64,000 nucleotides of DNA from Isurus oxyrinchus (lineage: Eukaryota): positions 1,178,001 through 1,242,000 of the forward strand of contig JANJGN010000114.1 of assembly GCA_026770705.1 (NCBI GenBank). The letters run 5' to 3'. A program made the position numbers and the translations under genes. Each line of letters starts with the position of its first letter. Position 1 is the stretch's first letter. The notes beneath the pieces were generated by a model. That model made no database searches and was not told the DNA's origin. It worked only from the letters and a program-made list of their open reading frames with translations. Positions 1-64,000 of the stretch are shown piece after piece.

Positions 1-209
1 TTGGCAGCTCCATTTTAGGTGTACGTGGCTGCTCATGACTCATGTCCTGTTCTCATCATTGAATCAGGAACATTTTCCTTTGAACGATTGGTAGAGTGAA
101 GTAGATTTCGAGGCTGCATGTTGAAACAATGTGGATGAATACTGTTCTGCTGTTGTGATGATGTATGTAACCTAATTGATGTCCCAGTACTGAGCTGTCA
201 TATCTGCCC

Positions 210-2680
210 TGAAGGTAGAAATAGGAGAAGGATTAAGCCATTCAGACCTTCGGGACCTCCCGCCAACCAATGAAATAGTTGGTGATATGCACATTTAACA
301 TGATTTTCCTGCATTTTCTCGTAACCCTTGATTAACTTTAGAAAACTATTGACATCGGTCCTTTGAATAAGCAATGACTGAGCCTCCACAGCCCCCTGGA
401 CCAGAGATTTCTAAAGATTGTACATACTCTCCTTTCAGAACTGCGTCCTCATCCCTGTCCTAAATGGCCTGTTCTTAATTGAGATAACGCCTCCCTTTTT
501 TCTCGACTCGTGATCCAGGTGAAAAGTCCTTCCAGCATCAGCCTTGGCTAACATTATTAGATTTTTTTCTTGTTTCAATGCTATCTAAACTCTGGATATT
601 AAATGTATTTTTATTTAATAATTCCTCATATGACAATCCCTCCATTTAATTAACTAATTTGGTGAAACTTCCATGCCATTCCCATTCTGCAAATATAACG
701 ATCAAATTGCATAAAGAAATATTTTACCTTGCACTCAATTTTTTTCATTCAAAAGCCAATATGCTATTTAGCTTCTTAACTGCTGGCTGTGCCTCCATGT
801 TAGCTTTCAGTGACTCATGAACAAGTATACCCAATGCCACATTTCCCGCTCTCTGGACATTTTAGAAACACTCGGTGTTTCTCTTTTTTTCTAACGAAGG
901 TGGATAACCTCGTATCTCTGCACATGGTATTCCATCTACCGAACATGCACCCACTCGCTTAGCTTCTGCAAACCTCCTTGCATCCGTCTCAAAGTTGTGA
1001 CTCCTACCTTGTTTTTTTGTCATCTGTAATTTTGGAAATATTACCTTTAATCCCCAGATCCGAATCATTGATATAGATTGTAAATAAGTGAATCCCAGGG
1101 AATTAATCTTGCAATTCCAAATTAGTCACAGCCTGTCGACTTGAAAATATTTAATGATTCCTGGTCTCTGCTTTCTGACTCTTAAACAGTTCACAATGCA
1201 GGCTTTAATACCACAACCCCTCCAACCCCCACCATCGCCCCACTCCCGCAATTTCATGCATCTAATGTTGCTTACCAGCTTCGCGCGTAGGAACTTACTA
1301 AAGCCTCCTGAAATTTTAAACATACCACTTGCAGTTTCACCGTGAACTGTTCTGCTTGAGCACATTCTCAGAAAATTCCAACAAATGTATTAATCACGAT
1401 TTCCCTGTTTTAAATCCATGTTGACTCGGGCTAACTCTCCGATTATTTCCTCGGTGTATAATGTTCACATTCTCCGTTAGGAATACTAGAATTTTCCTTA
1501 CTGCTGATGTCAGGCTAACACCTCTTGTTCACTATTTGCTCTCTCCTAATTTTCATAAATAACTTGGTTACATTCGCCACATTCCGATCAGCAGAATTCA
1601 TTCCAGAATCTATCAAATTTGAACGATGATCGCCATTGCATCTCCTATCTCTAAGCTACATTTTTCAATTTATCTGGATGCAGAACTTCACCTCAAAGGG
1701 AACCATTTGCTTTAAAGGCCTGTAATTTCCCAAGTATTATTTTCAAGACGAATATTAATATCATGAATTTCCTCGCTTAGAGTAGTCCCCTGCTCCTCCA
1801 GTGTTTTTGAGAGGTTTTAGCATTTTCCACCATAAAGACATGCATAAGATATTTATATAGCTTCCCGGTCATTTCTTATTCTGCATTATAAGTTATCAAT
1901 AATCCCCTGGTAATGGGCACATATTTGACGTTTATTCACAAGTATGTTCCTTTTTGCTTGCCTATAGGATATTTAACAGTACATATTTTAATGTTTGACG
2001 CTAGTTTAGCCTTATATTCTTTTCCCCTTAATTAATTCAGGTGTTTCTCAAGTGCCGGTGCAGATTCGATGGGCCGAATGGCCTCTTCTGCACTGTGGTA
2101 TTCTGTGTTTCTGTGAAGATTCTCTCTCTTTTTGATTCATCTTCGCTGAATTTGAAATGCTTCCAATTCTCAGGCTGGCTAGTTTTTTGCAAATTTGTAC
2201 ACTTCTTCATTTGATCCAATGTAATCCTATATGTAATAAATTAGCCATGGCAGAAACACATTCCTTGCTTGGCATTATTGCATTAAATTAATGTATTTTT
2301 GTTGTGAAGTATGCACTCATTCCTTAAGGTTAAGCTATTGACTGTCTACAATCATGTCTTTTAACGAAGCTTTGCAATAACAAAGTCAACTTGAAGATTG
2401 TGCATTTTAGATGAATATCCCATTGAACGAAAACACGTTGTGAATCAATACTTGTTTTTTTTTTAGCAATTTATGATCTCTCTTTCCTAATGGGTAGTTT
2501 ACAACAAAATTATTAATACTAGATCTAAAATTTCCAGTTTTCGAGTTGGTTCTTCAACGTGCAAGTTCATGAAACAATCTTACATGCACCCCAATATATA
2601 TACCTACACAACATTAGTACTGATTAGTATTTCCCAGTTTATAGCACCTTGAACATCCTCATGATTACTGATATAAGCCA
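210..2680 (-). mobile_element. Degenerate CR1-type LINE ORF2 fragment(s), antisense
   Basis: Reverse complement gives decayed RT motifs (K-x-x-DD near 1015-1035) and a CR1-type 3' tail near 220-270; a short sense CR1 tail is inserted at about 2050-2115. Confidence 0.55.
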
Positions 2681-2684
2681 GGGA

Positions 2685-4085
2685 AGAACAGTCCAGTGAG
2701 TCTCAGGTCAGTTATAGGGAAAATTAGTAAAAGTTCTGAAGGAGAGTCTCTCTCTCCACTTGGAAAGGCAAGTTTTGCTCAGTGATAGTCAGCATGGCTT
2801 TGTCAGAGTGAGGTCATGCCTAACAAGTTAGATTCAGTTTTTTTGAGGAGGTGACCAGATGTGTAGATGATGGTGCAGTTGGCGTAGCTTAAATGGATTT
2901 CAGCAAAGCTTGTGACAAGGTCCCACATTGGAGACTTATAAAGAATGCAAATGCACATGGGATTCAGGGTTATTTGATAAGGTGAATTCCAAATTGCTTA
3001 AGGTGAAGGAGGCAGAGCGTGATGACAGAAGGATGCTTTAGCAGTTGGAAGCCCGATACATCCAGTAGCGTACCACATGGATCTGTTCTCGGTCCACCAT
3101 TTTTTGTCAATAATATAAATGACATATTTGACTATGCGGGTGCTATGATTAGTAATTTTGCGTATGACACAAAGATTGGCCGGCTAGTGAGCAGTGAGTT
3201 TCAGTGTCTTGTTGATCAGGAAGATATAGACAGGAAGGTCAAATGGGCAAATAAGAAACAGATGGAATTTAACCATGAAAAGTGTGAGGTGATATATATT
3301 GGAAAGATGACTTTGTCAAGGAAGTAGTCAAAGAACATAATGCAAATAGGATGTTCTGAGGAACAAAAGAAACTTGGCGTGTGTGTCCATAGTTCCCTGG
3401 AGGCAGAGGGGCACGTTAGTGGTACTGTGAGAAAGGCTTTTGGGAGACTTGCCATTATAAAACAAGGCACAGATTAGAAAAGGAGGAAGGACATGTTGGA
3501 ATTTTATAGAACATTGTTGAGACCACAGCTGGAGTACTGTGTGCAATCCTGGTCGCCACTTGAAAGGAAGGATGTGTTTACACTGGAGTTGGTGCAATGG
3601 GGATTCGCCAGGATGTTGCCTGGGATGAAAAAATTTAAGCTCTGTAGAGAGTTTGGATAGACTTGCGTTGCTTTCGTTGGAACAGAGAAGACTGAGGGGC
3701 GACATGATCGAGGTTTACAGGGTTATGAGGGGCATGGGCAGGTTGTTTAGCGAATAGATGTTCCCCATATTTGAACTCTCAAGGGGGCATACGTTAAGGT
3801 GAGGGATAGGAGGTTTAGGGGGATGTGAGGAAAACTTTTTTTTTACCAGAGGGTAGTGACGGTCTGTAACGTGCTGTCTGGAAGGGTGGTGATGGCGTGT
3901 TGCCTCACATACTTTAAAAAGTACATAGATGAGCATTTGGCACATCATAACATTTAAGGCTATGGGCCAAATTCTGGGAAATGGAATTAGACTGTTAGGT
4001 CTGGTTGTAATCACGTGTCGCTGCAGACTCGATGGGCCGAATGGCCTCTTCTGCGCTGCGATGCTGTGATTCCGATTCCGTGATT
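2685..4085 (+). mobile_element. CR1-type LINE 3' fragment (RT C-terminal half + 3' UTR tail)
   Basis: DFSKACDKVPH, VPHGSVLGP..NINDI, FAYDTKIG, RPQLEYCVQSWSP, LRGDMIEV; tail gatgggccgaatggcctcttctg followed by short tandem repeats. Confidence 0.9.
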
Positions 4086-4724
4086 CATGATGATGGTATT
4101 ATTCTTGTTACATGCACTAAAATTTTCCTGAATTATTTTATCATTTACTTTGCAGTTGCTGTTTCATGCATTGTTTTTGGAGCTTGCTGTTTGCTATTCC
4201 ACCTAAGTTAATTCCATGCATTTATCTTCTTATCCAAGGTTATCTGTCACTACAGTATTAATACTGTTTTATTAACTGTGCTATCCACAACATCTGCCTG
4301 TTCCACCTGAGTGTTCAATGCCATTCAATAATCAGTTTGCAGCGATTCTTTCCTTGTAGCCAGGACACTGCAGATTTTATATCGGGGCTGGAAAACGTCA
4401 GTGACAAACAGGTAGTAGTAGGGAAAGGAAAGAACACATTATAATCACTGTGGCAATGTGGATTACAGATAATGGAAACTATTCTATACTTCAGTTTTCC
4501 AAAAAAGTATGTAGCTTATAAACAAAATATGCCCCTTGAGTGATTCCTACAATTTGACATACATAGCAGCCCAGTTCAATTTGTTTTAATGCATTAGCGT
4601 GTCTCAGGAACCCTTGCAAGCCTGTTATGTTCATTGTACTTACTTCATATCAAACATTAGTTTGTGCCTTGCAATACAACGACCAAGTAGAGGGCACAAC
4701 GGAACAGATAACAAGATGCTTCCT

Positions 4725-4910
4725 TCATTGAAAAAACAGAACATGTTTGAATAGTTCCCGTAGGTCTGGCAGCATCAGTGCAGATAATAAGAACTCCGTT
4801 TTTTTGGAACTGAGAAAAGAAGAAACATATTGGACTGTCAAGGTTAACTCTTTTTCTCTCTCCACGGAAGCTGCCAGTCCTGCCGAGTTTTTTCAGCATA
4901 TTGTCTACTT
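4725..4910. repeat. Palindromic relic made of two opposed PLE terminal-repeat tails
   Basis: aggtctggcagc (4762-4773) versus gctgccagtcct (4870-4881); both resemble the gatgctgccagacctgctgag tail at 7108-7128. Confidence 0.55.
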
Positions 4911-5032
4911 ATTACAGGCCTCCCCTGACTGCACAAAATTGCTTTTAAATTCCTTACATAATTTGCCACGTTGCTGATTGACAGATCAGTACTACGTCTA
5001 ACTTTGATACAAAATGAGATAAAAACTTTCAA

Positions 5033-7157
5033 CTTCCAACCTGATAGTCGCCCAACTTCGGACAGCTCGCTTCTACTTCCTACCCTAAATACACAAACAG
5101 AACTGTCCCGGTAGACCGATCGTGTCAGCTTGCTCCTGCCCCACAGAACTCATTTCTCGTTATCTTGACTCCCTTCTCTCTCCCCTCGTCCAGTCCCTTC
5201 CCACCTACATCCGTGATTCCTCTGTAACCTTACGTCACATCAACAATTTCCAGTTCCCTGGCCAACAGCTTCCTCTTCACCATGGACGTCCAATCCCTCT
5301 ACACCTCTATCCCCCACCAGGATGGTCTGAGGGCCCTTAGCTTCTTCCTCGAACAGAGGCCCGAACAATCCCCATCCACCACTACTCTCCTCCGTCTGGC
5401 TGAACTTCTCCTCACGCTGAACAATTTCTCCTTCAACTCCTCTCACTTTCTCCAAATAAAAGGTGTGGCTATGGGTACCCGCATGGGCCCCAGCTATGCC
5501 TGTCTCTTTATGGGGTATGTGGAACATTCCTTGTTCCAGTCCTACTCCGGCCCCCTTCCACAACTCTTTCTCCGGTACATCGATGATTACTTCGGTGCTG
5601 CTTCATGCTCTCGTCGGGACTTGGAAAAATGTATTAATTTTGCTTCCAATCTCCACCCCTCCATCATTTTCACGTGGTCCATTTCTGACACTTCCCTTCC
5701 CTTCCTTGACCTCTCTGTCTCAATCTCTGGTGATAGACTGTCCACCAATATCCATTACAAACTCAACGACTACCACAGCTACCTCGACTACAGCTCCTCA
5801 CACCCCGCTTCCTGTAAGGACTCCAGCCCATTCTCCCAGTTCCTTCGCCTCCGTCGCATCTGTTCTGATGATGCTACCTTCAAAAACAGTTCCTCTGACA
5901 TGTCCTCCTTCTTCCTTAACCGAGGTTTTCCACCCACGGTCGTTGACAGGGCCCTCAACGGTGTCCGGCCCATCTCCCGCGCATCCGCCCTCACGCCTTC
6001 TCCTCCCTCCCAGAAACATGATATGGTCCCCCTTGTCCTCACTTATCACCCCACAAGCCTCCGCATTCAAAGGATCATCCTCTGCCATTTCTGCCAACTC
6101 CAGCATGATACCACTACCAAACACATCTTCCCTTCTCCCCCACTGTTGGCATTCCATAGGGATCGTTCCCTCCGGGACACCCTGGTCCACTCCTCCATCA
6201 CCCCCTACTCCTAAACCCCAACCTATGGCACCAGCCCATGCCCACGCTAAAGATGTAACACCTGCCCCTTCACTTCCTCTCTCCTCACCGTCCAAGGGCC
6301 CAAACACTCCTTTCAAGTGAAGCAGCATTTCACTTGCATTTCCCCCAACTTAGTCTACTGCATTCGTTGCTCCCAGTGTGGTCTCCTCCACATTGGAGAG
6401 ACCAAACGTAAACTGGGCGACTGCTTTGCAGAACACCTGCGGTCTGTCCGCAAGAATGACCCAAACCTCTCTGTCGCTTGCCATTTTAACACTCCACCCT
6501 GCTCTCTTGCCCACATGTCTGTCCTTGGCTTGCTGCATTGTTCCAGTGAAGCCCAACGCAAACTGGAGGAACAACACCTCATCTTCCGACTAGGCACCTT
6601 ACAGCCTTCCGGTCTGAATATTGAATTCAACAACTTTAGTTGTTGACCTCCTCCTCCATCCCCATCCCCTTTCTGTTTATTCCCCCTTCCTTTTGTTTTT
6701 TCCAATAAATTATATAGATTTTTCTTTTCCCATTATTTCCATTATTTTTCAATATTTTTAAATCTTTTATGCTCCCCCCACCCCCACTAGAGCTATACAT
6801 TGAGTATCCTACCATCTATTCTCAATTAGCACATTCGTTTAGATAATATCACCAACTTTAACACTTATGTGTTCTTTTGTTCTGTTGTCTGTGACATCTT
6901 TTGATGATCTGCTTCTATCACTGCATGTTTGTCCCTACAACCACACCAACCCCCTCCACTTCTCTCCCCCACCCAAACACTCCCCCCCTCCCCCAACGCA
7001 CCACACACACACCCTAAACCAGCTTATATTCACCCCTTCCTTGGATTCACTCAGTTCTGTTGAAGGGTCATGAGGACTCGAAACGCCAACTCTTTTCTTC
7101 TCCACCGATGCTGCCAGACCTGCTGAGTTTTTCCAGGTAATTGTGCTTTTGTTTTGA
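5033..7157 (+). mobile_element. 5'-truncated Penelope-like retroelement copy 1 (RT + GIY-YIG endonuclease + 3' terminal repeat), disrupted
   Basis: ORF 5282-6214 has DVQSLYTSIP, QIKGVAMGTRMGP, LRYIDD, LPFLDL. ORF 6317-6646 has GIY-YIG NLVYCIRC..LHIGETKR..EH..LGTLQPSGLNIEF. Stops or frameshifts near 5086, 5262, 6212 and 6248. Confidence 0.93.
7053..7091 (+). ncRNA. Minimal type I hammerhead-like motif in the PLE terminal repeat (probably inactive, cleavage triplet GCC)
   Basis: agtt-CTGTTGA-a-gggtc-atgag-gactc-GAAAC-GCC-aact; stem I agtt/aact, stem II gggtc/gactc. Confidence 0.6.
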
Positions 7158-7249
7158 TACAAAATAACTCATTAGTGAGTTGTAGCAATATCCACATGTT
7201 CAATGAATCCAGTATAGGAAAGCAGAAGCAGTACACCAACATGACTAAT

Positions 7250-7880
7250 ACACCAGGATGGATTTGTTGTGGCCCTGAAAAATGACAGACATCAGGGAAA
7301 GAGTGCTCTGAATGTAACGCATGTGGGTGAAATTTATTATTCCTCTAAGGGGGGCTCTGCCGTTTCGTACAGAAATAAAGCTGATTTCCAGAGGAAAAAC
7401 GGTCCACGTATGATTAGCGAAAGAGACCAGGTGACGAAGAAAGTGCATTTGGTGAAGTAGTAGGTGCCAATTGCAAACACAGTAAAATAATTGATCTTTA
7501 GGTTTGTGGAAAGTAGGTATAGATGGGAGTCTAGGATGATGCTGATGCAGAGGAGCAGGTCGAGGGCGGAAGTGCAGGATATGGGACCGTCATGGTAGAT
7601 CCCTGTGTGCGCCAGTGAAGCCGACTTATGGGCAGAGCATGGAGGAAATAATTTCTATAGTAGTGTTGTGGAACGTGGCCCAATTAATACAGATGTGATG
7701 AAGGCGGAGGAATATGAAAAATCAACTGAGAAATTACAGGAAGCAGAATGGCAGGAATAATGATAAAGATTGGTGTGCATGACAGTAGCATTGTTATACG
7801 TATTGTAAACAGTCTATCCCCACAAATGGAAATAGGAAGTCGAGGGAGGAAGCGGGAGGCCTCACAGATAAGTCATGCAT
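7250..7880 (-). mobile_element. Old degenerate Penelope-like RT/EN fragment, antisense
   Basis: Minus strand 7810-7870 (cttcctccctcgacttcctatttccatttgtggggatagactg) resembles the LPFLDLSVSISGDRL codons of copy 1. Confidence 0.5.
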
Positions 7881-8569
7881 AGGGAGGACAGGAATTGAAT
7901 TATTTTATATAATAGATAGGTGGTCTATTCCAAGTCAACACCAGTAAACTAAAGGCAGAATAACATAGCAGTTAAAATATCAGAAATAATGTTCCCTTCA
8001 CATAAACAAAGGGATAGCTAGGACTCTTAAGGATTTAATATAATTATTCTGCTTTCATTGGAGAAATGCTGTAGATGCAAAGGTGATTTTTCCAATAAGA
8101 GTTAAGTTTCGACAGATGAAGTGTGTTGCTGTTACAAGGCAATTATTTGGACTGACGTATATGAATGAAAAAGATGGGTCGTTTGGGAAGCGTGGAAGGG
8201 GTCAGCGATGAAGCAATCCACAGAATTCCCAGTAACGTAGCAGGCTAAAAATCCACTTGTAATCTTGGTGAATAATAATTAATAGGGATGAGGGAGAGAT
8301 CGAGACTACCCATTCTGAGAAGAGACAGAAGTGTTCTCTGTCGAAATGGCTTTTCAAAGTATTGTGCTGCACTGGATATGAACGTAAACCTGAGGGATGG
8401 TGGTAGTGGGTGCCATGCCAGGCTGCCCTTAACAGAAGCTGAGGTGTTAGAAGGAATGGATTTCCAACTCAGTGATAGAGTTGTAGAGCGACTTAGTGTA
8501 TTGGTGAGGGATGAACTACAGAAAGATTGGTTGTTCCAGCATGGTCTGGAGAGGTAGACGGAATGGATG

Positions 8570-8970
8570 TCATAGTACAAAGAAAAGTACAGCACAGGAA
8601 CAGGCCCTTCCGGCTCCAAGCCTGCGTCGATCATATTGACCATCAACTAAAACATTTTGCACTTCCAGGGTCTGTATCCCTCTATTGCCGTCCTATTCAT
8701 GTATTTGTCAAGCTGTGTTTTCAACACCTCTATCGTTCTTGAGCCTTTGGAGTTCGCTGCCACATGAATTAGTACAGGCCAAAACATTGCATGTTTTAAA
8801 GGAAGAGTTGATATAGCTCTTGGGGTGAAATGGATCAAAGGATGTTGGAAAAAAGCTGGAGCAGGATATTGAGCTGGATGATCAGCAATGATCAAAATGA
8901 ATGATGGAGCAGGGTCGAAGGGCCCAATGGCCTACTCCTGCTCCAATTTCTATATTTCTATGTTCCTATG
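8570..8970. mobile_element. Two CR1-type 3' tails in opposite orientation
   Basis: 8570-8735 antisense tail (acagcacaggaacaggcccttcgg); 8750-8970 sense tail ending gggcccaatggcctactcctgctcc..tctatgttcctatg. Confidence 0.6.
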
Positions 8971-8974
8971 TTTC

Positions 8975-9530
8975 ACATAAACTCTCTCCCTATCTCTCTG
9001 TCTCTCACACACACACACAAACTCTCTCCCTATCTCTCTGTCTCTCACACACACACACATGTGCAAAGAAACACTCACTCACACAAACACACAGAAATAC
9101 ACACACAGACACAACATGCACACACACACAAAAATCACACAAACGCGCAAATGCGCAGACACACATATGAATACACATAGGCAAACAAAAAATGATTCAC
9201 ACCTGCTCACATAATTACTGTCACAAGCAGAGATACTCAAGCACACAGACAAAATCTCACAAGCACTCCCTGACACACAAACACACAGAAAAGCACACGT
9301 GCACACACTAACAGCAATACACATATATCAGGTACATAAACACACGTGAGTTTCCACATTCGCAGAAATTTTAAGATAAACTTCCGTTTTCACACACAGA
9401 AATATACAGGAATAAACATACACATCTCTCCCTCTCTCTTACACACACACTTTCATGAACACACAAATGAACAGACACACACATGCACACACAGGCACAT
9501 ACATACACATTATCTCACACACGCAGCCAA
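8975..9530. repeat. CA/CT-rich low-complexity and microsatellite tract
   Basis: Imperfect (CA)n; includes a 40-bp tandem duplicate at 8981-9059. Confidence 0.9.
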
Positions 9531-9884
9531 TGACTCAGACAAGGACTTTCAGGCACCAATACGCAGGATAATCCCACAATGCACATCACCATGTCTATAC
9601 AATCCATTGGATCCACGCGCACCTGTCCTCTCCGAGTCCCCCTTCCGGTGACCTCAGCAGCCCCAACTCCACATGCCGAGGAGGGTACCTCTTCCACATT
9701 TTAGGACCACGACAGCAGGCTGGGTACCTCCAGAGGCTGCCCGTCAAGGTAAAGACATTCAACAGGCTGTGTCCACTTCTGATCTGCATTCTGGGATTCA
9801 ACAATACGTATGGGCAGAGTTTGGGAGTTTGGGAAATGAACTTGCAGAGCCTGGGCAAGTGTGTTAATCCCTTCTACTTCACTA

Positions 9885-11270
9885 GTATAAATTAACTCCC
9901 CAGAATGTGCCTTTCCTGTGTCTCCTTGTTATGATGAGCAGTGTTTGTGACACTCGGATATGAAATTTGATAATCTGTATATTTGCAGCAATACATCCCG
10001 CCTCCTTTACTCGAATATTCCAGCTACGAAGGGCGACACACCATCCGCCTCCCCCATTAACCACTGCACTAGCATGCTTACCCTCAGTGGCTGGTGCACA
10101 AGGACCCCCATACCTCTTTGCCCACTCCCCTCACTCAATTCAAAGCCATTCAGATAACGATCTGCCCTCCCATCCCTGCGACCAGAGTGGACAAACTCAC
10201 ATCCGTCCCCAGCACACTGCTTCTGGCATGCAGCAGCCCACCCACTCACCCTGTCCAAATCACACCGAAGCATCTCCGCATCCTCCACACAGCTCACCCT
10301 CCCAACCAGAATCATGCCATCTGCAAATTCGGAGACACCACACCCAGCTCCCTCATCCAAACCATCGACACACACCCTGAATAACCTGGATGGCAGCAAC
10401 GACCCCCGCAGCACTGCTCTATTCACTGCCTGCCATTTGGTAAAAGACCTGCTCATGACCGCTCCCTAATTCTTGCCTGCCAACCAGTCTTCTGTCCATC
10501 TCTGACTCTGTCCAATTCTGCCACTGCTTCCCAAGGGCTCACCTACCAAATATTCCAAATTCAACTCCTGAATTCTCCACACCACCAATGTCAGCCCGAC
10601 TGGTCAACTACTCCCTGCGTTCTGTCTAACTGCCCTTCCAAATTTTGGCGTTCCGTTAGTTAAGCTCCAACCCGCAGGAACTTTACCCGACTCTATAGAA
10701 TCTCAGAATATGACCACCAGTGCATCCACCACTTAAAGGGCGACCTCCCCAAGTACACTGGGACGTAGACAATCAGGCCCCAGGATTCCACTGACCCTCA
10801 ATCCCATCAATCCCTCCAACACCATTTCTGTGCCCATACTGGTCCCTTACAGCTCCTCCCTTACACTCTAGACCCTGCTCCCCAACATTTCTGGCACGTC
10901 ACCCACGTCCTCCTTTGTGAAGTCAGAACAAAAGAATCCATCTAGTTGGTCAGCCACCCCTTCGTTCTCAATCATAAATCACCTGTTTCTGACTCTAAGA
11001 GACCCGCACACGTATCCACCAACCCTTCCCTCCTCACATTCTATAGAAGCGTTAACAGTCAGTTGATATTTTCCCGCAAGTCTACTCGCACACTCCACCC
11101 TCGCCACTTAATCAATCCTTTGGTGTTCCCCTGATGAACTCTAAAGTGCTCCCAATCCTCGTGTCTTTCCCTTTTTCCCCTCCAACTTGTGTGCCGCTTC
11201 CTTGGATCCAACACTATCCCCAATTTCCCCTGTAAGCCATGGATCAGAGACCATTGCTATCTCCCCCTTG
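9885..11270 (-). mobile_element. CR1-type LINE ORF2 fragment, antisense, with heavy sense-strand A>G substitution
   Basis: ORF 10007..10456 VCVDGLDEGAGCGVSEFADG..LRCDLDRVSGWA..CEFVHSG..QRGMGVLVH aligns to the CR1 RT pattern IYINDLDEG..ISKFADD..LQxDLDRLSEWA..CEVIHFG..QRDLGVLVH. Confidence 0.85.
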
Positions 11271-11499
11271 TGCCAGACATGAACAAACAAGTGTTGAAGC
11301 CACAAAGCGCCCCCCAAATATCCGTCACTGCCCATCCACCGTCATCCCTCCAAACAACGTTTCCAAATCCAGCATAGGCAGGCCGCACCCCATACCATCG
11401 CAGCCTTCTCCATTACGTTTCAGGACCCTTGTTTCAGATCTAAATATGTCACTCTCTGTCCTCATGAAAAACTCAACCATGTCATAGTCACTTAACATC

Positions 11500-12480
11500 A
11501 CTGGTGAGGGATGAAAGTGTAGAAGGACTGGATGCCCGCAGAGGGAGACGTGTAGAGGTACCGGATGCCAGGGGTGAGTGAGGTGGCCTGGACAAGCTGG
11601 ATGTCTGGCTGAGTAATGGGAATGCAGTCTTTCTGTGTGCCAGGCTGAGGGATGAATGTGTAGAGGGAAAATGTATGCTGTTGAGTGTCCGATGCGCAGA
11701 ATAACTGCATGCCCTGTGATGGATGGAGGTGAGGAGTGACTGCCGGTCATATTGCGGGATGGAGGTGAAGAGAGATTGGTTTTCCTGGTGAAGATGAAGG
11801 GGTAGAGGTTATGAATACCCTGTTGGTAGACGAAGGTGGAGATGGATTGAATTTCCTCGTGAGGCATGGAAAGGTGGAAAGATTGTGTGCCCTAGAGAGG
11901 AATGTAGATGTGGATGCGGCATTTAGGTGAAGAGGAACAAGATATCCATTGAGGGAATGTTATGCAGAGGGACTACAGGACGTGGCGAGTGATGGAGTTA
12001 AAGAAGGACTGAATGTCATTGTGAGGGATGTTGGCATAGTGAAACTGGATGTCTTGTTGAATAATATATATTCAGAGGGACTAATTGTATTGCTGAGGTA
12101 TGTGTGTGTGGAAGAACTGGATGCCCTGCTGATGAATGGATTTGCAGGGGGACTAAATGTTGTTGTGATGCATGAGGCTTAGAGGGATTGGGAAACCTGG
12201 TGAAGATAGAGTTCTATGGGGATTGGCTGTTCTGCTGAGGGAAGGATGCATCACATTTTTATTCTTTTGTGGTATGCGGGAGTGGTGGTAAATTCAGATT
12301 TTGTTGCTGATTCCTAATTGCCCTTTAATTATAGAGTTGTAAGGAAGGCTATTCCAGGACCTTAAACAAACAACATGGAAGGAACGGTGATACAGATGTA
12401 GTGCTATGTCCTAGTTGTTGTAGGGGAACTGGATGTCCATTGTGAAGCAGAGTTAGTGAAGGCCAGGATACTAGAAATGG
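11500..12480 (+). repeat. Degenerate tandem repeat, about 33-38 bp unit (gagggactggatgccctg..gagggatg)
   Basis: Recurrent ctggatg(c/t)c and gaggga motifs at roughly 35-bp spacing. Confidence 0.6.
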
Positions 12481-12539
12481 TTAAGCATGTTGCATATAGT
12501 CTGAAGAGAATTGTAAATGACTTTCAAAATATTAGTGAT

Positions 12540-13040
12540 AGCCAGAAGTGGGAATGATGTGGCAGACAGCTACACCATTTTTATAAAGGCATTTGGGTGA
12601 TGTTGCATCACTTGCTAGGCCACTATACCCTGCCCATTGCCAATTGCCCTGATATTTATTGTGGGAGCCAACTTCCTGTGGTGTAGATACATTCTCTGTG
12701 CGGTTCGGTGGGATTTGCAGGAATTTTGTGCATCGGCAGTCAAAGAACGACAATATACTTCCAAGTCCGTACGGTGTGTGAGACTTGGATGGGAAATTGC
12801 AGGTAGCATCGCTTCCATGTGCCTGCTGCCCTTGTCCTTCTATGTTGGAGAGCTCGTGTGTGTGGAAGTTTTGCACAATAATCTTATGCAGTATTTGCAG
12901 TGTATCTTTGAAATGGTACACACTGCTACCATTGTCAAAGGGAGAGGGAATGATTTACTTAAGGCCGTAGATGGCGGGTGGTGCAGCAGTCAAGCGGGCG
13001 GCTTTGTACTGGATGTTCTTGAGTGTCTTGAGTGTTATAG
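12540..13040 (-). mobile_element. Ancient L2/CR1-like LINE 3' fragment
   Basis: Reverse complement resembles the 3' ends of the sense copies at about 16100-16380 and 22250-22600 (gggcaa..gggcaat..tggcc tail). Confidence 0.55.
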
Positions 13041-14180
13041 GAATTCAGAAGGATGTAGAATATGCTCGAAAAGAGTGTGGCGTGAGGAGGAATTAGATTC
13101 CTGTGTGCATAACTCCAGCATCCATGGTGTCCCGAGAGTGTCTGGGGAAGGATGGCTTGATGTCAACTGTTGGTGTCTCGCTACAGGTGAAGACAGGACA
13201 AAATTCCAAACAGCTGATGATTCGGTTCCACCAGCTGGAAGATTGGCAACAAACATCAAGTGCGATTACGTCTCCACCAGCCTTTCAGAGAAGGAAGAAT
13301 TTTTGCCCTGAGGGTACATAGCACAGCAAGTTCACAGGGACAGAACACAGAGTGCTAGAGCTGAGGGTTTATTTAATCAATCCGGCCCATGACCCTTTCA
13401 CAGACAGGAAACATGAGCACTGTTTCTCTAACAGTCTATGTTATGTCATTATTTGAACATTTTTTCTCAATTTTGTGCTGTATTTGTTATAATGGTGGCC
13501 CTCTGCATGTGGTCATGCCTGATACAATCGCCAACCTCATGGAACTAAAATAAGAGCTGCTGGGGGATAGTGCACGGTGAATTGTTTCTCCTGAGTCAGT
13601 TAGATCTGAGCTCCACTGATGGATAACTGAGCAGTTATTTTACAAAAGTGAAGTATTGGAGACATCTTGAATTCTGAATGTTTTCCTCCCTCCAGACTCG
13701 ATAACCCGACAGTTAGATGTTGTGCTGTCAAGCAACATCGTGCTGTTTTGAGCTGCTATGAGAATGCAGCTCTCTGTGTCCCACGTATGTGGCAGTCTAG
13801 AGAGAAAGTACACTAAATGGATGTAAAACAGATATTTCATTTATTTCCTTGTTCCAACCCTTCATTTGTAAGGCATTTGGAAAGAAATAACTATTACAAA
13901 ATGGAGCTGAAAATAACTTTTAATGATAGTCATCGGTTCTTCAATTCTCTTGATGGGTTGTATTGTCGTTACAGCGGAGTGTGCTACAGTTTAATTATAT
14001 ACATGAAAATGCTCGAAAAAATCCTTTGTCCTACAATTCTGATTAGGCAGTATTTATACTTTTTAAGATAATTTATAGATTTAAGAAACGAATCTAGATG
14101 TCTCCACACAAGGTAACGTTTGCTTTTTTTTCTCAAAACATGTTTATGTCGGAAAGTTAAGCATCTTCCAGATGGATATA

Positions 14181-14271
14181 TTTATTGAAAACTTAAGGTC
14201 GTTCCCTCAGATATCACACAGTTAGTCACATGCGTGGGACGTCGGATCCTCGATTTGTCGATGTATTTTAC
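14181..14271 (-). CDS. Tentative terminal exon (G)[15 protein letters not shown] (stop 14222-14224) with AATAAA at 14181-14186
   Basis: Strong acceptor ttttaacccatctttcag|, phase-1 open frame to TAA, polyA signal about 35 nt downstream; no homology support. Confidence 0.4.
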
Positions 14272-17200
14272 CTGAAAGATGGGTTAAAATAATATTGCTT
14301 TAGAGAGAGGGTTGCAACTATTTCCACCATCATCTAAATGAAAGCGATGCATTCATTTTATTCTTCGGACTATTTCCAAATCAAATAGTTTTTTTTTGTT
14401 GTTTGTTGAATTGAAAATAAAAAACAGCAAATTATCATTGATAATTTCAGCATCATTAAAAGCATCGGAACAACTCCATGTAATGATATGGTAAAGACCA
14501 GAGAGGGCTTCATAGTCCCTAACTATGCGGAACAAGCTTGTAGCCAGTAATAAAGCATTACTTTCCCAGTTTAATGTATATGTTGTAAAGTTTGAGCAAT
14601 ACCCTCACTGCTTTCTGGGGACAGATTGGGCGGGTTGTGAATGTTTCACAGAGGACATTGTCATACATATCAGGAATGGGAGGAACCGAAAAGGCATAAT
14701 CAAAAATAACCTGAGTGTTATGCACTTAGGATAAATATATTATTGGTTAATAATGGGCTGAGTGCGGGTCCATTTCCGGTGTCTGGTGTGTTTGTGTGTG
14801 TGTTTGTGCACAAGTGAGTGAGCATGTTTGTGGGTGTGGGACAGCACCATGAAGAAGTTAGAATTTATTTATTTATGAATGAAAGAGAAATGATGTTTAT
14901 ATTTGCCCGGGCTGCGTTGTGCTGCTGGGAGGCAACAGACGACGTCCTGCAAAGCCTGATGTTTCATGTTGAGCACTGGAAGTATTCCTGCTAGGGGTCT
15001 GAACAAATGAGAAAATCACAGCAAACAGCATTAATTTTATCAATGACTAAAGCCAACCCGATCCCAATCAGTCTACTCTCCATCATCAGTAAAATCAGAA
15101 GCGACTCTTGCTTAGCAGTCTCCTGTTCAGTGTCGATCAGTATGGGTTCATTATCATTTTCGGCCTTGGCTCAAACATGGACAACAAACCTGAACTGCCA
15201 CGGTGAGGGGTCAGTGAGTGCCTTTGACATCAGGGCGTTATGTGACCGCAGCGTGGCTTCAAGTAGCCCGAGTGAAACTGGAGTCTTTGGGATCCAAGGG
15301 AATGAAAAAAAATACTTGCCGTTGCTTGGAGTAATATATACCACACAGGAAAATGGCTGTGGCTTTTGGAGGCCATGGATCTCAGTTATAGGGCACCACT
15401 GCAGGAGTTCGTCGGATTAGTGCCCTCGGCCCAGTCATCTTCAGTTGCTTCATGAATGACCTTCCTTTCATCAGAAGTTGAGAATAGGGAATGTTCGCTG
15501 TTGATTGCACCATGATCATCACCGTTCACAACAGCTCAGGTTCTGAAATTGTCCTTGACTAAATGCAGCACAATTTTGAAAATATCCCGTCTTGTGCTGA
15601 CATGTGACAAGTAACATTCACTCCACTAAGGTGCCAGACAATTACCATCTCCCATAAGGGAGAATCTAACCTTGACATTTAATGGCATTGTCATCTCTGA
15701 ATCCCCCGCTATCAAAATCTTGGGGCTTACAATTGACCATCAAGTGAACTGGAATAGCCAGTAAACACTTTGACTACAAGAGCATGTCAGATTCTCGGAA
15801 CCCTGAGGTGAGCAGCTCAACTCCTGACTCCACAGAACCTGTACATAATCGACAAGGCACAAGTCAGGAGCCTAATGGAAAACTCTTCACTTGAGTGGAC
15901 GATTGCACGACTAACAACACCCAAGAAGCTCATCAACATACGGAACTAGGAACTCTGCTTGATTGCTATCCCTTCCACAAACATTCACTCCCATCACATC
16001 GAAGAACAATAGCATCAATGTGCACCATCTGTAGGAGGTACTGCAGAATCTCACTAACTCCCCTGTGGCAGCACCATCTGAGCGCTGGACCAAGGCCATT
16101 TAGTAGGACACGGGAATAGCATACATGAGATCACCGACATTTGGAATGTCCCTCCAAGCCTCAAGCCTTTCTGACTTGGAAATTTATTGCCTTTAATTCA
16201 GTGTCACTGGCTCAGAATGCTGGAAACCTGTGTTCAACAGCTTTGCACGGGTACTTACAATAGAGGGGCTACAAAGCTACAAGAATGCAGCTCACCACCA
16301 CCTTTGCAAAGACAATTGTGTTCGGGCAATAAAGTCTGGCCAAGCCAGTGTCGCCCATGTCCAACAAATTCAGGAAATAAGTGGTATCAGCTCAAGAGGA
16401 GCATACTCCTAAAAAAGCTTTGTTCAATCGCCAATATGAATGAATTTTAAAAGAGATCCAGTTCAATCCGCAAATGTGAGCAGGTGATGGAAGGAATAAT
16501 CACAAGTAATCATCTACTCTGAAGTCAGTGGTGGGAGGTGCAGGAGGCAGATTTCTCCCAGAAGGAGGAGGAAAAACAATTCAGGGATGTTTCCAACGCA
16601 TCCCTGAAGACACTCAGCTAACCCCGCGACTTATCTGAGAACGCGGTTGGCCGCAATCCAGCAAACACAAACGTGCATAAACTAAGTCGAGATGATGGAT
16701 GGAGCGCACAACAGTTCGGACAACCTGTCTACCCAACCATTCAAGCAGCGCATGTGCCGTTAGTGAGAGACTCCGCAGTTCATCCAATGGACTATCAATC
16801 ATTTCAGAACCGATATTAGCAGAGAATAAGAAAGTCACCAACAATACAGAGAGACAGTCTGAGAAGATAAATAAATCTCTGTCTCACCCAGAGTTAAAAT
16901 ATCACCGCCGGCATTTTCCCGTGTGACGAAATCATCATGAACACGGTCCAGCAGCAAGTGATCGCCCTTAGAATCATTGTCTGTAGTCTCAGCATCGTCG
17001 TAATCACGGAAAGCTGGGAGGAACAAACGACGTTCATTGAGATTAATTGCTAACAATGAAGAGTTGGAATAACATTGAGACTTGTCAACAAAACATTCCG
17101 AGGAGAGAACAGTGGTTCTGTTGCACTAACAGGGGAGGGCGTTTAATGTGTGGATAATTTTTGGAACATTTCGCGTCACAGTATTATTATTTTATGTTTT

Positions 17201-20200
17201 GATGTCACGTGTCTCACTGACCCAATGATCTCGACAGCCTGCATGCGCATTTCACATTTTGCAGGTTACTGGGCCTTGTGATGAAACTAATAATATGATA
17301 TGTACTCTAAGTTAAAGCATTTCACTCCTTTGTATTATTGAGTACAATCACATGATTTTGATATGATATTGTATCAGCCTGAAAGTATTTCAGAAGCGCT
17401 TTTATCTAAAGTCACTGTAGTAGCTGATATCATCGTCCGTGCAACTTAATGGTGTTTTTGTTCTTTTTAATACTTCACATTCGATTGTTGATATTACTGA
17501 GTGCGAAGGATGAAAACGAGACGGTCGGAAGTAAAACTTTACCCACCCTGAATACTGGATGAGTTCTCGTCAGGAGTTTGCGATCCAAGACTTTTGAAAT
17601 CCAAAATGTGGCTGGTGTAATATTCGATATCATTGAGCGAAACAATGGAAGCAGAAACTGTTAAAGAAAGGGGACAAAATAATTTGGTTCTTGCAGCAAT
17701 TGTTTATATCATTATAGTCTCCACACGGTAAAGAAGTGTTCAGACCATTGGAGTAGAGGTTACAATAAATAATCCCCTGCCCAAAACTCCCCTTCCCTTT
17801 CATTTTCAGAGACGTTAATTCCGCACCATTTGACGGAGGAGAAAGGAACTCATGGGCAATGGAACCAAAATGAGACCAAGAATTTTATGCTCCTTATTTT
17901 CAGAATTTTTGGATTCCTTTTGCTCATAACACGGTTTTCGTTCTTGTAAAGTGCTGCGAGCCTCATCATCTACTGTTCTATATTTTATAATAATATGCGG
18001 ATCAGAACCCTAAATTATACTCCAAATTCCCTCAAACTAATGTTCGATCGAGGTTCAACAGAGTAATATTGTTATTCACGGACAAATATCCAGAAATAAC
18101 TTAGTGTTTGTTTTGGTTTTTTACAACCTGATCATTCTGGATCGATTTTCTTTCTTTATTCGTTTCCCTGAACTCCTGCATTCAACGATTTTAGTATTTA
18201 ATTCCGATTCATTGTTACAGATCGAAAATTAATTCTTACTTTTTATACTAGATTGAAATTCCCCATAATTATTATGTAGAGATTCATTTGCAATCGTATG
18301 TTCTTTGTCGGAAATTTATTAATGTCTGTTTTTAAAATGCTTTCACTTCCCCGAGCCACCACAATTTGGTCACTAGATAAATGTAGAAAAATATATCGTT
18401 TTTACCCAAAATCTAAATCATTCAGATTAATTTATAACATCAGTAATCGCAGCAGTGATGCGTTTTAAATACCCATTCCCACTTTCCTCCCACTACATAA
18501 CTACCTTGTATAACACACTCTGTTTCTTGTCTTGCAGGCAGCAGGCTACTCATTTCCATAGGTGTCACTTGACTCCATGTAAATGTAATGAATAAGAGCA
18601 AACAGTGCTTTTCCTGATCACCATATGTCCAAAGCTGTTTGCAGCTAATGGACACTTGTGACGTATCGTCACTATTGAAATATGGGACAGGTGGCAGACA
18701 ATTTGTAAACAAAAATTCTTTCCACGGGCAACCACAGCAATGTACTAATTAGCAGATAATCTGACTTTGTGATTTTGTTCAAGATATACATATTTGTCAG
18801 TATACCAAGGGCATGTCTAAATTCTCCAGGAGAAGATATTTTGGTCACCACTTAAACAATGACTCTGAAAGAGAACACTGCCAATAGCGCATCAGCTGCT
18901 CATTTCTGCACCACAGTGTCTCCTTGATATTTCTGAGCAAGTACTGGAGTGGAACTGGATGCCAGAAGATATTGAATGAGAAGCAAATTTGACACCCACT
19001 GGGCAATAGCTGAGATGTAAGCACTTGCATTATCCATCGGTATGTTAAGGGCACAGTTCCAAAAATTATTTTTCAAATCCACAGAATGTATGTCCTCACT
19101 GCTAACCTTATCTATGCTGTTACCTTTTTGAACATTTTGCTGACGTTCCTAAAGTGACAGTTCCCATTATCGAGTGTTTGCTGGCTGCTATTTTAGTCGT
19201 TTGATGCTAATTTGTACCCTTTTCCTCCTTTGTATCAATTGAATAAGTTTTTCTCCAACCAACGTTCAGGCAACGGATCTTTTGTCCTGGACATTTTTCT
19301 TCTCCATATTTAATTGCACATTTAATTTTAGTTACCTGCCAGGATCGTGGCACTACCACTGCTTGAAATGAATTGTTTGACCACTGTAAATGTGCCTCTG
19401 CTATCTTATTTTCTTTCCGTAATTAATGGATGCAAACTGTTATGACCAATGATGTTTTTTGGTAAGATTTTTTTTTTTTACTTTCTTTTTAAATGAATTG
19501 TTGTCACTTCTAATCTAATTTTCCAAAGTCATGCCCTCTTACCCCTGGTGAATACTAAAATAACGTTGTTAATTAATATTTCATGAATGCCGCTCTTATT
19601 CTTTCAGTTCCTTTTTGGAACACTGTCATGCCATATTGACCTACCCTTACTTTGTACCGTTAAATATTCTACTAATTTGCTAGACAATCCACGATCATTT
19701 CATTGACTAGTCATTATTATCACCATAACTACATTTTTCATCTTTCTTCACGTTCTCCCTTATCCTGCATGCCACCACAATTCTTCCCATCATTGTTATT
19801 CTTCCCTAACTTATCGTTATTTCTTTTTTTGCCATGTGCTCTTGTTCCCAATGGTTTGGCCCAGTGTTTAGCATATTCTTATTAGTTATTGAAAAATGTT
19901 CTCGTGAATTCTGTTGAAAGTAGTTTGAATGTGTTTTTCTTTCCATTATAGATATTCATAATGTTGGATAAATGATACCCGAATATGATTCTCAGCCCCT
20001 GAGATCAGCGGCCCTGTAGGCTATCATAGTTGATGAGAGTGGATTGCATTTTCTGTTTTATAATCCTCTCTTTGCATAATTTTGTCAGTCGGATACCTAA
20101 TGAATGCAGTGAGCAGTCCCTTGGGAAGTTGGAAACACTGATCTGATCGCTATTTTCCACCAAACGGCAAAGCACCCTTTAGGTAACACAGAATTTTGGG

Positions 20201-23200
20201 AAATTTGAGAAGCTCATTACTCTTCTCACATAACAAAAGTAAGCGGAGATAGGAAACTTTCACATGAGTAAAGTGATTGGAATGCCTGTTGGACCCATTC
20301 ATTGCCCGGACTTTTAACGGGGGTAAACGGAAATGGAGTTCCCCAGTGCGTATTGGCTTTGCAATGGAAGTTACAAACCTGAGCCACGGGTCAGAGCTGG
20401 ATCCTTGACAGGTGGTATATTTTCAATTTCTTCATAAATTGCTTGGTACAAATCAATTGGTGAAGCCCAACTGCCAGTGGCAAAACCTGATGGAGACAAT
20501 GTGGAGGGATTAACATTTTGTTGCATTTTACTTTGCTGAATATTAAAATGTTTTCAAATAATATCACAAAACAGATGGTGAATGTGAATGCAAAAAGTCA
20601 GTGAGCTGGCTTTGAATGATCTTTTGTTAAGTACGTTTTATTTTACAAGAGAGTGCGTCTCCAAATGTGTGTGTGAGAGAGATAAAATGAGAGACAGAGA
20701 GAGAGACGTTATGTACATGGGGCTGTGTCTGTGTGGGCGTGTGCATGTGTGGGTAACCGCATGGAAGCATGTTCAACTCCATCAGACTAGGGGAAATTTA
20801 ATTAAGGTCGGAAAAGACGAAACAAGGCGTTTCCGGGAGGAATCAATTTCAGCTGAAAACTCTGTCTTGAGACCCAAGGAGATTTTAGCTGAAGAGAAGC
20901 AGGGGAAAAATGATTGATTCTGCTGAGAGCATCAGGTTGGAAAGACGAGTGAGGAGCTGACCTTTCTTTTAGGTATTGCATCAACATTAAAATTAATTTG
21001 CTTTGCGCATCGAACAGGAGTGTGATGGTTGTTCAGATCAGAGTAGTTACTTATGTCAGTGTACACAATATTCAAAAATTGGTGCTGAAAATCCCATCGA
21101 AGTCTCACATCTCAAAATTGTGGATCGATTCTGGCTATGGAGAATGAGAATGGGCATCAGGGCACGGAAACTCAAGGAGTGGACGGACACTGGATTGACT
21201 TCGAATGACGGAAACATCATGACTGGTCACTAAGTCTAAAATGCTTCAAATAACCTTCAGATCTATGGCTGCAACAATTGATTGACCTTCAGACGCAGTA
21301 GCGGTGGAATCATTAGGACTGCGAATGTGGACAGTCAAGTGATTCTTCAATTTAAATGACACATTTCACTGTTTGACCAAGTACTTTGAACGAATATTCT
21401 CGTTAAATTGCTTAACATAAGTTTCCAACATGACAAGTGACATTCAATGGAAAAGGGCAATAAAGTGAATTCTCGCCAGTGTATGAGGCATGAAGGCCAC
21501 TGAAATAAAAAACACTGGAGCCAATAGGATTCAGGGGGAAATTCTTCACTGCTTGAAGTCAGAGTGAGCATAGAACAAGGGAATTGTGGTTGTTGGATGT
21601 CAATCATCTCTTAGTAGTTGGACATTAATGCAGGAGCTCCTCAGCATAGCGTGCTAGGACCAAAGTTCTTCACGTGTTTCATCAATGACCATGTCTTCAT
21701 CTGAAGGTCATGAGTGAGGATTTCCACTGATGATGGCACAATGTTTATTACCGGTCCCAAATCCTCAGCTACTGCAGCAGGCCATGCCCACAAGCTGTCA
21801 GACATGGACCATATCCAGGCCTGGCATTCATAGTGGAGAGTAAAATTCGTGCCTCACTAGTGCCAGGAAATGACGATCTACAACAAGGTGCAATCCAACT
21901 GTCAGCCTTTGACATTCAGTGGCATTGCCATCACTGATTCCCCCACTAACAACATCCCAGGCATTTCCATTGACCAGAAACTGAACTGGGCTTGTGATAT
22001 GAATGATGTGGTGACAAAAGCAGTTAAGTGACAAGAAACCCTTCTGAGGAACCCAACACCAGACTAGGCAAATCCTTTCCATCGTCTGCAAGGGACAATC
22101 AGGAGTATTCCTGAATATTATCCACTTGCCTTTTTGAGAGCAGCTACAACAAAATTCTAGAGGTTTGCCGCCATCCAGAATAAAACTTTCTGCTTTTTTG
22201 GCACCATATCCACAACCAGTCACTCCATTCATCATCCGCTTACAGTGGCAGCAGTGTGTACTGTTTACAAGATGCACTTGAAGAATCCAGTAAGGCTACT
22301 TAGGTAGGACCTTCCAAAACCACATAAACAACCAAGGAGAATGACAAGCGAAGCAGAGATATGGGAAAACCACTTACTGGAAGTCACCCTCCAAGCCTGT
22401 CACTATTTTTATTTAGATATTTGTCGCCGTTCTGACACAGTCGCTGGGTCAAATCCTTAAAAACCCTCCATAAAAGTACGGTGGTGTACCTATGCAACAT
22501 GGACTGCAACGGTTCAAGACGTCATCTCATCACCACTTTCTCAAGGGCAATTTTGGATGGCCAATGAATGCAGGACTGCCAGAGAGTCTCAAATATCATT
22601 CATGAATTGAAATAAAAAATTAAAATATCCGAGATTTAATGTGAAGTGAGTGGTAATGTTTGTCCTCACCTTTCCTTGATGATTGCCTCCGCATTACCAC
22701 AATTAGTAGGATGAACTCACAGATCAACAGGATACCGATTGTTATACCAATCACAAGAGGGATGGAAGTGATATTGTCTTCATGTCCTTAATGAAATGTT
22801 AAAGAAAGATTCAACTAGGACACAGGATGCTTTGTATTGTTAAACGGTCCAACATTCTGAAACACTAAGATTAACCTCAGAATTTCTTTATAAAAACAAG
22901 CAAATGCCAATTATATCAGATCATTCTGAACATTAGCCTTGACAGGAATACTCATTATTCATAAGACCAACCTGCGGGTTTGGATGGAAAAGCAGCCGAT
23001 GACAACTCTGGACCTATGGGTTATTATACAAAAAATATAGAACTTTAACTTAGAAAGTCATCTCTTTTTCATCATTTACGAATTCATGAGACGTATTCAG
23101 CAAACAATCACCAACCGCCAATCTCCGGGCCCCTACTCGCACCATTCTGCACTACCCTTACCGGAACAAATCACACTGGCGTCCTCCTTGTGATCACAGT

Positions 23201-26200
23201 CAGGTTGAGCAGACGCTAAGGAAGGACAATCAGAGAGAAAGGATTCGCTTCCGGTACACCTCACCTCATCAAACCACATGTCACCTTCACCCTGTCCAAA
23301 AGTGGCCCCTGCTGTGGCCAATAGAGCAGAGCCACAATGCAGCTGTCTGCAGACAACATTGGCATCGGCCATATCCCAAGAGTCATCACACACTGTGCTC
23401 CAGTTGTTTTTGCACATTATCTCCACTCGCCCAGAGCAGTTGGTGTTACCTCCAATCAGGCGCAAACCTACATCTGAATCTGTCAAAGATAATCAATCAC
23501 TATTATTTCTGCACAAAAATACAGGTAGACAACTTCGATAATTGATCTATTAAAGTGGAGCAATCACCTGATTCTCCTCCACAATCCTTTTCACTTTTGG
23601 GCTGGCCCTTCGTTATCTTTCTTCCTGTTGAGGAAAGAAACGTGCTGACTCATTTGGACATCAATGAATGAAATAACCATCGCACATTGGAAGGTTTGTT
23701 TTATTACCTGAACATGAAACGCCTGCATCCTCTTTGTGATTACAGTTATGTTGTCCCCACGGGTCAGTCCGACACTGCCAGATGGTCGACTCATGTGAAA
23801 TACATTCTATTTCATCGAGCCAAATAGGTCCGGATCCTTCTCCGAATGACTGAGTGGTATAGTCTATAGAAACCAGGGGGCCACACTGTAACTGTTTACA
23901 GATCACCTCAGCATCATGGGGATCCAGTGCTTCCGAACACACTGTTCCCCAGATCCCATTGTAGAACACTTCCGCCCGCCCCTCACAGCGATGATTTCCA
24001 TTCACCAGCCGCAGCTCTTTGTGTTCTATCAACGAAAGAAGAAATCTCCAGATATTTTCAGTGATAAATGGAATCATGTCAACAGTGCCCCCTCCACCCA
24101 AGTTGTGCCAGAGGTGTTCACTGAATAGAGATAATTATTCCAGAAATGTAACAGTGATACATGTACAATCCAATTATATAATCAATGATAATCAACACAG
24201 ATTTCAAAAGAGCAAACTATAGATCTTCCAATTCATTGAATTACTTGAGGAAGTTTCAGAAAGATTATGTGGAGATAATAATGTCCATGTAATCCACGTG
24301 GATTTTGAAAACAATAACTTTCAAAAAGTTTTCAAACAGCTGCATTAAGGCTGAGAACAGGGAAATGAAATTGCCGGCACAGTATTAAAAGAAGAGCCAA
24401 CAAGCGACAACGCAGGATTTCATATATAATAGCAGAAGTTGGGGCGTGCGTACACATGGATTATTGCTGGGGCTCACATCTGTTTCAGATTAACATATTA
24501 CATTTGGTATTTGGAATTGAAGTAAATGTTCAAAATGCACTACTGTTTGCAGTTAATACCAAGACAGGTTCCATTAACTGCAGGAAGACGGTCGGAGACA
24601 GCAGGATAGGCTTGTCAATGCTGAAATTATTTCAATGCTGATTAGAATAAAGTCGTGATTTTTTCGGACAAAGAAACACAAGAGCCAAACAAATTGGGAT
24701 TTAGGAGCTTTTCTGTTTCGCTTTCTATTACCCAGATAGAAGCAGAATGTGGAACATGGAACATGTACATTTAGTGGGGGCGAATTATGGTGATGCCTTG
24801 AATGTGATGTTTGATAAAGGCACGAGGGGAAAATACAGAGTGCAATACAGCTCAGACCACATGAAATGATCTAGGATTATGAGCAGAATAAGCAGCAGTC
24901 AGACGCATTGAGCAGAATGACCAGTTGATGTACAGTTTCTGGGCCATTCAGTAAAATTCCATCTGTCTGAATCTTCTCGTATGAAAGAAATAGGTGCATT
25001 TACGTCACCCTTACCTGAGCACATGACCTTCACATCTTCTTTATGAGAACAGTCGTGGGCACCCCAATGTTCAGAAGGACATTGCCAGAGATTGATTCCT
25101 CCCCTGAACACTCCAAGCCTTCCAACCAAACTGGACCTGAGCCTGCTCCGCAAGAGGCAGGAAGTGTCACGTCCAAAGCCTTTCCGCAATGCAGCTGTTT
25201 GCAAACGACGTCAGCGTCTGTCAGATCCCAGGAATCATCACAAACTGAGCCCCAGGTCCCGTTGTAGTAAATCTCCACTCGGCCTGCACATGGGCTTCCA
25301 CCGTCTGACAGCCTTAACTGTTTGTGTTCTGATCCAAAGAAGACAATCTTTATTACAAGGATTCGATTACGCATTTATGTCATAACACAAATTGAAACTA
25401 TTGGATATTATCCAGCAAAAGTAATAAAACAAATCACTTGACTATGACAGGTAACTGTTTCTATAGTTGAGACCATGTATCTCTAATTACTTGGAAATTT
25501 ATAATGTGGAGTGCACAAAGATTTCAAATATTCCTACACCTGATTCCATCGATATTTTGGCTTGCAGTTCACGTATTGTGTGCTCAGTGCTGTGTGCCCT
25601 GTTTCAACCTCAACTGAACTTTTTTGTATTCATCGTTCCACCTAAACTACTTATGAACATCAATTGTACACAGCTTTTTCTCTCCCCTGCACGTATCTCG
25701 AAAACTTATTTCAGTTGATTTCTGATTATCTCGCTTTTTTATTTTGATTATATTGAAAAAAAATGCTGCAATTCCTCAGGGGATCTGGCAGCTTCAGTGG
25801 AAACAAGAAACCAAGTGACTTTTAAGAATGACATTTCATAGAAGCTCAGTCTTCTGCTGCTGAAAGACCTGTAAGTGCATCGTTTTTTCATGGATTGAAT
25901 AATGCAGAAATCCCATGAGTGGCCTGTCGCTCTGACGGGTATGTGAACGGCAATTCTATGAAAAAGTTGTTAAATTAACACACAATTTCGCACCAAGCTG
26001 TAAGGCCCCTCCCAACACCACACCGCCCCGCCACTCACAACTCCCCCCGCCCCGCACTAACAGAAGTGCTGTCAGAATTTCCTGTTTGAGAGAAAACTTT
26101 GAATTCCGTCGTTAATAAATGCGCAGCAAAAATGCATGTCCTGCTTGTTGATCAGTTCTATCCGTGCCCACTCTCCTCACGTTAGCCCTCCAATGCTAAG

Positions 26201-29200
26201 CAGTTAGGTTAAAAGAACTCGAGGAACAAGTGACGTATATTCACACCTCCCTCCTTATAAGATATTTCTATTTATGTTCCGGTAAAATTGAACTATTTAT
26301 TCACCTGAACACAGAACCCCGACGCCGATGCTCCCATTGAGAGACGAATTCATTGCAAATGAGCTGCAGTTGCAGAGATGCAGTTCGTTTCCTCCACACT
26401 GGACATCATTCACCCACACAGGCCCTTCACTCTCTCCATACATTGCAGAGGTATAAGCGGCAAGTGCGACACCACATCCTAGTTGCTTGCAGACCACGGT
26501 AGCATCATGGAGGTCCCAGAGGCTGTCCTGTACTCTGCCCCAGCGACCGTTGTGGTAAATTTCCACCCGACCATCACAGCGGCTTCCCCCATTCGTCAAT
26601 CTCAGTGACCAGCTTTCATCTACAAGATGACAGCAAGGGGTAACATTCAAACAAATCATGCACATTTGACTCAATATAACCAGGGCAATGATTATTCACG
26701 TAAATGTTCTGACCCTAGTGCCAAGGTGAGGCAGATCAGTGGGACCCTGCTGAGCACGCTGATGCGGGAGGGTGAGCAGTCAGCATTCGTGCTCCGTTAG
26801 TGGAACAATTTCAGAGGTAGGAAGAGGGGTGTAGTCCTGCAGATGATTTTTAAATATGTTGCAAGCAATCTAGTAAATTGCCATCAACGGAGTAATATCC
26901 TGATAATATTGAAATATCCCAGCACAACGTACGAGCGATAGAACTGATGAACATGTCGCAAGATAAACTGTGCACGAGAGTCCTAATGAAGCTCATGTGA
27001 CTTTGTGACCTGTTCTCATGGACTCATAGACTCAGTTCTGTGAAGAAAGGACCAATGTGTTTCACATGAAAAAAATCCGGGGGCAATGTCCGTCTGGTTT
27101 ATTGGTTGGACAGTACAGAATGAATTTGTCAGGGATTTGGGAACGGGCAGATATGGTTAGAGAGAAAAACCAAACTGCACAGAAAAGTAGAAAAGAAAGA
27201 TTGCAATAACGGAGGAAATAATGTGGTGTTATTCGTGATAAGCACAACCGGGGTTGTATAATGGCCTCAATTATATTTACTTTTCGGGTGTGTGAACGTA
27301 CATTGCAATAAATGATGTTTGTGACGTGCAGGCTCTGAAAATGACTGAGGAGCAATAATGGAAAATTGGCTTAGACAAGTGCAGGACTATGCAAAAGCTC
27401 AAAGGCTCCCTGGGTGATTAAAGAGATGGGGATTAAGGTGAAGCCGAAATAAATATATATGGATAGGATATTGAATTTGGATAATGCAAGAGAGATCCAA
27501 GATGAGTGTACAATATCCAGACCATATAAGAGACTCCCACTAACATAAAACGGGATCTTACAGTCTTATATAGGCACAAAACAGACACCAAAAAGGAAAT
27601 CGGCATATAAAGGCTGATGTTATGGCTCAGCTGCTGAGTCAGCATTTTGAGTATGTTTTTTTTGCTAAGGAAGAAAATGCTCCTCAATGGTGGACAAAGA
27701 ATAGGCAGATTAAATAAAATGGAGTGTTTAGATATTTATAAAGAGGACGAATTGGCTTGGACAACTGATGTTGAATTTGACGGGACACATGGATTGGATG
27801 ACGTCTATTCGGGGAGCATGACCAATGTCAGAGCCGAAATCGCCAGATAATGGTCATAATGTTCCCATCCTTCTTCAATGCCGGTAAATGAAGTTTCCAA
27901 ATATTACACCCTTGTTCAAGAAATGGTGTTAGGATAAATGCAGTAAATTCGGACCAGTAAGTTTAATATTGGCTTTGGGAAAGCTTTGTTTCCTTGGAAA
28001 ATATACATTGGGGCAGAAGTTAGAGCCAGTTGAAAAATGTAGTTTCATTAACAATCTTGGGCGGATTTGGTAAGAGACAATCTCATTGCACGGACTTGCT
28101 AGAGTAATTTAATGAGGTTAGTGAGACTGTTAATGAGGCTAATGGAGTGGATGTGGCTTTGATGGACTTTGAAATGACCTTTTTAAAGGGTCACGATAGC
28201 TGCTTGGCAGAAATGTTTGGCGCCTGTGGAATAAAAAAAAATAACTGATTGGAGATGGAATTGCTCTTTGAAAGGGAACAGGACGTCGTGTTCAACGTTT
28301 CTTCTTTTCCAGACCAGAGGAACAGGACATTCCACCTGGCTAGAAACCCTGATTTTCCGTTAATACATGATATCTACCGAGACTTGGTTGTAAGGGGAAC
28401 AATTTCATTTTTTTTCTTCAAAGTATACAGAATTTTTTTTCGTGTTGTAAAATGTTGAAAGATTAAAATTAAATCAGACACCGACAAGCTGTTAGAACGG
28501 GCCGGAAAGTTATAGACGAAATTCGGTTGAGGGAAGCATTGGTTGGCCCATTTTTGTTGGAAGTAAAAAAAATACCTATTTAAAGTAGATAAGTATTTTT
28601 TTCAAAACTCCCGGATGCCTCAGCGCAAGTTACAGTCATTTATTTGCATTGTGTAATGTCAGCACTGTTGCAATTTAAGGAACGCCGCAGCCATAATGGG
28701 CGCAGTAAAATCGCACAAAAATCGTGTGATAATGACCAGATGAGCTACATTGTCTGATGTTGATCAAGGGACAACTTTGGATAGACTCCCTAGTTTCCCT
28801 CAAAGTAGACCCATGGTAAATATTTTTATTAACCTCCACTGATGCAGATATGGCATCGATTAAACCTCTTACCTGGAACAAGCAAAATTATAGAGAACAG
28901 CATTCCCACAGCACTGCACTTCATTCACAGACTTGACTGCTCTGGTAAATAACTTGAAACATTCTTGAAACAGGCCTTGTGCTTTAGAAGTGAGTGTTTT
29001 TAAGAGAGGTAAGGCTGGCAAACGAAGGACTAGGAGAAGGAACAATAAAGAACTGGATCATTTCTGAATGAGTTTCAGAAGCTGACGATCCTCGGGTACA
29101 TTTGTAAGAAACATTGTACTTGACAGCGCAGGTTGCGAAAAGGCTGCTAAAGTTTGGAGTTCTTTGGTGTATAACTAAGGCACAGAGTACACTGAAGGGA

Positions 29201-32200
29201 AGATGTTATGATTCATTTCGGCCTCATCTGGAATAATGCTTCCAATTCTGGGCTAAAAACGTTAGGGAGGGTATGAAGGCATTAGCAATGATGCAGGAAT
29301 GCTTCATAAGATCATTCCGGTGATGACAAACGTATTTTTTCTACATTGTTTGAGTGAGCTACGAATATTCTACTTGGAGAGGGAATGCTAAAACAACCTT
29401 CGGGTTCTGGACATTACGGCACAGAAAAATTGTTGCCATTGGCGGAAGGATCAAGAATGATCAGTTCAGATTCATGGTGATGGACAAATTGGAAATGGTG
29501 ACTTAAGGATGCTAATTTTGCATGTTGCGATTAATTACGTTCTGCAATGCACTGCCTGAGAATGTGGTGGACGAGGATATGCAATGCACTGACTGAAATT
29601 GTAGTGAATGATGAAATGCAAAGCACTGTCTGAGAAAATGTTAGCTTAAGATCTGCAATGCAATGTCTTAGATTGTGATGGATGAGGATCTGTAATGCAT
29701 TGACAGAGAATGTGGGTGATGAGGACCTGGGATGCAATGTACCAGAATATGCTGGATGGCAATCCGCAATACACTGTCTGAGAATGTGATGGAAGACTGT
29801 CTACAATGCACTGGCTGAGAATGGGGGTAGGTGAGGATCTGCTTCAAGCTATCTGACATGCACATTCTGAGATCGTGGGGGGGGTGAGGATCTGAAACAC
29901 ACGGTCTGAGATTGTGGGGGATGTGGATCTGCAATGCAATGCTTGGGAATGTGGTGGATTTGGATCTGCAATCCACTGCCTGAGAATGTGGGGGAATAAA
30001 GATTTGCAATGCACTGTCTGAGAATGTGGGTGATGAGGGTCTGGAATGCACATGTATGAGAATGTGCTGGATGACGATCTGCAATGCTCTTTCAGATAAT
30101 TTGGTGAATGAGGACATGGAATGCACCTTCCGACAAGGTGGTGGATAAAGATCTGAAATATGCTGTCTGAGATTGTGGTGGATGTCGACCTGCAATGCAC
30201 TGTCTGAAAATGTGGCGTATGTGGATCTTCACTGCATTTTCTGAAAATGTGAGTGACGAGGATCTGGAATGCACTATCTGAGAATGTGCTGGATGACGAT
30301 CTACATTCCACTGTCTAAGATTGTGGTATTTGATGATCTGCATTGTACTGTTGAAGAATGTGGATGATGAGGGTCTGCAATGCACTGACTGAGAAAGCGA
30401 AGGATGAGGATATGAAATGCACTCTCTGAAAATGATGGTGATGAGGATCTGCAATTCATTGTTGGAGAATATGGTGCTTGAAGATATGAAAAGCATTGTC
30501 TAAGAATGTGGCGGCGAGGATCTGAAATGCACTGCCTGAAGATGTGGTGGATGAATATGAATCGTAGATTTTAAAATATATATGGTTAGATAAATGACTG
30601 AAAAACAATGCACAGTTATTGTAAATTGCAGGGTTGTGTGAGTGGGTGAGATACTTTCGCAGAGAGCCTCCATGGACAGAACATGCTGAAAGGCCCCTTT
30701 TAGTGTTGCAGGGAGATTATTTTAATCCATGATTACATTGACTGAGAGGTCTCACCTGAACAGATGACACTGGCGAAATTTCCATGTGAGCAGTTAAAAT
30801 TTTCCCCGGTTGTAACCCGACACTCTGTCACTCGCGATTCATTCCCGTGGCACCTGTAATTTTCCTTCCACACAGGGCCTGCTCCCTGCCCAAAGGGAGA
30901 AACCCTCGGGATTTCCTTTACAGCCCCGCACTGAAGGTGCTCACACACCACACTGGCGTCTTCTAAACCAAAGTGAATATCACACAGGGTCCCCCACTGC
31001 TCTCCGTGCAGCACTTCCACCCGGCCGGAGCACCTGTTCTCACCACCAACCAATCGGGGTCCATGCTTCCCTGTTTTTAATAAAAACAAGGACGAAAATA
31101 TTTTGTAAATGAACATTTGAATATAGACATGGCGAAACAAAGAAAAATGAAGAGATGAAAATTTATAAATTCGTGTTGTACTGCACTGTTTATACATCTT
31201 ACTGTTTGAAACTCATTAGACTGCGATAAGCCCTTAAACGAACGCATCTGTTTGCTCAAAGTACAGAGTTCATCCAGGAAAAAGCTAATGGAATTTTGGA
31301 CTTTGTCTCAACAGCTTTGAAATACCAAAGAGAGGACGTGACGTTTCAGTCATACCCAGTATTGGCCAGAACCAACCTGTATAACAGCTGTCAGATTTGG
31401 ACAGGGCACTCCGGAAGAAACTATTCGTCTTGGAGGGGATGCAACGTATATATAGAAGGATGCTTAATTTACTTAAACATTGTATTGTGATTCCAAATGG
31501 AACAAAAATGTCTTGAAGTTATTTACTCTGGAAGGATTAGGGCTGATTGAACGATGTTAAAAATCTTAAATGGATTTCAAAGATGTGGCAAAGAGTCACG
31601 GGTCCAGTAATCCAGAACAAGGTCGCTCAAGGGATGAAGTTGTTATTGCCGGGGACAGGAATATATTTGAGACGGCCTGCATTTATTCCTGTTTTCTATA
31701 TTCCCCTGTGGAAGCGATTGAAATTGATTCTCTTGGACTGCTGACGTAGGCACATAGCACATACAGTTGCAATGCTGCTACGGAGATAATCCCACTATTT
31801 TGAGCAAGAAACAAGAAAGGAAATTTTCTCCTAATTATTTACTTTATTTCGGTCAATTCATTGAAACGCCTCTCTAAAATAATGCAACCACAGTTAAATA
31901 TTGATTCGCCTACTTTTATAATTAATGAAGTCATTTCATGTTTGGCAGACAGAAAACGACTTGAGAGTTCAATCGATAATGGGTGTTCTGGCAAATGTGA
32001 ATGAAAAAAGCTATGTATGGTGCAAGCATTAATTTCGCAATAATAATGCGTTATTTTCAGATTACGTAGAAGTTACTGACTTAAACATAATTGCGTTATT
32101 ACAGAATCATAAAAAGCGACAGTGAACTATAAAGAAGTGCTTGGGAATGATCATAATACAAGGAAACAGCAATGGCATTTTCTCTGTTTCTGAAAAGTTC

Positions 32201-35200
32201 ACCAGAAAACCTTTATGTGTTTCGGAATCCTTCTACTCACCGGAACAGCTCACACCGACATCGTTCATGTGGGTGCACTCGTTTTGATTTACTGGAGAGA
32301 TAGGGCAGTCTGTCAGGCTTGTCTCATTGCCTTTACAATCAAATTTATCGCTCCGTAGAATTCCAGTGCCCTTTCCAAAATAAGCCCCTTCTTCCACAGA
32401 CACGGGGACTCCACACTGAAGCTGATGACAGACCACACTGGCATCATTCCAATCCCAGTGAAGATCACACACTGTTCCCCAGGTTGTACCGAACTGTATT
32501 TCCAGTCTGCCCGAGCAGTTGGAATCCACGGATACGAGTCTGGGAAACCTGTGATCTGAGTAACAACAATTCATGATTGTCCCAATCATTTTCAATTTTG
32601 TGCATATCTGTTTAAGCAAAACCTGTGATGATGACTTCTGATAAGGGTTTCATCCCGGAACAATAGCGATTAAGCTAAACCCCACAATCCTCCAGAAGTT
32701 ATTGCTTGTAAAGAGGCCACATGCATCCTTTAACACACTTAGATTTACTGCTACCTCAGTACAGTGTTACAAGCATGCACTATATCTGCAGAGAGAACTT
32801 GGCTAAACATCTATTGAGAGAGAAGTGCTCTTTGACGTCAAACAATCTCTGCACTACCTGCAGCGAAAGTTCTTCATTGCATATTATTCTTATACCGGTT
32901 CCCGCCCGGAATCCATAGACTGAAATGCAACCATACCATCCATCATTCCAACACACGTGCACACCTTCGAGGTTCGGTCGATAGATCTCATTGATGATGA
33001 TCACCAAGAATTCGACTTTTCACAGCTGATATTTCATTGGCACTAATGCCCAAATAGAAACTACATCAAGTTGCATCCAGGCAACATTCCCCCCACCCAC
33101 AGACACCCCCCCCCCCCCCCTTACCCCAGCCAACCCAGCCATCATTGCAGGAAAACATCTGATCAACAAAAAAATTCCCTTTCTCTTACATTCCGTATTT
33201 TCTATCGAGTTGAATTTAATAGTTTTAAATACATATTTATTTTCAAAGTCCCAATTTATCTACTTTTACCACCTCTGGCCCCTCATTTTTCAATCCCCCC
33301 TCTTGAAATTATAAGACCCACTGTTCACAACATCTACTTATATGGAAGTGACAGCAGCTTTCTCTTCATAACACTTTCAGGGCGTAACTCTTCCCTGGAA
33401 CCGGGCGACTGCAACTAGACATATCCTGTGACCGGCCAGAAAATTACTCAGATAAATCCAGGAACCCTGACTTGTCCTCGAATCTACCATTTGATCTGCT
33501 GGCGTTTGTTCTTTCGTCGATGGAGCATATTGACGAACACAGACACCAAATAACCTCAAACATAAAATGATTGATCCCACAATACTTACCCAGTGAAACG
33601 TTCCGAACGCTGGAAGCACAAAGCAATGTTAAGTGCCATTTTGAATATGTCAGTAAAATGTAACGGTCACATACAAGGGGCAAAAACAGGCTCGTGTTAT
33701 TTTAGCATTTTTAAAGTATTGACAGCTGAATCCAAACGAAACAATCACCGGATAATCATGTACAGTTTTGTGAACCAAGCCTTAGTTTTAATATGCTGAT
33801 CATTTAAGGAGTGCATTTCGGGCTCCCCAGAATGTTTCCCGCCTTCCAAGTGCAAACTTGAAAGGACAGCTTATGTCAATTGGTTCATGTTCCCGTACAT
33901 CGCCTTTTGATTCCCGAAGCTTTAAATTTAATAGATCACTGAAGCATTTCATACTAATATATATAATCAATCACATACAAAGGGAGCCTCTTAAGGCCAT
34001 AATCAATGTGCAATTGAATGGGGAGACAGTGTTATCCCAACAATATTCTCTCTCTTCCTCACTCAGACCTCACTTCTACTGTAATCAGGTCAGTGAGAGG
34101 CAATGAGAAAGCAAACTCATTGCAACCGAATAGTCTTCACGGGCCTTGGCAATTAATGTCCGGTAACCTTCCATCTGTAGCCTGAATTGCATGGCATAAT
34201 ATAGGGGTGAATGGATTAAAACAAAAATGACCCTCAATAATTATGGGTCATTGGATCCAGGACACCAATTACACTGTCAGATGCATTAAAATATTTGGAT
34301 GACAGACTATCAGATCGCTGCCTTCTACAATGTTTACCAACATTGTTCATGGATCGTTTGTCCATTAACGAATGTTGTCTCTGAATATCGCTTCCACAGT
34401 TGTAGTGCCAAAATCTTACTGGTGTAAAACGTGAACATTGTCTGTCCACAGGTACCCCTTACCCAAATCCATGGTTTTAACATCTTCTGTTTTTTTTTTC
34501 TGAAAAAAAATAGTTACATTATTTCCTTTACATTTCACAGTAGATTTTCTGTACTGTCGTGCAGCAGAAAAAAAACAGCTAATTCCGTGTGAGAGACGAT
34601 GTGGAGCTGGCGGACAGCTAGCAGAATTAATCCCAAACTGCATAGCAAACAGCCATCAGTAATTAAGGATGGATGTTAGATATTCAGACCAGCACAAAGG
34701 TAGTTCGTTGTGTTCCAACAGGACTGATGCCAGGAACAATATTGTTTGCCGTTTACAGAAACAGATTATCCACAGGGAATAGTTCAAAATTAGTCTGTGG
34801 AGTCAAATTCAAAGCGCAGTTTAAACTCAGGAAAACTGTGAGAGGGTACTCACAGAGACAGAATAAACAGTAAATGCAATAAATTCCCAAAAAGTGCACT
34901 TAATTTGCAAATGAATGTTATAATAGTTAAGGGCAATGCGTTATTTTTGTGAGAATTAATTCAGAGCTCAGGTATTCATTGGAAAATGAAAGTGCACATT
35001 AGGTAGATGTGCCATCGGATCTCAGTGTCTCGGCCTTCATTTTTGGAGGGAAGGACTTAAAAAGCTTGATAGTTTCATTATATTTCGGTCAGCCCACTCT
35101 CGCACTGCCGGCATTTTCCTGTCCCGCGGAAGTCAATGGACATTTGAATAGGTCATCTCCATTGACACCCACGGCACCACCGCAACGGGGCCATCAAATT

Positions 35201-38200
35201 CCTAGAGACACGAGAAAAGTTGAAAGTTATTTAAATGGATTTTGACCGTTCTACGAGAAAGGTTGGGGGAAATGAAATGAATTGCCAGGGTACATTTGTT
35301 TTCACGATGGAAGGTAACCAGAGCACTGAAATGATAAAGATCTTTTTGACGATTGAACAAATTGACAGGATAGATGATGGTTAACTCTGGGCTATGGTCA
35401 AACTTGCAAACTTAAAAAAAATACTAAAATTCCCAAATGCATTCGGAAGAAATGTTTTTTTTTACTAGACAGTTGTTAGAATGTGGAACTCGTGGCCACT
35501 GAAGATGAGGTGATTGCAATGGATTTATTTATGATTGATGAACAGATGATGGTGAATGGAACCTCACGTTATATTGATGAAGATAGATGATAAGTTGTTG
35601 TATTGCCTGGAGGGTAAAGTGGTTGGGGAGTGGGGGATGCTCGATTACGTCATTAACCCCGAGATTGACCGGTTGGCCTATGGAGTCAGTAGCTTTGCCG
35701 TCGAGAATGTGTGATTCTGTGTAATGTTTACAACAGAACTACAGTTGTGAACTTCGCTAACACGACCTGTATTAACTGTCCATCCGAGTTTGCTTGAGAA
35801 GATATTCTGTGTTTCATAAAAGCAGCTGCCTTGTGTGTGGTGAACGGGCTACCACATTGCTCTTAGATTGGGAGTTCATGGAACTTGAATCAGCGAGATG
35901 AACGCCGTTTCTTTCAGAAATGGAGAAGAGAATATTTTTAGAGGTGCTGCTGTTCCCCCTGCACATAATTAAGATTGCCGTCTTATTATCGCACTGAGGG
36001 AGAGAATGGTGGTTGATGGTGGTGATTAAACACCCAGTCAAAGACAGAACTTCATCTGGGGATGGCAAGTCTCCTGTCTAGTGCCTCAGCAGCGCCTTTA
36101 CAGGTCACGTGCAGTTTCCACGATTAGCGATGATTCGGGAAATGAGAAACAATGGTGAGACAGTTGAAGACTGATACTCACAGAACATTCAGCCTCTGGC
36201 CTGCTGAGGAAGCCACGGCATTGGCATTGGCTATTGCAAATGGAAGTTCAGTCAACGGTGTTCCCCAAGTTTAAGATGATGAGGGACTGTTTGACTGCAA
36301 AGCAACTGAATGTCAATTGGAATCTCTCTTCCATTGCTGTCATTAGCCGTTTGCAGACACGTCTTACTTGGCTTTTATCATTTGGGGCATGGATGTTGTG
36401 CAGGATTTGCTCTGTGTGGCTATGGGCTGCTTCCTAATTTGATGAATTGCGAATGGAGCCGAGCACTGGGCAGTCATGATCAAACAACTCCTCTTCCGAA
36501 CATGTAACATAAAGGAGATGACTGAAGCAGTTGAAAAAATTACAACATTGATCAGTAACTTAGAAAGTGCAGTTTCCGTTTAATCTCCATTGAGTTTAGT
36601 TTTAAAAGGCTGATTCAGTTTTATAATTGCTGCCCTTTCCACCGAAATCCCACAAAGGGTTAAGTTGCTAATAGATCTGTTCCGATGATGCCTAGATTAG
36701 GTCCATGTGCCAGGATTTCTTGGGTGCGCTGATGGGGAACTCTCCGCTTTTCATCCAGTAATGTAACGCTGTCAAGATTATTCACTGCAATTGTGCCTTG
36801 CATTACACTTAACATATTGGTTTGAAATGCTGCACTTCTTCCGATCTCAATATCAATTAAATATTGAACCGAATGGTCTGTGCAGTTGACATCGGGATTA
36901 TGTTTGCAGATTATACCCTTGCTGCCCCATAATTTAGACTCTCCCCACACACAGAAACCTTCCTTCCCAGTTCCCGATTCACAACCTGTAAAATATCAGA
37001 CCAATTATTCCGTACTACGGAATCTGGGAAACCTGAGGAACGGCAGAGATGAGCATGCGGACCCAGCGAAAGTATTGGCGCCTTGAACTATGTGTGAACA
37101 TCCTGGGAAGTTTCAACTTCATCTGGGGAATTCCCCTGCTCTCTGGGAAACTCCGCAATAGAGCTGAATCAAGGACACCTGCATGCTCCGGTGTGTTCCC
37201 CAGGGTCGTTACGCCATGGAATTTATACAGGGAGTGAGAACATAAAACACTGATCTAACAGCTGGGCAACTGAATAACTGGACTCTGCAATCGCTCTCAC
37301 TGATTACCGCAAGAGCATGCCGAACCATCTATGCGAGTGGGGAGGGAGAGTGTATAATGCGTGCAGGATGTTCCGAACATTCTTCGCTTTCCATGGATTG
37401 TCCGGGTCACCTCACAGCAAGAAGCCAGCAGTGATATAAAGCGGGGTGCAACGTGCCGTTCCGGTGTGAGCTTAACTTTATAAATTAACACAATTATTGA
37501 CATGAATGTATGACACACAAGGGTTTTAATTATTGATAACATTAACTCCAACTGGAATATCCTGCCCTAAGTCTCATTCTTCAGCTATCGACTGTCCCAA
37601 AATAACATTTCCGCCTTTATTCCAGGGGAAAGAAATCGGATACAGTGGGCGATGCGAAGCAAAAGAAATATTTGTACCTGAGCAGATCGCGCTGACATCA
37701 TAGATGTGTGAAAAGGAATAGTGATCCCAGGAAACTGATTTACAGTCTCGCAGGGCGGCCTCGTTCCCGCTGCACTCAACATTATATGTCACAACGGGCC
37801 CGGAACCTTCCCCAAAGTGAGCCCCGCCCGGTGCAGAGACCGCGGTCCCGCAGCCCAGCTCCCGACAAACAACAGCAGCGTCCTGCAGGTCCCAGCTGTC
37901 ATCATCCACAGTCCCCCACTGCCCTCTGTAGTGAATCTCCACTCTTCCTGCGCATCGACTGCCCCCATTCGCCAGTCTCAGTTTCATAGCCTCTGTAAAA
38001 TACAATAATAAGCATAGAATTACAACCTATTAAAACCGCGAGACCCAGCTAACCGGTCTCCACTTTCTGCAGGTCAGAGCAGAAGAATTTGGCCCAATCT
38101 CCCATTGAAACTCGATTTAAATGTCAAACCTTTCAAACACAAGGATATAATTGTATTAAACCCATAAACGAGCCGGTATAAGTTGGAGAGATGCCCCTTC

Positions 38201-41200
38201 TGGGACAGTTTGTCGATACGTTCAGAATTTATTCCAGTCCCCGGAGATCAGGAGATGGAGGAGACTATAATAGCGAACCCAGTGATTGGCGGAGAGTGAG
38301 ATCCATTCAGAGTACCAGAGCACAAATTGCATTCTTCTTCTCCCAGCCAGCCCCACCCTCCCCCAACCTCCGGAACTGGAATGTCATGTAACCTCTATCT
38401 CTGTCTGTTCGCGAATTGGCAGCCCATTTGGGATCAAAAGCAGTATCAGTGGTTATTGCCATTCTCCTCTCCCGGAGCCAAGTCATGGTCACTCTGCATT
38501 AGACAGCAATTTTCCCTCAACAGGGTTTAAGTATGTTCATTATCAGTGCACAGGAAACATTCCGTTCCTCCCTGACAGGCACATGGAGAGCGAGTTAATC
38601 AATGATCAAGTCGGTACCGCAATTGTCTCCAGCAGTTAGTTTTAATTCACGTAGAATGGACAGAAAAATTTCAGATAAAATGAAAATTGAGAGTTATTAC
38701 CTGATGGATCAGCCTGACTGCTCCCAGTTCTGCCTGAAATGAAATGTTGAAAATTAAAGTTTCATGGGGGTAAGAGAACGATGAAACGGCCAAAAGCGTT
38801 CTTTGTTCAAAGCAAATGCGAGAATATTTTGTCATTTTTGAACATAAGGTTTTCAGGAACTTTATGTTAAAAAATTCAACAAACACCCAAGTTTCCATCA
38901 TTATCTGAAGGTAGATTTCCCGTCGCTTTTCAGAAGAAATAATCCCGCGATTTGTGATTTAATCTGTTTTCCACTCCTAATAAAGCATCCACTACAGGCT
39001 CAGTAGCAGGTTCATGTTATTAACTGGTCAACGTTTACCCAGGAGATCCAGAGAAAACCCATTACACAGAACACCTCTTCACCATCTAAGGTCCCTCTAA
39101 CATACTAAAGATAGTATGTTTACCACAGCCACTCTCGGTGCTCCAAGACATGGTGACCGGCCTGTTTTTGGTCACTTTCCATTTGTTGGTTTCACACCAT
39201 TGATTGTGCGTTAACATTTTCCATAATGGGCTCTGCTTTTTAGTTTTACCAGGAGGATATTCTGGTATCTCTATATTCCCTGTTTAAAGTGTTAAAGAAC
39301 ATCTCACATTGATTCCCGCCCTCAGTTGAATTTCTGCAACCCCTTGCATGATTTCTGCCATTCCTGCACAAAGCCTGCACCTTCCTAGAATATATTACTC
39401 AGGAGTTTATTGGAATTGTCTCTGATTGCCTGGGTAATGTAAGTCGCAACAATACTCAAGAAGCTGCGCACCAGCTAGTTCATAGCAACCCCCTTGAGCG
39501 GCAGTCCAAACAGGTCCACATTAAGCACTTCATGCACAAGATGCACAAGATATAAATGCGACCTGAAGCCTGATACAAGCCGACACAAAGCAATGCAAGA
39601 TTGAGAGTTGAGATCTGATATCTCATTAGCTACAACACGATCCTGTTATAAAAACATATGCAGCATGTGGAAAAGGCTGACAAACATTCAGGTTCACGTA
39701 AGTAATATACATATAAAAGTTTTCCTTAGGTAAGTGATTTAATTAAAACAGATTTCAGGCCCCCCAAAAAGAAACACATAATCAAGCATGTTTACAGGTT
39801 AATTGCCTGTGAAATGTGAGATCTTATGCTCTCCTCGCTTATCAGCACACAATTAATACTCATTATAACCATAATTATCCTATCACAACCAACATTGTTC
39901 GATCGCAATTTACAATTTAAATTTGAAAAAAAATATAACAGTCATTGTCCATAATTCCAAAGTTCAATTGAAAACACTATTTGAAATCTATCCGCTCATT
40001 ATAGCACACAACAGTCACAACCCTCTGCCACTGATAAACATCTGTTTTAAAAAATATGCGCACGGGTTCAGTTGGCAGAAAAGGCAACTTTAACAAGGTT
40101 TGTACAGTCGGCCAGTGACCTTACATCCCAGAATGTGATCCACGCTTCTCTTAGAGTAAATGCTCTCTGCTTCTAGCACTCTGGGATTAAAAACATTTGC
40201 AATTGACGCTGCTTTGCCTGTGCAAGAGCCGCAGGGGAGAACGTAAAACTAACTGACTCGTTTTTGGAGTTGTATTCTGGATTAAATCGAAATGTGTTAT
40301 GTATTTGGCCACGTATTCAAAGTTTCTGTTAGGCAGATGCAAGTTAATATTTAGATGTCACGTTTATTAATAGAATTTGATAAATTAATTTCCCTTTTTA
40401 ATGTCGAATGAACGGAAAATAATGCAGTCCGTAATATGCATTCAATGACATTTCCACACTTCAAATAAACAGTTTCAAATCTCTCTCCATTTAATATAAA
40501 TGTTAACATAGGCCCGCTTTTGGGGATTTAAACCTAATCTGCGCTTGGTTTGTGAAAATGATTCGGGATTATGTTAATTTCGTCTTCTGTCTCCTTTCTG
40601 CTCTCTGCAGGGAATGTTCGTAAAATTAGCGACACAATTAGGATTTTAGAATTAAAACTTTTATTTTTCATGTTTTGTTTAAAAAATAAAGTAAATAGCC
40701 AATGTTTTGATAAATGAAAAATGTGTCTGATAATTCTCGAATTTATTCCCTGTCAGTAAAACACAATTTATTTTTGCGCTTTTCACCGCCAAAGCAGCAA
40801 AAAAAATAAGTAATCCTCGCCCCGATGCAAAGTAATTGAAAAAAAAATCCCGAGATCCCCTTAAGTCCACATAAAAGTTCTCGGGAATTTGGAAGGAGGA
40901 GGATAAAACTTGATAATTTCCTGAATCTGTACACAGATAATGAGCGAAGCAGAAACTACAACTTCATATCAAACAGTGAAAATATTGATGCAAGTAAAAG
41001 ATAAGAAAAATTCTGAGCAAATATGTAAATATAAGAACATTTTTTACTAAGTAAGTTTTTGTAGATTGCAGGTAATAATTATACATATAGTAAAAGTTAA
41101 TTCAAGCAATGTTTAAGCTGACAAAAATTAAGATTTTATTCTACACTATTCAAAAATATTATCCAACCCTCTACTGCTGAATAAAGCATTTGCATGCTTC

Positions 41201-43556
41201 TTATTTCACTGTATCACAAGTAGTTTTGACCACATTTCTACTGAGGAAATTCAGTTACTGAAACATCTGCAATGGTTCATTCACCAGTGAGTGCTTCACT
41301 GACCAGGATTTTGTACTCATTGAGATAATTTACATTCCAGAATTTGATCTGTTCCTTTCTAACAACGACGGTCTCTGTTTCTTATCCACTGAATTTAAAT
41401 AACCTGGTTCGAATTGTATGTCTAGTCTGTTGTTTCTGTCCAAGAGGCGCAGAGGTGAAGATAAAAGCAAACTGCTGGGAGTGTGATCACTTTCGACCTT
41501 TTCACACCCATGTCTCTGTTTCAATTCGAAATAAGTAAAACTGTTAGCCCAGATTACGGCCACCAAAAGCAATGGTCAACATTTGGTTTTTTTAACTTGG
41601 CGATTTAAAATGAAACAAATGTGCAAACTGTCTACATTCAGAATTCAACGCAATTAAATTAACTGTTTCAGGATTCACTTAAACAACCCAAATTAATTAT
41701 GGATTTAAGGAAAGATAATCCAATTTTCCACAAAGAATTTTGTTCATTCCTGTATTTGTGAAAAGTGCTTTCTGGAGAAATATATAGTACATGCTTCCAG
41801 CAGTGCTTTTATTTAGAAGACATATTCCTCAAATAAATTACAATGCCTGGCGTTTAGTGTCAGTCATTTATTTCTAAATAATTGAAACTGATTTAGGGAG
41901 CCATATGCCTTTTACTGTGTACCTGACAAGAATGCAGCGAGGTTTCCCTGTCACTAAGGCAGCATTTCCTATTGTTAATAAGAGATTTATAATTGTAAAA
42001 GAAGACACACACTGGAAGCAGCAACAAATCTCAACCACGGCATCGACATAAAACTGAATAATAATATCAGGCAGGTGGAAGGAAGTAAAGGCACAAGACT
42101 CGATACCTCATTAAACACCGTGAAAAACAATGAGAATTTGGAATAAATGTGAACCAACGTACTTATGACATAAACCTGAAAAACAAACAATTCAATGGGA
42201 ATTTTAACATCCATACAATGTGGTCATACGTGGAAGGTTGTATTAAAGATTAAACAAGAGCATTAATAAGTCACTTCCCATGAGTTAAAGAAGTTGCAGT
42301 AACTATATATTTGGAGAATGCACTTAATTGCCAAAAGAAAACTTTATAAAAATAATTGTGCTCTTTATTCCTATTTCAATATAAATTATTTATCGAACTT
42401 GCAAAACACTCTAAAGCAGAACCAACTGTTACAGATGCTCTAGTGTTTGCCCCTATATCACACAGAATTCCCGCGGAACATCGATTGAGAAATACCCCTG
42501 ACAGTAATATGTGTGGAGGCTCACACCTTTGAAGGTGCAGTTTCATACTCAGTTAGTTGACATGAACAGAGACTCCGCTCCATGATATTCTAACAGTGAC
42601 GGCTCTCTACGTCGTACCAGCTCTGCTGAAATTGTCTGATCATTGTGCAAATCTTAATAAGTTGAGCGTGAGGAAGAGTAGCAGGAGACTCAATAAATTC
42701 AGCTGCTGTGTTATTTATGTTGTAGTTCGGACTTAAATCGTTCTGACCTAAATATCACATTTAAAACAATCACCAACCAGGTATAAAAACCTTTCAAATA
42801 TGATTCAAAATGATCGATTTTTAAGTCAATTGAAATGCCTAAAATATTAACTGCATAATTTTTGGGCAAATAAACTCGAGCCGTCAATCCTCAATTCATA
42901 CGATCTTAATGAAGGGCAGAAATAAATGTAAAAGGTCCGTGCTCAATAAATAAAACCCAGACTGGATTATTCTCTCGGGAAATCCATCTGTTTTATATCT
43001 GTACAAGATTCTCAGTTAGGAAGGTTTACAACTCCGAACTAGCCAGCCGGTTAAGGGACCTCAGGTAAACGCCGACAGAGAACAGGGACCTATGCACACG
43101 GGTAAAGCCATAGCAATTTGCGCTCAGAATGAGGGCCTTCGGCTGAATGGGCCTGCGCGGGTCGAATAATCGGATACCGCCTGGTCACCCTTTCCATTTT
43201 TAGTCGCTTTCTTTGTGCTCTACCATAATGTAAATGCGCAACCGAACATGTTTTAAATGTGATGAGGGTTTCTGCATTCACCGGCCTTTCAGGTAGCGAG
43301 TTTCCTTCGATCTGCGTATTATTTTGAAGCAATATCCCATTACTCAACAGGCAAACGTGTTAATATTTGAATGAACATCCAAAACTAACCATACAATATA
43401 GCTCAATGTATTCTGCAGTTAATATCAACATGTGCATTAATAAGATTCATTGTTTAATAATAGTGGAAACCTCAATGTAGAACATGATAATATTAATTTG
43501 TAAAACTTACATCTCAGAAGCTGCAGTGCAATTAGAGTCAGAAAGGATCGCAGCAT
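14222..43556 (-). CDS. Multi-exon CD163/WC1/SCART-like SRCR group-B type I membrane receptor (signal peptide, 7 SRCR, stalk, TM, Tyr-motif tail; about 947 aa if the exon-5 frameshift is repaired)
   Basis: Exons assembled by hand with GT-AG ends and phase-1 junctions: 43511-43556, 38701-38733, 37678-37992, 32241-32555, 30756-31070, 26305-26619, 25015-25328 (frameshift), 23708-24025, 23162-23479, 22972-23013, 22670-22786, 20379-20486, 17547-17657, 16888-17013, and tentative last exon 14222-14271. The 3' end is uncertain. Confidence 0.88.
15040..16380 (+). mobile_element. Ancient L2/CR1-like LINE RT fragment
   Basis: [10 protein letters not shown]; ggcccagtcatcttcagttgcttcatgaatgacctt (GP.IFSCFxNDL); atgttcgctgttgattgc (MFAxDC); same family as 21430-22600. 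Confidence 0.75.
16888..17013 (-). CDS. Cytoplasmic exon 3 [41 protein letters not shown]
   Basis: 126 nt, ttcctcccag|...G|gtgaga; DYDD motif as in WC1/CD163-like tails. Confidence 0.78.
17547..17657 (-). CDS. Cytoplasmic exon 2 [36 protein letters not shown]
   Basis: 111 nt, ctttctttaacag|...G|gtgggt, open in phase 1. Confidence 0.7.
20379..20486 (-). CDS. Cytoplasmic exon 1 [35 protein letters not shown]
   Basis: 108 nt, ctccatcag|...G|gtttgt, phase 1-1; YEEI motif at the position typical of WC1/SCART tails. Confidence 0.85.
21430..22600 (+). mobile_element. Ancient L2/CR1-like LINE RT fragment (intronic)
   Basis: [21 protein letters not shown]; collinear with 15200-16380. Confidence 0.75.
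22670..22786 (-). CDS. Transmembrane exon (G)[38 protein letters not shown](G)
   Basis: 117 nt, tttcattaag|...G|gtgagg; about 23-aa hydrophobic stretch followed by basic stop-transfer RRQSSRK. Confidence 0.88.
22972..23013 (-). CDS. 42-nt Pro/Ser-rich stalk exon (G)[13 protein letters not shown](G)
   Basis: cccatag|...G|gttggt, phase 1-1, open frame, lies between SRCR7 and the TM exon. Confidence 0.7.
23162..23479 (-). CDS. SRCR domain 7 (membrane-proximal) exon
   Basis: 318 nt, tttgacag|...G|gtaagg (an in-frame alternative acceptor lies 6 nt inside); [22 protein letters not shown]. Confidence 0.93.
23708..24025 (-). CDS. SRCR domain 6 exon
   Basis: 318 nt, ttgatag|...G|gtaata; all 8 Cys present; ..[18 protein letters not shown]. 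Confidence 0.95.
25015..25328 (-). CDS. SRCR domain 5 exon with 1-nt deletion (frameshift near 25091)
   Basis: 314 nt between ggatcag| and G|gtaagg. The N-half (..GLECSGEES) and C-half ([25 protein letters not shown]) lie in different frames (ORFs 25030..25374 and 24899..25204). Confidence 0.9.
26305..26619 (-). CDS. SRCR domain 4 exon (lacks C2/C7)
   Basis: 315 nt, tcttgtag|...G|gtgaat; [32 protein letters not shown]. Confidence 0.93.
27330..30715 (+). mobile_element. Decayed CR1-type LINE (intronic) interrupted by a minisatellite
   Basis: acacccttgttcaagaaa, ggaccagtaagtttaa, atggactttgaaa, ggcctcatctggaataatgcttccaattctggg; the CR1 tail resumes at 30560-30715. Confidence 0.7.
29540..30555 (+). 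repeat. Minisatellite, about 37-bp unit (tctgcaatgcactgtctgagaatgtggtggatgagga) x about 27
   Basis: Directly visible periodicity; diverged copies. Confidence 0.92.
30756..31070 (-). CDS. SRCR domain 3 exon
   Basis: 315 nt, aaaacag|...G|gtgaga; [26 protein letters not shown]. Confidence 0.95.
32241..32555 (-). CDS. SRCR domain 2 exon
   Basis: 315 nt, ttactcag|...G|gtgagt; [31 protein letters not shown]. Confidence 0.95.
34680..35720 (+). mobile_element. Highly decayed CR1-type fragment
   Basis: gtgttccaacaggactgatgccagg; ttttactagacagttgttagaatgtggaactcgtggcc (FFT.RVVRMWNS). Confidence 0.45.
37678..37992 (-). CDS. SRCR domain 1 exon (6-Cys variant)
   Basis: 315 nt, ttttacag|...G|gtacaa; [40 protein letters not shown]. 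Confidence 0.95.
38701..38733 (-). CDS. 33-nt micro-exon (C)[10 protein letters not shown](E)
   Basis: ttcatttcag| acceptor, G|gtaata donor; length is a multiple of 3; phase 1-1; in frame between the signal exon and SRCR1. Confidence 0.7.
43511..43556 (-). CDS. Exon 1 coding part: signal peptide [15 protein letters not shown](C)
   Basis: acgATG has a purine at -3; hydrophobic core; ends T|gtaagt (phase 1) and joins the next exon as TGC. Confidence 0.75.
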
Positions 43557-46500
43557 CGTCCCGGCACTCGATTCCTGCGCTGGGAATTGAGCATTAAGCG
43601 AATGCTGTGCACAAATGCCAGGCTCTGCTTCGAACACCTTCCAAAAACCCGGCAAAGGCGGCAATTAAGTGTTTGAAAACAGTTTGAACAGATTTGGCTC
43701 TTCCTTCTAAATAACATATAGATGTTATGATGTGAGAGCACTAGAGTGCCGCCTGGTAACAGACCAATGAGAATGAACTTGCCCATTAAAGGATAAAACG
43801 AACCGAGGGAACATCCATCGCCTTTTCCTCTTCGGATGGAAAGGAAATGCGTCAACAACACTGTATCAGATCATTGAATCATTGAAAGTTACAACAGAAG
43901 CTTACAAAGCAGTGGGCTCTTACACATACTGTGTCACAAATACTGTTATCCCTACATGCATTTGCAAATGAGTTCTCTTAAAGCACATGTCCAATTGCCT
44001 TCTAAAGAATCCTGTGGAATATGATTACGCATTATGTCCTGTGGTGCATTCCAGGTCTTAGCAAGCCGCTGTGTGATTAAATTTCTGTTCAGTAACAATA
44101 TTGCCAATTTAGTTAACTTGATAACATCTAGTTAATGACACAAAAGCCAGTTGGAATACTTTTCCCCACGCGCCCTGAGATATATCTCTTTATCTGTGTT
44201 TGCCTGTGTGTGTGTCTGTGCGATCGTTTGTGTTTCTCTGTATCTGCCTTGTTCCTGGCTTACTCTCTCTAATTCAGTCTCTGTCTTTCTAACCACGTGA
44301 CTCTCTAACTGTCTCTCCATTTCTTTGCTCCTATTACATGACTTGCCTGTTCAGTACAAAAAACGGTGGAAAAAAAAAAAACAAGTGAGGGTGTTGATGT
44401 AAAATGCAAACAAAACAGGACGCAAGAATTTACAGCCAGTGGTGCATCAACTCCGGAAAGAAACGGTTATCGTTTCATGTCGCGATGACCTGCCATTTTA
44501 AGCAGTTCCGAACCACGTGAAAAGTTATTTCAACATGAATCATTAACGCTATTCGTTACTGGTGGCTTTGGGATGAGATATTAAATTAATTTGAAAATCA
44601 ACAGACATTGCAAGAAAAAAATATGACTTTTATTTCAGGCTAGAAGTCGGGTATAAAAATAAGAAGAACATGCCTTCAAGCGATAGTAAAGAAGGTAAGG
44701 AACAACAAAATGATTATGTACTCGTTTATCATTGTTATTCTAAAATCAAAATCAGAGTGGCCAACTCAGTAGCCTCATGGGAGCTATTCGGTTATGTTTG
44801 ACAGCTTTAGTGTTTTAATTTTTAAGATTGGTGTGATGTATTTTTGCATCCTGATTATAATCTATGTTTGAGCTGGGGAGCGTGTGCGAACTTTAGCTAA
44901 CTATTGAGATTGAAAAAAACCTGAATCTGAATATCGGCTGCATCTCCATTGACTTCTAATTGATTGGTGTCCATTGTTGTCACACTTTGAGAAAATGCTT
45001 CATTTAGAGGGCAGTTGTTTGATTACTATTATCACCAATAACAGATGTGTAGAGATCACCATTATAACTTGGGCGGTTTCCCCAATTTACCCACTTGGAA
45101 CTATGCCGCTCCTAAATCATTCTCTATATGCGGCCGAAATGTACTTGCACCTTCTTCGGGAAATATCACCAATCATTTGAAAAAATGTGTTTCTATCAAT
45201 CAGAGCAGGTCTGGGGGAGAGGTAGAGAGCACAGGGATATTTGTTGCGACATGAAATGTGTTTTTATTTCCAGATAAGTAATTAGTACTGAAAATGTTTG
45301 TAGGAAAGCCCACAGCAGCTGCTTGTGTGCAGATTTACAGAGAACTCGCTGTATGTTTTGCTGTTGTGCAGAACTGACAGGAAGCACCTGGCGTTGTGGT
45401 GATGTCGGCACCAGCAACCTCGTCGTTGCTCCCTTATAATATTGACATAACTCTTGTGAATATTGAACATGTCCAGGCCAATGAATCGGGGCTGTATATT
45501 GGGATAACGGCACCAATTCACGGGAATAGCATGACAGAATGTCGCCTGCAAATAGTCCTAACCAGTGTCATTAATAGTTGTTCAGGGAATAAGATGTCGG
45601 TAAACTGTCGAGACAGTCTGGCGTCTGCAACAAGCAATACGTCTACTTCGGCTGCTTTAACCGACTATCGGCATTGCTCAGGCTGTGAAAGTCTACAGCC
45701 AGCATGTGGGCATTTATTACCGCTCCCACCCCGCCCCCAAATTCCTCCCTAACGTCACCCTCCTCAACAACACCGCCTTCAAGCTACTGGCGGCCAGGGT
45801 TTCTGCTGAATAAAATAAATGATTCGGAGTAGCCAAATTCCCCAGAGCAGACTAGAGGCAGCACTTTACGGATGGGATTCCGATTAGGCCTAAAATTTAC
45901 CTCGGATAACGAGCATGCCTCTTTTTGTTTGGGTGCTGAATATCTTTAATGTGTTTTTGTACAGTGTGCAGTGTATCAGTTTAAATTGTAATGGATGGTT
46001 CGGTAATATGAAAAGTGATAAACACTGGAGAATTTCTGAGATGCCAGTTCACTTTCAGAGCACTTGGTTAACATTTCTACATTTTATGCATTTATTAGCG
46101 AGGGATGAATTAATGGGTCGTGAAAACTTTGTTAAGTGAGGATTTTTAAATCCGTTGCTTGGTGCTCAGTAAAATGGATATTTGGACATTGAGGTGATTG
46201 TTGTAGCAGGTGAGGTATAATTCTTGTAGCAGGTGCTATTGTTTTTTAACATTCGTGTGCTTCGAGTCATTTTATTGATGTTGAATCAGCAAGGAATACA
46301 AACTTTTATATGGTATTTGCATGCCTCGGTTTATATAAATTATATTTTGCCAAATGCCAATTTACCTCAAAATGTATCACTTAGCAAAGCCGAATACAAG
46401 ATTTAATTTGTTATTTGCTGGCTCACCTGATCACTGCTTATATACAATGCTGAAGGATTTAATGTTTCACTTCTGATGATGACTGCAATGCCTAAATATG

Positions 46501-48364
46501 AGAAAGTGCCCCTAACACATACCCGTTCGGAGCAGTACTGGACTGCTGCATCATGTAAAATCACTGACCTTTCAGGATTGCTCCCTGCTTTCTGTCCCCC
46601 TGGCGTATTTTCGGCCAGTTAATTTTGCTGCTTTGATTAATGTCTGGCGTTTACCTATATCCAATTTCTGAATGTGTTTCAAATTCAAGGTCGCCAATTT
46701 ATTCTCTCATAATCATACGTTAGGGAAAATCTACTCTCCAGCACATACAAATTCAAAGTAGGTGTTTAGTACAAAAATCATGCGCTCTGCCAACAATGGA
46801 AATTTTATTTGTTAGTCCCTAATCATCCCGAGCCATCATTTAAAGCCAATTAATGAATTAAGCTAATGATCGAACCATTTTCACATTAATCCCAAATAAT
46901 CCCGAAGGCCGTGCAAAGACTGTGCCTGTGTTCACACAGTTTTCGCATGTTTTTTTGAATGGGTAGTTGATTCAATTAATGATGTCGGGCATTTATACGC
47001 CCAGCTGATTTATGCGAGTCAGTCTACAGAAGTTGAGTAAAGTTTAATCAGGAAGCTGATACAGTTAATGGTTAAGTTCAGGTTAAACCAATGGTTGAAT
47101 TACGTCATTATTGATATTTCTTTATGAGCGCTAGTTGAATACTCAATTCTATTTGACCATATTATTGTGCTTGCATTTTTAAAAAGTTCAGTGTGTCATG
47201 GAACGTTACATACGATTTTAATTAGAAATTATTCGCCTTATTGGAATAGTTTAGTTAATTGATAGTGCATTGTTTTACCGTTTGTTAAAATATCAAATGA
47301 ATACACGATTAACTACATCGACAGTGGTACGGAAAGATATTGCTGTTTTTCTGTGGGTCTGCCATTGTCCATATGTTTATGGCGCTCACTAAGTCAACTG
47401 GCGCAGTCTCAGTTCATGGTTTTTCCGTCAGATTATTGGCACATATTGCAGGGGCCCAACATGGGAGTTGTGTCAGTACAGCTTGATTTTATCAGTGGTG
47501 CTTCATCTTGTATTTCAACACATCAGACGGAGGCTTTATTGACTTTTTTGCGTTGTAAGGACGAGAGACGCAGTTTTTGGACTGGTCGAAGTTAATGTTA
47601 TTATATTGTTTGGATGAGGGTTGGTTTGTGGGGAGCTTGTCCTTTTGGAGGAGTGAGGGAGTTTATGGGTAGCAAGTCAGTTTAATGACAGTTGGGTACA
47701 TAATGTCTCAGTGCAAGCTTGGAGGTAATGGACGGGTTAATTTGACAAAATTACTTGCTGATCATCGGGAGAGTGCATCGGCAGGGCGACGATTTCTAAC
47801 TCCTCAATTACTTTGGGACACGGATAAACTCTTGGTTTTTGTTTGTTATGCTAAAAGTGAGTAAATATGTTATTAGTGCTCAAGATTGAAGATAATGTGT
47901 CACTGTGGTGTTGATTAAAAATTTTCCCTCTTTCTGGTTACTTTGTAATCACAACGTCAGTTTATAAGCCATTATGTCAGCTAATGGCTGAGTGTCGCTG
48001 TAGAGTCACACCGTCAGATAAATTAGTTTTGGCTTTCCTATGAGCTTGGCTCAGAATCACAATCTTCATCAACAGGTAATTCTGTGTGAGTGTGTGTGTT
48101 CAGTCATTGACATTGATGCAGTGAACAAAAAAACAAAGTTGACAAGCTCAAATTGGTGTGCCTGTTGCCTGGCACACCGTCCTCGGCCTTGCAGAGTCTG
48201 TGGACCTAAACTCAGACACTTCTTCACCCCATCTGGAACAAAACCCCACTAACAAACATCAAGCTATAGTTTGCAAGCCTGCGACTGAAGTCACTCCAAG
48301 GGAGAACTTCCCTCTAAAGTCTCCAGCCTCATGGTGTGACAAATCTGCAGCCCACTTGTACCAA

Positions 48365-48365
<1 letters not shown>

Positions 48366-48395
<30 letters not shown>
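48366..48395. repeat. (TA)n microsatellite
   Basis: About 15 perfect TA units. Confidence 0.95.
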
Positions 48396-48398
<3 letters not shown>

Positions 48399-49556
48399 CC
48401 CCAAAAGGCCTTTCCTATTAAATACATTGTCTCCAACAGTGCCTACCCCGATGCAATTCCTTCTTCATATTAGGCTTTATTTTTCTCCCTACTGTGCATA
48501 AACCTCCTACCTAACTTTGTGATTATTAAGATCCCCTAAATCACCTCAAAATTTTCCAGTTACATTGCCCTGATGGGCACTCTTCACTATGTCCTTCCAG
48601 TCCTTCTAAACCTGCTTCCTCCACAGGGGCGTGTTGAGGGCTCTCGGTTAATGAATATAGGCCCGAACATTCCACCACCACTCACCACAGCCTGGCTCAA
48701 CTCGTTATCTCACTGAGGAAACAAACATTACCTTGTTCTTATTTTACTTCCACAAAATAAGAATCACAGAATCAACGAACTGTAAAGGTGTAGAATGGCG
48801 GCATTAGGCACATTCTGTCTACGTCGGCTCCCTAGACATTTTAAATCCGTGTGAATCTCCTGCCTTTTCCCTGAAGCCCTGCACATTTGTTTCATTTTAA
48901 GTAATCATCCAGTGACCTTTTGAATGCCGATATTGAACCTGCCTCCACCTCAATTCTAGGCATGGCATTGCAAATCCCATCTACTCACTGCGTGAAAAAG
49001 GTTTTTTCTCATGTCACATTTGCACTCACATCGGTGTGGGTATGGCTGCCAGCATGGACCCCAGTTACATCTGCCTTTTTTGGGTGTGGTCTTGTTCGAT
49101 GTTCCTGAATAAAGTCCGACTTAGGCCCAATCACAGGGTTATTATTTTTTTTCTGGAACATCGAAGGCTCTTTTGGTGCAAAATCATGCTTTTGCCTGAA
49201 CGTCTGGAGACAAATATAATTCATCACGTTTTCTAACAATCATATCCCTTTTCCACTATCACATCATCCTTCTCTGATACCTGCATTGTGTGATTTTCCT
49301 GTCTCAATTGCTGACATTAGGCAGTCCAAAAACATTCTTTGCGAACCCATTGATTTCCACAGACTTCTTGGTTGTAAATCTTCACATCATTATTTCGGTT
49401 AGGACTCTCTAATATTCCCAAATTTCTTGCCTCCCACATATCTGATTATGTTACCTTTCACAATTAACATCCAGACAATCCTCCCTTCTTCCCCCACCCA
49501 GCGAATCCCGCTCTTTGGCCCCTGAAAAGTATCCAACGCATATTCAGCTCTAATAT

Positions 49557-52090
49557 AAAAACAAAAAAACTGCGGATGCTGGAAATCCAAAACAAAAGCA
49601 GAATTACCTGGAAAAACTCAGCAGGTCTGGCAGCATCGGCGGAGAAGAAAAGAGTTGACGTTTCGAGTCCTCATGACCCTTCGACAGAACTTGAGTTCGA
49701 GTCCAAGAAAGAGTTGAAATATAAGCTGGTTTAATGTGTGTGTGTGGGGGGAGCGGAGAGAGAGAGAAGTGGAGGGGGGTGTGGTTGTAGGGACAAACAA
49801 GCAGTGATAGAAGCAGATCATCCAAAGATGTCAACAACAATAGAACAAAAGGACACATAGGTGATAAAGTTGCGTCAACTCGCAGACACTTCCTCCTACA
49901 ATTCCCTGGACCATGAAACCACCACTGAACATCAAGCCAATGTTTCCAGGACTGTCACTGACGTCATCTCCTCTGGGGATCTTCCTTCCACAGCTTCCAA
50001 CCTGATAGTCGCCCAACCTCGGACGGCCCGCTTCTATCTCCTACACAAAATCCACAAACAGAACTGCCCCGGTAGACCGAACGTCTCAGCTTGCTCCTGC
50101 CCCACAGAACTCATTTCTCGTTATGTTGACTCCCTTCTCTCTCCCCTTGTCCAGTCCCTTCCCACGTACATCCGTGATTCCTCTGACACCTTACGTCACA
50201 TCAACAATTTCCAGCTCCCTGGCCCCAACAGCTTCCTCTTCACCATGGACGTCCATTCTCTCTACACCTCCATCCCCCACCAGGATGGTCTGAGAGCCCT
50301 TAGCTTCTTCCTCGAAGAGAGGCCTGAACAATCCCCATCCACCACTACTCTCTTCCGTCTGGCTGAACTTGTTCCCACGCTGAACAATTTCTCCTTCAAC
50401 TCCTCTCACTTCCTCCAAATAAAAGGTGTGGCTATGGGAACCCGCATGGGCCCCAGCTATGCCTGTCTCTTTATGGGGTAAGTGGAACATTCCTTGCTCC
50501 AGTCCTACTCTGGCCCCATTCCACAACACTTTCTCCGGTACATCGATGATTACTTCGGTGCCGCTTCATGCTCTCGTCGGGACTTGGAAGAATTTATTAA
50601 TTTTGCTTCCAATCTCCACCCCTCCATCATTTGCACGTGGTCCATCTCTGACACTTCCCTTCCCTTCCTTAACCTCTCTGTCTCAATCTCTGGTGATAGA
50701 CTGTGCACCAATATCCATTACAAACCCAGCGACTCCCACAGCTACCTCGACTACAGCTCCTCACACCCCTTTTCCTGTAAGGACTCCAGCCCATTCTCTC
50801 AGTTCCTTCGGCTCCGTCGCATCTGTTCCGATGATGCTACCTTCAAAAACAGTTCCTCTGACATGTCCTCCTTCTTCCTTAACCAAGGTTTTCCACCCAC
50901 TGTCGTTGACAGGGCCCTCAACCGTGTCTGGCCCATCTCCCACGCCTTCTCCTCCCTCCCAGAAATATGAAAGGGTCCCCCTTGCCCTCACTTACCACCC
51001 CACCAGGCATATCCAGCACATCTGCACACATCTTTCCTGAAAGTAGGACGTGGTTCCCCATGAACTCATTCACCACCCCAGTGGCCGATGCCACTTCCAC
51101 GAATTGTAGCATGATGTCAGCAGCAAACACATCGCCCCCTCCCCAGCCTGCAAAATTACAATGAAACAGCTCCCTCTGCGACACCTTGGTGCAATCCACT
51201 TTCAACTTCAACACTTTATTGCCTTTACAGGACACTCTCACTTGCAATCGAATGAGCTGTAACATCTGCACCTTTTACTCATCCCCCTTTGCCTTCAAAG
51301 CCTCAAGCAATCCCTCCAGGTGAAGCAGCAATTTAGTAGTATTTCGTTCAATGTATTCTACTGTATTCGCTGCTCACAATGTAGTCTCATCTTCATTGCG
51401 AAGACCAAAAACAGACTTGGTGGTCTTGCGGTAAATAAAACGATCTCTGTCCAGCACGATCCCAATCTTCCTATCACTTGCTATTTCAATACACCAGATT
51501 GCTCTCAGGCTCAATCTCTGTCCTCAGCATGTTGTAATCTTCCAATGAAGGCCAATGCAGGCTGGAAGAACAATATTGTATCTTCCAATTAAGCATTTTA
51601 AAGGCTTTTGGATTCAGAATTGAATTTAACAACTTCCGGCAAGCAACTATTTTCAAGCTTCTGATTCTCTTCTTTGCCTGTGCCAGCCTGTAACATTCTT
51701 TTCTTGTTGCTTTTAGACAGAGCTGTTTTTTTTTCTGCCATTTTCTGCCAACCTTTTATTTTGTTTCAGACAGTGCTGACATTTATTGTGCTATCGACAC
51801 CTAGTCTAGAAAAAAGTATCAAACTTTAGCAAGTTGATTGCCATGCACTTTGTCCTGTGTTCCAATGCATCTTTCTAATGTAGTCTCTCCGACCCTCCTG
51901 CTTATCCCTGACCTCTTAATTTGTTGCTCTGCCCCCTCCTTTTCTTTACAACACCTTTAAGCTCATCAGAATTCCACTTCTCTCCAGTTCCTAAGAAATA
52001 AGTGTTATTGGACTCACAGTTCTTTTTTTTCTGTTTCCCACTCCACAGATGCTACCAGATGAGCAGAGTTGTTTTCAGGCACTTTCGGTT
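49557..52090 (+). mobile_element. Penelope-like element copy 2 with inverted 5' terminal repeat (49557-49872) and degenerate 3' half
   Basis: RT ORFs 49861-50481 and 50482-50970 are nearly identical to copy 1 (TAT>TAA at 50479). Degenerate GIY-YIG at 51320-51640. 49557-49872 is the reverse complement of the copy-1 3' repeat (about 6853-7157). Confidence 0.9.
49653..49691 (-). ncRNA. Minimal type I hammerhead ribozyme motif (variant core CUGUCGA, GUC cleavage site)
   Basis: Minus strand: agtt-CTGTCGA-a-gggtc-atgag-gactc-GAA-ACGT-C-aact; the palindromic ACGT stem III matches the layout of PLE dimeric hammerheads. Confidence 0.68.
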
Positions 52091-53199
52091 TTTTTATTAC
52101 AATTTTGTATCTTCTTCTTTATTTTCTGAGAAGACAGGTTATAGGTTGAACTTAAAATGAAGTAACTTAACTGACTTTCATCGCCGATAACAGTGGTTGA
52201 GGTATATTTAGAATGATACTCTGTGAAGTTCCATTGGTTGAACGACAGAAGGAGGAGATATGATTGTAGGTCATGTGTAACCCTCACTCCTCAATGTTGA
52301 TGAGATGAAAATTTGAGATGGACAAGGGAGCAGAATTTGAGCAGTTGAGAGATCTCGGATGGTGTTTCTATTTTGGAAATCTAACCCGGTATGAAATAAG
52401 GCCAGAGGAAGATAACAGAGAAAGACGTGCACAGGACAGTGAGAAGGACGAGGATACTCTTGTATTCATCATTTTTCTTCATTCTTGCTGATGCAGCCTT
52501 GCTCCACTGAGAGGAGATCTTCCCATTCACGCACACTAGCGCCTTCCTCAGACACCATCCATACAGAGAAACATCATGCACAAAGAGATCTCTCTCCACA
52601 CAGAACTACTCCCTCCCACATTCTTAAACGGAAACTTCAGCCAACAGATGTTCTTCAGCAATAACATATTCCCCAGACATACTAACTAGGAGCAACAGTA
52701 GGTCATTCTGACATTAGAGCCTGTTCTGCAATTCAATTAGATCATGACTGATATTCTTGTGGCCTCAACCCCACATTGAAGCTCCCTGCGATCAAATTCG
52801 ACTCCCTTGTTAATCAGGTGTGCTTCTATATTCATGTTAAAGCATGTGCACTGGCCCTGCTGCCACTGCTCTTTGGACCAGAGATATTCAAAGTTTCAAG
52901 ATCACCCGAGAGAAAAAATCTTCTCACCTGCGACTGAAATGTGGGGAACCTTAGTTTGTAAGCTCTGCAGTCCAGTTCCAGATGGTTCCACGAGGCGAAA
53001 TATCCGTTCAGCCGTCACCATGTCAATCTCCGTCAGGACCTTAAAAGTGTAAAAAACATCAACTGTCATTATTCTGCATGGGATCATCCACAAGCCTGAC
53101 CAAGCTTTCCACGTACGATAATTCCCGATCTGCCATCAACTCACTAACCAATTAACATATCAACGTTAATCGCCTGTTTTTATTACTATGTCGTGATTG

Positions 53200-54170
53200 C
53201 AGATAATTGACTGCAAACACACGATTTAAAAGTTTGCCAATGATACGAAGCTATGAGGTGATTAACTTGGTAAGTACCTGGAGGAGAGTATATAGAGAAT
53301 ACTGGGTACAATAAATATATGGTTATGAGGCAGAGAGGTCTGCTATATTTCCATAAATTACTGAATCTGATAGGCTATGATGATAAAGCATACAGGTTTT
53401 GTGCTTTATTAACAGGGATATGGATTTCAAGAGAAAATCAGTCATGATAAAATGTAAACATTAGTGCAGATTAAACCATAGTGACCTTGGCATTTAGTTC
53501 ACAGGTAACTGAAAGTAGCAGTTCAAGTAGACAAGATTGGAAATGATCCATATGGAATGCTCTCCTTCATTGGCAGAGGTATAGCATATAAAAGTAAGGA
53601 TAAATTGTTGGAATTGTCTGAAACTTTTGTAAGGCTTCAACTGGGGTATTGTGTGCAGTTCTGGTCATTGCATTACAGGAAGGAGAGTGCAGGGGAGGTT
53701 TCCAAGAATGTTGCCAGATTTACAGAAGTTTAGCTACGAGGAAAGATTGGATAGGTTGGGGTTATTTTGCTTCGAACAAAGAAGGCTTGAGAGGTAACTT
53801 GATTGAGGTGTACAAAATTATATTGGGAATAGCTAGCGTGGACAGGCTAAAATTGTATCACTTGATGGACAATTCTAAAACAAGGGGACATGGATTCAGA
53901 AGATATAGGGGGTGAAATGGCGAGGATGTATTTTAGACGGAAGGTAGTGGGTGTCTGGAATTCACTGTCCATATTTTTGGTAGAGGCAGAAACTTTAAAC
54001 TCTTTTTAAAAGCACCTGGATGTGCAACTAAAGTGCTGCAAACTGCAGGGATATGGGCCGGGTGAAGGAAGGTGGGATTAGAAAGGACAACTGGGTTTCC
54101 TCGGGATGGCTTGGAAAAGATGGGCCGAATGGTCTCCTTATGTTCCGTAACATTTCTATGATTCTGAGTT
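53200..54170 (+). mobile_element. CR1-type LINE 3' fragment
   Basis: ctggggtattgtgtgcagttctggtc, LRGNLIEVYKI, TRGHG, tail gatgggccgaatggtctcc. Confidence 0.8.
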
Positions 54171-54499
54171 ACGAGCTCTGTTGGATTCTTTCATGACCTA
54201 CTCAGCTCCAACAGGGAAACAAAATAAAAAAACAATTCCACCAATCTCTCCACATAACAACAGTTTCCCACCCATAAGACACACCGGGAATGGAAGATGC
54301 CATATGACTCAGCAGGCCTTCTCTGCTATTCAATATGAGTATTTTTGATCTGATTTGAGCCTGAAATCCTTGTGGCTGCCATAACCCTTCAAAATAACAC
54401 AGCTTCGCTGGGGATCTTTCTAAGTCTGACAAAACTTCAATGCCCATCAACCACTGCTCTCCATGCAAGAAACTTTCAAAGACTAACATCGTTCTGAAA

Positions 54500-56970
54500 T
54501 GAGACATTCCTGCTCATCTGCAAATTGTGTGAGACATCCCATGTATTTGAACATCGCTCCCTAGTTCTAGGACTTCATGCGAGAGGGATGCCTTCCCAAT
54601 ATCTACATTTTGAGGCCAACCACAGAATTTTGTCGATTTTTCTTCATGATGTTATTTAGTTGCCATGGTGTCTTCCTAACTACTTTCTCTGTACCTTCTG
54701 CAGGATCTTCACATCCTTCCAATGTTACTGTGACTAAAATTGTGCGCAATATGCCAACTGAATAATATCAATTAATTTACAGGTGTAATGAATGATTCAT
54801 TAGATTTCAATTTAATACCCATGTTTACCAAAACAGTACAGAGTATGTTTCATTTGCCCCAAATTCCATGCCACATTCAAGTAACCATGGACATGCACAT
54901 CATCGTAATTGTGTTCCTTTCCCCCTTCAAAGTAGTTACATTTATACTTTGATTCCACAAGACGGAATGTTTCCTATGATGCATTGCTTATCACAAAAGC
55001 ACAATAAGTTCTGCAGCCACACGTCTGACCCCTTTACCTCTTTGCCTGACTCCATCTTATTTCTGTTGCTACTATGTTCACGATTTGCTACATTATAAAG
55101 TTCTGTAACCAGTTTCTTTCTGTTCCCAAACTTATATTGATATTATATACATATGTGTAAAAAAAAGATGAATGGTGTTACACCCGATCCCTCAGCGGAA
55201 CAGACTCTCCCAACTCGGAGGAAAATTCATTTATGACTATTTTCATCCGGCCCCGTCTTGGTCAAGCAAACAAGCCAGTTAATAATGTTGTTTCATGCAA
55301 TGCACTTGGACTGACTGTGAAAATCTGCAAAGAGGTTTTTTGACAAAATTGAAAGCCCACATCTTACATATCGACAGCATGCCCTTCCTCGCAATGTCTG
55401 TTAATTCACCAAATAACTCACAGATTATTCAGACATAATTAGCCTTTAACAAATGGTCTTGGTGACATTGTTAATCGATTCTGCAAGTGAGAATTATTTT
55501 CTCCTTGATGTCTCTCCAATGTCAAAGAAGTTAGAAAGATGAGTCCGCTATGCCAAGAGTTGCCATCTCCCCCTTCACGTACAACACCTTAACATTTGCA
55601 CTAATTCCTTTCTCGAGAAGCTGTATAATTCCCAAAGATGAGTTAAACATTTTCCTTAAAGCTTCCTGACTTTATTATTGTTCCCTCGTCATTGAAATAT
55701 TTTGGCTGGTAACATAACTGTTTCTAATTAAAATGTAGATGAATCACAATCTTCCATTCATCAAACGCTTAAAAATTCACGTATTGAATATTTTGAACAT
55801 TGAACTTTTAGTATAAGTTATTTCACACGAATTATAATACATTTATATATTTATGTATATATGCATTATTCCACCGCATTCCATCGTGTGAAACAGAGAA
55901 CATTTGTGTGAATTCTTTCAGCAGAACTATATCGAAAATTTGAACATTCTTCCCTTTGCTTCTAACATATTGATTAAGCAGATTCTATTCTAAAAAATAA
56001 GGGATCTTTCACCCTCCTTGCCTTTTCTTATCATTTCCCCAGTCTGTACATGGTAATTGAAATCGGCCGATATTGTTTCCCTTTAATTTCACATGTCACT
56101 GAAGTTTGCTGATAAATGCACTCACAGATCTGTTATGTGTTATTTGATAATCAATATAACACATCGAACTACTTGACATTGCTCTTTCCGCTTATCTGAC
56201 CAAAATGATTTAGGCTACCAATGCTCTGCTATTCTGCACTCCTGTAGAGTTCTCATCTGATTCCTGAACAATATTGCCTTCAACTGCCTTTATCTCAACT
56301 ATATCCGCTCAGTGTTTATTGCAGACAAAGGCGCCTGGTCCCCTTCATTTGCCACCTATTCTGTTTTATTCTCATTATCGTCAACTCATGTAGCACCTTC
56401 TGTAGCGAACTTGTCAACCGTTTCTGGAAAATTCCTTAACTTGACAGCCAGCTATTCCATAATACCCAACATGCCTCTAATATTTTTTTCCAATGTTGTT
56501 GCTGTTCTTACGTCTCCATTCCTTGTCGTGTTACTGCTCCTTCTCTCAGTTGTTCCGTCCTGGTATCCAATCACACTCATACATGTTAGACTCTCGCCCA
56601 CAACAATATTTAAGTGCATTTTCGTAGCCATGATCTGGGGCAAGATCTACAGAGCACTAAAATTAATCTTGTCTTTTCCCTCTTGTCGAGATTATCCTCG
56701 GCATCTGAAGCTATGTTTCGTCCAGCACGTGCGGCACCACGCATTCATCTGCACTATCTTCTTGGTTCTGTATTTCCCAGCGTACAGCTCTGAGATGAAT
56801 CTACAGATAATGAACTTTGAGGCCCCGTTCTACAGTTTCTCGTTGATGAAAACTTGAAATAATGAGGTGTGTGAATTCTCTACCTATGTCATCTGTCCCA
56901 AATTGGACCGTGCCTTCCACTTGGCTCACCTTTCCAGAATTTACTGCACACATTCGGTGACATATGTTTT
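54500..56970 (-). mobile_element. Decayed CR1-type LINE, antisense, probably reaching endonuclease/ORF1 remnants
   Basis: Antisense RT-like remnants (55100-55450) and a CxKC-like remnant near 56930-56960; weak. Confidence 0.45.
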
Positions 56971-56981
56971 TCTCTGTTAGC

Positions 56982-57053
56982 GGGGTGGGGTGGGGGTGGG
57001 GGTAGGGGTGGGGGGGGGTGGGTGGGGGCGATTGGGGGGGCGGGGTGGTGGTG
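56982..57053 (+). repeat. G-rich tract with G-quadruplex potential
   Basis: More than 8 runs of 3 or more G separated by 1-4 nt. Confidence 0.75.
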
Positions 57054-57899
57054 AAATGCAAAATGCAAAATGTGTGAACTACAACTCTGACAGGAGGAAT
57101 AACATTCGACTCCACTTAATATAAAATCCCCGATTACTTCTACATTGATGCAAGTTGTCGACCCACGCTGTTCAGCCCATCCCCGAAACGGGTCTAGGAA
57201 TGGTTCCTGACTGCACTTCAACCTAGTCTCATCTCCCTGAGTGATAGACAACGCTGACCATCAATGTTAAAACGTCAAAATTGAGACAATCGAGGAAGAA
57301 GTGATTTAATAGCACATGAGATATAATTTTGGATTGTGAACAACTCTAATGATCACTATTAATGATCAGATTGTCTTAGTTGGTAGTGAGGGGGTTGAAC
57401 CTTATCACATGTTTGGTATACTGGAGGAATTTAGCAATGTAAGGAGATGAAATGAACAGGGTTAGAGTGATGAAACAAAAGCCATCAGATACGTTAAAAT
57501 CTACTTTATTCCTGACCCAAGGGCGGTGCACAGAGGACCACTCTTTATATATTAAACCATTCTCCATTCAGTACTGATACCTGGGTTGCTATTCACAAAA
57601 CAGAATTCTACCGTTTCAGGCACGCAAGAACATTCATGTTCGCAGCATGAAGGCAGCTTCCATCGTCTGGTCACGATAGTAACTGCTCCTATTTTGTCCT
57701 CAATCAGCAGAGCTTCAGCATTCCACTGTTCATTTTAAAAATGTCCATGGCTGTTTCATGTACTGGACTGCACAGCAGCCGAGAGCAGAAGTAAAGAGAA
57801 TCACCTTTAATTTTAGATGAATTTCATTTCAGATGTTTAGATTCCAGGCAGGAAGGGACATAAAATAAAGAGATGGAAGCATTTACAGTACCGGCAAGT

Positions 57900-58250
57900 T
57901 AGCTCCATTAAAAAACCATGTTTGTGCAACAAGTCAATTTGAACAGCATTACTGCGACTTATTTCAATATATATAATCGGAATCGTTATAATGATTGGAA
58001 TCTTTCCCTGTAATTTTATATTATATGAATTCTATAACAATTAACAACCACTTAAAAATGAAGCTGCTGGAAATTGTGAACAGTAAAATCAGAGATTTTC
58101 TTCTGCTCTCAGTATCTGGATAAATTTGATTCTCTACCTTGCTCTGACCTCTGAGTCACTTATGGACCCGACTGGCCACTACAAGGTATTTGACTGTGAG
58201 AGCGTTCAGGAAGAGAATTAAAGTGAAGAAAGAGGATGGAATCAGGCAAA
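57900..58250 (-). pseudogene. Partial duplicate of the GPCR TM5-TM7 region
   Basis: 57960-58235 aligns closely with 59020-59280 (shared tatggacccgactggccacta, atcggaatcgttataatgatt, caggaagagaattaaag). Confidence 0.85.
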
Positions 58251-58879
58251 TCTATATGAGGAGCCAATAAACTTAGGCACAAGTTCATTCGACACTTAAG
58301 ACAAGCCAGGCCTAGCTGCTTCAATTTGATTACCATCTCCATGCAGACGTTCGAAATCTACTCCAATCCGGTCAGTCCCTCTCAGAGAGGGGGTCAGAGA
58401 GAGACTGGTTTGGGGTGAGGTGGAGATGGTGGAATGGGGTGGGGGGAGAGAGAGAGAAATAGAGAGATGGCCATTGCTGGACGGGGACAGGAATGGATAT
58501 AATTTGTTGCCAAGGGATTTAAAGCGATTCTCCTAAAGCCCCTCTCGGAATAAAGAAAACAAATGCAATTATGGAAACAACATTGTATGCATCAGAAGTG
58601 TTTTGATTGCTGAAGTGTTTTTATAAATCGAATCTGTTTCTGAACAGGTTGGAACTGAAAAATGGAACTGGTACACGGGGATGATTGCCTGTGGCTGTTC
58701 TTCCCTCTCTTGACTGCAGTGGCCTGCCTGTCCAACTGTCCGCTTTACGTCTGTCCTCCAGCCTTCGCCTTATTTCATAATGGTGCAGTACTCCTTGTCT
58801 TGACACTACTGAGAATCTCTGGAGAAGTATTCCATTGCTGCTTGTTAATCACCCAGGCAACACCCAGAGCTTTAGTCAG

Positions 58880-61800
58880 TTCCTTTATTTGCGAATTAAT
58901 TGCGAATGAAACAGAATATTTCACCGCCCTCTTGAGCTGAGCTCTGAACTTGGACTGTGTAGCCCAAAAAAAAATATGTTTGTGCAAGAAGTCAGATTGA
59001 GCAGCATTATTGTGATTATTTCAATATATAATCGGAATCGTTATAATGATTGAAATCTTTCCCTGTAACGTTGTATTATATAAATTCTAGAACAATTAAC
59101 AACCGCTTAAGACTGAAGCTGCGGGAAATTGTGCACAGTAAAATCATAGATTTCCTTCTGCTTTCAATCTCTGGGTAAATTTGATTCTCTAACTTGCTCT
59201 GACCTCTCAGTTGCTTATGGACCCGACTGGCCACTATAATGTATTTGACTGTCAGAGCGCTCAGGAAGAGAATTAAAGCAAAGAGGAGCAATCGATTTAA
59301 ACACGTGTCAAACAAGTAAACCCCCATCATCGGACTTTCCCTTTAGAAACTGACTTAAGTTTGCAGAAACAAGGTACATTTTCAAGTATGTTTCCAAGAT
59401 CTATTGCCAAGTAAAAGGTGATGTTTTTCAGCGAGAGCAAATTGCAAGTTATTGAAAGAACCACAGCTGCAGTTTTCTCATTGCAATGCCTTCCTGTCAA
59501 ACACCGGCAGCAAATAACCTCAAATCGGTCAAAAGTGAAAGTGACAATGAACCAGGCAGAACAATCTGTGTCTGCACGCTTCAGGGGAAAGTTAACATTA
59601 CACACAGGAATGATCTTCAGAAAGAAACTTGGAAATAATATTTATTCATCTGATGAAGTATGACCTCAGTGATAAGCATATCTGCCATTGCCATGGCCAC
59701 CGGATAGTGTGTGGTGAATTAGGAGATTCCACATTTTCCCAGGGATAGGATCGCAATCACTTGGAAGTTAACTGTAATTGAAGGAAGGAAAGATAGACTA
59801 TAAATTAAAGATCGAACATACTCTTCGTGCACGCTAGAGAGTAATGCCAATATTTCAGCACCAGAAACGGATGTGTGCAGTGCGAATCAGAAGTCGAAAT
59901 CTTAACATTACAAACTCGATTCTAGACATTCAACAAACATCACATCCCCTGGGATATTTTGGTGCGAACAGGACTCGGGCAAACAACTGGTCTCAGAATA
60001 AGTCTTGCAAATTTCACCACAAAATGATATGGGGAGCCTCTGTTTTCATCTGTTTTGCAGGTGTACGTTAACCATCCTAGTTTCAGTATCACAGCCCACG
60101 CCCCATGCAAAGATACGCAAGTTTGGCAATCTGACTGTGACGCACACCCAGCAAGCACCCACGACTGGGCCCCCCACCCATGTTTGCCAAGTGTTGGAAT
60201 TTCCCAGGAGTGCATCCTCGATGGTATCAGACCGCTCTCCCCCATTGTTAAACTCCCCTGATTGAGCTACTCCATCACAAGACTCTTACCATTCCCAGCT
60301 TAGGATAATTCCCACTCTCCACCGAACGCCAGTTCATAAAATCCCATGGTGCACACAATCCCCAGGATCTGATCTTTACTGGAAGCAGACCCATTCCAGT
60401 TTGAAAAATTTCCAACGTTAATTCTTGTGAAAAGACCACTTTGTAATGAAAATAAGTGTGGTAAACAGCTACCAGAAAAGAGATAATACAAACTCGAATT
60501 ATGCCTCAAAATGGAGGATATATGTGCCATAGAACTGCGGCCATTCTGGAGGAAATTTGGATCATTCGTTATTCCAACTTTACTCAGCCGCCCCCGCCAC
60601 CACCCCACCAACCCCCCCCCCCCCCCCCCCCCACCCCACCTGCCCCACCACCAGCACCCGCTCACACATTATTCCTTTACTTTGATCATTGCATGGAAAC
60701 CTTGTCCTTCTTTGAGGCCTGGGAGCATTTAACTGGCTCATCACCTCCAATCGTAAATAATACAAAAATTGGGAATTTTGCTGGTAATTTGGCAAAAAGG
60801 ACCCTCTAAACACCAACCCCACCCTCCCGTGTCCAGTCTACCAATTGAACCTTTACCAACTCCAGACTACCCAGGAACAGGCCTTCTCTGGGATTCCCAC
60901 TACCACTAATTGAAACATTCCTGAGATAAGATTATCCCCAAGATTGTACATTCCCCACAGCCACCCATCCCCCACGAGGAGAAAACTCGACTCATTTGAA
61001 AGATCTTCTTAGTCAATGAGTCCGGGCATTGACGCTCCCCTGGTCTGGATCAATCTGTTGCACCTTCAGAAGGATCGGCGCTGGGTCCACTGTCGTTAAA
61101 CATTTACACAAGCAACATGGAGTCAGGAATCCAAAAGGCAATTTTAAAATTAACAGAAAATCCAGCCCCATTGTAAAAACAAGTTTGCTAAATCAACAGC
61201 AAAAATGAATATCAATGTGTCTAAGTGACAATGAGGTTCAGGTGTACAGATTCACATATAATTTAAAACAGCAATGGAGGTGAAAAAGACAATAGCATGA
61301 TACACAATTATTGGGGTTCCCCTCGATATGAATGTGATAGTAAATAGAGAAAAAAATGATATTAAATAACTTAGAATCTTCATTATATTACTTTGATCTT
61401 ACTGTTTACCGTGCCTCCTCCAGATTGGAATGAAAACATTTTCATTAACTGAAGACGCTACAGTTTTTGAGTTGGTGACTTTAGATGTCAGAATATTTCA
61501 CATTTCGCCTCATCATTAACAGTTTTCTGAAGTTATTATTTACTAACCGGGTCTGATATCTGCACTTCAAAATTTTGACATGTTTGTTCCTCAGTTACAA
61601 GTGCATTTGCCCACAGGGAGAATCCTCACTATGAAAGAAGGAAAATTGCACAGGTGAAATGCGTAAACACTCCGAAACATGGAGAAGAGCAGATATTGAA
61701 AAGCCTAATCATGTCCTCAAATTCAAGAACTACTAAACCCATTGGACAATTAATCCTGAGTAATAAACACATATCAATAGATTACTTTCAGTTACTGTTC

Positions 61801-62690
61801 GGAGTAGCAATACACTCAGATGACATTATAACTATAATTCTGAGTTTTAATACTTAAATGGTGCTTTTACGTATTTTAAATGTAAAAAACTATTTGGTAT
61901 ATATTTCAGTTGAAAGAATTAATTACTAAAAGTGACAAATCGAGATACCACCTTCTACATTTGCTCTCAAACATCTTCTACCAACAGCAAGATTCTTGCT
62001 GTCTTCAAGCCATTCCATTAGTAAAACGCAAGAGAGAAACATGAATATAGAAATCACTCACTAAACAATAACATGATGTATACTTTTAACCAATGTATTT
62101 CATTTCTGATTGCGTCATCCAAGCAGTACAATGCTCTGAAGGTATGTACTCCGAGTAATAAATGGTGGCTAGGATCAGATTTTCACTTTGGTTAGTTACA
62201 CATGCTCAATGAAATTCTACAGTGCACGATAGTCCAAGCAATTCATTAACATTGACGTCAGATATTCAATTCCATTTGGTGTCACACACTCGTTGTGATT
62301 TTGCTTTGGTGCTCCCTAATGATTCTCCTCAGAGAGTTGCCTGCGTTGAGGTATAAATCAAGATTAGAGAGTGTTTCACTTGATCAGAAAGAAACAAACA
62401 ACCTAGAGAACTCGTGAGCTCGTAAAAAGAGTTTTATGATCAGTTGACGGAAATGATAGAAAAACAGAGATAATTCAAGCTATTTGGCTATAGCAAATGC
62501 TACCACTTATCGACTTTCTGTTTTTTGGCGATCAAGACAGAGCCTGTAACAGGACCAATCACAGTGTAAGACGAAGATCCAATTCACATACAGACCTACA
62601 AAAATAAATGTATCGTCACTTACCAGGAATACCAATGAAAGCAATAATCACGTAGAATAATTTTTAAATAATTTTGAATTGTTTCAAGCT
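58880..62690 (-). pseudogene. Two-exon GPR139/GPR142-like class A GPCR pseudogene of the type expanded in cartilaginous fish
   Basis: Exon 1 ..LFYVIIAFIGIP|gtaagt ends at 62624. Exon 2 starts at 59771 (caattacag|): VNFQVIAILSLGKCGIS*FTTHYPVAMAMAD, then DCSAWFIVTFTFDRF..IC, ALTVKYIIVASRV..ESRRKSMILLCTIS, ATQSKFRAQLK. In-frame stops (e.g. 59719-59721) and frameshifts. Confidence 0.88.
60588..60660 (-). repeat. C-rich tract (G4 potential on the minus strand) in the GPCR intron
   Basis: About 21-nt poly-C plus ccac repeats. Confidence 0.7.
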
Positions 62691-64000
62691 TTTTTTTCGT
62701 GAACCAATCTCTCTCTTTGTTCTGCCGACAATCTCTCTGCATAAAAATCAGACCTGATACATCCTCAAGGTCATTATTTATGCTCTGTAAAACCTCCAGA
62801 TGTGGATTGATATTTGAACATCGTTCGGGGTTGTAAGGTTTGTTTCTGAGAAAGTCCTGGAATTGTTCAAAAACTGGAAGATTCTGATTACATGAATTAA
62901 CTAATATTATCCAGAAGCTGGGTTTTCAAGCATTGTGGTTGTTTTCGCAAAAGCAATCAGTAACATATCTCGATTTTACTTTGCTTAACTGATGTCCTTC
63001 ACTCGATGGTGACCATTAAGCAATTCAATTCCAAATCATTTAGTGGCTCTCTCAGGGCTGTTCTATAGCAGTGTGGGACTTAAGTGCTGAGGCTAACTCT
63101 GGTAATTCCGTTATATTTTTATAGTGAGATGTATGTGAGTTCACAATGCGGAAGGCAGTTAATAAAGCACCTGACACTCATTGAAAGCCAGCAGCAAATG
63201 CAAGCTGCAACACAACCGCAACAGTGGCAACAAATTCAACGAATTAAAACCAATGTAAGCGTCAAAATATCCGTCATTCACAAAGGACACAGCCCTTCCA
63301 ATGGATACAGGCTCTCCATTAAATGACCTCCAGCCTGAAAAACTCCTCATCGGATGACAATCCCCTTAAATAACACAATGTTTCAAACTGATTAAAAAAC
63401 TCAAAAGCGCAAGTCCCATGTAAAGAATGAGTAACCTCAGGCACATTCAGCCTATCACACTATTGAAGCAACTCAACTAATCCAGCACGTCAAGCGAATA
63501 AAGCACTTCAATCAAATATGGTGTCTAAAAATACCCCTCAAACTGACAAAGTATACAGTATTTAATGACCCATTATGTCTGTTGCCTCATGCCGGACGAA
63601 AAAGATCGATTACCCATTTTCCCGCATTCCAGTTCTTTGCCTGGAGTTCTTAAACCAATCGCACAGCAAACATTTATATCCAGACGATGGTGGGAATCGC
63701 AAAACCTCTGCTTAAACTGTTGGTGCAGAAACCCACCTCATATTTCGAAAAAATAAGCAAATAACACTTCGATTAATGCTGGATGTTGTGTAACTCACAC
63801 TGCCAGAGACCGTGATTTTGAAGGTGAGATTAAACAGGATAAGCGTTTTAAGGGCTTAGGTTCTCCTTAAGTGCCATATCGCTTGCTATGCTGCTATGTT
63901 TCAAATCAATTTCCCATTCATGCAAATTGAAAAGTGGAGCTATTTTTGAAAATAAAAGCAATGTTAGGATGTATTTTGTGAATGTTCCCACCACGTTCGC

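Follow-up and report, generated by a model that had tools for sequence, protein, structure and literature searches.

The question raised by this locus is why a CR1 retrotransposon copy in the shark Isurus oxyrinchus carries G at so many positions where its relatives carry A and, if RNA editing was the cause, which RNA was edited and how it came to be inherited. The copy lies within the window, the whole stretch of 64,000 nt of contig JANJGN010000114.1 that was analysed. Conversion of A to inosine in RNA, followed by reverse transcription, is established chemistry and leaves A>G changes in DNA. From an approximate consensus, the first-pass annotation had proposed that the RNA of the element was hyper-edited by ADAR before reverse transcription, and that the copy records a conflict between ADAR and a retroelement.

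The copy proved to be one arm of a longer composite insertion in a scavenger-receptor (SRCR) gene cluster (Table 1), built from a spacer and pieces of two families that we take to be CR1 (CR1-a and CR1-b). A genome search with the RT block of the arm returned 40 matches: nineteen at 95-100% identity on five scaffolds, and twenty-one at 75-76% across chromosomes. Kilobases of flanking sequence are common to the nineteen close copies (sixteen form one block and three have a rearranged 5' side), and the 19-20 near-identical copies are therefore segmental duplicates of one event, which predates the 19-20-fold duplication. A G-rich subfamily, which the annotation had named as an explanation that would tell against editing, was rejected on these common flanks and on the lack of synonymous enrichment. 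The reference for substitutions was the majority sequence of twenty young copies of the same family with intact ORF2 (one duplicate left out). This majority sequence is an open ORF2 of 843 aa, and the dispersed young copies lie 2-5% from it. As they were picked by similarity to the query, its difference from them can only be understated. One young copy (L077) possesses the Pfam domains Exo_endo_phos_2 and RVT_1; the window frame aligns to it, with block B of the arm showing 50% amino-acid identity to the young copy's RT.

Table 1. Components of the composite insertion and its flanks, with window positions; substitutions are given as changed over scored sites
Feature	Position	Strand	Observation
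Whole insertion (2,929 bp) in SRCR-cluster locus	8572..11500	-	11501 directly adjoins 8571 in three older paralogs (one on C20, two on C18)
CR1-a arm, edited, block A: 5'-truncated, within ORF2 (family ~326/334-1329)	10503..11495	-	window copy A>G 106/350, T>C 12/219
CR1-a arm, edited, block B: 3'-truncated, within the RT region (family 1518-2045)	9975..10502	-	window copy A>G 56/161, T>C 8/122
Stop-free stretch of dead RT frame (152 codons), incidental	10010..10465	-	catalytic FADD reads FADG
Unedited spacer: decayed DDE_Tnp_4 DNA transposon piece (~9971-9620) and CA-rich sequence	8965..9971		A>G 4/84
Unedited 3' remnant of inverted CR1-a (225 nt), family 2399-2624	8740..8964	+	T>C 2/55
Last 168 nt of CR1-b, the second family, with its short-repeat tail; unedited	8572..8739	-	A>G 0/41
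5' host flank, unbiased control	11501..12560	-	A>G 6/228, T>C 22/223 relative to two paralogs with an empty site
3' host flank, unbiased control	7367..8571	-	A>G 5/197, T>C 10/262 relative to three paralogs with an empty site

Comparison of the paralog majority with the family majority over 1,475 sites showed A>G at 159/500, against T>C at 18/336 (Fisher p=1e-22), G>A at 21/426 (p=2e-27) and C>T at 23/213, with each transversion type at 2-7%. A>G on one strand thus lies far above every other mismatch type, which is the footprint expected of ADAR; sense-strand G>A, the mark of APOBEC, stands at 4.9%. The three results named beforehand as speaking against editing were all looked for and none was found: A>G is not matched by an equal T>C, there is no G-rich subfamily, and the host flanks are free of the bias (A>G 6/228, 5/197 and 8/282). 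Editing prior to reverse transcription is well supported as a result.

A>G makes up 159 of the 335 differences in the arm, and the remainder is a flat background rich in transversions. Unedited copies of the same family in related loci show an equal background, with A>G there at only 3-9%; the background is therefore regional, and the excess transversions were rejected as part of the editing event. No clustering of other mismatches around edited sites was found. The A>G changes are spread evenly over the arm (0.21-0.50 per 100 nt) and blind to codon position, and no selection is apparent, since synonymous (34/124) and non-synonymous sites (124/368) changed alike (p=0.22). That the direction is from A to G is indicated by other CR1 subfamilies, which have A at 90 of the 106 scorable edited sites, and by the intact reading frame of ORF2 in the family majority. 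Among 94 TA sites, 47 became TG and six became CA, which excludes a TpA process acting on both strands. After the duplication the asymmetry is gone (A>G 17/354, T>C 10/370), so that it was a one-time event, and none of the twenty young copies has an A>G bias.

The sixty nucleotides quoted in the first-pass annotation were placed at window 10375-10316 on the minus strand. Its statement that nearly every change is A>G holds within them (16 of 17 differences from the computed family majority, counted by eye) and fails over the whole arm, given the proportion above. An E>G replacement had been read there against an approximate consensus with E; the computed consensus has K and the real change is AAA>GGG. 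The extent given to the edited CR1 was too small, as the computed arm runs from 11495 to 9975 in two blocks. Base skew had been taken as a distinctive mark, yet the sense strand of the CR1-a family is G-rich in general and comparable skews occur at 6000-7000 and 11600-12200. The reported stop-free run of about 450 nt is present (10465-10010), but it lends no support, as 3/19 paralogs keep it and ~2-3% of simulations yield such a frame with or without editing; on the same grounds it was rejected as a sign of function. A Pfam search with this stretch gave no match.

Within the insertion, the bias is confined to the arm: A>G stands at 7/194 in spacer plus remnant and at 7/235 in the rest of the insert. 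It drops sharply at the junction between arm and spacer, from 15/40 in the last 150 nt of the arm to the level of the spacer (4/84, p=7e-6). Blocks A and B of the arm are separated by an internal deletion of 188 nt. The empty site is clean, with no target deletion and a target-site duplication of 0-1 nt at most; target-site duplications of CR1 are usually short or absent. Older paralogs of the upstream flank are 70% identical to it. Three empty sites, a CR1-b tail at 8572 and a truncated arm at 11500 are signs of target-primed reverse transcription (TPRT). The CR1-b tail, which ends in a short repeat, compatible with the CR1 clade, where such tails take the place of poly(A), is 90-91% identical to dispersed 5'-truncated copies and is likely the priming end. 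The spacer, which like the remnant derives from an older duplicated locus, is 70-73% identical to that locus on six scaffolds, and its dispersed relatives carry DDE_Tnp_4, marking a transposon that is presumably Harbinger-type. The inverted CR1-a is full length or near so in all six older sister loci examined, and the remnant has four of eight diagnostic variants in common with these inverted copies. The start of the CR1-b tail (8739-8740) is homologous to CR1-a position 2442, 43 nt from the remnant end at 2399, a possible U-turn template switch.

Two simpler origins of this arrangement were rejected. The arm is not an inverted duplicate of the local CR1, as only two matches other than A>G were found among ~50 diagnostic sites; it shares almost no diagnostic variants with the local CR1 and is therefore an independent CR1-a. 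A 5' inversion by twin priming was rejected by reasoning, as the pieces join tail to tail.

The frequency of A>G in the arm depends strongly on the 5' neighbour (p=4e-9), falling from T (47/86, 0.55) through A (65/153, 0.42) and C (24/89, 0.27) to G (22/135, 0.16). This is the order U>A>C>G of ADAR, although the individual contrasts of CA with GA (p=0.06) and TA with AA (p=0.08) are not significant. A depletion of G 5' of edited A had been predicted by the annotation and is borne out; neutral A>G in the young copies shows no such depletion (1.7% after G, 1.3% after A). Upstream-G depletion belongs to the ADAR motif in the available text of PMC3197674 and PMC4365171, as does downstream-G enrichment. 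The latter is absent from the arm: G follows 42/159 edited A and 145/500 of all A (Mantel-Haenszel odds ratio 0.98). Exons encoding A_deamin, the ADAR-family deaminase domain (of the ADAR1, ADAR2, ADAD or ADAT class), are present in the genome. Judged from the sequence, it is very probable that ADAR edited the paired CR1 arm before reverse transcription, because A>G is restricted to one strand, follows the 5' order, is blind to coding and is confined to one component of an insertion terminated by a LINE tail.

How the edited RNA was made and inserted is a separate question, and the best reading is not an attack by ADAR on the mRNA of an active LINE. The framing as a conflict between ADAR and a retroelement finds no support, as the edited arm lacks a 3' end of its own and is a passenger in a chimeric insertion. 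The somewhat likelier account is that ADAR edited the stem of a hairpin transcript, which was then retroposed as a passenger by the second CR1 family. At the source locus, the CR1-a arm would have lain ~1.2 kb from an inverted full-length CR1-a, and a read-through RNA would have folded into a stem of ~1.5 kb, with the spacer and the CR1-a 3' end as its loop. ADAR would have converted about a quarter of the A in the stem to inosine (0.32 minus a background of ~0.055). The reverse transcriptase of CR1-b would then have primed at the CR1-b tail, already present in the loop or reached by a template switch, and proceeded through the loop into the 5' arm, where inosine was read as G, without ever copying the far arm. 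The stem is a deduced structure, as the far arm is absent and only the 225-nt remnant of the inverted partner survives. In keeping with such a hairpin, the neighbour of the arm is an inverted copy of the same family, full length in the sister loci, and the portion of this copy that has no partner in the arm is unedited. Against it, a separate earlier insertion of CR1-a is needed, because the arm is no copy of the local CR1, together with loss of its 3' 580 nt; and pieces drawn from different RNAs would leave the loop unedited as well.

The latter arrangement is the main alternative. ADAR would have edited a separate CR1-a RNA (for example, an mRNA that had formed a duplex in trans with antisense RNA), and the insert would have been built by template switches in one reverse transcription, passing from the CR1-b tail to an antisense transcript of the old locus and on to the edited RNA. 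The substitution spectrum serves this reading as well as it does the hairpin. The arm has no private synonymous variants, as expected of a near-master RNA, the internal junctions show 2-3 nt of microhomology or a near-repeat (by eye), and a U-turn between paired RNAs could explain the 43-nt offset of the CR1-b tail, an argument made post hoc. Multi-part LINE chimeras have been described (PMC2104539, available text). However, two or three switches are needed, one of them by chance onto the sense RNA of the family whose antisense copy had just been read. Pairing in trans with a full-length mRNA also predicts T>C in the remnant, where 2/55 was seen (p=3e-7 against the rate of the arm). A fold between remnant and tail is not significant (z -1.3), and a hairpin of these two parts was rejected on that value. 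Assembly by template switching is regarded as unlikely.

Origins without RNA editing fare worse. Error-prone DNA synthesis of the polymerase eta type, in second-strand synthesis or repair, would leave WA>WG on the new strand, the signature of that polymerase. WA sites did change more often than SA sites (112/259 against 46/239), the strand and the direction are those expected if a cDNA template was copied, and no 3'-G preference is seen. Nevertheless, the excess ends at the junction of arm and spacer within one insertion, SA sites are still well over background, and A>T and A>C are at background (14 and 6 of 259 WA sites, against 6 and 4 of 178 TW sites). An excess of ~26% across 1.5 kb is moreover far beyond a single pass of a poorly processive polymerase, and this origin is considered very improbable.

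Another adenine mutator acting on one strand, either a reverse transcriptase that errs specifically at A or deamination of the DNA in an RNA:DNA hybrid, can be given hardly any credence. ADARs edit DNA in such hybrids in vitro (PMC12925331, available text), and the missing 3'-G preference leaves room for a different enzyme. Yet an infidel reverse transcriptase would also have copied the tail, remnant and spacer, which are unedited; editing of first-strand cDNA would appear as T>C in the sense strand, contrary to the A>G observed; and 0/20 young copies show the bias.

Ordinary genome evolution (GC-biased conversion, transcription-linked asymmetry, TpA hypermutation of both strands, APOBEC G>A in the family that left the window copy in the ancestral state, or a G-rich subfamily) draws on the transversion-rich background of the region, a G>A slightly low in the arm and a host gene on the same strand, but is refuted by the strand, flank, outgroup and copy controls and has a negligible chance of being right: T>C is 5%, A>G in the flanks is 2.5-2.8%, TA>CA is 6/94, outgroups have A, dependence is on the 5' and not the 3' neighbour, codon bias is lacking, the nineteen close copies have common flanks, and the highest A>G among 150 other CR1 alignments listed is 0.21.

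The search for further edited copies that the annotation had called for brought up no independent one in motif screens. A motif with three forced G had no matches, and neither had its T>C control. With two G, five candidates were obtained among 5,444 motif copies in 5 Gb, none of them edited, and the fifteen matches of an RT-region motif were fourteen known paralogs and one unedited copy of another subfamily. Among the alignments listed for CR1 (328, at 210 partly overlapping loci), no edited copy was found outside the paralogs; the value of 0.21 cited above comes from a 63%-identical subfamily in which G>A is 0.15. Edited ordinary insertions of CR1-a thus look rare: their share is estimated, at one position, at under roughly 0.2% of 3'-intact copies (0 among 5,444), assuming a chance of ~0.3 that an edited copy carries both tested G. 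So low a frequency argues against a routine mutagenic defence directed at CR1-a mRNA and for a rare passenger event. Among 21 non-paralog matches (40 of 282 candidates scored), none spans the junction of an unedited arm and the spacer, as the source locus would. Copies of this family are sparse, with one CR1-a among 30 CR1 matches in 450 kb sampled at round coordinates and the 5,444 motif matches in 5 Gb, and the presence of an inverted one beside the arm speaks for the hairpin.

Known systems offer partial parallels, each taken here from the available text of the papers cited. In the U3 region of Rous-associated virus and an inverted repeat of avian leukosis virus, ADAR hyper-editing was fixed by reverse transcription (Felder 1994 and Hajjar & Linial 1995, cited in PMC12925331). 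Dense A>G of the RNA strand, in one case in an inverted-repeat region with nearly 50% of A changed, was made permanent there by reverse transcriptase, and by analogy the arm would have arisen in the same way. Unlike these, it is 1.5 kb of non-LTR sequence, fixed in the germline, older than a 19-20-fold duplication and a passenger of another LINE family. APOBEC editing of vertebrate retroelements leaves G>A by C-to-U change on the cDNA of LTR elements, other mismatch types being very rare (Knisbacher & Levanon, PMC4866542). The arm appears parallel to such endogenous retroviruses in its strand-biased cluster of one mismatch within a genomic retroelement, made by a host deaminase before integration, but enzyme, element class and route are different, the change here being A>G, governed by the 5' base, and the element a LINE. 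With hyper-edited cellular RNAs the arm shares a high fraction of edited A, upstream-G depletion and an inverted partner ~1 kb away, the mean distance in ultra-edited Alus being 855 nt; those cases are confined to RNA and include the downstream-G enrichment that the arm lacks (PMC3197674, PMC4365171).

Chimeric LINE retrotranscripts made by template switching include U6-L1 (PMC4476161) and tripartite fungal chimeras (PMC2104539). In these, too, a single insertion joins unrelated pieces and the primed side carries the 3' end of a LINE, but here one component is hyper-edited and the pieces resemble the arm and loop of an inverted repeat. Restriction of LINE-1 by ADAR1 in cell culture also brings ADAR together with LINE RNA; it is apparently independent of editing, with no edits in >2.5 kb of L1 RNA in the available text (PMC5224506), whereas editing here is heavy, on a truncated and presumably paired arm. 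The available part of a 2016 review describes as undetermined whether ADAR editing shapes genomic Alu sequences (PMC4982230). No published ADAR-edited LINE fixed in a vertebrate genome was found in the full-text literature searched, which was mostly open-access.

This locus is unusually well controlled, with parent family, unedited segments of the same insertion, empty sites and nineteen descendants in one genome. It is real and probably ADAR-made, one rare event without sign of function, and as a single, apparently rare and non-functional event it has limited weight as evidence of host defence. RNA heavily laden with inosine can very likely be copied by a LINE reverse transcriptase over 1.5 kb and inherited. 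More tentatively, and from n = 1 event, LINE machinery may capture ADAR-hyper-edited hairpin RNAs in trans into the vertebrate germline, in which case "edited retro-chimeras" (edited stem, clean loop and foreign LINE tail) would form a recognisable and datable class. Such insertions would record how ADAR acted in the germline deep in the past, on which duplexes and with what neighbour preference, and would constitute an RNA-editing route to heritable change in DNA. One-strand A>G with the 5' order T>A>C>G and no codon bias gives a search recipe for a genome-wide census.

Some features of the surrounding DNA were also noted. A run of SRCR-domain exons, which we take to be CD163/DMBT1/WC1-like, occupies window 21800-38030 on the minus strand, the strand of the edited arm's sense. 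The SRCR unit is duplicated about twenty times at 95-99% identity on C114, C62, C47, C87 and C303, with older paralogs on C18 and C20. Duplicated blocks of greater age (L100-L122, on C203, C105, C278, C53, C95 and C20) are 20 kb or longer and 70-78% identical between lineages; they contain the decayed DDE_Tnp_4 transposon, CA-rich tracts and full-length CR1-a, with no host gene in the open frames listed. On duplicated scaffolds, about half or more of the changes are transversions, compared with 29% in the dispersed young copies, and the CR1-a there lies 13-20% from consensus with little transition excess, which suggests a faster and flatter mutation regime in these regions. Two young copies of an RT element whose C terminus bears a GIY-YIG-like motif, presumably Penelope-type, lie on the plus strand at 5030-7156 and 49588-51635 (92.6% identical over 1 kb). 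The element is polymorphic among the duplicated units, and in the paralog at C47:2.976 Mb a further copy has landed at the 5' junction of the edited insert. A degenerate tandem repeat of ~1 kb, with a period near 95-110 nt, lies between SRCR exons at window 29541-30554.
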